From Balanoglossus misakiensis (Eukaryota > Animalia > Hemichordata), in the NCBI GenBank assembly GCA_040954595.2, contig CM082593.2, positions 6,020,072 to 6,084,071 on the forward strand: a DNA stretch of 64,000 nt, in the 5' to 3' direction. The notes beneath the pieces are model-generated. The model had not been told where the DNA came from. It worked only from the letters and a program-made list of their open reading frames with translations, and searched no databases. Positions 1 through 64,000 of this stretch are shown here, piece by piece. The position numbers and the translations under genes are program-made. Numbering within the stretch: the stretch's first letter is position 1; every line of letters begins with the position of its first letter.

Positions 1-222
1 CAGCAGTTTGACTATTTCCATCAAACCTGCAACGTGATGATAGAATGGACGATTAATTGACTTATACAACATCGGAGTCTCAGAATAAAAGGATGAGGAG
101 ACTGGAATTATGAGTGTACTTTGAGAAGACGGAGGGTTGCTAAGGGACGTGGAATTGGTACTTTCATCCTTAACCGAGTTACGCTAACCACGATCCCGCC
201 ACACACGGGACGGTGCACTTAC

Positions 223-521
223 CCTTTTCTGCAGCGATGTGCAGTACCGCCATTCCGCTCTTCGTTCTCATACCAGCGATGGTTCCCTTGTACTCCATCA
301 GTAGCCACATGCAGATGACCACGTGACCGTTGATGGCGGCCAAGTGCAGCGTCGTCAAGCGATCGGCGTTGCGGTCGCAGGCGGCGTCGAGGGCGTTCTC
401 TTCCGTCGTGAGCAGCATCTGCAGGCACTTGAGGTTCCCGCTGGCCGCCGCCACGTGGACCGCCGTGTCCTCTTGCTTGTTCTTGGCCCGTTTCGGTATA
501 CACGTGTGCGTCAACAACCAC
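223..521 (-). CDS. Ankyrin-repeat protein (espin-like), coding exon 2; gene continues beyond the left edge
   Basis: Acceptor ctcctacag|G and donor AAGG|gtaagt; phase 2 start matches the previous exon. Encodes WLLTHTCIPKRAKNKQEDTAVHVAAASGNLKCLQMLL..TTLHLAAINGHVVICMWLL..MAVLHIAAEKG, about 3 ankyrin repeats; spacing resembles the espin N-terminal ankyrin array (recalled, not searched). Confidence 0.85.
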
Positions 522-1749
522 CTGTAGGAGATGAGGCCAATTCATGAAATATGGTACATATTATATAGCTCATGTTTACACTGACTGTGTTCGTTTTCAA
601 TATCTTGACATCGGAAATGCCTACCGTCTGCGACAAGTCAGGCTGTCCAGAAATCCAACCGTAGACATGAAATGAAAAGACAGGATACTACAAAGTCGCA
701 TAATTAAATTTGATAACAAAATGTAGACCGTTCAAAGATTTTTGTCTTCTAGTTTCTTTTAACTTTTCCCTCCCTGCCGACCCATCTTGTCATCAATTGG
801 CCTGTGCGAGGACAGAGACAATAAAAAAAGGTAACACCAAAGCGAGTTTAAAACGATTCTTCTCAGTGCGTAAACGGCCCCAGGGGAGTCATCTACAGGG
901 AGTCTGGATTGTTCGGACAAATGCGGATTCACAAAAGATTGACCTTGTCGGTGTGATTGTGTGTGGTTTATGTCATCCGGGGCCTCAAAGAAAGTGGTCC
1001 GCGCGCACACAGATGCGCAGTGACCACGGGCACGCTTGGTTGGCCAGTTCATGAATAATGGATTCCAGCCTTGGTTTTCTCGACCCCGAGTCGGTACAAT
1101 CATTGCGCTGAAAGCATTAACCTTTTGGGTTTCAACCTTCCGGATCGATTACTCGATTGAAAATTTCAATCAAGTAAGCCAAGGTACTGGTTTGTTAGTA
1201 GGGAGGGACAATTCGGGCACGGAGGGGGAGGGGCTTAATTAAACGAAAGTGGTATTTACATGGATATACTCGTTGCAAGTTAGCCTATGACTAGATCGAT
1301 GGCAATAGGCTGGTCAGTTCACAGATTAAATACACCACTCCGGTTGAACTGATGGGTGTTTGGCATATTCAGCATTTCTCGATGTGAACAAATAGGGGTG
1401 ACTTCTGACCCCCCTGTCCAGGTGATTTCTCCAAATTGTGAGTCTCACCGGACGGAGGCATTTCACCTCATGTTAGATCATCAATCCCGACCCTGGATTT
1501 TCCAATTAGCTCGTCCTTGATTGATGGCAGCAATTAAGGTCTTGCTTACAAGCTTTAGCCATTGGAGAGTGCGTTGAAACAGGCCTACCATGTATTAGAA
1601 ATAATGGGTGTACTGTACGTGCATTGATTACAATATAATGTACACGACCGCGAAAGATACAGCATTATTGATATCACGTTATTAATCTTATGTTAAAGTT
1701 CTTTGGCCAATTTCTCAAGCTAACATGTTGTGTAAGATTGTACACTTAC

Positions 1750-2006
1750 CTGATGCAGTCGCCTTTTCCAGTTTTGGCCGCCACATGTAACGGCGTGTTG
1801 CCGTTCACATCCAACATGGGAACACCTTCCTTTTCGAAAATGCTCGGGAACGAGTCGACATCTCCGGTGTAAGCCGCTCTGTGGGCCGGCAGGTTGACGT
1901 AGACGAACGCCGTCTGGCCAGCTTCGACGCGAGTGGCGTCGTCGGAGGTGGGTGCTGGTAACGGCGTCCTGACGTCCTCGGCGGTCGGGTTGTTGCCGTC
2001 CGTCAT
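1750..2006 (-). CDS. Ankyrin-repeat protein (espin-like), first coding exon
   Basis: ATG at 2006 with an in-frame TAG upstream; encodes LPAHRAAYTGD..DVNGNTPLHVAAKTGKGDCIR; donor CAG|gtaagt. An acceptor (ttctcttcgcag|) at 2078/2079 implies a non-coding upstream exon. Confidence 0.85.
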
Positions 2007-3174
2007 CGTGGATCCCGGTGTTTGTGGACGGTACCCGAGCGAGTGAAAAGCCTATGACCGTGGATGACCCGAGAATTCCTGCGAAGAGAATAAAAAGGCG
2101 GCCTTAGAATAATATGCGGTGAGACCGCGGGGCCATCATTAAACCCAGTAGCAGCGTGAGCTGCGTGGTTAATACGACTCAACCCCTCCGCAGAGTCGAA
2201 GCGCCTTCTCAACGAGTTTCTTTACAAGTTTTAATAAAAGGCGCATAATACAAAAGTGGGATGACCCCGAGAGGTCACAGAAAGACTGTACTGCTGAATG
2301 GAATGACCCAAATTACCTCTTCAGCATACCCAAGGTTTTATATTGATGTCCCATTACACCACTGCAAAACTAAGAAACTATTTATAGGTAAAACAGACTG
2401 AGTGTTGATCAACACAACGTACATGGTTTTCAGTAATTCCTGTTCATGAACTTAAATTTGAGTCATTTAGGCTAAAATTAAAGGCATTTGAGGACGTGTA
2501 TTGTATCATCTCACCAAGTTCCCTGTTATATGTGTTATTAAAGTACAATAATGTTCATTTTCATTAGATCTCGTGGATGGTATACATAGTTTGAGGTCAG
2601 AGTCATGTTCTGTATGGGCATAGCAACAGGTGGGACGCTGAACTCAGTGTCTGAGCCCAAACTTTCGGTCATTTTCTGTGGTCTTTTAACATTAACAGTT
2701 GACAGAGTTCCCGAGTCGTAAATTTTATGACGTTGTAAAGGTGAAAAAAAAGTGCGGAGGGTAGAAGTCAAACGACTGAGTGTGGAGCATAAAACTTTTG
2801 AAGACAAAAGCAATCGTTGTCGAGTTGGAATTAACGGGTCGTGATACCTGGTTGGTTGTAGTGGTGGCGGTGAAGTCTTTGCACTCGTAATATCAGAATG
2901 GGCGTCTCGGCTTTCTTAAGATGCGTGGGCGAAAGTAAATATCTTACGACAAAGACCCGAGTTGTTTCAGAGGGTGTTGCTCGCAATTAACGCTGTAACT
3001 TGACTAGCACCACCCAAGGCATGCGCACGTAGTTATTAAAAGTAGATCACCCGACAAATTACACCTTATGGAATCTCGAACCTTGTTGGTATATTTGAAA
3101 CTATTGTTTCGCGGCGTTTGATACCCTCTTCTTGTGTCTCATTTCCTCTGTCAAGTGTTATGTAGTGTTTGTCA

Positions 3175-3226
3175 ATCTGTCTGTCTGTCTGTCTGTCTGC
3201 CTGTCTGTCTGTCTGCCAACCTGTCT
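3175..3226. repeat. (TCTG)n imperfect tetranucleotide microsatellite
   Basis: tctgtctgtctg run seen directly. Confidence 0.9.
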
Positions 3227-6200
3227 GGTGTTGGGCGTGCCCGAAGTGTTACCAATGTTACACTGTCACAATGCAAATAAATCAGTCACACCATCTTCGT
3301 AAATACGTGGTTCATTCCTCATAATATTGATGGTTTGAACAGGGATCTTTGACTACGTCGACCAACTCAAGAATTTTAAGTACACTTTGGGTGGGAGAGG
3401 GCAAATGCATTTGTCTTGAAGAATTGCAACACAGCGCACAGCAACAAATCACTGTAATGCGTGTGGAAACAATTACAGGACTGTCACATTACATTGTGTT
3501 TTAGTCATAAACAACTCTCTCTCTAAAGTTTTCGATTTAACATTGTCCATTGTGGCTGCGTCTACACTCTCCCTAAGACGTTGAAGCCACCTTGCAATTC
3601 ACAGTAAAGAAGGTTTCTGTCAACCAAGACCCGAAACAGATTTCGATCGGATCGAGTTCTTTAACGCTCATTCACGGGTCAGAAGCGTTCAATTCATCGG
3701 GAAGAATTGGTTTAGATGGGCGTGTAGAAGTGGCCTATATAAACCTCTTTTTAGAAAATCTGAACTTCACGTGCTCTGTCAAGCTTGTGCGATGATTGAA
3801 AAGTAACTTGGTAGGTGTCAGTATGATTATCCAGGGGAGGGGGGGGGAGAATTTGTAATGTGCCCTTTATGTCGTCTCCACCAATCAGTCAACGCGGGTC
3901 ACGGTTCTGTGCAAATGGAGTTTACGTAAAAGTACCACGCGGTACCATGTCTTGTATTGCAACATTACAAGTCGTGTCAACACTTCACTCTGCCCAGATT
4001 CTACTGTTAATAAGATTTCGTTTGCTGAGACACCGCGTTGTGGCTTAGTGGCCCCAGCACAATATACACAGAGAATAGATCATTGTATGTTCGTCCAAAC
4101 AACCAAACAGAAGGAACACTGTTCAGCTGAGAAGAAAAGATATGCCCTCAACTGTGAACACCCAACGATTATTTTGTGCGTTAGGCGCGTTATAACTAGC
4201 TTACAACCTATGTAAAACTCTTTGAAATTTAGGATTTACCAATTATTCTCGTGCGAATCTGAAATTACACATCTCGGGGTGGGCTTTTCAATTCTGTGTT
4301 TTGTTTGTGCATTGACAAAGAGAAATCATATGTCATCACATAATTTGTCCATGGATCCACTTAAACCGACGTGTCAATAATTTAATTTCCATGTGAATGG
4401 TGACCGAGACAAATATACTTTCTAATGTCAATATGCAAGTTTAGAGGGTGGTCGAAAATTGGCGTGAGTCACTGACCAACTCCGTGTTTTTAGCTGAACG
4501 AGATGATAGTTAAAATTTGTCCATGACCCGATTGATTCATTGTTTTGCGAAGGTCACGTTCTTTAAACAGCTCGTTTTCTTTTATGTCTTTAAGTAAGGC
4601 GTTTAGTTGGAAAAGTACTCCAGTCCACAAAATGGCCGACTTTGATCTTTAAACATCGTCGTCCAGTGGTCTTGTCATCTGTCATGTGACTTAAATGTTG
4701 CACCTATACATAAAGGTACATAACGGTTTCATAATTGAGTTCAGACAATGCGGAAATCGTCTTACGGTGCTGTATTATGCCAGCTTCGCGGGGTTGCTTT
4801 TTTAAACGTCGTACAACACGACATGCCACTCGATGTATGACGTCACTTACGAATTTCAACCCTGTCGTCGCTATTGTCATTGGAACCATGAGTTGTATGC
4901 AAATGACAGCTAAAACTGAAACCGCACTTCTCGTAACTGATTTCGGTGTTGGATATTTCCGGTTTTAAATTTGTTACTGTTAATTGTCTATTGATTTGCA
5001 TCGCTTCTAATGAATAAATACACGATAATAACATCCGACCTAAGTGTAATAAAGGTTTGCATAATGGTTTTATTTTAATACAAGTGCAACAATTGCAACG
5101 AATGTTCATAATAGTTATTGTCTTTTACGGTTTCGTGGAATGAACATGTCTAGTCATTCTTGCTGGGGGGGGGGGGAGTCACGGCAATACAAGTCGTAGA
5201 CAGCAAAGTAGTCCATAGTTATAAAAATTATTGCCTTTGTTATGTAGGAACCACCTGTTGCGTGTAGTTATCTAGCTTTGGAATATGATAACATTACAAC
5301 GTTGCTATGAGCGTGAAAACATCTAAAAGCATGTTATCGCTGAGAGGTGCTTTACAGAGGGGCGTATCTTGTGCTTTGCGTTGATGCAGTGAACTCTGCT
5401 TTCTCGCCGAGGGGATAACAAACAACAGCGTTGTTTGTTCGTGGTCACCCATGCCCGAAGTCGAGTACGGGGAATTCATATATCACTTCTCACTTTCACA
5501 CGCTGTCTCGGACTCTCGTCGGGTTCTCTGCGCCAGTTCGATGAGAAGCGAAGGGCGAGGGTTTTGAAAACGAAACACATGAATTTTTCAGTTTTCATGG
5601 CAGCCGTGTAATATTATTACCTTGTGTTGGGTGGGATTTAGGGATAAACCCCCGTTTTTAAAACTTTGATCTCTCTGCTATCGACATATGTAATAACCTT
5701 CACTACCGTCCATAACGTTACTGAGCGTCAAAATGGCGCAGTCCCCCGCCAGCGGCCATTTGTTATTGAACAGAGGAATCACATGTAAACACCAGCGCCG
5801 TTGACTAATTCCCAAAGAAGGCAGTTAGAGAGCAGACAACTTTATACTTTTCTCAAAGACCATGGATCCATGTCGAAATTCACGACAATGGACTGTTCCG
5901 ACATAGCCAAACAATCTCGGGTTTATGAGGTAGTCTTTGATTTCCCAACCATCAATGATGCTGGGGTCAGCGATCGATAGAAACACAGCTTGCGTTGAAG
6001 GCCCACAATTCTATTGAATTCCTCAACTAACACAGTCACACAGCGAGAATAAAACAACCACATATACGTGACACACCTAGGTTTTCAATGCGTGACAAAC
6101 TCCACCCAAAGCCGAGAAGAACGGACATGGCCAGATTTGTTTACACAAAATGTCAAGTTGACGCACAGTGGGGGAAATTAAAGGCCTATCGTCCAGTGAC

Positions 6201-6658
6201 ACACACTACCAACCTGTCTATCAGCGCATATCCAGCACACCGTGTCAAACCAATCCACTTTTCCCGCTTTCCAGTTATCTTTCTACAGTTCTGAAATCTC
6301 CGTGTAGTAGTCACAGATCGCAGAGGCAGACTAACATCGAGAACAGGGGACTTCAATGCTTCTGATGCGCAACCGACCCGAACACTGACCTGTCAGTGAA
6401 TAGAGCCCACTATTGTCCCACGCTCTCTGTGCAGTTTGTCGCGCACTGCTTTCGTCACGCTCGCCTTAATTCCCCTGTTCAATAGCACTCGTTTGCATGG
6501 GTCACAGGTGAACTTGCGTAATCATGAACATTTGATAAGGCAGCAGCAATGAATCAAATTTGTAGTCTTCGTCTTCTTACTGTAACGATAGAGAGAATGT
6601 CGATTTTCGAAATTTTCACTATCATTTTGACAATGTAGTTGAATCACTGTTAGTGTTT

Positions 6659-6665
6659 GAGAGAG

Positions 6666-6706
<41 letters not shown>

Positions 6707-6714
6707 TGTGTGTG

Positions 6715-6787
<73 letters not shown>
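6659..6787. repeat. (GA)n microsatellite, interrupted
   Basis: Long GA run with short gttt/gtgt interruptions. Confidence 0.97.
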
Positions 6788-6790
<3 letters not shown>

Positions 6791-8533
6791 TGCAATGTTT
6801 GGCTGTGACGGAAAGGTCATTTCTCAAATTAGTTCGTGGTATGTCTCCTTGTACATTACAAGAACAGACACTAACAACTATTTTTCTCATTCATCTAGGG
6901 TCACTAAGGCAGAGTGGTGGAACGACGTCACAAAAGCAAACCCAACTGAATACAAAGAAGCAGCGTCCAGCGACGAAAAGGTATTGTTGCCAGGGGTAAC
7001 ACACCCATGAAAGAATCTGACACTATATATTTTGCAGTGACCCGAATGGAACAGATTCTTTCATTCACGTCACTATATGCATGTTGACTTTTTTGGTCAA
7101 AAATCACTGTGTGTGAGTGCGGATGTGTATGTGTGAGTGTATATGTACACTACATCCCGGTTGGCCAATAATCTTTGCCATTCGTCGTTGAGGGTGCATA
7201 TTCTTTCACGGATAACTATGAAAATTCCATTGGTTGCGAGTCATGTGCGTTCACACATTCGTACGTGCCGTTATTCGTGTCCCTTCTTTCATAGGACAAC
7301 AACAACGGGATAAATATCAAATGAAACGATTCAAACGCACAAGTATCGTGTTTTCTTTTGAATTTTAATATGTACCCTATACTGTGCATATCCCATAATA
7401 TCTTACAACATCTGGTGTGATTGTACACAGTGAGACGGGCAAAAATCTGTACAATGAAAATAAGAAAAAGGTAATTTTAATATTGGGAATGGTTAGATAG
7501 AGAAATAGGTGACATAAACTTAGGTAATAAGTTAACAAAAAAGTGATAATGAAAAATTATGATATTTAATATATAATTTTTATACACAATGAAAATGAAT
7601 ATCCTGAATGCATACTAATGAAGAGTGGCAGTTATATCCAATGCACTGGAAACATAGAATAAAGACTCTTTAACCGACTTATATTTGCAGCTTGTATCGG
7701 AATTAAAATTTCCATCTCTATAAAGCTGTTGTGATGGCAACGTATTTTAAGTCATGAAATGTACACAAGTGCAGCTGCTAAACACTAGTTTCCATGGTAA
7801 TATATATTTGTTATTTAGGCATAACCCAAACTTTTGTATATGCTTATAGGTATGTACATACTTGCTAGTAAAAAGGTCTTAACAAGAAAACAAAACATGT
7901 AAGAGCTTGAGAGAAAATTAATCTCGTATCTTCAAAATCGATACAGCAAACTTTTCCTCTTTGTGCTCAGAGAAGAATACATTCCCTTTAAAATGCATTG
8001 AACTCAACCCATCATCGTAGTTTTGACTCCCAGATTTCTGAAAACTTCGAATCTCGCATTATACTGGAGATGGAACGTTGTTTATACAACACCTCTCCCT
8101 TGACTTCCTGTTTGTTGCAATGCTCGGATGTAATATGGCGGATCGGAGGTCACCCAGGGTCACGACAATGTCCAATCACAAGAGAGGTCACGTCACAAAA
8201 AGTTCTGCTGGGTGGACTGGTCTTGAGTCGAAATGGACCCCGTTCATGAAGACGAATTGTGCGTCAACAGAAATACTGGAACGTCGGCAATTTCATCATC
8301 AGGTCAAACTGGTGTCCTTTCCCGGAAGAAGCGTGTGTTTGCAAATTTGTGGGGTTCACTGCCCGAAGTAAGTGTGGAAAACAGCGGGTTATCACCGTCT
8401 GGGGACGTGTTTATATCGCTCGCTGCGCCATCATACTTCGGAATAGATTAACATGAAACTCATTCATGGAAAAAACGCTACATGGTGACTTTGGGCATAC
8501 GTCACATTCTACCGGCTGACGCAAGATACGAAT

Positions 8534-8539
8534 TTTATT
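8534..8539 (-). terminator. Candidate poly(A) signal of the ADAMTS gene
   Basis: AATAAA on the minus strand about 380 nt downstream of the stop; more distal sites not excluded. Confidence 0.35.
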
Positions 8540-8920
8540 GAAACCACCCTTGAACTTCAATTTACTGTCAGATTACAGACATATGAGACAATCAACACAG
8601 AACGCACTGGTAAACACTGAACGGATTGCTTACATCATTCATGACAGAACACCGGCCAATCAAAACTCAGATATCAGACCCTGGGACGACTGAGACCAAT
8701 CACAAGACACAAATCAAGGCCATGTGACTCTGGGATAATCACATGACAGCGCCCACTGACCAATCGGAGATAAAGTCACAGGACTGCCTCAGGCTGCAGT
8801 TAAAATACATTAGGTTCAAGACTTGTCAAGCTATGACCAGTTCTTGAGTAATAAATATATACAAGTGAATGCATATTTCAGTAAGTGAGGTCTTTGTTAA
8901 AATATGTACACAGTTGAACT

Positions 8921-9060
8921 TCACGGCGATGGTGACGATGTTGGCACATCGTTGCATGTCCTGCAGCACAGTTTACTGTAGCCCGGAAGTGAGCAGTATT
9001 CGTTGAGAACTTCCAAACTACAGAATATTGACTTGTCTCCGAGACACTCATTTTCAGCCC
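8921..9060 (-). CDS. ADAMTS3: ADAMTS2/3/14-like exon 23 (PLAC domain, stop)
   Basis: tttcag| then [45 protein letters not shown]; PLAC motif typical of ADAMTS2/3/14. Confidence 0.95.
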
Positions 9061-9272
9061 CTGAAAGAAAACAAACACAATGGGTGAGAAATACAAGTTC
9101 GACTTTTGGCTGCTAAATTCGTAGCAAGTGTCATAGATGATTGTGTGTTTGGTCGGTTGCCGGACACGTGGACAGTCCCTGTGATTAGACCAGTTTTGCC
9201 AGTGGGCCGACAAATTTAATTTTAAAGACATGATTTGCGGGACGGTGCGGAAAGTACAGCCGATGACTTTAC

Positions 9273-9411
9273 CTGCACAAGGCCCGGCATCACATGACCT
9301 GGTCTCTTCTGGTCTGGGATAGTCGTCACATTGCCAAGAGACGGCTTTTTTGTTCGGATACCCACAAACCACCTGTCTTCGTTGTGTTCCAACTCCACAC
9401 GATGCAGAACA
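9273..9411 (-). CDS. ADAMTS3: ADAMTS2/3/14-like exon 22 (TSR4)
   Basis: ttgacag|CSASCGVGTQRRQVVCGYP..RPEETRSCDAGPCA|gtaaag. Confidence 0.95.
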
Positions 9412-9546
9412 CTGTCAAGAGAATAGAAGACATTTTTGTGTCTTTATATGATATTTAGCGACGTATATCGATAATTCATACGGCCATACCTGCCTCTACA
9501 TCAACATGATTGTTTTAGAAGGCAATAGATTCCAAGAAGTACTGAC

Positions 9547-9757
9547 CTTTGACCATTCGCCAGTTTGCCAGTATGCCGGGCATGCGTGCCTGTTACAGGC
9601 TTGCCGATTGGCTGGTTTTCCACCCCTGCAGTGACGCTGGTGGACTGACGTAGTGACGCCATTCTCCGTTCGCATACAATTGACATCGCGAATCTGCCAT
9701 CCTGCGTTTCCACAAGTCTTGGAACAGTACTCCCATTCGCTCGTAATCCAATCGTAA
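9547..9757 (-). CDS. ADAMTS3: ADAMTS2/3/14-like exon 21 (TSR3 and start of TSR4)
   Basis: tttacag|YDWITSEWEYCSKTCGNAGWQIRDVNC..CNRHACPAYWQTGEWSK|gtcagt. Confidence 0.95.
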
Positions 9758-9915
9758 CTGTAAAAGACATCACGATGACCAGGTTAGTACTATGCACGTG
9801 TGTCGCCAACGACGGCAATCTACTATCAAAATCAGCTGTAGATATAGCTATTCGTTGTAAGGCGATGTCTGATTGGTCGCGGTAATCCTGGCCGAAGCCC
9901 GCCATCAAAACCTAC

Positions 9916-10051
9916 CTGGCGGTTTCACAAGGTTGCACGTTACAACTTCTTCTCCTGTCCTTCTGTGGTTGGGTTTTTGCATTGCATAATCTTTTACTGA
10001 CAGTTTTCTTGTCCGTCTTCCTCTGACAGATCAATTTGAAGTACTGCTCGC
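9916..10051 (-). CDS. ADAMTS3: ADAMTS2/3/14-like exon 20 (TSR2)
   Basis: tttcag|EQYFKLICQRKTDKKTVSKRLC..RRSCNVQPCETA|gtaggt. Confidence 0.95.
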
Positions 10052-10337
10052 CTGAAAACATGAAATAATAACGCAAAAAATCATCAATCAATCACTGTTC
10101 GTGCATAATGAAAAATCCAGTGTCATAATTTTATCTAACACGAACAGAGGTCTGAATTGGGTCTAACGATATGATAGGGGTGTACACATATAAGGTATAG
10201 GTTTGTGATATGTTGTTAAGGGAATTCGCCGCATAAATGGATAAAGATACGTCACATTCAGCATCGTAGCATCAAATTTGGCGCCGGCGCCAAATGTAGC
10301 AATAAATGCAGCAGACGAGACTACACAGGAGACTTAC

Positions 10338-10524
10338 CCCCATCGCACGGCCTACTGCACTGCGACCAGCCCATTTCCACCCAATTGAACCTCGAGTTGG
10401 CGTTGGGTATCCTGTTGGCTACTCTTATATTGCTGTTGCCATCTTTGACTTGGGATTTTTCCACCGTGTATTGGTATGAGACCTTCATTTCGATGTTCTC
10501 TTCTTCGTCCGCCATCGTTCGCAC
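10338..10524 (-). CDS. ADAMTS3: ADAMTS2/3/14-like exon 19 (end of spacer, start of TSR2)
   Basis: ctacag|VRTMADEEENIEMKVSYQYTV..FNWVEMGWSQCSRPCDG|gtaagt. Confidence 0.95.
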
Positions 10525-10771
10525 CTGTAGATGTAATTAAGAAGTAGGTTAAAGAATTTCTCGATCCCACGAGTATTCACGTGTTCTCCAGCATAGTTTT
10601 CACCATCGTCCGCTCGCCAGGTCGTTGGCTCGACCACAGTCTCCCTAAGAGCAAGACATTGGCGGGCGAAGATGAGTTTTATTTCTTTCCTTCATCTTTT
10701 TCATCTTAACCCCAATTCACTGGAAAGCAGTGGCCACATGAACTCACGGGAAGATAAGTGCGTGAACTCAC

Positions 10772-10938
10772 AAGAATGACGAGATCTGCCGAGAGTGGCC
10801 CCTTGGCCGTCAGTCTCTCTCTGTCGTGTCCCACGGAGAAGTGGAACAGAGTTCCCGCCGCCACAAAAGTGGCGCCATCTTCGTCGTTTATCGTCTCTCC
10901 CTTGAAAATGTATCGGCCAGTCTCTTTGTCTTTGACAG
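10772..10938 (-). CDS. ADAMTS3: ADAMTS2/3/14-like exon 18 (spacer)
   Basis: attcaag|VKDKETGRYIFKG..FVAAGTLFHF..ERLTAKGPLSADLVIL|gtgagt. Confidence 0.93.
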
Positions 10939-11138
10939 CTTGAATTGAAAAAAAGAAGTCAAAATTTTAGGGAGATTTAATACAGTATCAACAATTACAC
11001 AATTGAAGCCGACTTCGGTAGTTGAACTTTTCGCCATTTTTGTTCGTTTTAACAGCCTTTCCGTTTCCAAATAGGCAAAATCTAAAATAATCACCAGGAT
11101 CACACGCTGTTAGGATTTCGTTCGATTGGCCTACTTAC

Positions 11139-11219
11139 CAAAACGATGCTCCGACGGCCGCGTTTCAAAAATATCAATATTGCGAGTCCCCTTGAATAGC
11201 GTTACAATCCGTTGATATG
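11139..11219 (-). CDS. ADAMTS3: ADAMTS2/3/14-like exon 17 (spacer)
   Basis: ctttcag|YQRIVTLFKGTRNIDIFETRPSEHRF|gtaagt; 81 nt, phase 1-1. Confidence 0.92.
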
Positions 11220-11575
11220 CTGAAAGAACCATGATAAACTTTGAATAATAGGGAAAATATAATCATATCTGATATATCTAAATGTGGCATTTAGTCGGTA
11301 TGTCACACAACATTGGCCACATACGCAACCTATTTTTGAACCCACAGAGTACATGTACTTTTTTGAATACAACTTCGATACTGGTGTAATCACACGCGTG
11401 TAAGGTTCAACCATTGTCTATATTTGTGAAATAATGAGATCGTGCATTTTTCATCTGCACTGCAGGTTGTCGTTTGGTCAAATTAACAGTGGTATGCATG
11501 GAACAAGACATGGAACAAGACAAGCAGACTTTGAAGAAAAGGTACGCGATTCTAGAGATTTTTGTTGATGCTTAC

Positions 11576-11696
11576 TTTTCCTTGGTATTTTAGCGTAGGT
11601 GCCAGTGATAGTTTCACACGACGTATTATCTCCATTGCAGACTCCGCAGTGGTCCTCTCGCGCTGGGGAGCCTAAAATATTGTCACAGCCAACAGA
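11576..11696 (-). CDS. ADAMTS3: ADAMTS2/3/14-like exon 16 (Cys-rich)
   Basis: atttcag|[40 protein letters not shown]|gtaagc. Confidence 0.96.
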
Positions 11697-12175
11697 CTGA
11701 AATGCAAGAGGTGAGGTAAAATTAGAAGCTATATATCATCGGTTAATTGGTGTGGTTTATATTACTCATCGCTGAGGTAGATCCCGTTTAGTTTCCACCA
11801 GTCTAGATTACAATCATCACGACTTGCATTGTCTGTGGTCTCTGTCTGTGTGACCCTTTCCAATTAATGACCCACTTCAAAGGCCAGTTTGCTCAGCCGG
11901 GGGCAGCACAAGGGCCAAATTTCGCCAAAATTAGAAGCGAGTCGACAGTAAAATTGTATGGAAATAGAATCCATCTGATGGGTCCTTGACGGGAATTAAT
12001 CCGCGAATCTGTGATCGAGTCTCCTTCGCGAAACTTTGGTGTGAAAATGGGTGTGTTCAACCACCACCCGTACTACTTGCTTCAAGTTGGGTTCATTGGC
12101 GAATTTTATAGTCACTGCGGTTATTTTGAGGTGTAACACACTCAAAGTACGGAATGAAGGGGAGAAATTACTCAC

Positions 12176-12309
12176 TTGACATTGACCTTGTACACATACG
12201 TCATCACCTTGGTCATAGGAACACCTGGTTCCGTCTATCACATTATAACTTGACACTATGACGTCATCGGTTTCCTGGGAGATACACGTAAGCTTGCACT
12301 GCAATGAAT
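12176..12309 (-). CDS. ADAMTS3: ADAMTS2/3/14-like exon 15 (Cys-rich)
   Basis: ctcctag|SLQCKLTCISQETDDVIVSSYNVIDGTRCSYDQGDDVCVQGQCQ|gtgagt. Confidence 0.96.
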
Positions 12310-12455
12310 CTAGGAGAGAAGAAACGGAGGACGTGCGTTCAAAATTTCGCTTGTTCTTAATTATGTAATTTCATTTTTTTAAAGTCAACATTTCCCTAAT
12401 TATTTTTATTTTGACATCTTACATCGCAGGTTGTCTAAAACGCGCCAAAACTTAC

Positions 12456-12567
12456 CGTTTTTATTTTCATGGGGTAGCCATGTATGCTTCCTATTCTTGT
12501 ACTTCCAGTTTTGGTAATTGTTTTCACACTGCTGAGCTCTGAAGTCCATGTTAGCATCTGGACAATC
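12456..12567 (-). CDS. ADAMTS3: ADAMTS2/3/14-like exon 14 (Cys-rich)
   Basis: gaacag|DCPDANMDFRAQQCENNYQNWKYKNRKHTWLPHENKN|gtaagt. Confidence 0.95.
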
Positions 12568-12680
12568 CTGTTCGCAAAAGTCGACAAGGATATTTATTTG
12601 TCATTGCAAAAAGAAATGAATATCCAACAATTCTCTTATATATTATATTTGTACTAAAGAGGGTAAATTATGCCCCATAC

Positions 12681-12744
12681 CTGTGCGTTGCAGAGTCTGA
12701 ATTCCACATTTTGCCCTTTGCAATCGTCACCAGAAATCGATGGC
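12681..12744 (-). CDS. ADAMTS3: ADAMTS2/3/14-like exon 13 (end of TSR1)
   Basis: atattag|PSISGDDCKGQNVEFRLCNAQ|gtatgg. Confidence 0.93.
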
Positions 12745-13009
12745 CTAATATGGGAGAAAAATGTAAGAAATGAGTCAATAGTGTGGTCGTATACTGGCAG
12801 TGGGTGAGGCTTTAGGTGAACAATCGTCCGCCATCATCAGCAAGATAGACATCAAACATTTTAAAATTCAAAATGGCCGCGAAATGATAAATTTTGTGGG
12901 TATTATTTGAAGTGAAGCAGGGTGGTAACTCTAGAGGGCGCTATCCAACCTGGTGGAATCGTAAGCCAAAAGTGTACACGAGGCGTGATATTTGTTATTT
13001 TTCACTCAC

Positions 13010-13149
13010 CTTGGATTATTGCATTCCCTGGTTCTCATCTGAGCGCCAATTCCACAGGTTCTCGAACATTCCGTGTACTCACTCCAATCACCCCACGCAC
13101 CGTGTACAACCTGCACCGTGGATTCTACACATTCGCCGTCCATACAGTA
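13010..13149 (-). CDS. ADAMTS3: ADAMTS2/3/14-like exon 12 (TSR1)
   Basis: tttgtag|YCMDGECV..HGAWGDWSEYTECSRTCGIGAQMRTRECNNP|gtgagt. Confidence 0.96.
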
Positions 13150-13502
13150 CTACAAACAACAACAAAACAACACAATGTCAAAACCACCGAAATAGTACCT
13201 TTGTCGCATTTATCAAAACGTGGTAGTAGTTCTAACGAAGTGGTCGTCAATAATATGAAGGTTTTCGTCTCGTTCATCTCTAGATTGCGATCTAAGTTAC
13301 CTTTCTATATACTTTCAACAGTCTACATTTTACTCTAATATTTTCTCGTTTATTTTATTTGTCGGCCATATATTCTTACACAAACTCTTTGTCGGTTATC
13401 AGAGCATGAATATTTCACCGTTAGAGGGCACACCATGCATCATCCTACGATAAATTCCGCGGGAACTTCTGATCGGCAAAACATATGAAATGTAGTTCTC
13501 AC

Positions 13503-13616
13503 CCTTCCTCTTCCACAGGGAGTACCGGCCAATGGCGGACCTTTTTTCGTCTTACAATGAAACGGACTGTCTGGATGGGTACACCACAGTTGCTGACAGA
13601 TACTAACACCAGAAAT
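13503..13616 (-). CDS. ADAMTS3: ADAMTS2/3/14-like exon 11 (disintegrin-like)
   Basis: cttacag|[38 protein letters not shown]|gtgaga. Confidence 0.96.
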
Positions 13617-13812
13617 CTGTAAGTTGATTTTACATTAAGTTATTTAGAGACGTTATTTCAAAGTTGAGGGATAAACCAGAATTGTTGTATATATAGCCTA
13701 GTATAGCTGCTGCGTTCAACCAACGCTTAGTGCGCGAGCGAACGTGCAGACACTCTTAAGTTCAAGTTGGACACGTGTTGAAATTGTCAATCATAAAACG
13801 CGGGATACTTAC

Positions 13813-13948
13813 ACCAGAGCAAAACCTGTATCCGTCCCCGAAATCAAAACGACACTGGTCGTCCGCGGTGTACCTGAATCCAGGTAATTCGCCGGTAACA
13901 TCCGGGAACTCGGCAGCGAAAGGGTCGTCGTCCAGGCATATGTAGGTA
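13813..13948 (-). CDS. ADAMTS3: ADAMTS2/3/14-like exon 10 (end of catalytic domain, disintegrin-like)
   Basis: gtgaag|TYICLDDDPF..ELPGFRYTADDQCRFDFGDGYRFCSG|gtaagt. Confidence 0.94.
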
Positions 13949-14104
13949 CTTCACGGTACGAGGTAGAAATCAGAAAATAAAATCAGTGAGTCGAAGACGA
14001 CGAGAAACTTCAATCTTAGCGTACAGTACGTGCATACGAGGAACCAGTTCGATGTCTTTCACAATAAAATTGAAAATGCAATATTTGCAAAGCGATGAAC
14101 TCAC

Positions 14105-14248
14105 TTAATGTGATCTTCGAGTTCCTGTCTACTGCACGCCGACCAGAAGTAGGTATTGAAATTGGCCTGCACCAATGGAGCCATGATGCTTCCCATGTCG
14201 GCCTCATCCGAACAAGTATTGCCCTGACCGTCATGCTCCATTCCCAAG
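14105..14248 (-). CDS. ADAMTS3: ADAMTS2/3/14-like exon 9 (third Zn ligand, Met-turn)
   Basis: ttttctag|[47 protein letters not shown]|gtgagt. Confidence 0.97.
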
Positions 14249-14403
14249 CTAGAAAAGTGGAGGAAGGAAATAATGTTACAAAAACAGAAGAATGCTGTTA
14301 CCACGTCTTGTGAGGGCTCGCTAACTGTGCTGAAAACCAAACATTGAAATGCCATCTGGTAAGAAGACCGTACGGAGAAGAATTCGACAAAACCCTGACT
14401 TAC

Positions 14404-14509
14404 ACATGGCCTGTTTCGTGCGCCACAACAAAAGCTGACGACAGACCGTCCTCCTGATTTAGGGTACAGCTTCTGAAGAGATGGCACATGCCTGTGACGG
14501 GGGCATAGC
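14404..14509 (-). CDS. ADAMTS3: ADAMTS2/3/14-like exon 8 (HExxH active site)
   Basis: tttgcag|[35 protein letters not shown]|gtaagt; with exon 9 gives HETGHVLGMEHD, diagnostic of the procollagen N-proteinase subfamily. Confidence 0.97.
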
Positions 14510-14800
14510 CTGCAAATGAAAGAAAAACAGAAACCTTGAAATGCAACAATTCGAGTTTTGCACAGTGTTTAAAATCACGAAGAAAGATTGGGCTCTAGTG
14601 TCTCAAATGTAGTATAATATAACAAAAACAGGCTTGGGGTTCAAGACCACAGAAAAAAAGCAGATTTCAGAATCTTTTTGAAAAATCGCGCATTAAAACA
14701 GAAGAGAAAAAAAAGAAAAAATCATAATATGACGAAAAGGGTGAAGAAAAACTTTGTAAAATTAAAAATGTGCGAAAACGTGCAAAGACGATTTCCTCAC

Positions 14801-14945
14801 CTGCTGGCCCGAAAACTTGCCTAGAAAGAAAGATGGCGTGATCGTGATGTGGCTTATCAGTGTTGTCCTTATTCTGTTGCGCATTGGCCCATTTGCACAC
14901 ATTCTCAAGGCTTTTGGATGGATTGTTTAGTATAATAAGGTTACC
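14801..14945 (-). CDS. ADAMTS3: ADAMTS2/3/14-like exon 7b (canonical copy, catalytic domain)
   Basis: tttgtag|[48 protein letters not shown]+G|gtgagg; 145 nt, phase 0-1. Confidence 0.95.
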
Positions 14946-15037
14946 CTACAAAACAAGAACATTTTTTTTTCTTTCTTTCACAAAATGTTTACACCGACCG
15001 GAAGCACACGACACACACTGTGACGTCATTGTCTCAC

Positions 15038-15185
15038 CTGCATTGCCAAAATCTTGCCTAGTGAGAAAGACGGCGAGATCTGGGACCCGTATGTAGTCCC
15101 AACTGGCGGACTCAACGCGGTCTACTATCCAATGACAAACATTGGCTTTGCTGATTGGTGCATTACGATAAATGATGAGGTTAGC
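15038..15185 (-). CDS. ADAMTS3: ADAMTS2/3/14-like exon 7a (diverged duplicate; predicted mutually exclusive alternative exon)
   Basis: Branch point gactaac, acceptor cttgtag|ANLIIYRNAPISKANVCHWIVDRVESASWDYIRVPDLAVFLTRQDFGNA+G|gtgaga; 148 nt, phase 0-1, no stops, aligns to exon 7b. Confidence 0.85.
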
Positions 15186-15759
15186 CTACAAGATAAGAAG
15201 ATGTTAGTCGGGAGATAAAGGCTTGTTAAGGAAGAGCATGCCGGATGTGACGTGAATGGAGAGAGAGAGTACTGTAATGCGTAATGGTGATGATCTGGTC
15301 TTATGACAAACCAGCTTGTTTGTTGATACTTAAATGTGTTTACAGACACCTGCGTCTCGGCTGTGGATAACCACGATTATTAAAATGATTTTAGATGGTA
15401 GATGAAAAGAAAGGAAAGAAAAGAGAGAGAGAGACGAGGCCATATTGATTTTGTTGCCAATTTGTCCGGTTATATCTATTCAAGATCATTATACCAAGCA
15501 CATTAGTATTTATTGAAAATTTAACAAATAATTATTACACCCTTTCAGTCAGGAGAAATAGACAAGGCTCTCCAAGATAAGCAATTTATGTCCATATGGT
15601 CAATATTTGAAATTCAAAATGGCCACCGGTTAAATTTGAAATTCAAAATGGCTTCCGACATCTACTTTTAAGCATCCGAAATGGGTGAACTTTAATGATT
15701 TAAATATTCTAAGAATCTCGTGCAGCAGTCGAATTATAGATGTATGTCACGTGACTTAC

Positions 15760-15843
15760 CTGACTGGCGTCTAATAGGATGATCTTGACCAGTACTATGT
15801 TGATTTCAAGTCCGAGAGTTGGATGTTTGTAAATGTTATTGAC
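15760..15843 (-). CDS. ADAMTS3: ADAMTS2/3/14-like exon 6 (catalytic domain)
   Basis: tttcag|VNNIYKHPTLGLEINIVLVKIILLDASQ|gtaagt; 84 nt. Confidence 0.96.
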
Positions 15844-16682
15844 CTGAAACGCAAAATGCACATGCAATATAAGGAAACATATTCCACGTAGTGTGTTGCC
15901 CTGCGTCACTCGCTCACGACAGTGGACAATTGTGAAGACTGCACCACTTGCCCTCTTGGGCGTGTAGCATTTGTCAACTTTGTCGGTGCGTGGCGACGTG
16001 AAAGGAAACAAAACACCATGGAAACGGGTTACCAAAACAAACACACGCTGTCATTCTGTCAGAAATGATCGGCAAACTCATTAATTACTGGCCATTCGCC
16101 CTCGTGTAATTAATCATCAAATTTTTTACCGAAGAAAGATTTTTTCGACTCCCAGGGCGCCACTGACATAGATACCATAGCGCAAGTGTGGAGGACAAAA
16201 TATAAAATGTATCGAGTAACATCGGTTCAAGGATGAAGTTATGAAGTGTATTATCACACCTCTCAATTCATTATAGATGTTTTTGTCAACTTTCTCCCAA
16301 CATCTGCTGACAATCAAAAAGAATTCAGGCCCAGAATAACAACTTTAGCCTAGATTGAAATGACATTTAGTAGAGTGCTTGTCAGTTTTGATCGTGCCGT
16401 AATGATTACAGAAAGTCCGTTTCGTTGTAGCTCGATGTTGACTTCAATAACGGCCTAAAGAAAATAACTGTTGGTGGTCATGTCATCGACAGGGCCATTA
16501 GCTTGGGTCAGAGGTCAATGATCATGTCTAGAACATCTGCTTTTATCATCCACTTCAAAGATTGTCTCTCATTGTCATATCAGTCTATAAAGACACCTTA
16601 TATGGACTGTTTTGATTTATTAGAAGAAGCTCGCAATGCCCGTGTGTCGGTCAGGAGACGCCATGTTGGCGCGGATACTTAC

Positions 16683-16861
16683 AATATTCATAAGAGTGAG
16701 TAGGTAAAGTTGGATTTTCGTCGTTCCGTGGAAGGCCACGACTGAGTGATCCGCCGTCAGCAGGACTTCCATGTTCTTCTCTCCCGTTCCCCGTCTCACT
16801 CTCTGCTTTATGTTATCGCCAAGCAGAGTGCTTGCTTCGCCAAGAAACCTTGGCGATGCAA
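16683..16861 (-). CDS. ADAMTS3: ADAMTS2/3/14-like exon 5 (furin site RVRR, start of catalytic domain)
   Basis: gttacag|ASPRFLGE..KQRVRRGTGEKNMEVLLTADHSVVAFHGTTKIQLYLLTLMNI|gtaagt. Confidence 0.95.
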
Positions 16862-17570
16862 CTGTAACGAAGACGGCACATATATATATATATATATATC
16901 ATTAGTGTAAAGAGACACAGTTGTGGGGACGAGTGTGCAGTCTTAAGGTTGCACAAAAAAGTCCATCAAAAAGATGTCGCTCCTGTTTATCATTGATCAC
17001 CGATGTTTGACACATCAGTGGCAGTGGAAATAAACTGGAGCCTGTGTTTGCCTGACAGTGCTCCGGAGCGTCCATTTTGAATTTTAGAACCTACGTCAGC
17101 TCGAGACAATGCGCCATATGCGGTTATGTGTGGTGAAAGTACATTGTGTCAAAGATCAGGCCAGTTTGCTTAACCCCGTGATCTTCATTTCAATATGCGT
17201 GGACACAGAAATAGTTGGTGGGCGCGGAAGGTACAATAGGTTAAATGTTAATAATATTATTGTGTAAAAACAATTGAGCCTGTGACTGCTCGCTTCAACG
17301 CACACATGTAATTTATACTGGCCCCGTGCGTTGTCCAGACGTTCAGTTGACTACAAACTGGGCGTGAGATACTGCCACTGTCTAACCCGGATGAAAGTTT
17401 GTCGTTACGCGGGTACCCTCTGAACGATGAGGGCACTCCAGGCTCTCTGTCGATTTGGCACATTATCTTGGCATATTTGGAAAATATGTTTGCTTCCATA
17501 TTTTTTCGAATCTGTATTGGCCAAAAAGGAGTTTGTGTCTCCATTGAAATGTAGTGCAGCGCTGTCTCAC

Positions 17571-17733
17571 CTTCAAAATCATCGTGGGCTCGCCTCTCCC
17601 TGGGTTTGATGGCGGACCTTTTGTAGATCACGTGCTGACGGCCGCTTTCCGAGTCCCCTGTTTGTGACGTCACGTTCTTCTCCTCGAGGGGTTCGATGAA
17701 ATAGTCCTCGCCGTCAACTTGTATGAGCCCCGC
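17571..17733 (-). CDS. ADAMTS3: ADAMTS2/3/14-like exon 4 (prodomain)
   Basis: attgcag|AGLIQVDGEDYFIEPLE..GRQHVIYKRSAIKPRERRAHDDFE|gtgaga. Confidence 0.95.
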
Positions 17734-20700
17734 CTGCAATAACCAATCCACACGTGATAATGTAAAGTTAGATATCATGTCAGAATCTCAGTTGAAATGG
17801 CGTCAGTTGCAAGTCTGCTTTATGGTTCATTGGCCAACACACGCCAGAGAGATTTTACTTATCCACGAGGTTGGTGACCGGACGACTGGGAGATTCGGTG
17901 TTACAGTTCAAACTAAAGCTTCCAATCTCTGTGCAGTATAGAGACATTCCCAGAACTTAACTAAATTCGTCTGTGCTGGAAGGCAGGAAGCCATTTGCAT
18001 TTTATCATAGCCATGAATGTTTTACTAGTACTACAATAACTTAACCCTTACTTAACCCAAACATAATTCCACAAGAACAATCGCTTTCTGAGAAAAAATG
18101 TGGTGCACCAGTCGGTCCGAGTCGTAGGAACTCTGAGACCAACGTAAGGCGCCGACCACGTCCGATTTAATTGGAACATCATGATTTGTCATGATCTAGA
18201 GAAATTCATTTTAATATGATTGGGTGAAAGTTTGTCATGTGACGTCACTCGTACGTGTTACGGAAAATCAAACTCCTCCAATATGCAAAATAAATCTACC
18301 AACATCAAAATAATGATACTATTCCCGAATGGTGTTTATGTATTTCTCTATGTATTTGTCTGTCTGCTTTCTGTCGGCCTGTCTGCCTGTCAGTGGGAGT
18401 CCTCTAACTAGAATCCTCTCCCGGGCATTTAATGCACATAAGAAATTGAGTTTGACTCACGACTCTACTCCCACAGTCAATTTGTAAATTCTTATCAAAC
18501 GATACGGTGTCTTGTTCAACTTAAACAGCCCATTACCGAACCCCTTCCGGTAATGCATTTTACTCCTCATCTTTAAATTTTCGCCGCCATTGTTCCGTTT
18601 CTTATCTCTCCTTTCCAATTTACAGCGTCCGCCTGCCAACATTCTCCTGTCAGGGTTGTTTTAATTCTCGTCTCTGTGATGAGGCGAATGTCATCGTTAT
18701 TCGATGCTCGCGCTCATGGTCACTGCGGCGGAGGGGGGGGGGGTGTCGGCCTCTCAGCCTTCATGCCACGTCGTGGTACTTAGCGTCCGGAGGGGAGGGC
18801 GGGATTAAAAACCCACTACTCTAAGCGGTATATTGGGATTTAACAGGAAAGCTCAGGCTATTAAAACAACAAACTTGAGAACGGGAGAGCCCACTTAGTA
18901 CAGCGGGGACAGTGCCCTCACCTAACGGCCCAATATTGAGTCAACTCAGCGCAGCCTTAATGCGTCTAGACGGTGCGTGTCCTTATCAAGACTTTCAGGT
19001 CAAACAACATTTTTTTCCACCGTTTACTTTTCATACTCATTTGGTATGATAGGACACGCGTACATAGAAATCTCTCGAGTGAAACCACATCCTGTTTGCT
19101 CTATGGTGGCAACAATAGCCACTTGTAAGCGATCAGGGGCAGCTTGTTTAACGTGACATTGATTGTGCTACCCGGGAGAATTCTCTGCAAGTAAGAGCCA
19201 GGCATGAGTTAATAATTACATTTTCTGTGACAGTCCCGTTATTCCGGCTGGCTAATGAGCTCAACTTCCTTTCTGTAAGGTTATGCGTAGCTGGAGCCTC
19301 GTCCTCAAGGGACCTCGGACGCACGCAAAAGACCCCGCTGACTTGGCACCTCACCAGTGCAGTACAAAACACAGCAAGTTGTCTTGATTTGATTCGTACA
19401 ACTATATGGACGTGTTAACAAGAGCAAAGTCACTCCCTTGTTAAGTTTGCTCAGACACAGAGGGTTAAATTCCTGGGCCTTGTTGAGCATTCTCTGTCGC
19501 CTGAGCAGCGCTCCCACCCTGCTAAAACATTTTCCTTGCACAGACAATCGGCAAATATTGCATAGGGTAAAAGTCAGTTTACCCACGTAGAACCCCTCCC
19601 AACCGCACGTGGAATCCGGGCCTCTGGATAATCCAACGATACACTGGCGCCAATTATAACCGAAAACTAGGGCCGTGACACACATCTCAAAACTCAACCG
19701 AAGTTCTTAGGTTTCGCCGATAATTAACTCATCGGCACTTTGAACGGTTTTGTCTTCTAAATCTAAAATAAATCTAGGTCAACGCGCATATTATGCATAT
19801 TTTCGATTAATCCGATCATATCCACCGCAATCGACCGTCATTTGGAACGCAAAGTAGCGGCTGTACATGTTTCATCTTGACAACTGTTACAAGTATTCAC
19901 ATATGTATGTGTCTGTATACATTATAGAAACCCAGATCACTAGCAATATCGTTTTCTACATAGCACTAACGACATGATATTTGAGGCGCAGCGACAACAG
20001 TGCAAGAACTTCTGAGTGGCAGCACTAAATTGGCCACACTCAAAACCAAACGTCTCTTAGTCAGCACTGCGCTCGATTCTCGATTCACAACATCGACAAC
20101 TTTAATTTGTACACAATTAGCAATATATCGAATACCCTTCATAACGGTGTCGATTGATCTGACAAGCCGAAGATTATATATATGATCCTCGGCCACGGGT
20201 GTGCATTCTTGTTCGGATGAGTCCTCTCCCGTGACGTCTCAGAGTTGTCCCAGGGTGACCCTCAAATTTCTGAATGACAGAAATGCACAAGCGAGCGGTT
20301 GTAAGTGTCACCCGAGCCGCTTAGAGTGTTGAGAATCGAGCCTGACAAGATTACGAGCAACACTTGAGGTAGGCGCACCGCCCAGCGGGGAAGAGTGACT
20401 TCATAACCGCTCTCTACCATGGAAACCCTTTCGGTAGACTTTGAGGGTTATTTAAGGACGGCTTTCAAATTCCGCCGGTCGGCCAACCAAGGCCGATTCG
20501 CGCCACATACAATGCACGCTCCTACCTCCCAAGTTCTTGGAGATATTGTGTCACTGTCCTCGCTCTTTAATGAAAAGAAAATCTTCAAACCAGACGCCCA
20601 GAGAATCCTTTAATCAACTGCCTTCTTCTCTTACGTCACAGAGTGGTCGTCCTGAGCCATCTAATGAAAACACGATCACGAGAAAAATATCCAGTTACCT

Positions 20701-23700
20701 GCAGTCTGGTTTCAATCGACCCGAGGAGGAGCGACCAGAAAAGAATCTGGGGTCGGCTCTCGATCAGACACGGGTGTTGTTTGTTTACTTGGTCTCTGAG
20801 TTTTCATCTTCAACACAAATTGGCCAATTCTCAGTCCGACGGAAGAGATGTATTCCCCATTTCGATGTTCTCTCGCATTTAATGTCTTCACTGAATTTCC
20901 AAAGCCAGTCTAAGGAGTGAAGTTTGCAAATACCGATCTCTGACCGAAAGAAATGACAGAAACTGGTTTTCGATAATTTCTGCTCCAAGTCTGTCCAAGC
21001 GCAATGCCGATCATGAATATTCATGAGCAACCGCGAAGTAAGACATTTTAAGTGGCTACTTCCTAAATCTCCCACTTGAGTCGATGCTACTGTAACCCAG
21101 TGTCTTTGAGGGCAATGTTTACGTATTCTGCGTCCAAAGCACTTCAGCAGGCCGGGTGCCAATACTTGGAACGGCCGAGCAAACCGCCGCATAGATGATT
21201 AATCTGGACCAGATCTCGACTCCGACCACTTGCCTGGTTATCGAGCGCGATGACAGGGATTAGCGTCCATGTTTACATACATATACATACATATGCGAGC
21301 TGCGCATACCATAACGAAATCGGGTTTCACCGCCCAAACATGAGAGTTTGTTTAAATGATGGCAGAGTTACCACTACGGTGTCTCGAGTGACACCGCACG
21401 CCGGCAGTCCAAACACGCATTCGAATCATATTTTCAAAACACACGGAGGAGTCGACCCCGCCAGGTCACCACTCTGCTTACACTGCTATCATTATAAGTC
21501 CACGGATTCCAATTATCAAACATATGGAAATATGCGGTTATGGATCTCGTCAGATGCGAATGATAATAAAATGTAGGCATGGATTTCAGTTTGTACAACT
21601 GTGAAACGTTTGCATTTGGCTGCCGTCTGCACTTTTCGAATTATTTGACGTCGGTACTGGTGCATAGTAGTGACGTGGGTTCCCTTGACCACAGGTGCCT
21701 GGAGATGTCGAACGGCCTAAGCTTTAGTATACTATGTATGTATTTTATATAGTGTACTGCAGCTGAGGACGTTTGACGTCTTCAGGCACCTGAGCCTTTT
21801 ACAAGGGCACCTTCCCAAACGACTTTATAAATACCACATTTATTTTGTGGCTATTAATTCTATGTCAAATCGCGAACGCACTTTTTATGTCTCTACGACA
21901 AGACTTGCGTGAGATTTGATGGTCACGTATATATTTATCATGTCTCATAAATCCAGCGAGCGATTTCAGAGGCCTGGTATTTTTTTTTTCTTTCCCATGC
22001 GATGATGTCGCATGCAATGTAAGACGAGGTCGTTTGCTTAATACGATATTCATGCGATTGTTTGTCAAGATGTGATTTGCGTTCCGTGCAAAGTTGGTCG
22101 TCTGATTAGTCGCACATTGCGTTCACAGACAGACCCTTTCACCCCCATTTTCCCGCTTGTGGGACAAACCACTCCGTTGCAAACATCGGGGGTTGGACAG
22201 AAATGACACAGCCAAATGGGTAAGGCAGCGTGGATTCTGAATATCCTCCATTGGACATGTTTATCAGGAGTCGTGAAATGCGGCGAATTCCAAACAGACG
22301 CAACCCAGCGCTCTGTTATAAACGGAATGTTGGCATTTCATATTTATCCCTGCATAAAAGAATCACCAGTCTCCTTTGGTGGTTGACAGTTTTGCTCCGA
22401 AACATCCCATGCTCCCAATCAAACATTCTCCATCTACCGTACGTCGGCATGGAGCTTCACTGTTATGGGTCATCGTGTTCCAAAATGCGGATAAACATTT
22501 AGAAACGGATTATTAAATTCTCTAAATAACCCACATAAATATAATATAGTTACTGGTGTCGCCGAATAATCATGCAGTGAATCTGTTGATATGATCGACA
22601 GTGGTGAGGTCGACTTTCCCATTTAAGGGTAGCACATCTGAGTTAATGAGGCAAGGTTCCTGCTTTTCATCAATTCTTCATTACAGTTATATCCAAAACA
22701 AAGTTTGATGCGAGACACAACTCGTGCGTAGCGTGACCCGAGACGATGCTCGCTTAGAGTACAAGGTGACCCCGGACATGTGTGGCTCGAGGAAGACATT
22801 AGAATACATGGCGGCGGTAGGCGACCGTGAGAGAAACCAAACTCGATTGTAGACCTAACAAAAATAGAGACCCAGTCTGAACCGAAGTTCGTGTCGACTT
22901 CTGTGATTTTGTTTATGCCTCCAGAGTTAAGTAGTTGATTATTTGAACGGCCCGGTGATGTTGCCTGATCAGTCGCGCTGACAGAGAGAAACCAATTTTG
23001 CGGTTTTCGTGTTCGGCGAGGAGGTAGCGCGCATGCGGACGAACCACCAGACGCACCGTGTATATATACATCCTATAGAACATCCCAGAAATGAAAACTG
23101 GAGATCTCAGAATTACAATTTAACAGAACACCGCCCTTTGCGAGATATCAACTTTGGCCGTTTCAGAGCGGTAAAATTTAACAACCCTGTCTAAAATCTA
23201 TCTGCACGTTTCTGTCCCCATTTTAATATATCTCCCCAAGAGAAACTGTGCAGACCGTGGCCGTAGGGGCTAGTCTTAATATTTAGAACAGGTAGCGGTA
23301 TTTATACCACTCGGACAAAGAATCGATTGTGCCAACAACTCGAACTGGCTAAACATTTATTACTTCGAGCAGCGGGTCGATTTAGAAGGCATACAAGGAA
23401 TTAGCGCCGCCCTTTGTTCGTCCACCGAGCCCATACACCGTGCAGAAATTAGTCTTTTAAGCGACACTGCACATGAAAGTCCCGCAAACACTGCCGCTGA
23501 TTGAATGAAGTTGTCAAGTTTACAGGACTTGTGGGAGCATAGGCCGCGGTTCCAATTGGCGGGACACGACTAAGCATGCGATCTTTAATCCCGTGAGAAA
23601 ATGAGCAAATTAGCGATCACTGAGGAGAAGAAAAAAAGAAACCCAAACGGTGACGACTGGTGGATGTAATGACGTCATAGACCCGACTGGTGACTTTTCC

Positions 23701-26700
23701 TTTTTTCAAATATTTATCGCTTTCACAAACTTTCTTGTTTCAACTTATAAGCGTTGGATGGTAACGGAAGTGCGCTATTTTAGCCGTCTTGCATCCATAA
23801 TTTGCGCTGATGTTTTTTGACTCTATTTCGAGTAATGCGCAGTTCAACTATACGTTCTGCGTTTTTCCTGTGTGAAAATTGTCGGGGGGTCGTTCTCCCG
23901 GACCAAATTACTTTTCAGGGCAGACGTGATGAGCTCAATCAGCCCTCGCGAACAAAATCAACAGTCTTCAGACCACCTTGTCCCCGCGGCCCAGATTACA
24001 CGTTGCCAGGAGTTACGCAGTGATTCCAGATATAGTAACGCCTCGGGCGGCGGGGGGGGGGGGAGTGATCGGAAAAGAACGCGACTATTATTGGCTTTTG
24101 GGCTTTGTTGTACTATCGTACTTGCACCTGTTTTAAACCGGGTTTCTCGGTAATGGAAAGACGGTCTCAGGCATAAACTCTCACCTAGGGTCCGCGTCCG
24201 CGTCGTACCGTTTATAGAGTCGCCCGGGTTATCTCATCCATACCGTCCAATTAAAGCGCGTCTACGCACGCTATGAAAATGAACGCATCAGATAATCGCT
24301 CCTTAATTGAGTGACAAAACACTAGCTGATTACCAATCACAACGTCGCTACAAGTAACACATGTCCCCCCGGGGGTGGCAAATTTAACCACAGACCACAG
24401 AGTGCTCAATAACAGAACAGGACACAAAAGTATTGGACTCGACCATAGATTGAAGCCCGCTACTACCAACTCAGGCACGCAGCTATTTCTGTCCACCCTT
24501 CAGCCGTATCAAAATAAACGATGTCGACATCGCCATGGAAACAAAGTTCAGTTAGCGAGGGGCCCATCATCTGCGCTATGAGACCACGTCTGGTTTCCAT
24601 GACAACGGACTCTCGGATAGCAAAGGGGCATCACAACATTGCTCCACACTTTAAATACATTATTTTGAAGAATCAGCGCCAGTAGTTTGGCGATATAAAC
24701 AAGAATTACATTTATAGTCAAATGTTTTCCTTAAAAGGGCAAATAAACCGGCTAACAGTTCTTCTATTTTTCTTAGACAGCCGTTAACTTTCAGGACTCT
24801 CATTTGCGGTATCAATACAACGCTTGCGTTTGACACCGCGCTGCTGTAAGGACTTGTTATTAAGTAAATGAGAATTCTTCTCATTTCATATCACGGCACA
24901 TTAACTTTTTTGTAAGCGAGCCAAAACAATAACATTACTGTCTTATGAAGCCAGAAGAAATAACTAGTTCACATGTTACATTTACTGGGTCAAGTTTTAT
25001 GCGACGAACAACCTCTCGCTAAGGGAGACGTTGTCGTTCCCAGGAAATATTGTGGTTTTGAGGTGAAGGATCGTTCGTTAGGTAAACAGTTTTATTCTCT
25101 ATGCGCCATTTTCAGATTAAGGCTCTCAAGAACGTTGAGTGCCCTGCTCTTTGTTATGAGTTCTGAGGACTGGAAACCTGGCAACGGACGGTAACTTAGC
25201 AACAGATAAACGACTCTGACATCACGCAAAAATTGCGACGTCAGTGATTTTCGTGTCCCTACATATTTGGCCTTTTATATTTTTGTAAGATGTTAATGTT
25301 TTTTTCCCGAACAGATTAGCGAGGTATTTTCGTAACGTGAAAAGTCTAATTAGGAAAATGGGGCGGGAAGAAGCATAATTTGTATTTCTTCTCGTTTTAA
25401 ATTAAACGCTGACTTGAGAAAATAAAGTCGGCCAGACGCTAATAGCGTCACCCAAGCCCCAGCTTTGCCCCTTACGACTCAAACTGCACGAATGTAGCAT
25501 ACCGCCGTTATTTTTGTACGCCCGTTGTAAAGATAGTCCACAACGCGATCATTTAACGGATTTATGACCGTTTAGTTTTAAAATATTGCTAAATCGGTCC
25601 GTTGCGAAATAGCGCCAAGGGTATCGGATCGCTAGTCGTACAGAAAAAAGGTTGCTCTGGTTAGCATGTATACGGGGATCTGATATCTGCATATGTGCGG
25701 CTGAACCTCCTGGAGAGCAGTGATGAAATCATATCTGTCGGACAGGCGACGCCGAGGCATGTTTCTGCCAACGTAGCCGAACCGAACCGCCAGATTCAGT
25801 AAATATGTTGTGGTATTGTTTGATATCAACAGCAGGCGTCTGTTTGGGATACATGTGGCTACAAGAAATGAAACATGTTGAATTTCACAGATTCAACTCC
25901 GGCGTTTTCTGACACCTGAATGGAACAGTTAACGGCTCCGGGCTCGCACAATGCCTCGATTCTTGTGCTGCACAGTGATCAGGTCAATTGCGTTCCTTTA
26001 ACGTTAGGAATGCTCTCGCCACAACTGCCTTTGTTGCACTGGGGAAAAAAAGGAAGTCTTTGGGCGAGTTTTTCGACCAACATTCCTCGCGCTCGAACGC
26101 CGCAACAAAAATAACCGAGAGAATGTTTCATATCGCCCCCCCCCCCTCTGAATGAACAGGTGAATTGTGGCTGAACGTGAAGTGTGTCAGGCTACGCCTT
26201 TGCAAGTCAACGTCCTATTGGTCGACGATGACTCGCACGCAAGCTTTTTAGCCGACTGTTGGCGAATCACGCTTCGCGTTACAATGAAGATTTCTGTAAC
26301 GGGCAACCAGCTGCTATACGGCAATTACCAAGTCTCTAGTTGAAGTAGCATCGTTTCACACTACGCGACAAATTCAAGATACGGCATAAAATTCTTGAAG
26401 TTTCTGCCATAGTTTTCTGTTCGGAATGGTCTTCCGAAACATAATTTCCGGCAACAAAATACGCAGGATTATATGCGTTCCTTCTTAAAAAAGAAAAAGT
26501 TCACGAGCGCGCAGCTTGATAGATTCGACTGGGCATGGGATTTCAGAGCGCACGCTCTCCCAATTATAGCAAAATGTGACTTAACAAAAAGTACGAGATG
26601 CGGTTGAAGTCAATGACGTCACATGGTACATGTGCTTGACTTCAAAAGCACGTGGTTATATTAGTATTTGGCCACTACTACCCATGAAGTGGGTAGTAGT

Positions 26701-29700
26701 GTTTGGCCATAGACAGTAAAGGTTTAGCTAAGCAGCTCGTGAAAGAAGACGCATCCATTACAGTGTAACGTATAACTGTATTTTAATAGCCTGTGAACAA
26801 ACATATTTGAACCGAGAACCATGGCCTGCCTGATATGAACAAGTGAACTTTGACCTTTCCATAGCTCCTGGCATTCTCAAGTGAAATTATTGATACAGAT
26901 ATTTTAACGCGATTTCATTCCCTTCCCTATTTCATGTCAAATCCTCCATTAATTCCAAGCCAAGCGTATGGCGTACTTTCGTTCTTCACAACCGTGCGCA
27001 TAATTCCCGTGGAAGATGACGTTTTCTTGCATTTTGGAAAACTTGTGAAAAAAACTCCGGCTAGTGACAGCCGCGGAAACCGTTGAAATAAAATCCCGTT
27101 TCATTACGATTGCCCTTTGAGAAGTATGTGTGTGATGCTATCTTCTATTTTTATTGTCTTTCGTACGGTGCAATTACGACATCAACCCCGGCGCTCCGTC
27201 GCGTCCGTGGTTCATTATCGAGCTCGTGTGTCGGATACGGGCCCGCACTAAATTTGAAACAAATCCACGGGACCACACAGAGTCAATGATAATTTAAAAA
27301 CCACAAGATTCCAATGGAAATTCCTGGCGGGATGAACGCGGTTTTTTATATATTTTGTCTCCCCGAGTTGACGGAGACTTGGAGGGCCAATTAAATCCCG
27401 GACAACGGCATTTCCTAATATGGTCATTTCACGATACCGATAACTGGAGTTGGAAGAGGTTTTAGCAGCCGTACGGGGCTATGCATTCTTAGGGGGGGGG
27501 GGGGGGCTTTAAAATCCATTTCTTATATATAGATACGTTGCATGCGGGGTGAGATGAAATCGTGAAAACAATCTTTCTTTTCTTCCAAGGTCGTTCATTG
27601 TGACCAATACAAGTAATCATTTCAGTTATATATCATTACCAAGTTCTTTACGACGAATGACCGACTAATAATACTATTTACTCTTTCGTTTATGAGTTCG
27701 CCCGCTGTGATAGATAATTATACCGCATTTACGAGATGGTGACCTCTTGTGACCCGAAGCATGTAAAACCGCGGACCCCACACATAAAAATAGAATTTCA
27801 ATGAATATCAAGAAGGTCTTTTATCGATAAAGTATAACTAGAGTGATCCGTGATCAAGGCGCATTAAACTCTGATGTGAACCGGCTTTTTTTCAAAATTG
27901 ACATAGTACGTAAGGCAGCCTCCTTTTAGAAATCTGACTACGTGAGCGATTGCAATCGCAGTGACGTCATATATCCTGGGGGTAAACTAGAAACCAGAGT
28001 CTAATGTTGAAAGGGCTGGCCCGGTTATAGGAGAAGTTGTGAACCGTGACTATCGGGGATGAGCAATGGCGTGTGGACGATATTCATTAACATTCTTGAG
28101 ACCGCAATACTGCGTGTAAAAATCTTAAGGCCCCCGTGCATGCGTGTTTGAATGTATTAACGATGCCAGCTAAACCGAACGCGCATGCGCAAATTTTGTT
28201 GTAGCCAGACAGCCTGTGTGATCTGTTTGCCGAACAACGCATCAATAGTTTCGCACAGCATCAAAGCGGCTTTCGCTAATTAGAAAGTATCAATACTCCG
28301 GGCTTTGTGAGTTGTCGCGAAATCTGCCACCCCTCAGGTGAATTGGCCAACGGGAGCATCATTAGCCATCATCAAATCAGGCTTGCTAAATGTTGATTTT
28401 ATTTTGACGAACTGTTGAAACTAACTACTGTACTCTCAAATAATTAAGATTCGTTAATAAGCACAGGGATTTCAACCAAGATCATTGTTAATTGGCATTC
28501 TAAACTGTTTCACAGATCAGGTTCTCTGCAACTCCGTTGTCGGTGGCGGGGCGGGGGGGGGGGGGCAGACGACACAAAGAGAGCGAGATTTTTGCGGTTC
28601 ACTACTCTCCCAAGCCAAAAAATGCCTGTAGATCAGCTGTTGATGCCGAATGATGGCTGCCCTGATTAATTAACCGCCGATGGCATACGTCCCATGGCAC
28701 GTGAAGCCCGCCACTGGACGGAGGAACGACAAAAAGCTCCGCGTGAACTCAATCGATAGTCGCTGCGATGCGACTCGCTGGAGTACTAATACGCACGCCA
28801 TTCTGGTCCACGATTGGCCGCACACGCCAATGCACGGACGCGGTGGCATTGGAGTAATGTGATAACGAACCTCAATAAGCGCGTAAGCCGAGGTCTCTGC
28901 CAAATGATTCGACCCTGACAAGTGTTCAAATACCAGTAAGGCACTAATAACGACAACACCATAAAGCGACAAACGAACGAACGAACAAAGACAGGGAGCC
29001 TTCATTTCGAGGTTACAAAAATGACACTACTTCCACGTACATTGTGTAACCAAGGCTAAACTTGAAGATGGTAACCCATTCCAAAATAGCACAGAGCAAA
29101 CAAATACTATTTTCAATGACCATTACCCATTGCAACTTTTAAGACATTTGAAACATTCGACTCTTGATTGAAATCCTTTGAACAGATAAATTTGAATCGC
29201 CATTATTTCCAGTTGTCATGACCACACAGGTAATTCATGTCTTCGCCTGACGTATTTCTGCGTCTGTTTTCACTTCTGTCGTACTTCTTTAAGTTATTCG
29301 ACAAGAATCCCAGGAGCGATACTTAAAATCCAAGTACCGAATGTTAAACATATGTACGGAATGTAAGGAGATGGTGGCGTTTTATTCCCCCATTCCACTG
29401 ACGTTTCAATATTTTTCTAGATGCCTTCTGATTATTTTGAATGAAAATACACTAAATGGCGTCTAGGCACGAAATCGGTGCACTTAAAGTCACCGTTGCA
29501 ACAAATCTGCTCTTATTTTTAGGTGTAAGTGCAATCTCATTTCGATACCTTTGCATCCGGTTCGGACAGAAATAGCCCGATAATCCAGATATCGCATTTC
29601 CATGGGAACCAGTGAAATAACTTCCTTATTGGCTTAGGCCTAAACTATTAGAGGTTAGTGAGAAAAGGGTTTCAGTTGGATGGAGGAAATTGATACGGCT

Positions 29701-32700
29701 GCATTGGCAAGCAAGGGTCGTTTAGTACGGCTGTCGGCGGGATGAGTGACTGGGCCAGTTGCTCCCGGGGAGGGCGTCCGGCTTGTACCCCGTGCTGACC
29801 TCTAGAAGATGCCCTAGTTGCCTTGCAGACATCACCTCACAGTACAACCACGTCATTCTTCTGCTGGGTTCCCACGGAAGCCGTATCGTCAAGAAAGGGA
29901 TAGCCGTGTTCTTGACCGTTCATCTCAGCTTCCCAAACTACATCTACTGCAGTGGCCTTGGCGCCAAATTATCACACGCTCGGCAGGGTTGTTCTGTTTA
30001 CGATATGGCAATCCACCTGGTTAATTCTCAAATCTAGTGTCTCTCATAAAAACCTTTCTCACTCCTTTTTGAGACGATTAAGTGATTTTACAACACTTAT
30101 CAAATGTCTCAAATTCGTATCATTTCATCAACTATGACGTAAGAAAATGAGATGGGTGCCAATGTGAAATGCAATTTTCGATTATGTAGTTGAAAGGTGT
30201 TATTTTCAAATTTTGTTGTGTGCGCATTTGTGCTCATTAGTTGCTGACGTCACAGAGAAGATGACGTATTCGCAAGTGTCTATACACAATGGCTTCCCAG
30301 ACACTGTGCATGGACAGCTTCTTGGCACAGAGACAGCTTCGTATGTACACATTCAGAAATGTCAGTCAAATCTTGCCCTCGGGCGATGACTGACGTTTTG
30401 TGGAGCAGAGGCAAGCCCTATCCATCTTCAGTGTACACACACATCCACACACACAAAAAAGTACGGTGAGAACCACCCGGCCATCTGGCAAACTTCTTGT
30501 TTACGCCGTCGTAAATCCCCCTGTGATTCAACCGTCGTGGAAAACATCTTAGAAACAGCGCAACAATGTGACGACATTGGCCCGAAATTCAACCCGTTAA
30601 AGTACTAAACAGAATGCGATATTTATTGGCCGTTTCCGCATCCAGGCAGAGGTCTTTAGCGGAGGCCGTGCTTTGGAAACGGGGACAGTGACTGAGCCAA
30701 GCGAAACGATTTCTATCCAGGTTTCCCCGCAGAAGTGGGTTCACTAACCTGCCAATTTAGCCAATCACGTGACTAAATCATGCAGTTTAAAAAATGAGTG
30801 GATCGAGAAATTCCTTTCAGCGAGTTTCGGACACAGGGACGGGGTATAAAAAGTATGACAAGTTTTGTTCTGTTATTAAGTACAGTTTTTGTCTTTTCTC
30901 CCTTTAAAGATCTTTGATATGCCCAGTACTCCGCTTGTCAGCACGAGCGGGTGTATGCACGTAGTGGCACTGTTATTGTTTATAAGTGAACCCAAGCCCA
31001 GCGGACTAAGAATTCATCTGTCAACAAACGATGCTGATCTTGCAACCACATGGTCTGACGATGATGAACTGAATTCTGGGCCTGTTAAAATGCTTACGAG
31101 AGTAGAGCCACAGTAGAAACATCTAAAAACAATATCGGAAATCAACAAAAAGTGACAAGCATTGCCATTGACGAGTTTGACAGTATTCGAGCAAAGGGGA
31201 GCCCCGCCCTATAATAAATAAGATTAATTTGTCATTAAAGTTGAATAGATGATAGAAACAATTGCGCCGACTTCAGTTATTGCAATAAATCTTTTGGCTG
31301 AAGTTAAAAGAGAAAATCATCTTGGGCGCCCAGCTTATTCACGGTCTTTGTGACCTCTCAATGCAGTCCGACTGATGTAGTTTTCTTCCTCTCTCTATAA
31401 ACAAATTATTCCATTAAAGAATCTAAATGGTTAATTTCCAAATGGTGGCATCAGCGGCGAATATTGTCCCGAGTGCAATGGAACATTTGTCATTTCACGC
31501 TGGCTTGGCGGTCACTCCATGACGTGAATGTAATCGAAGTCATCACTCTAAGTGCCCGGCTAATGTTGCCATCCTTGACAGCAATGAAATTCGCTTAAAT
31601 CCATCAACAAAACGCACCCACGTTGATTCACTAATTAACTTTTGCGCAGGTAATTATTTCAGGAGTAACTTAGTACAGGCACCTATAGAAAATAAATGAA
31701 TATAACAGATCGACACAACACTGGGACCTTGACACTTCTTGAACTAACGAAAATCACAACAAGTTCAAGTTCGACTGTTTTGGATAGTGAACGTGACCAT
31801 CGAGAAAAATGTTAGCTGGCAGTGACGTCAATTTAGAACAATAAACATCTCATTAACAATAACGCTTCCGTTATTTCGAGGCGGAACCCTATTTTTCGGT
31901 CGTAAAATCAATTATAATTTGATATACGATACCACGAAGAAATAGAACTGTAATTATTTTCACTAATTCTGGATCGCTTCCTATACTGTACTTAACTTAG
32001 GTTAGTGTTGTTCGTTGCATATTTATTTTCGCCAAAGTATAACTAATTTATGTTCGATCCGAGAAAGGAGTTTGGATTTTTTTGTTTAAGAATACAAAAT
32101 ATATCCCATTATTTCTGTGAAATTGAAATTTAACATTATTTTTTGTTTAAGAACAGCTTCTTGAATGCTTCGGGTTTGCATTCATCGTACCGTTACCATG
32201 GTAATCTAGGTTTTAGTCTCGCGTTTCTATGAAACGCGTAAGCTTTGAGACAATCAGCTCACAGCGCAGGCCCAAACAATCGCTGTCTGCAGAGAAACCG
32301 ACAAAGCCAATTAAAAGGCAACGATGTCTGAAGATGCGCTGCGGGCATCTTCGTTTCCGGACGCAACTCTGAATCTCAAAGTTGCTCCTTTGTCCAACGG
32401 AGGTTATTTCTGTAGTGACAGGCTATATTAGCCACGCATATACGTCACAATGTGACGTCACAATGTGTCCAGATTCATTGAGATAGACGTTTGTTTAATT
32501 TTTCAAATGAATGTTGTTGTGGGGTTACGCAACGCCCGCCGGTGTACACAGCGACCGACAGTCGTTGTGTAGGCGCTCACCGCACGGCTAATCAGTTTTT
32601 GTATAGATTCGCCCAACTTTTGTGTAAACTCTCGCATTGGTTTCTGTGTTCCGTCAGACGGCCCCCTTTGATTGTTTTAGTTTTGTTGTACTTCAATCCT

Positions 32701-33653
32701 GTGGGAAAGTTTACTGCTTACAGAGGTTACCTCTGCGAGTACGGTATCCGTTCCCCACGAGGACCCACGTCAGCTGGTCGCCCCGAGCCGTGGAGTTCAT
32801 TTCTGGTCAGCCCAACCTCTCCCACCAAATACAGGGAACTACAGGAAATCGATGAATTTATGGGCCTCTGTGTACTAACTAGTTTATACAATCTGCACTC
32901 TCTGATATACTAGTATATTAGATGGGAAGGAGTGCGTGCTCTCTGATGTCTGGCATATATTAAGTTGTGGTGTCTCTTCAATGAGTTTGGAGACTGCGCG
33001 TTCTTGTTTCTGTGCAGACGGAGAACTTTCTTTTGGGGCCATACAAGAAAACCCCTTCCGTGACTTGACTGTCCATCGATCACAGTGAGAAACGTTTATT
33101 ACTTTTCTCTCTCTACTGGCATGCTTTAACGTCATGCTTTAACAGGCGTTGCACTGAGCTGAGAAATGCGCTCGGATGCGTGCAGCGAATCGGCACCGCC
33201 GTCGTTTAAGGTTCTCGCCGGGGGGGGGGGGGGGCACAGACCCTCGGCGATGGAGCGTAGCTGTCCATTGTTCGAGTGAATGCACACGAACACTCAAAGC
33301 GACCAACATCGTCTGGGCCGCAGTGTAACTGTTTGGCCAACATGTCACACCAGCTGATCTGCCGACACCGAACTAGGTCACATGACATCGGATCGCGGCG
33401 ATGAGAAGTCGCTCGTGGCGTTCTCGGGTCAGGTGGCACGGCGACACCTTGGTTCCGTGTTTTTGATGGTAACTAACCTTATCATGACTCTGTAAGGATG
33501 TTTTCACCTTACATTTCAAGCCGAATGAAAAGCCCCCGTGTGTGCATTCGAAAAGACTGTATTCTGTGTCCCCTTCAACACCCTAGGTGCTGACACTGTG
33601 TAATTAAAGCTGGCGTGATTTTAAAAGCTCTGGCATTAGAAGTGAGAACTTAC

Positions 33654-34051
33654 CAAGCCGTCGCAGTTGCTAATGGCAACAGTGGATCCAGGCGTATCTT
33701 TCACATCCCCTACATAGAAGCACTCTTTATCAATTTTTTCCTCTCGGAGGTAATCGCCTTCCACGTTTGTCCACTCCATCACGGCTTTGGGCGCCAGCAG
33801 GTGACTGTTCGGGTGCACGTTTAAGGTGAATTCCGACCCGAAAGCGCTCACGGAGAAATGCAGAGATTCCTCGCCAGCCCCGCCCACGGGCTGACTTCGG
33901 CGGTGGCGGGTGCGTCTCGCAGACTCCGAAAGTAGTTCGCTGTCGCCCACGTCCTCGCGGTCAGTGAGCCGGTGAGAAAGAAAACGACCGTCGGACGTCG
34001 CGAGGTAGGGAACAGTGATGTCATAGTCCGTCAGCTTGGAGTTCAAATGAT
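33654..34051 (-). CDS. ADAMTS3: ADAMTS2/3/14-like exon 3 (prodomain)
   Basis: caattag|HLNSKLTDYDITVPYLATSDGRFLSH..RRTRHRRS..LHFSVSAFGSEFTLNVHPNSHLLAP..CFYVGDV..VAISNCDGL|gtaagt. Confidence 0.95.
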
Positions 34052-35446
34052 CTAATTGAAAGAACAGAAAAAAAGATGAACGTGGTTGCAGTGGAACCTC
34101 CAGATAGTCTAACTTTAACCGGGATATCCGTCTCCAAGGGATTTGAAACCGTTCACTAAATAGTAGCACATCCAAACCGGAATGGGGTTACGCTTTTTCA
34201 CTTTGCTTTGAGAGTCGACTACTTTGTAGGGTCGGGTAAAACGAACCCGACACGTAATTTGATAAACTTTTCTGTGGGAAAGCCCCATAGCGGTGGCTGG
34301 AATTGTAAGTTGAAATAGGATTGCTGGGCATTACTCGCATCGGGATCTCGCAAGGCAAACTCCGCCAGGGTTCAGGCCGTGAAGATTGCGGCAGCTATTT
34401 AATACAAAGGAGAACCACTTACAAATCCGGCCACAAAACGGAAGGACTTGAAATACAAGAAAGATTTCTCTTCCGACTATATCGAAAAGCTCTTTAACCA
34501 GGCGCTCAAGTGATTCTGCGCACAATACGGGGGACGACTTCAGATCTGAGGGTGCTTTGTCTGGGAAGGTCCTTCAAACGAAAAGGCAAGAGTGGGAAGT
34601 TTGTCTTCGCAAGGGCCAAGAAGGCTGGTAATTAATGTACGCCTAGAGCCATGCGGGAACGGTAGCCGGGCAAGGTAAAGGAGAGAGAGGGGGGGGGGGA
34701 GTATCCGAGATTTGTGTTGGGTCATGTCATAATGATGGTAGCAGGTTGCAATGCACACACTCGAGTGAATGGCACCCCGAGGGGAGCTCATATACTAACA
34801 CACAGAATAGCCATTGATGCATTCATCTTTGAAAACCCAGGCAAGGACCCCACCGCCTATACACTGTCCCCCACAATGACGGTCTTGTACGCCGCGACTT
34901 TCTCCCTACTTGCCCCCGTACAATGGTGGCCTGAAAGCGAGACTGCGGCAAACCCCCGGAACGTAACACCACCCGGATCAAAAGATTCGTGTGCGGATAC
35001 CCAGGCCACGTATATATGGAGTATTTTAAAAGGATAAACTTCAATAGTCGAGGGAAATTTCTTTGTGGGCGCGCACAAACGGCATAATGGCGAGAACAGC
35101 GATAAATTACAGCGATATTAGCGGCTGACAAAGCGGTGGACGGTAACTGGAGTAACCCACGGCGGGTGTACTTGAGACAGTTCAACCCACAAATAGATTT
35201 GATTCAACCAGAGTGGAAAATAGTCGAATGACAATCAAGAAGCGATAATGACTTAAGTGAGTTGGAGGTGATTGATGGATCGGATTGCCCCGTCGTGACA
35301 TCCATATATAGCCCCCACTTTAAAAAGTGAAGAAGAAGAAAAAATAGAGCTGGTGATGTATCACTTTAGGGTGAGGTGTGGGGTGGGGAGGGGGGGGGTA
35401 CCGAGTGGACGGGACTTTCACGGTCGCTACGGGGGATCTGGCTTAC

Positions 35447-35492
35447 CTTGATCCGTTGCATGACGCCCTTGGGGAACTAGTCCTCCTTGGAC
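35447..35492 (-). CDS. ADAMTS3: ADAMTS2/3/14-like exon 2 (short)
   Basis: ttggacag|VQGGLVPQGRHATDQ+G|gtaagc; 46 nt; phase 0-1 is required to join exon 1 (phase 0) to exon 3 (phase 1). Confidence 0.85.
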
Positions 35493-35936
35493 CTGTCCAA
35501 AAAAAGCAGGGATAAAAGAGGACACACAGAAGCTTGTTAGCGAAGGTCTTTGAGTATTAACTGGGCGTCGGGCAAGTTTGTGTATACATGGGATTTGGTA
35601 TAAATAAATGAAGGCGGTATTGTGTGTGTTCAAACAGGCTTGGCATATATCCCGCGTAAGCAAAAGCGAGCCAACTCTCTGTGTGTCAAGTGCATTTCGG
35701 ACCTGTGTGAACTGTGCTCAGTGCTTTCCAGACGCTGTCACTGAGGTTCCCCGTTACGTGACAGACCGTGATTTCCTCGGACTCACCGCTGGCATGAGCA
35801 GACGAGGAGAAGAAAGGGCCCGCATTATTTCCCGCATTTACAGCCACGGGGCTCTCCCTTTCCAGACTGTAAAAACAGAAAAAAGGGGGATTTTACTCGC
35901 ACACATGCACACAAACACAAATTGAAAGAAACTTAC

Positions 35937-35999
35937 CTGCAGGATGGCCAATGAACAGACGGCAGTTATTGAAATGCAGATAGTGTGAAAAACAGTCAT
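35937..35999 (-). CDS. ADAMTS3: ADAMTS2/3/14-like exon 1 coding part (signal peptide)
   Basis: aaagATG; MTVFHTICISITAVCSLAILQ hydrophobic leader; donor CAG|gtaagt. Confidence 0.85.
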
Positions 36000-36178
36000 C
36001 TTTAAAACAAATATCTGCACGGTGAGGTCCTGAGTAAAATGGTGTTGTTTCCGTACTGGAAGCAGTCAGCTGGCAGTTGGGGTTGGACGACTTTTGCTTC
36101 GCTGACAGTGTAGCTGGCCACAGAAGGCTGGGCCCGACGCAAGAGTGTAACACCAATCTCCTCCAACAAGGGCAGCCG

Positions 36179-36540
36179 TTTATATAGCGCGTCAGGAACC
36201 CGTCACTATTCCCCCTTGTCAGCCAGCACAGTCTCTGTGGATTAGGTTGACAAAATAAACGGATAAGAGAGTAGGCTTATGTGATTCAATTCCAGCATTC
36301 AGTGAGCTGCAGCAAAGACCAAGTGCTCATAACAGCGCCAGTAAACCTTGTGGCGGTATTGATGTGCAGAGGCCCACACCAGCTCGTTTTCTCTTTATGT
36401 TTGACGTGACGTCATGCCCTTCGGTCCAGTCGCTCGCTGTATGATTAATATGAAGGCGATTATAATATGGCGAGGCGGGGCCAGAGAGTGCTATATACCT
36501 GGGCGGGGCCACGACTGGCTGAGAATGAGTGGGGGCGGGA
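36179..36540 (-). promoter_or_regulatory. Putative ADAMTS promoter (TATA box, CRE, GC boxes)
   Basis: TATATAAA on the minus strand at 36179-36186, about 180 nt upstream of the ATG; TGACGTCA near 36407; GGGCGGGG boxes near 36501 and 36532. Confidence 0.6.
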
Positions 36541-39500
36541 CCCTGCCTGTCGGACTTCTTTTCAATTAACGTGACCGCTGACAGAACGGCATACAGCGGT
36601 CATGTCGGGTATGTGGAGGGACTGGCACAATGACAACCGCGCGGTCTAAATAGACCTAAACAAAACAATAAAGAACTCTGCGTGTCAAACGACACCAAGA
36701 TCCAAAGTACCTGAGATTAGCGGGAGTTTACTGTCATGATTGTCTGAGTGGCGCTGTAGTACACGCGTGCGCGCTAAAACGAGAGACAAGACTTTTGTCA
36801 TGATCTCGCAAAGTGGCCGAGATTTGTATTTGATGCGATTCTCAGCACACGCATACATCCACGCATGTGCTAACCGAAATTGAGATACGATAGAAACGCT
36901 ATTCTCATCCACCTGATGCAAATTAAAGGTAAACCGAACATCAAACCGTTAATGTGTTTGTATACAAAACACTTAAAGAATACAGATTACACACTGTCTC
37001 AGCGATAATTGGTAGAGTACTAAAGTGACTTGGCCAATTTTGCTAGTAGAGACACTTTTGAGTTTTTTTGCACCTAATTAAATTTAATTTAATTTAATTT
37101 AATTTAAAATTTTTACAGATGAATTATTTGTGTGTTGCTTTCCAAAGCCGGCAATTGTTTTACACGTGTTTCCGCTGACGATTGCGCGTCTTCGAAAATG
37201 ACTTGAACGATTCTAAGCACAGTTCATCGTTTTCCTGTATTAGACAGAGCGTGGGTCCCTGTGAAAAAATATACTACAACTGGTTGTGTAATTCTGTTTG
37301 AACATATGTAATCAGTTTACGTACACTCTCTGCGTGATAAACACTCTAAGACAACCGAGTTGTCAAGGACGATGACCCCAAAAGTACTATTTCCTAAGTT
37401 ACTCACAAATTATATACGTACACTTTAAAGGAGACTACGCACATTTCGACAATTTTGGGGTTCCTCAAAATAAATCCACAAATAAATTGCGGGAGTTAAA
37501 ATCACAGAGGCGACCCCCACCGCAGTGGGTTACACAAAGCAGTGCGAAAGTAAATCACTGCGCCAAGCCGCGGCAATAATAAGATCTGTTATGTTTATTT
37601 TCATAATTTTCATATAAGTGTATAAGGTGTGGGCCAAGGGCCACCCGGTGGAGCAATTTAGTTTCTCGGTTGTGTATCTGTGAGAGGTCAACTCGGGTCA
37701 TTCACGTTTCACTGGAAGCCCGACATTCCGAGGGAAGTCGAGAACAGTACGCATGTTCAGATTATTTCATACTTTGCCCAGTCTGTAGTTTGTTCGACTT
37801 AATTTGCGGTCCATCGACGCCTGTCTCCGCTCTGGGTTGGCAAAAACCACAAAAGTTAAATTTAGAAGCCCCCTCCCCCAATAAAAAACACCTGAAAATG
37901 CTCACGTGTTTTATACGTGTACATGAGCGCGCGATATACTTCGTTTTGGAGTTTGCAACCTTGCAATATCAGTGGAATTGTTAGAAAGTATATTGAAAGA
38001 CCTGCGTCTTCATTGAAACGACGAAGTTGCCAACGTCCTTCAGATCACGATGCTCCTAACTACGTGCCAGGTTTTAGGTAATAATTTAAGTTAGCGGTCG
38101 TCCGTGACTGCCTTCTGGGCATGTTAGTCCTTCCAATTGCAACCGCTTCACATTCGAATTAAAGGTCGCACGCAGGTCACTCGAAGGTCTTTTACAACCG
38201 TCCACTGAATTCAATCAAACGATTCGTCTGTATACTGAGCACTGAAGCGTAGAAACCAACACATCGTCAAACGTGCTTTCATTCTAGGGCCAGTGGTTGT
38301 AACTTTTGACATATTTATTCAGATTGATTTTTGCTTGTTTGTGTCACACGAAGTTTGTTGTTCCTTCAAGCATGCGCAGACACTGAATTTTCTGCTTGTC
38401 GGACACCCAACTACAGATGTGCAATGCCGACTATTTTTTGTCGTCAGTGGAAATTGAAGTCGAGTCCGTGCTTATTAACAGTGACAGTGCTGGATGTATT
38501 TTATAGAAACTGTTTTGGAGTAAATAACAAGACTGTAAAATTTTATGAGACACAGAACAAAACACGACTACCGTAATAGATCAAATGTGTTGCTACTGTA
38601 TTTAAATGATCACCGCACAAACGGTCAAATAGTGGATCGTGTTATAATCTGACGTAACAATCGTGGTAAAAATCTGAGCACCTCGAGGTCAAAGTCCTTT
38701 GTCTCACAAAAATAAGGTTCTTCTTATTACTGACCATTGCCATTGCAGATACATTTTGGGTCAAGCTAGTTCGGAGTGGCAAAACACTTTTACCGTCTTG
38801 AGACGTTGAACAATGAAATGGGGTCAGTGTTCGCGGTGTGGGCGTGTACCCTCAAGGCGCTGTGTAGCTATGACTCATGGGAGTCACGTAGTTAAACGCT
38901 GTCTTGAACCGTTCACGGTTTAAGGTCGCACAATCTTATGCACTTTTTGGTGTCTATGAAGTTCGACCAGACATTGTCTTTGTCATCTTCGTTATTGATC
39001 ATTCGAAGATGTCGTTCCGAAGTTCTCATAAAACCAGACGATTGTCCAGGTCAAACCGTGGAGTCTGTAAGATCATCTTGTCCAATCTGTATCAGCAACG
39101 GGAAATCCCATTTCAAAAGATAGGAGCTTAGTATTCCAACGACCCCCCCCCCTAAAAAATTCAGGAAAATCCCTGAACGTACGCCAGACGGATGACCTGT
39201 TCAACCGCATATGTTGATCTCAACTTTGTTAGAAAAATATCTTTTAGGAGTCAATGTACAAACTTTATACAAAGGTTATATATTTTGTTAAATGACATTT
39301 GTACACTTTTGGATAATAATATCTCTGTGACGATAAATCTGTCTCCTTTTACAGTTTATCGCTTTTCAGGCCGAGCTTCGTATTCCTTTCTGTTCTTGTT
39401 TGGTTGTTACACATGCGCAGGAGGTTGTCCTGGCGGACAGGCTGGTTCAAGTTCTGTCCACACGTTTTCCACTCATGTCTCTGGCCAGTGTTACTGTTAG

Positions 39501-42500
39501 CAAAGCGTGAAATTTTGTTAAGTCTTCAGCAGATAATCCGACTTAGCTTGAGAGAGATAAAACAGTATTTAGGGCAAGAGAGCGCCAGCTATTTCTGGGT
39601 TACAGTCCCTCTCAATCCCAGCCTCCTTCTCCCCTGGGACCGGAGATCATTCCAGGGCTCGATCGTGACGTCACAGCGCGACTTCTCCCGAACTCGGCGG
39701 ATGCAGCCAGCTGCTGTTGTCAACATTCATTAGTATAAGACCGACAGGAGAAGGATGCGAGACAGAGATTTTTCTGGAACTCTGGAAACCCTCGAAGCCG
39801 GAATTATCAGAAATTTAAGATTTGAACTCGCACGTGAGTGCACCGCTTTCATCGTGTACAGCGTGTGACCAATTCTTCCAATACCGCACTAGTCTTAATT
39901 AGGACAACATCTAGGAAATAATTTTTCACAAACGGGAATTTGTCGGTTGAAGTCACATATTTGTGGCCAGACGCTTGAATTTTTTCCTTCGTTGGGGTTA
40001 CTCGACTATTGGCCAAAGTCGAGCATTTAAGTGAACAATTAACGTCCATTGCTCCAGATGAAATTGGCCGAGTTTGAGATGACATTGAATCAACTTTAAA
40101 AATTTGACAATAAGCACATGTTATTTAATGTTTGGGGACTTCTGAGGACGAACTGGCAGCCGCTGTACTTGTGAATGGTCAACAGAAAATGTGTCTGGAG
40201 AAATTCAAAATTTCGACCAAGATGACGCCGGACTCTCAATTGCGAATTCTAGGTCTTGTGACAATATTACGCATACATACTGGAATGTCTCGGGCCGGTC
40301 CAAGTTTTTGTTCGTGTGAAATGTGGCGATGACGAAGGGGAAAGAAAGAGGGGCTTTCATGGGCTGCCAGTGGGAGGTTGGTGTGGGCTGTAGTCTGTTA
40401 TGCTTCAAAAAGATCTTAACGCTAACAGACGGCGTTGGCGGAGATTTCTCGACCATGTTAACAACCTCCCAAGTGGGCTTTGAGGTTTTATCGTTGAATC
40501 ACGTATCACGGCCTACAGTAGTTCGGTGACACGGCCGGTGCACGCACTGCAGCAAACGGTCCACGTCTCTCGTCAGCCAACCAAGTGGCCACCTACCGCA
40601 ATATACTATCGAGGCACATCAAATCCGATTTGAGGCTTAATCGATGACTCATCCCCCGCGCAACAATGCCTCTTGTCGAGGGCTTTTGAAAGGTGATAAT
40701 ACCGCCAACAATTGTTAAGTATCGCTGTAGTAGCACTAGTCCTATTTACACGCCATGTCCTTTGGTCATGTGTTCTGGAAATAAACACTCTTCCAAGCGT
40801 AATGGGTTTCGCGCGGATCCGCCAATAAAAAGGAGCGCAACCTCTGGGTTTGCCCAAATCTACAACCGTTCACAACAGACGAGCGTTGTTCTGTTTGTAT
40901 AGTAATTTCTATTTCCATAATACCGCTGGCACAAATCTCGAATAAAAGTTACTGCGCCACCCAATGTAAGATTTATGTTAAACGGAACACTGCCAATTTT
41001 CTTTTTTGTATGTTCTCCAGAATTCTTCAATTTTTTGGCTTTAGGAATCGTAGAATGCGACATACAACCTTATATATTTGGAATAATTTTGTGGTTGGTT
41101 ATAAATGTTTACAAGTTCTTAGAGGTATTGAGTGAAAGTACGGGACCATTTTTGGTCGGACAGTACAGCAATATGCAGAGTAGAAATGGTTGCGCTTCGT
41201 AACCTTGGGTGGCCACGGAGCACAACACGCCGGAGGGTTGTGATAATTCCCGTTCACAGCTATACACTATGTTCAAGAATACTTTCAGAAGGATTTCGTT
41301 TCCCCCGTTGGTCCTCTTTCGTTAATTCAATATGACCTTTGACCCTGGGAACCGTCTGATTTATCAGGACATCGATTTAAACCACGCTGCTGGGGTAGTT
41401 GATATACGCCAGATACACTAAGACATGGGACATGCTTATTCCTTCTGTGGTATTTCAGTCTTGGGGAGCTGTCAAGTTAGTGGCGTTGAAAATTAAATGA
41501 TATAAAATAATAATAATAAAACACTATTCCATTTTGAAGTTGCCCTTGCATCAGTTCGACTGATACTGTAGGTTATAGGCTACTGTAATATATTCCTATT
41601 TTGCCGTTTACGTTAATCAACAGCAGATGACGGGAGAAACATAATATTGCGGGCAACCTTGACTTCTGCTCGTGGCTAGAAGGAAAACTGTTCGACTGGA
41701 GCGGACATGGCTGAAACCTGTTCATGTTGTCATGTGTTAGATTTATCACCTGTGACCTTATGAAGAGGTCATCCAGGGTTGGTTGCTAGCAAAAACACTG
41801 TAAAATAGGTCCATTGCACGTGTGCATTTCTTGGCTAGAAACTGTGCTTCGGTTGTAAAGTACGAGCGGTCTCCTTTTCAGCCGGCTCGACAATGCAGTT
41901 TCATCGGGCTCTCGCAGGAGGCGACCCGGTGTGGGTCGTCGGGTTAAGCCGTAACAATGCGTTCATTTGTTGTACAATGTGAGGACTCGTGTCCCGTCGC
42001 TTGGGACCGGCTTTTACATGCTAGAAGTCAGAATGTGTCTTTGAAGGACGCTAATGCTTTCCACATGTTAGGGATTCCAGATGGTTGTGAAGGGAGAGCG
42101 AGCGCAAGGACAAGAGTTTGTCAACATCTTGGGCCCTGAACGCGACCACAGAGATCGCCATCTTCACCATCACGCCGTCCTTGTTAGATCTATCTCAGAT
42201 GCTTCAAGTGGTTGCACTTGACTTTGCTCCGTTATACGTCACATCCGGCCTCTCCTGACCAGACAAATATGTGTGTCCTCCGGTAGCTCATCAATGAGGT
42301 TACGTAAACACCATAAATGGGTCAGCTTGTTGTTCCTACCTCGGGCGTGGGAGGCTTCCTCAAGGGAGAATTTGACCAGAGCACGTTTGGCTGCGACAAG
42401 CCATCGCCGGGTATTCGGCCGAAATAATTAGATTAAGAATTTATTTTCTCGTTGACCTAATTATTGGCTGGTGGTTTGTGACACTATTAACATTGGTGCT

Positions 42501-45500
42501 GTTTTATCTCATGCTCGTTCTTCCACAGCCAGCGATTGTTGGCAGAGCTTGAGGCCTCGATCGTGGACATTAGAAAAATGGAAAGAAACAGAGACAGTTT
42601 CTTCAATAGACGAGACCTTTACAGTTTCTGCGAGAAACTGGGCGTCGTCGTAAATTTTATCTACATCGGGGACACTCAATAGTCGTGTAATAAATAATCA
42701 TAGAGAATAACGCCTCAGCTTTTTACGACTGAAGTTGTGTATATAGAAATGTCTGTCGTATGTTTTGTAGTGTAGCGTCCAACACGTTAAAATAGAGATA
42801 AGGACCGAAGAAAGTGTGATCAACTATTGATTTTTGGCATACGGATAAAATGTATATGTTTTTGATAGTCATATTTGCGGGCACCTTGTTGATCTTTGAC
42901 CTCTAAGCTGCTGGAGTAGTACCAGTTTAGCTAGTGAGAACGATGAAGGCGGGTCTGTAAATACCAAGATGTCGTCTGCCTTCGGACAGGGGCAGATGGA
43001 AGGGTCGGCCTCTGGAACGAGCGTTTCGCAGCGGGTCAAGGTAGCAATGTAAAGAATGTTGCCAGTGGACTATTGGCCGTCAAATGAGGGCACAGCCTTT
43101 GTTTTGATGGAAGGCAAATCGACAAGATGCAAGTAAACGATCACGACTTTTGACACTCCACCAGCGACTAAGTCTTGTTGTGTCGGATAGGCCATAAATT
43201 TTACCAGAAGCGATGCGTTGTTATTTGTGGCCAGGTCAGGCCAGGTCACGGTATTGGAAAACGCTGAATAAGCGGGTTTTAAATTATCAGTTCATTTCAG
43301 AAGTAATTTAAAAATAAGTGACTTAATGTCGGTTTCGTTGGACAGAAATTGTACGCATTTGTTGTTTTGACAACAATAACAACAGCAACACTTTTACGCT
43401 TCATGGATATGATACGCCTAATACTATGTCTGCTTTCGCCAGCAAACTATTTCTTTCCGCTAACGTACGGTTCTACCATTTTACTTCTTGGATTTATCGG
43501 AGTTTGGAAAAATTACCCCTACCTCAATCACTTTTGACTGTAACGTCACAACTGGAAGCAATACCATGCGACAAAACTATCATGGTAATTTTTTGCCGTG
43601 CTTGCGAGTTGACGGGGCTGTTTACTACGCATTCCATGCAGCGCCAAAAGTATCTATGGAGAGTGTATATGTACACCCAACGGTGCAGAAGACATGAATC
43701 GGACAAATCGTCACTGAAGAAATACTTACATCCCGAATTTGCCGAACGAACTGTGCTTGAATCTTTTCCCGGTGTTGCTCTCCGAATGTCCTCTCTCGTC
43801 CCGAAGAGGCCCCGCTAACTTTTCACCTTGAACCTGGCTTTTCTCTCGCGGAATAATCAAACATCCGGCTTTTTCATGGAGACCCTTTCACCATTTGTTT
43901 CTTGTTTTTCTTTTGACTGAAAGGCGGGATTTTTATGAATACGCACCTAGGATCCTCGGAAATCTGTGTCTTCCCGGAGACGTGCGCGGTGCGATGTCGC
44001 TCCAGAGGAAATCAGATTGCGTGTCTCTCAGTCTGGGCGTCTCTACAAATAACGCATGCCGGCACGGTTTAACTCTCACTCAATTTATCGCATATCTGAC
44101 CTACGAGGCAATTCTGCCTTCCGGTGTTCGCGAGTCGAGAACAACATAACAGCAACTTCGCATTTCAAAGAAAAACATTTTATACTGCGCGCGCGCGGCG
44201 CGGCGCACGGGATGTGATTAATTATAATATTATAATGAGAACCACTGGATTGGCTTGCAGCTCTCTCGGATCGTTTACCGCTTCCTTTCCTCGTCGGCAA
44301 CAGGTGTGCAGTGCAGTAAGTTACCTCTGGAGCACAAGATATTAAGTTGAAACCCAAGTGTCGGCGTCTGAGGTGGTATTGTACGTGTGTCACCGTACCC
44401 CCGAAGACAGAACCGCTCGAGCGGCCAGCTTGAAGACAGACAATCGGCAAATCTGTCGGCCTTGGAGCCACCACTGTTGCATAAACAAAACGATCGCCAC
44501 CTTTCATGCCGGCCAACCTTACCTCATACCTGGAGGGTCGCCAAGTCTCGGCAATAAACGAGCCGACGTTTTAATTCAGGGCCACCCAAAGGAAGTCTTA
44601 AGTTTAACACTATCATTGGAAAAAATCGCGCACTTTTGTCCCTGCTCGGGTGAACAGCCTACTAGTCAAATCGGTGTGGCCGCGGCAGAAAGGCCTGAAC
44701 TATAATGGCTGAAAAAAACGACGTATTTTTAACAACGATGAATAATAACTAAAAGGGTTAAAAGGTTAGACTCCAAAGAAATGTGTGGGAAAGGTGCTTG
44801 TTTACACGTCCACCAGAGCTGTTCTCCCCAACACACTTTGTGCTAAAGGGTAGGGCAGACAATTACGTCATCTTTAACTGTCTTGGTAGGTCACCATCGC
44901 GGCCACTTTTATACCCCTCGTCCGTCGGCGCAACATAAACTTTATTTTGCTTATCTTATTGCCTCCTATTTCTTAAAGCGGGCGGTAATGGCTACTCTCC
45001 AAAGAAGTACGGGCTGTTATATTGCCGGCTCTGCTAGCTGTCGGTCACACTTAACAGTGCACAATGGAGTACAAGCAAATCAGGCAATATCCGACTGGGA
45101 GGGAGACGATTATCAGGATTAGGGAAGATTTAGAAGAACTTCAAATCTACGTGGCACATGGGATACCTGTCAACACGCTGGGAAGTTGTATGTGAACACC
45201 GAAAAACACGAATTAGTTCGCAGTGCCCATAAAACAAGATAATTCCTGCGTATCTAGTGTTTGAACACCCAAACAGAAATCACGACATTTGGATCCTGGT
45301 TTACCACACACAAAAAACGTGCAATGTACAAAATCTATAGTTGTATATAATACCACAAAGCCTTGTATTAGCTACATGGTGACGTCACTCGGATGTGTCT
45401 ACTAGTTATGAGAAGTGAATGAAGGACTACACGTACTTGTTTTTTTCTTGTCCTCTCAAAAAAGCCTATGTCCGACAGTAACTTGGTAAATGTTGGGTCC

Positions 45501-48500
45501 TTTACAGCAAGACTCGATAAAATAGTCTCGTACTCACCAGGGACAGACACAAATCCTCGGTCGATGTAGTCTTCACCCTCGTTCCCACAGTGTTGTATTG
45601 AGCGTTTATCAGTCCACGCCCAGAGCACGTACTGACCGTAATACCCCGAAGCTCATATTTATAGGGAGATCGCTCGGCTTGCGTTGCACAGGTTGCGTTG
45701 TATCCTTTTCTCTAGGAGGCTTTATTGGCCACGAGTCGAGTGTTCGCGCTAATGACGTGGAGGCGGCGCGGTTAAGCTATCGTCTATCTGCTGATGTGCA
45801 TTCGAACACATGTCGGGGAAGTTAGGCACCAATCGACGACGAGTGTCCGGGAGGGCATGCCGGGGCGAGATCACTTCACCGCTGGTAAGCTGACACGAGT
45901 TTGACGCCACCGAGTCAGTGAACTTCGTCGAGGTTTCGATTATAATGAAAAGGGGGATGGTCCTCGTAAAACGCCGGGGAAAGATGACGTTATCATCTTG
46001 ACCCAGTTAATGTATTGAAGGCGGGTCATACAAATGCAGTCTGATTTGATATCAAACCAAAGTAGAGGCTAACACATGGCTTGGTTGGCATAATTACTCC
46101 ACAAGGAATTACAATTAGAAGCCAACACATACAAATAGCAAAAAGATAGCCATCGCGACAGACATGCGCAGAGCATCATATGATCGAAAACTACCAAAAT
46201 CCCAAATTTCAAGTTAGCCATTATTTAACACGCTGTAGTAATTTTTTCTGGCACGTCGCTGGGCTTGTTCAATGTTCGACCGATCGCTAAATATGTCGAA
46301 TCGTTAACAAGTGAACCCAGGTCTGGGATGTTTTTTCTGTCGATTCCCTTATTGTCCTAATGCAGACCAGGAGATTTAGCACTGGGTGAACCCCTGACTG
46401 ATAGAAATGTTTATTCATGCAAAGGCCTCGGTGTGTTTTCGCCTTTCGCCGGAGGCTGCCTTTCTCGGAGAACATAATGCAGATTTTACAGTTTCCAGGG
46501 TCTTAAAGAGTGGCTCAAGACGTGACGTCCATCGCTATTGTTGGCGTCCGTCGTTAAAAATAAATCGGGACCGTGTAAAGAAACACGGTGGGTCTTGTTG
46601 AGGGTTATTGTAACTTTCTTTAGATGTGACACAGTCACGGCGTTGCAGGTGAAGGCGACGGCGTCAGGCTATGCAGCGGGTGCCTCCAGGGTTCACCGCG
46701 GCTGTCGTGGGAAATTACCACCGACACCTCGATGGTTACCGAGTCCCTTGCCGCATTTTGGCTCTAACCCGCCCGCAGCTTTTGTGTTCTCTGTCTCGGT
46801 TGCGCCAATTAAGCCCTGCATAAAGGCGGCCGGACGGGTGAATAGAATGGGAGGACGGACCCCGCTGAATGGGATGAGGGGTCCTACACAGCCGCACAGA
46901 CTTGCGCTGTATACCTGTCAATGTATCGTGGCCACCCAACGGCTATTCTTTCCGGGGCTCCGATTGTTCGAGCAGATTTGGGCATTGGATGTCCTTTCGA
47001 GCGGGCAAACAATCGCCTCCTTGTATTTTCACTGTTTCGCCGAGTGTCATGGCAACGCCCCTTCCGCAACTCCAAAATACAAGCTAATTACGGCAAAACC
47101 ATCGAGTGACATGATATCAGGAAAGAGGCGCAATACCCCGCCTACCCATCCGAGGAGATCTTCAGACTGAATTCAACGAACATCAGAAACTCCTCAACTA
47201 TCACAAGAACTTTGGGGGCGACTGGTCCTCTGCCAGCTTTACATTGGTCCTCGGTGATATTATTTTGTATATACACGATCAACAGGTGCACAAGTTGAAA
47301 GAATCGAAATGACTATCACAGACATTGTCTCGCCCAGATTCGTTTTCATCTGCACAGTGGGACGTAATACCAGTAGATTCTGATTTCGAGTTTTACGTTT
47401 TCCAGAACGGAAGAGGTACTGGCAAATGTGACGCATATAACAGAACATTGTATAGTCCGTTCGTCCGGGTCACTTTCCACATTCCCCTTTCTGCATCACA
47501 TCGGCCATATTAGAGCAAGGACGGTGTGTCGGTGATCATTGTCACGTCAGGTCTTATGACGTAAATGAAAATCCTTTTACAAAATAGCGGCGAGAGCAAC
47601 CTCGATAAGAAATTGAGTGTCCCCCTTCCTGCAGTGAAGAGCCACTTAGAGCAAGTGTCCATGCTTTGTTTTTCGGTTTCCGGTTCCATTCATCTCGGCC
47701 TTGGAAGTTGGGAAGACAGGGCCGACCCAGATTCCAACATATTTGACTTCATTTGCCATTTCTTTTCTCACCTCAGCAACCCCCAATCAATGCGTGGTAG
47801 TACAGGCCCAGCATATGGCCATACTCAAACAAGAAAGCTAAAAACGAAATAATTGATGTGGTCTTCTGCGTAATCGTCGAATCTCTCTTATAGGACTTAG
47901 TCATATTTTAATAGCGGAAGGGGTTTCTCGCCAAGAGATATGAAGGTTGCACAAAAATGACTAAGTCCCAACACACTTGGCAGTTAAAGTTCGATATGGC
48001 TGTGAACGTCATACCGACGCTGTGGAAATTTTATGTTTGCAAATTGACGCAAATTTTATGTTCGCAAATTGTCGCCTGGAAGTGAGCGAATGAAAATCCA
48101 ATTTCAAATAGCCATGATAATGTTTTTTGCGAATATCAAAGTTCTTTAGGACAACCACAATTAAAAACAAATGAAATATAAACTGGCAGTTGCCAAAACT
48201 TCCAGACTAAATAACATAGCGAAGGCACAATAATTAGATTGGTAGCATTTGGAGGAATTCAATTTTCCTGGAAAACATACAGGAATTGCCCTGACTTCAC
48301 TAATAGGTTACTTGGCCAATTAAATTATGACGTTAAGGACAGACGGTCGTATTACAACTATTACGTTAGTCCGCTATTCCAGGGAAAGAGTCTGTCATGG
48401 CGCAGGTTTTCCGCTTGTTGATTTTCGCCGGTAACTTCGGCGAATTATACATCTAATAAACCACGCCCTAGAATAACTGATGTAGTTGTTTCAGCTTGGC

Positions 48501-51500
48501 CAAGGAAGGGACTCCAATTGGCCACATTCTTGTACAGTGTTTCGAATGGTCAACGAGTACGTGAGGACACACATCGTGATCATACAAAATATTGGCGTTT
48601 TGTATTTCTGGTAAACAAGTTGTGTCGATGTCTGAACGAGGCGACGGGCTTTGAGTGGTCTAATTCATCACGAATCGCAAGGAAATAATGTGATAAACAC
48701 TCCGTACTGGCGCGGCGACAGTCTCTATTACATCCATATAAACAAACGTGGTCTCTTCATATCGTCTCGGCGGCGACCATAAACGAATAAATCCAGTGTC
48801 TCTCGGAGGAGAATTGGGTTAGTATGCGACGTGTAATAATCTCGCAGGTGCGATTATATGATGTTCGTATTGGTCTCCATGGATCCCTATCCTGTTTGCG
48901 ATTGCGCATTCCTTTTCCACATGCAGATGCATTCCGACATAAGATTTATTGGCTACACCTGTGTTTTGCCATCCACAAGGTCGTCCGTAACATATTAAAG
49001 TAATTAAATCATGGTTATTGAAATACGAGAAATAGAATTTTCGAGAGCGCCTGTAAATTAGCTTACCCTGAAAGCTGTGGTTTGTAAATTAATTTTCTGT
49101 AATTAGCATACATTAGCCCAGATTGGTTCGTCATGCAGTGAGGTAGAGTAGTCACCCGGCGTACTTGTATACAAGGATTTCTATCGAGCGAAAATAATTA
49201 AAGTACATTGCCACGATCAGTTGTCCTTGTTTGGTTACAGTTGAGGTAGAATTACGGTCTACGCTGTTTACCCTCCGACCCGAGTCAACGCGTCGCCTCT
49301 GTCAATCGGAAACACGTTGCGTTTTTCATCGACCCAGACATGTTGTTGATTGTGCTCTTAAGACGCTACAAAAAAACTCAAGAAACAAACAGCGGACGGC
49401 TTTTGTTTTCGTATCTCGTATAACATCATGTAGCTGGTATATTTTGTGTTGTGGAGAGTTGGTTACAGAAATGTGGGAAATCAAATCTGTGTTTGTCTAA
49501 GGAGAGCTTTAAGTTGGCAAAGATTCAATTATTACAGAACGGTATCGGTGCCAGGATAATTTGTCTCCCTGCATTTGGAAATAACTGTTAATAGCTGTAG
49601 TCAATAAGCCGTTTAGTTTTAAATGTCATAAGCAAAATGTGCAATTTGTGTCATTATCTCTCTTCCGCCTGTCAATGATAAATATTTGAATCTTCAAGGC
49701 TCCTTATATTTTCACGTTATTGAAAATATTGTTTCCCCAGTATGTGTTGTACCACGTGACATGCTTCACTTCAGAAGAATGCGTAAAATTATAAGTGTTT
49801 TGTGTATTCGCGTGGTTAAGTGGAAATTGGAACGCGTATACACTGGTCGCTTCTGGCACGATTTCAGATTAATTTGTTTTCGACGATTCGCGGTTCGAAG
49901 AAAGAAGGGTTGAACACCTGAGAAAACCATCCGCTGAGTTGTCACGTGTCGTTGGTTTCTTCCGACTCCCCATCTTGCCAAGTGTTGTCACATCTGTGCC
50001 AAATACGCCGTGTTGATCATCTGCCAGGGAGTTTACGCTCCAACAGAGGGGCACAGCAATATACTTCAGTGAAGATAGATTTTTACGCACAAACAAATAA
50101 ATTATGTTACAGAGACTGTGTAAAGTTACACAGCTTTGTTTCTGTCTCCGTGTCCCCTTTAGAAAAGAATCGACACCTGGTTATTTCTATAGCACCCACA
50201 GTACAGGAATATATTGTAAACTTCTTTTATAGCTTCCTTGCTCAAGAAAAATGAGAGTTGTGAAAAAACGCACCAGTACAGCCGTACCCGTATTCTATCA
50301 CCGGAATTCGCTTGAAGAACCGTTTGGATTAAGTCCATCAATGTACACGTATTTAAACATTCGCAGTGCTAGCGTTTATTTTGACTTGCTCAGGGTAATG
50401 TCTGAAGTAAACCTGATGGAAAGTCGACCTACATTCTGAGCGTTTAAAGAAAATCTGTATCGAACAAACTCCCGCTCTTCCGATGAAATTATCGCTTAGC
50501 CTTTTCACTGTAACAGGGGTCAATCTCAGTACAGTAAAAAAATATCGAGAATTGTGACGCCGAGCAATTAATGGGAAAACTATAACGCGGTCTTCTACAC
50601 GACTTCATTCAACAGACTGAAGTGTTCAAAATCAAAATGCGAGGACACGAACCCGGTTTCCATGACAACGTGGCCACCCCGAAGTCGTCCGCTCTGTGAG
50701 ATTGGACAGCGCCATTGTCCGCGCCGCAGAAATAAAATGCAAGTTCATGGGTCGATGTGTGCAGGTTGTCCCCAGTGTATAGCAAACCATTCTCGGAGAA
50801 GCAGTTAACCATGTTATTTTGGGCTGCTTTTATTGATCTGACTGAGACTATTAACGTCAAGTTATTTTCTGAATTTTCAGTTCCGGTGGAACACTGTTTT
50901 CTCGTTTGTTGCGCGATGAATGAGTCGTTTGTACAGTTGACGGCTCCATTATTACCAATAATTTGGTCTGAACAACGAAGTCGATGTGTGTAGTACATGC
51001 CACTTATTTTCTAGAAAACGACTATTGAACAGAAGCTCGTCACCTGTCAAAGTGACATCCCTACTTTATCATGGACAGCAAATTGGCGAGGTTTTCGGAG
51101 GAGAGTAGACGGAAAGTTCTAACAATAGAATGAAAAGCGCTGACGAAAGTCTTGTAATATAATTCTTATTGGTCCGATAGTCGCTTGTTAACTAGGCAAC
51201 CGAAGGATGACTTTGAATTGTCCTAAAGTTAGGCCGGTTAGATCATTTAAAAATCATCATTTTTCTATTGGGTGTTCCTCTTGGACCTAGTAATTCGCTC
51301 GCCTTGAGTGGTCATGATTGTTGGCCTTGGTTGGATGTCACACTTACTGCTTTGGAGCAGTCCGTTTGGCCGGACAACTGGTTAGTTTGTAGGGCACATG
51401 GATGTCATTTTTTTTACATCCAACGTATGATGTACTACATATAGACAGGCGTAATTGCAGGGACCTGGGATATACCACATAGATATATCGGTATGCATGC

Positions 51501-54500
51501 CAGCTACCTCATGCTGACACGTTGACTTATGTCACTCCACAAGAATAAAAAATTTGCTACGCGTGTGGTAAGTTTTGGTCGCAGAAGTACACGGAGCTGA
51601 ACCGACCATTCATGCCGAGAGACGATCCACGGGAGATGAACGTTCCGTGTACACTGAAGCGTGCTTAATGCGCGCACAAGGGCGCCAATTCCCTCTATCC
51701 ACAACTTCGGTGCAATATGGGAAATTATTGGCATCTTGACCTACGGACAGGTCCCTGCTTGACCTTGAGAGTCCTTCACGAATTACCGATCCAATGCTAC
51801 AAGCAGTAACGATAGATATAAATGGCACAATTTTGAAAGTACAACCATGAAAATAATGCAAGTAAGTGGCAGCTATCAGGGCTTTAAAGAGCTTAATAGT
51901 CTCAATTTCACATGGTGTGACGAAAATTCACGAGGCTGATGTACTGCTTTGTCCTAGCTGTGCTCGGGCTGACGACGTGGCAATCAAGGCCGACCACTTG
52001 TTTCTTTCTGTAAAAATCGATGGAGTGAAACCGGACTTCTCACGTTTCCTGCCGCGAATCGTCCTTTCCACAGTGACCTACATAAAAGACCTTACAAAGG
52101 TTACAACTGCCTTAGTGCCCCAGTGGTCAGGCAAGGACAGTCCTGGTGGGCATAATGACCTCAAATTATTTTCACAGTTCCAAGATCACGTCACCCGTTA
52201 CATACATCTGTTTACTGACATTTGTATTTTTGTCTAACCTTGGAAATACTTCCACAACATCGCAGCTTGTCCCTCACCGACGACGACAGGGCCAATTTAT
52301 CTCGCGAGAAAACCGAACAGAAAACGAGACGAGAGTGATGACGACGAGAGCTGCTCGTGGCGAGGGAGGCTTTAATCGGAAGCCCTGCCTCTGAAAACTT
52401 GTCAGATATTTATAACATCATTAAACAGTCACAAAGGATGATTTTTTCCTTCGCCAAAATCTAAACTCGCCAAACATCGCATCCGCTTCACTCTGTTTTT
52501 TTCTGATGCGTCAACCCTGAGTGTTTTTACATCCTGTCAGCTATAGTGAGTTGGTGGTATCCAGCATTGCAGCGTCAGATGGAAAATCGCTTCAATCTCT
52601 CTCACCTGAGAGCTCCTTTGATTTCAGCGACAGGTGTGTTGCCCAACGACGATTCTGGTGGCCGAGTATCGAATGACAAGATGATGCAAGACCACCCCTT
52701 AGAACCCAAACAAATTCGCCGAAGTCGAATCTTGTATGAATGTAATGAAGCATTACCCCTATCATCCACTCCAAACATTTTACCTGCTCACTGTATAGGT
52801 GCATGTTGCCGCACCAGACGTGTCTCGTTTGAAGAGCCTGTCCTCAGGGCCACTGGTAGCCGAGTGCCATGTGCAGTTTCCATGCGCAAAACTGAAGCCA
52901 GTGATTGTGTTTCTGGCTAGCTGCAAACGTGTCTCTATTGCAAGGGTTTTCAGTTACTCTTCAGCGCCTTGTCCATTACACACGATAGATTCTTTTTGAG
53001 TAGTCTTATTCTGCATTAAGCCCAACAAAGTCGTCTTTTATTCAAAATCGTCCGGGTCTCCAGTTGAAGGGTTCTTGTTGGTTATTGTGGAGCGGCACTG
53101 ATCTGTGTAAAATGCGAGAATACTGCGGCAAATGCAACCACTCGATGACTTGCATGGAGCGGCATTCGCAATTCCAAATCAAAGCTGGACGCTCGTTAAT
53201 GAGCGCGCGATTTAACAGGTCCAAAAAAACACCCTCACCAGCGGCTCCGTCGACTTCATTATTGGCCCTTCCCGTCACAGAAGTGGTGTCCGTGTACACA
53301 GATTACTCATGGGCACCGGGCTCGCGTGAAAAGGCGCTCAAATTATAGATCTTAAGAAGACATCATAGCGCATTGTTACAGTAATTTGAAAGTGACTGCC
53401 CACTTTCAATAGACGCTTGGTCCCTGGGGATTTCTGGGTGAGGGCACCGTCAACCATGCTGTGCGTTGCTAGTACCGAATTTTGAGGACCACTTTAGACC
53501 CACCAACAATTCACTCTCCAGTACACCCGTGTCAGGAAGTCAAATTACTTCATTACATCGCCACATGAGTATCTGTTTGGTCGATACTTGAAAGTTGCTC
53601 CCGGACAATTTGTTTGTCCACCACAAGATCTATTTGTTGGTCTCCCCATTCAGGCGTTTGTCTGGCTCGCCGCAAAAGACAAGCGGTCTTTTATGCGTTG
53701 GAGACAATTTTGGCCCCAAAGCATCCGCACAAGAATGGACTGTTAGACAACCGATACGTATCTCGACCAGCTTTTGAAACTGGGTCGCACTCATATTGTC
53801 TGGACTTCCAAATTAATAATCTATCGTGGGGAGCTGAATGGGCACTTTGTATTTTGGTGAAGACAAGTTGTAAGAAGGAACGTGTCTTCGACTTGCAAGA
53901 TTTTCAATTCTGGTCAAGATTTTCAATTCTCGCCAAACGTTACCTTAAAAGTTAACCTTACGTCTACATCTTATTTTGTCTGTCTTTGTTGTGGGCCTGG
54001 CATAACAGTTTCAAAATACATCTTTGGTGTTCTCGTTAAGATCACTGTGACAACCATGCAGTACCCTTCTATTGTAGCGATGACAGTAAATAGCTCCTTT
54101 CAAATGAATGATTTTTAGAAAAACAGGTTAGGCTTCTTTTAAGTCCACGAGTAAAGATTGAGTTGAAACTAATCACAACAATGTGACAATGGTTTCACAA
54201 TAAAGCCAGTGTCCCGTGTCGTATTTGTGTTTTGGGGCTAAGCTCGTCTCACTTTCTCTGTCTTCTCTGTCTTCTCCCAATCTGCCGTCCCCTGACATGG
54301 CATATTTATCTGTTAATGCTATTACTGTAGGTAAATCGACCACGTTCCAGAAATCAGTCATTTGTGGCAATTCTTGGCGCCTGGTTGGGAGGATCATACC
54401 GACATTTTTTCAAGACTGCACATCCGACAACACCATCGATCATGCGCATTAAGTATATTTCCATGCATTTGTGATTGGATTGTGGCCAAAAGGATTGAAT

Positions 54501-56348
54501 ACTTGGACGTCGGTTTTGCTTCGCATGTTTATTTTTTCTATAATGATTTCTTGTTTCTCAGACAGTTTCTTCCCCGACCTATAAACTAAACTTCGTGCCC
54601 ACTTCTTTTACCGTACTTCAGCGCGTTTTGAATTTTTGGATTTCAGGGTGTTGTACTTTGAGATCAGTCAATCACGTTCGCGTCAGAAGCCTCTATCTCA
54701 CTCTTTCAATCTCGGCTTGTTGTTTCTTCAGGGTGGCAAGACCCCAAGGCGAGGCTTAGGGATGAGATATTAGCAGTCCACCGTTTGAATGAACCCGTCT
54801 AACCCGAGACATTACCCGTTCCCCCGATGAAGTCCAAGCGACGACCAAGATCAACCGGAAGTGACAAGCAGGTAGATTCACTGCGATGGAAGTGTGACTT
54901 ACACAAACGTGAGCAAAGTTTACCATATCCGTTTCTTGTTTGTTTGTTCGTGATTGCATGTTTCCGGTATATCTGACGAGAGGGGAACTGTCGATGGGGA
55001 CGGGTTCTTCACCACATCTTGAGTGATTTAAAGGGCGATGACTGGTGAATTCGTCGAATGGACGTCTTCCCTTGGATAATGATTTCCAAATGTGCTCTGA
55101 GCATTGCATACATGTCATTTCATCGATTTGTAGCTGAAGGTCAAACGTCAGGGGCTATACATCTCATAGCAGGCCGTTTCCAAGGCCATTCCCACCATTT
55201 GCCAAATAATGAAATTAAGAAAGCTAGTAGATTTGAATTAGAAATTATTATTTTTGCAAAAAATTATAATTAAATTGTAACAGATCAAAGCCGCGACCAA
55301 CGTAAGGTATTGTATTTTCGGATTCCTTTATACGGAGTCCGTGTCCCTTCACATTATATTCAAGTTCAACGTTAATTGCTGTGTCGATCAAGAAGTCAAG
55401 GGTAGATGAAAAGTGTTTCACCGATGAATGCTTCTGAGAAATGTGACAGCTTGTTTTCGAATTCATCTCATAATTCATAACCAAGATAGTTCATCGACCT
55501 TTTTGTTGCAATACCAGTACGCAGCCTCTCGACGATGTCAATGCCCGAAACGAATGGCTTTAACAACAGATGATTCGAAGCTACGACCCGGGGTAGAAAT
55601 TATGCTCCATAGGCTGGCTCATCAGCGTTAGTGATAGGCCATGTACGGGTTAATTGTGGAAAAAAACACAAATAAGGGATATGGTACGAGCCCGGATGTC
55701 ACAATTTGAAGGATTAACGCATTATGTTCTGCTGGTCTGATTGATCATTTTGCCTTGGTTTTCCAGCTTTCAGCTCACGTGAATAACGGCTCCCAATTTT
55801 TGAATTTGAAATCTGAGCCATATTAGAATCGGATCGTCATTAGGGCCTATAGTCCAACGCGAACTTATCATAAGGTAACGTGCACTTGAGGGCATATCGC
55901 ATCGAATTAATCATTCATTCCCGGTGATTCAGTGTCTGGGCTGACCAATGACCTTTTTGTCAATTAGTGGGACTTGGGTGCCTGGAATAGCGGAGTGATT
56001 CGTTCGGGGCGGTTGCTCCGGGGCAGGCGGGGCCAGTGTTTATTTTCATTCGGGTTGAAGCAACTGTTACATCCCGACACTCAGTTTTTTTCCTCCCAGT
56101 CCAAGACACCGCAGCAGGAACAAAACGAGTGTTCGGCCGATCGGTCAGTGACTTCGGGGCAACTTTCAAGATGCAGCCGATATTAAGAATCAAATGCGTC
56201 AAACAAGCCACGATACTTCACCTTACTCACTCGCCTTGACCATCACAACTTCTGTGTGGTGAAATTCTGCAAACGAGAAATTTGAAATTTTGGTATGCTG
56301 TAATCCGCCCATATTTTATTTCTGATGTCACTCACGTCTACCTTCCCG

Positions 56349-56390
56349 TACCTACCTACCTACCTGCCTACCTATCCACCCACCCACACC
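56349..56390. repeat. (ACCT)n/(ACCC)n short microsatellite
   Basis: tacctacctacc..cacccaccc seen directly. Confidence 0.7.
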
Positions 56391-58870
56391 ATTAATATCA
56401 AATTAATGTCTCATGCATAGATTTTTGACCCCGGGGGAATAGAAACAGAAGGCTTTGAAATTAATATTGGGTACATCTGTAGTTTCCGCTTAAAACCTAA
56501 TTTGGCCGTCACGTGACAGGTGTGCCGATGTCTCTGCGAGAGCACTCTTGGTGTTTGCGCAGTTGTGGTTTTGGGAGTTAACTTTGTTGGCTTCGTTGCG
56601 TTTCCAAGCAACCCAATCAGAGCTGGTTAATAGGTGAGGATTCGCCATAGTGAAAATATGAATTTAAATAAGGTCTCTGTTCTTCAACCCCCCTCTCAGT
56701 GTTTATCTAAAGTAACCGTTGTTTCAAATAACGGGAGTCTGTACGGTGTCAACCAAAGAACACCAAACGTTCCCATTGTGGGGTCCTGTCATTAGTGAAA
56801 ACGACTACTCAAACATTATCTCTTTCGTGTGTTTGCCTGGCTCTAAATTCACAAGAAAGGTCTGAAATAATATTGATGCTCCGTCCCGATGATTGTAAGT
56901 GCAGCGCCTTTTACGGCGACGCTCGAAGAAAGGGTCCAATTCACAAAAGTGGCCTGAATGGAGCTACAACGGAAACAAAACATTGTTTGGGATGTGTAAA
57001 CATTCGCGCCAGGACTCAACAAAGCACGTTACAAGTTTAGATAGTCATCGATAAATCAGAATTCAATTAAAGTTGTCACTGCGATTAAACAACAATAATT
57101 AAAACGAAAACGACACAACAATCGCGAAGAAAGGCCCTCTGTTCTCGCCGGACAAAGGTGCCGTGAATGGGGACAAACTAAGCGTCCAAATATTTTCAAT
57201 CGCCGACGTGACTTGAACAGGTACTACACACACTGATGGTGGCTCTCTGGGCTTCGCGCGATATTAAAATATTGAACTTTCGTTCTCTTGAAGTGGCCGA
57301 CATCTTGGTGACCACAAAAGGCAACATTGGCGACACGGATCCTGCATCTTTGACAATACATCTTTCAGTCATTCCGGAGCCCTTGTTTTGACAACCGTTA
57401 TTATTGGTATTTGCTCTGCGTGATGTAGGGAGCACGCAGGCGACAGCGGACAACGCCAGTGTCAAGCGCTGCATGTAACAAAATGTAAGCGCTTCTATAA
57501 TCGCCTTGGTAGTTGACGTAATATTCCGTAGCAACCACATGATCGGCCACAGAAACGAGTCAAAACAGCGAAAAATAAGTATGAAAACTGCGGCGTTTCT
57601 TTGTGTCCATTTTTGGCCGGCGTTTGGTAACAAAGATTATTCTATGTCAGATAACTGAGAAGACAATTTCTCAGTACAACATCAGTGGCGTCAGACTTTG
57701 GATTTCGCAAATATCGGCCCAGTATCATTCTCAAACGACACACATTGACAACAGTGTTCTGACAGCTTTTCGAGAAATCACTGTTTTCATTCTCTGACGT
57801 CATCACGCGCCGACCGGAGAACTTCTCACCCAAAGCCGCCAGAGCGACAATGCTCAAGGACATTTGGTCCGGCTGACTACAATGAACGCGAAACCACAAA
57901 GATGGCAAATATCGTTGACTTCTTTCCGGCGCAAGCTATATAAGTGACAACAGACGAAAGGCGATATTATTAAGGCCATTGAAACGACTTTGTATAAACG
58001 ACCGGATCCGTCGACTTTGTTGGATTCTGTGGTGAAGGAACCGTGTCCCTGACCCAAATCATGCTTTCACATTGGTACAGGATACGAACGTGACAGAATA
58101 GTCCAAGATTTCGTGATATGCAATAACTCCCAAATTCCCACAGAGCTCTAAAACATTTTATAAGATTGCATGCTTAAAACTGTCTTGCAACATCGAGTAT
58201 GCAGTTACGTTCAAACTTGTCCACTCATACTTGAAGGACGCCCCCACCGTGTGAAGTGATGGATTTTTAAAACGTTGATGCGTTCAATTATTTTTGTAAA
58301 GTCCCAACATATTTCTGCATGTCTTTCCTATATCCTTAGCATATATTTACTCACTCGACAACCTAAGTTTAGAATTAATTCACTTGACAGTCTGGTATTG
58401 TTCAAATCAATTTGTATCATTTTAGCAGATTCCATGTATTTTCCTGATTGGTTTTGTCTTGGTTGCATCATTGTTTTGATTGCCAGTCCCTGATTGGCTG
58501 TTTCTTGCAATGACCACAGTTGGTTTGCTGGCTCCAATTAGCATACATAGTTCATTTATGCAAATCACTATCACCAGCAGTCTGTAAATGGTCAGTCTGC
58601 CTAGGCAAAATTTGTTTATCAATAGATCCACGACAGACTATGAAAAATTTGGGTGGTTGCTTGCACGTTTTTCATGTCCGCGTTTCGTTTGACCTTCACA
58701 GTAAAAAACTAAATTATTCCTTCCAATTTTCCAGACTTGGATTAACTGTCCGCTGAAGATGACATCATTCCAGGTAAGTCGTGGCTTTTTAACACTCTGT
58801 GAGCAGAAACATGTCTGCAAGTGCAAGTCCAGCAAATTTGTCTGAGAACATTTGTAAGTCGCTATTGTTC

Positions 58871-59069
<199 letters not shown>

Positions 59070-59587
59070 CTAAGCATATGGGAAACGGCGTTGTTCACTT
59101 TGTGCAAATGTCTACACACGCTTTGTTCATCTTTGCTTCAGGGGAAAGAATCACGTTCTAAACGTGCCTGTTGTAATATGTATCTCTAAATTCTCTTCAT
59201 TTTAATGGTGTATTTGTCTTCATGAATCTTGCTTTGAATTTCTTCATTGTACTTTTAGAACGTTGTGGATGCAACACTTCAAGTCCAACCGACCGCGTGG
59301 TCTTCAATGGAGCAGCGAAGGTACGTCACTCATTTCAATTACTCAATAAGATTCAGTCAGTCAGATACGTTGATGGCAGACAATCACGTTCATGTTGACT
59401 TGCTCGACATTGTATTTTTTTATTATGTAGGCTGGGGCAGTTGTCCATATTATTCAGTCAGAGTGCAACACATCAGTCATAGTTGCCCAGGTTTCAAAAT
59501 AACTTCGAAATTTTTTGAAATGAAGGGTCTTCCAATACTTGCATTTTCTAATACTTACTTACCTTGTCTTTTCAGATCATCCACACA

Positions 59588-59753
59588 ATGGCTGGACTTT
59601 ACTTTGTCACGATTTTATAGAAAATAAAACAAAATAAAGTACAAACTTTGGTGTGTTTGTTTTTTTCACGATGGCTGGACTTTACTTTGTCACGATTTTA
59701 TAGAAAATAAAACAAAATAAAGTACAAACTTTGGTGTGTTTGCTTTTTCACGA
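59588..59753. repeat. 83-bp tandem duplication (2 near-identical copies)
   Basis: atggctggactttactttgtcacg..ttttcacg begins at 59588 and again at 59671. Confidence 0.95.
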
Positions 59754-59921
59754 TTAACTCTATACTTAGAAATTAAAAAAAAATATTTTAACACTAACAC
59801 TAACTATACTTAGATTTAAAAAAAAACTTTGAAATTTTTTCACGATTGACTCTATAAGCCATGAAAAGGCCAAAAACAGCAAAATTCACAAAGTCAAGAA
59901 TTTGCCATTATTTGAAGCGGG

Positions 59922-60075
59922 ATGGGTTATAAGCCATGCATGAAAATTGTCAAAAATCGACGATTTTCCGACTTCGCGGATATTGTTGTTTATATCATTT
60001 CTGGACATTTTTCACGGGTTACAGCTCATGAAAATTGTCAAAAATCGACGATTTTCCGATTTCGCTGATTTTGGT
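59922..60075 (-). repeat. Diverged, inverted copies of the 88-bp satellite monomer
   Basis: atgggttataagccatg..aaaattgtc..ttttccgacttcgcg resembles the reverse complement of the monomer; about 2 copies. Confidence 0.75.
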
Positions 60076-60107
60076 GTTTATGTCATTGGTGTTTATGGTG
60101 CTTATGT

Positions 60108-63100
60108 CAAATTTTGATATTTCGCAAAGTCGAAAAATTGTCATTTTTGGATGATTTTCATGGGCTATAACCCATGGTTTTTTCAAAAAAATGAAGAAAT
60201 TTTCATATTTCGCGAAGTCGAAAAATTGACATTTCTGGATGATTTTCATGGGCTATAACCCATGGTTTTTATCAAAAAACCACCAAATTTTGAACATTCG
60301 CGAAGTCGAAAAATTGACATTTCTGGATGATTTTCATGGGCTATAACCCATGGTTTTTATCAAAAAACCACCAAATTTTGAAAATTCGCGAAGTCGAAAA
60401 ATTGACATTAAACCACCAAATTTTGAAAATTCGCGAAGTCGAAAAATTGACATTTCTGGATGATTTTCATGGGCTATAACCCATGGTTTTTATCAAAAAA
60501 CCACCAAATTTTGAAAATTCGCGAAGTCGAAAAATTGACATTTCTGGATGATTTTCATGGGCTATAACCCATGGTTTTTGTCAAAAAACCACCAAATTTT
60601 GAAAATTCGCGAAGTCGAAAAATTGACATTTCTGGATGATTTTCATGGGCTATAACCCATGGTTTTTGTCAAAAAACCACCAAATTTTGAAAATTCGCGA
60701 AGTCGAAAAATTGACATTTCTGGATGATTTTCATGGGCTATAACCCATGGTTTTTGTCAAAAAACCACCAAATTTTGAAAATTCGCGAAGTCGAAAAATT
60801 GACATTTCTGGATGATTTTCATGGGCTATAACCCATGGTTTTTATCAAAAAACCACCAAATTTTGAAAATTCGCGAAGTCGAAAAATTGACATTTCTGGA
60901 TGATTTTCAGGGGCTATAACCCATGGTTTTTATCAAAAAACCACCAAATTTTAAAAAATTCGCAAAGTCGAAAAATTGACATTTCTGGATGATTTTCAGG
61001 GGCTATAACCCATGGTTTTTATAAAAAAACCACCTAATTTTGAACATTCGCGAAGTCGAAAAATTGACATTTCTGGATGATTTTCATGGGCTATAACCCA
61101 TGGTTTTTATCAAAAAACCACCAAATTTTGAACATTCGCGAAGTCGAAAAATTGACATTTCTGGATGATTTTCATGGGCTATAACCCATGGTTTTTATCA
61201 AAAAACCACCAAATTTTGAAAATTCGCGAAGTCGAAAAATTGACATTTCTGGATGATTTTCATGGGCTATAACCCATGGTTTTTATCAAAAAACCACCAA
61301 ATTTTGAAAATTCGCGAAGTCGAAAAATTGACATTTCTGGATGATTTTCATGGGCTATAACCCATGGTTTTTATCAAAAAACCACCAAATTTTGAAAATT
61401 CGCGAAGTCGAAAAATTGACATTTCTGGATGATTTTCATGGGCTATAACCCATGGTTTTTATCAAAAAACCACCAAATTTTGAAAATTCGCGAAGTCGAA
61501 AAATTGACATTTCTGGATGATTTTCATGGGCTATAACCCATGGTTTTTATCAAAAAACCACCAAATTTTGAAAATTCGCGAAGTCGAAAAATTGACATTT
61601 CTGGATGATTTTCATGGGCTATAACCCATGGTTTTTATCAAAAAACCACCAAATTTTGAAAATTCGCGAAGTCGAAAAATTGACATTTCTGGATGATTTT
61701 CATGGGCTATAACCCATGGTTTTTATCAAAAAACCACCAAATTTTGAAAATTCGCGAAGTCGAAAAATTGACATTTCTGGATGATTTTCATGGGCTATAA
61801 CCCATGGTTTTTATCAAAAAACCACCAAATTTTGAAAATTCGCGAAGTCGAAAAATTGACATTTCTGGATGATTTTCATGGGCTATAACCCATGGTTTTT
61901 ATCAAAAAACCACCAAATTTTGAAAATTCGCGAAGTCGAAAAATTGACATTTCTGGATGATTTTCATGGGCTATCAACCATGGTTTTTGTCAAAAAACCA
62001 CCAAATTTTGAAAATTCGCGAAGTCGAAAAATTGACATTTCTGGATGATTTTCATGGGCTATAACCCATGGTTTTTGTCAAAAAACCACCAAATTTTGAA
62101 AATTCGCGAAGTCGAAAAATTGACATTTCTGGATGATTTTCATGGGCTATAACCCATGGTTTTTGTCAAAAAACCACCAAATTTTGAAAATTCGCGAAGT
62201 CGAAAAATTGACATTTCTGGATGATTTTCATGGGCTATAACCCATGGTTTTTGTCAAAAAACCACCAAATTTTGAAAATTCGCGAAGTCGAAAAATTGAC
62301 ATTTCTGGATGATTTTCATGGGCTATAACCCATGGTTTTTGTCAAAAAACCACCAAATTTTGAAAATTCGCGAAGTCGAAAAATTGACATTTCTGGATGA
62401 TTTTCATGGGCTATAACCCATGGTTTTTGTCAAAAAACCACCAAATTTTGAAAATTCGCGAAGTCGAAAAATTGACATTTCTGGATGATTTTCATGGGCT
62501 ATAACCCATGGTTTTTGTCAAAAAACCACCAAATTTTGAAAATTCGCGAAGTCGAAAAATTGACATTTCTGGATGATTTTCATGGGCTATAACCCATGGT
62601 TTTTGACAAAAAACCACCAAATTTTGAAAATTCGCGAAGTCGAAAAATTGACATTTCTGGATGGTTTTCATGGGCTATAACCCATGGTTTTTGTCAAAAA
62701 ACCACCAAATTTTGAAAATTCGCGAAGTCGAAAAATTGACATTTCTGGATGATTTTCATGGGCTATAACCCATGGTTTTTGTCAAAAAACCACCAAATTT
62801 TGAAAATTCGCGAAGTCGAAAAATTGACATTTCTGGATGATTTTCATGGGCTATAACCCATGGTTTTTGTCAAAAAACCACCAAATTTTGAAAATTCGCG
62901 AAGTCGAAAAATTGACATTTCTGGATGATTTTCATGGGCTATAACCCATGGTTTTTGTCAAAAAACCACCAAATTTTGAAAATTCGCGAAGTCGAAAAAT
63001 TGACATTTCTGGATGATTTTCATGGGCTATAACCCATGGTTTTTGTCAAAAAACCACCAAATTTTGAAAATTCGCGAAGTCGAAAAATTGACATTTCTGG

Positions 63101-64000
63101 ATGATTTTCATGGGCTATAACCCATGGTTTTTGTCAAAAAACCACCAAATTTTGAAAATTCGCGAAGTCGAAAAATTGACATTTCTGGATGATTTTCATG
63201 GGCTATAACCCATGGTTTTTATCAAAAAACCACCAAATTTTGAAAATTCGCGAAGTCGAAAAATTGACATTTCTGGATGATTTTCATGGGCTATAACCCA
63301 TGGTTTTTATCAAAAAACCACCAAATTTTGAAAATTCGCGAAGTCGAAAAATTGACATTTCTGGATGATTTTCATGGGCTATAACCCATGGTTTTTATCA
63401 AAAAACCACCAAATTTTGAAAATTCGCGAAGTCGAAAAATTGACATTTCTGGATGATTTTCATGGGCTATAACCCATGGTTTTTATCAAAAAACCACCAA
63501 ATTTTGAAAATTCGCGAAGTCGAAAAATTGACATTTCTGGATGATTTTCATGGGCTATAACCCATGGTTTTTGTCAAAAAACCACCAAATTTTGAAAATT
63601 CGCGAAGTCGAAAAATTGACATTTCTGGATGATTTTCATGGGCTATAACCCATGGTTTTTGTCAAAAAACCACCAAATTTTGAAAATTCGCGAAGTCGAA
63701 AAATTGACATTTCTGGATGATTTTCATGGGCTATAACCCATGGTTTTTGTCAAAAAACCACCAAATTTTGAAAATTCGCGAAGTCGAAAAATTGACATTT
63801 CTGGATGATTTTCATGGGCTATAACCCATGGTTTTTGTCAAAAAACCACCAAATTTTGAAAATTCGCGAAGTCGAAAAATTGACATTTCTGGATGATTTT
63901 CATGGGCTATAACCCATGGTTTTTGTCAAAAAACCACCAAATTTTGAAAATTCGCGAAGTCGAAAAATTGACATTTCTGGATGATTTTCATGGGCTATAA
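60108..64000 (+). repeat. 88-bp tandem satellite array, about 44 copies, runs off the window
   Basis: Monomer gaaaattcgcgaagtcgaaaaattgacatttctggatgattttcatgggctataacccatggttttt(a/g)tcaaaaaaccaccaaatttt; period checked (62101 to 62541 = 5 x 88). Confidence 0.99.

Follow-up and report, generated by a model that had tools for sequence, protein, structure and literature searches.

Can one hemichordate gene make two ADAMTS protease domains by choosing between two copies of a single exon? The question is raised by a stretch of Balanoglossus misakiensis DNA of 64,000 nt (the window), in which two homologous exons, 7a and 7b, stand in tandem within the catalytic domain of one predicted gene (Table 1).

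Judged by its predicted protein, the host gene is an ADAMTS2/3/14-type protease. The gene model was identical to the ADAMTS3-like protein P0002 of Ptychodera flava at 730 of 1,021 aligned residues (72%) and reached 67% identity with an ADAMTS3-like protein of Glandiceps talaboti, and it could be matched colinearly, exon by exon, to P0001 and P0002 from the prodomain to the C-terminus. The domain order was prodomain, M12B with the zinc motif, disintegrin-like, TSP1, Cys-rich, spacer, three more TSP1 and a PLAC-type end, with the names taken from the Pfam lists of P0001 and P0002 and from the available part of PMC4349717; this is also the order in vertebrate ADAMTS2, ADAMTS3 and ADAMTS14, the procollagen N-proteinases. 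Two extra 5' exons gave a signal-peptide-like start and a total of 1,069 aa; they completed the model, and the exon numbering of an earlier annotation made from the letters of the DNA (the sequence-only reading) proved right. With the 7b peptide as query, two of six candidates were the ADAMTS3-like proteins of G. talaboti and P. flava, and the best 120 of 1,265 matches to the P. flava catalytic region were ADAMTS2, 3 or 14 where named, with few unnamed or hypothetical ones. In the available text of PMC4349717 the ADAMTS2/3/14 clade is rooted with single non-vertebrate deuterostome genes. On its match to P. flava (41/45 residues, vs 18/45 for 7a), exon 7b is the standard exon of the gene. Further downstream in the model, the acceptor assigned to exon 9, GAAG at 13948, has a low matrix score of 2.8, and the following acceptor, at 13616, scores -5.1; for both the frame agrees with P. 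flava.

Table 1. Positions in the window of the host gene, the exon pair and the neighbouring elements.
Feature	Position	Strand	Description
Host gene, ADAMTS2/3/14 type	8921..35999	(-)	predicted 23 coding exons with one of the pair; 1,069 aa with 7b
Exon 6, shared, upstream	15760..15843	(-)	phase 0 end; 25/28 residues identical to P. flava P0002
Branch-point-like CTAAC (candidate)	15203..15207	(-)	A at -19 from 7a acceptor, then pyrimidine tract
Exon 7a, diverged duplicate	15038..15185	(-)	148 nt, phase 0-1
Intron separating 7a and 7b	14946..15037	(-)	92 nt; purine-rich, then short pyrimidine tract
Exon 7b, standard exon	14801..14945	(-)	145 nt, phase 0-1; 41/45 residues identical to P. flava, 39/48 to Glandiceps
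Exon 8, shared, downstream	14404..14509	(-)	edge strand and start of zinc-binding motif; in frame after exactly one copy

The homologous tandem exon pair, exclusive by reading frame, was confirmed. The coordinates, lengths (148/145 nt), translations, 92-nt spacer, AG/GT ends and phase 0-1 reported for it were all reproduced, and the four junctions named for RNA mapping (15760>15185, 15038>14509, 15760>14945 and 14801>14509) agreed with the gene model. The two exons are consecutive and of similar length, they share frame, phase and canonical ends, and both are open with lengths of 1 mod 3. In the gene model of the window, the frame stays open to the gene end with 7a alone or 7b alone. Joint inclusion leads to TAA at 14943, in the first new codon of 7b, and skipping of both exons leads to TAA at 14461, ahead of the HExxH motif. 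Retention of the 92-nt intron keeps the frame and yet reaches TAG at 14948; the starts of the copies lie 240 nt apart, so 7a, the intron and 7b stand in one frame with this TAG of the 7b acceptor as the sole stop. The claim that exactly one copy must be used thus holds at the protein level, since both, neither or intron retention all lead to an early stop. The frame shift on joint inclusion is a constraint against using 7a together with 7b, as in mutually exclusive exons, and in the available text of a human survey it is the commonest constraint, found in 60% of clusters (bioRxiv 10.1101/133215).

The copies are clearly related, with a global BLOSUM62 score of 68 between the peptides against a maximum of 33 in 2,000 shuffles, and with 20 of 48 residues identical (42%); in the nucleotide alignment 68 of 144 positions are different. 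When the window was scanned with a profile built from the exon family, two copies and no more came up (98 and 16 bits). An intronic duplicate was sought for every other exon of the gene and none was found, the remaining matches being TSP1 repeats or noise. The 20 nt upstream of the 7a and 7b acceptors were identical at 16 positions, a level not reached by any of 230 other pairs of acceptors in the gene (maximum 15). With a matrix built from the other exons of the gene, 7a equalled 7b in splice-site quality: the acceptors ranked 14 (7a) and 18 (7b) of 22 and the donors were tied at 6 of 21. The G+C content of 7a is 48%, vs 33-39% in the three flanking introns. Upstream of 7a stands CTAAC, by its resemblance to the consensus a branch-point-like candidate site.

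Whether 7a has been used as protein was addressed with the family alignment, a set of the best 120 of 1,265 matches, mostly vertebrate, in 119 of which the exon could be aligned (one lacked the anchor motif). Positions at least 95% conserved and present in 7b were called invariant (25 positions), and the 23 others variable. Exon 7a keeps 15/25 of the former and 5/23 of the latter (Fisher p 0.0095). In simulations where the duplicate evolved neutrally and 7b stayed constrained, matched to the 68 nt differences, without indels and with parameters chosen by the analyst, 15 invariants were kept in 1 of 3,076 runs (t 0.5-0.7). When the middle of the exon was left out as one replacement event and rate variation was allowed, the corresponding values were 0.006-0.018 for the invariants and only 0.03-0.07 for the overall identity of 7a (t 0.3-0.4). 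Of all neutral runs at t 0.5-0.7, 1-3% ended with the frame still open and both splice ends present, a figure to be read with the fact that intactness of 7a was the reason the exon was noticed in the first place. Among the identical residues of the two copies, 8 of 18 codons differ silently. At two positions 7a has the majority state of the family, Thr (109/119 homologues) and Asp (Asp or Glu in 115/119), in place of the Ser and Val of 7b. Because invariant residues are kept far above divergence-matched neutral runs, 7a has, on the evidence of these comparisons, been under protein-level selection.

The sequence-only reading described a kept core with a replaced middle, under purifying selection. 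Retention of core residues, and selection on them, was borne out. The losses in 7a (10/25 family-invariant residues) are not confined to the middle, five lying outside it if it is taken as 7b codons 20-34 (P9, S10, L13, E14, H36 and P47 lie outside or at its edge), and ordinary purifying selection is not supported for an exon that changed far faster than any family member. Pairwise dN between 7a and 7b was 0.59-0.67, and dS ran from 1.4 to saturated, depending on gap placement. Since 7b barely changed, nearly all dN falls on 7a, which would give its branch a dN/dS of about 0.4-0.85. A fixed core with a fast-changing surface would fit either a new function or relaxation.

Neither could the duplication be called old, as had been suggested. 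In the trees the 7a branch measured 4.7-6.0 substitutions per site, whereas the distance from 7b to P. flava was 0.12-0.13. The AU test did not separate four datings of the event (p 0.42-0.55, no topology rejected). At four sites 7a equals the ancestral state or is nearer to it, which is no more than suggestive for the dating. The standard exons of acorn worms have Val, Ile or Asn at the position where most homologues have Asp or Glu (7b Val44, 14816-14814); judged from the alignment, the acorn-worm lineage lost the acidic residue there in its main form, and 7a has Asp.

The reading preferred here, with a probability of roughly 60%, is mutually exclusive splicing of the pair, in which 7b would give the main isoform and 7a a regulated minor one. 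Exon 7b would be the default and 7a would be included in some tissue or stage. Exclusivity would be imposed after splicing, by frame shift and decay, with messages carrying both exons or neither presumably removed by nonsense-mediated decay. According to a section heading in bioRxiv 10.1101/133215, human clusters mostly combine a single ubiquitous exon with others that are regulated; the class criterion in the available text of that survey is junction reads from each exon bridging the other. RNA pairing of the docking/selector kind was assessed for one pair of introns, those that follow 7a and 7b, and was no better than in shuffles (30/40); the intron preceding 7a was covered only by a scan for inverted repeats.

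The strongest rival, though unlikely, is that 7a was long used as an alternative exon and is now silent or relaxed, so that the organism makes the 7b enzyme only. It would account for the loss of 10 invariants, the very long branch and its dN/dS, and also for the absence of a 7a-type protein from the entries of three acorn worms and amphioxus. In P. flava (one sequence under four accessions), Glandiceps and Saccoglossus, each protein cluster has a single member, of the 7b type; clustering at 90% would be expected to place a one-exon variant alongside it, which counts against a 7a isoform in those species. No 7a homologue was found among seven protein candidates, in what was a weak search, and 7a had no match in PDB; neither 7a alone nor 7b alone matched Pfam. 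A search of 7a against 1.84 billion representatives gave six matches, all to tandem-repeat proteins, and these were rejected. The amphioxus isoforms X1 and X2 (1,050/1,049 aa) were considered as a pair of the 148/145-nt kind and set aside, as they differ by one Glu in the prodomain. On these protein data, the relatives count against a widely expressed 7a common to acorn worms, and not against a restricted or lineage-specific one. Against silence, 7a has retained its open frame, both splice ends, the branch-point-like motif and an exon-like G+C, and could thus have fallen silent only recently. Moreover, the annotations of other species are uninformative if the duplication is lineage-specific, which is compatible with the tree datings.

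What the mutually exclusive use of 7a would do to the enzyme can be predicted from its place in the fold. The exon was aligned to the metalloprotease domain of ADAMTS13 (PDB 6qig), a distant paralogue used as mapping template, with ADAMTS13 numbers set to chain number + 78 as inferred from residues in the available part of PMC6706451. The exon covers ADAMTS13 Leu147 to about Asp182, with a helix carrying Leu147, Leu151 and Cys155, a strand carrying Asp173, and Asp182. Exon 7a keeps the equivalents of Cys155, of which the disulfide partner is presumably encoded in exon 8, of Trp157 and of Asp173, which coordinates calcium at the rear double site, as well as the following strand and Arg180, and it has Asp at the Asp182 position. 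Relative to 7b, it has Ala for Pro at the Leu147 position, Lys for Leu at the Leu151 position, a replaced Asp166-ligand loop, and Asn for Pro just ahead of the edge strand. In the available text of PMC6706451, Leu147 and Leu151 belong to a hydrophobic patch likely shaping the S1 pocket, and the location beside the substrate cleft, which had been claimed before, is supported by the alignment. Among the solved structures matched, there was no ADAMTS2/3/14 catalytic domain.

A calcium-related difference between the isoforms was considered and dropped. The Ca1 site needs the equivalents of both Asp182 and Glu212, and here 7a has Asp, 7b has Val and the shared exon 8 has Gln; at the Glu212 position, 120 homologues include 116 with His, 2 with Gln and 1 with Lys. 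Because this position is Gln in exon 8, the Ca1 site is probably not intact in either predicted isoform, and its restoration by 7a is not supported, the partner Glu being missing.

The 7a product would be predicted to fold as a protease domain whose surface is altered next to the S1 pocket, and the changes at the Leu147 and Leu151 positions may shift substrate preference at a non-prime subsite. No difference would arise in the zinc motif, on the S1' side or in any ancillary domain, which both forms have in common. It is possible, and put forward only tentatively, that 7a is a neofunctionalised specificity module for another substrate, specific to a tissue or stage, by which one procollagen-N-proteinase gene would become two enzymes, with the first switch of this kind in an ADAMTS catalytic domain. 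The suggestion that it stands in for the vertebrate paralogues is weak, since 7a falls outside the range covered by ADAMTS2, 3 and 14, all of which keep the residues lost in 7a.

The same changes could be taken to mean that 7a is spliced and folded into a weak or inactive protease acting as a decoy or binding form, which is quite improbable. The substitution of Lys for Leu is drastic and was counted against an active isoform, and together with Asn for Pro it belongs to the subfamily invariants lost at the helix and loop flanking the cleft. Yet the zinc ligands and the catalytic Glu are encoded in shared exons and the structural residues are kept in 7a. In alignments, ADAMTS1 and ADAMTS5, which are active enzymes, also differ from 7b at several such positions.

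Still less probable is a role of 7a mainly as a poison exon, spliced ahead of 7b so that the stop at 14943 and nonsense-mediated decay lower the output of the gene. Joint inclusion does give an immediate stop, and the 92-nt intron has AG/GT ends, with an A at intron nt 60 that could serve as the branch point. This intron is the shortest among 21 measured in the gene; its last 70 nt hold no match to YTRAY, and none of the candidate branch As at intron nt 12, 17, 49 and 60 is a clear consensus. A steric block, with a branch point less than 50 nt from the donor, is possible and would oppose joint splicing of 7a and 7b. An RNA pairing could also be cited for the poison exon: exon 6 (15809-15822) is complementary to the diverged middle of 7a (15099-15112) at 12 of 14 nt, extendable by G-U pairs, with -21.7 kcal/mol and 3 of 600 shuffles as strong. 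As the best of 20 pairs of neighbouring exons it is weak after correction (about 0.1), and it could be chance or related to splicing. Against a poison exon, no amino-acid conservation would be needed, yet invariants were selectively kept in 7a.

The least probable of all is that 7a was never used, as a neutrally decaying duplicate or an assembly artefact: the splice-site flanks still alike at 16/20 nt would fit a not-very-old duplication and the overall identity is marginal against neutrality in the middle-less simulation, but the retention of invariants speaks against neutral decay in both simulations and the 68/144 nt differences are too many for allelic or mis-assembled copies.

Tandem duplicated exon substitutions beside enzyme ligand sites are a known class, of which KHK, CAMK2D, ACOX1 and PKM are human examples in the available text of PMC9741552. 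The pair resembles them in having consecutive homologous internal exons, in a swap beside a ligand or substrate site and in keeping structural and ligand residues, and its identity of 42% is near the 44.3% given there for ordered residues. It differs in that those cases, mostly ancient ones, have been validated by transcript or proteomic data, and in that several changes in 7a are drastic and not conservative. Drosophila mind-meld and human ADAM23 are listed in table S5 of PMC9741552 with tandem duplicated exon events; they are metzincin genes like the host, but ADAM rather than ADAMTS, and the table row does not give the affected domain. An ADAMTS case appears new, as there was none among the papers listed in the searches: ADAMTS is absent from the main text of PMC9741552 and from those supplement tables, covering part of 236 human events, that were available, as well as from the main text of bioRxiv 10.1101/133215, the supplements of which may list further genes. 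The sole isoform mentioned in the available part of a review of ADAMTS2 is a different, short one (PMC12362006). Searches on ADAMTS or hemichordate splicing likewise listed no ADAMTS case of mutually exclusive exons, in a literature that covered few subscription journals.

In vertebrate-type genes a single exon had been expected at this place, and one copy was found. A metagenome scan gave five loci from 103 pattern matches, with L001-L003 of vertebrate type and none from an acorn worm; L004 and L005 were set aside, as their match was limited to the short motif. The three vertebrate-type ADAMTS2/3/14 loci have one copy each, within upstream cover of 3,000, 515 and 211 nt that falls short of the previous exon. 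A weak match of 7a in an intron of L003 (E 0.05) was rejected, being without profile support. These loci have the same exon boundaries as the present gene, with a phase-0 acceptor and a phase-1 donor at the same codons, but differ in two donor-like sites 9 nt apart at the 3' end of the exon (L001 ~3140-3155, GT/GT; L002 ~655-670, GC/GT; L003 ~352-366, GT/GT). A three-residue insert at the exon end is present in 37/119 and absent from 82/119 homologues, a count biased by the insert-less query. On these sequences a donor shift, and not a microexon, would explain the optional insert, and in vertebrate genes this loop may vary through a smaller change in splicing. A microexon of 9 nt following 7b was also considered and dropped, as that intron holds none and the vertebrate-type loci have the tandem donors instead.

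The determinants of substrate choice of ADAMTS2, 3 and 14 within the catalytic domain are hard to test. If 7a is expressed, its isoform and that of 7b would have the zinc site and all exosite domains in common, the difference being 48 residues next to the cleft, which would be a clean natural swap experiment, and an invertebrate deuterostome would diversify the enzyme by exon duplication where vertebrates have a 9-nt donor shift. Were the specificity-module reading true as well, the pair would be a natural probe of the residues setting ADAMTS2/3/14 specificity. If 7a is silent, it would be a well-preserved, decaying duplicated exon of little wider interest.

Two minor observations concern the surroundings of the pair. 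A short motif occurs twice at 15605-15657, 29 nt apart, in the intron before 7a, with three more copies at 12869, 5729 and 4628, and probably belongs to a dispersed repeat. An ankyrin-repeat gene (Pfam Ank_2, E 3e-13) has exons at 182-2051 on the minus strand, downstream of the ADAMTS gene.
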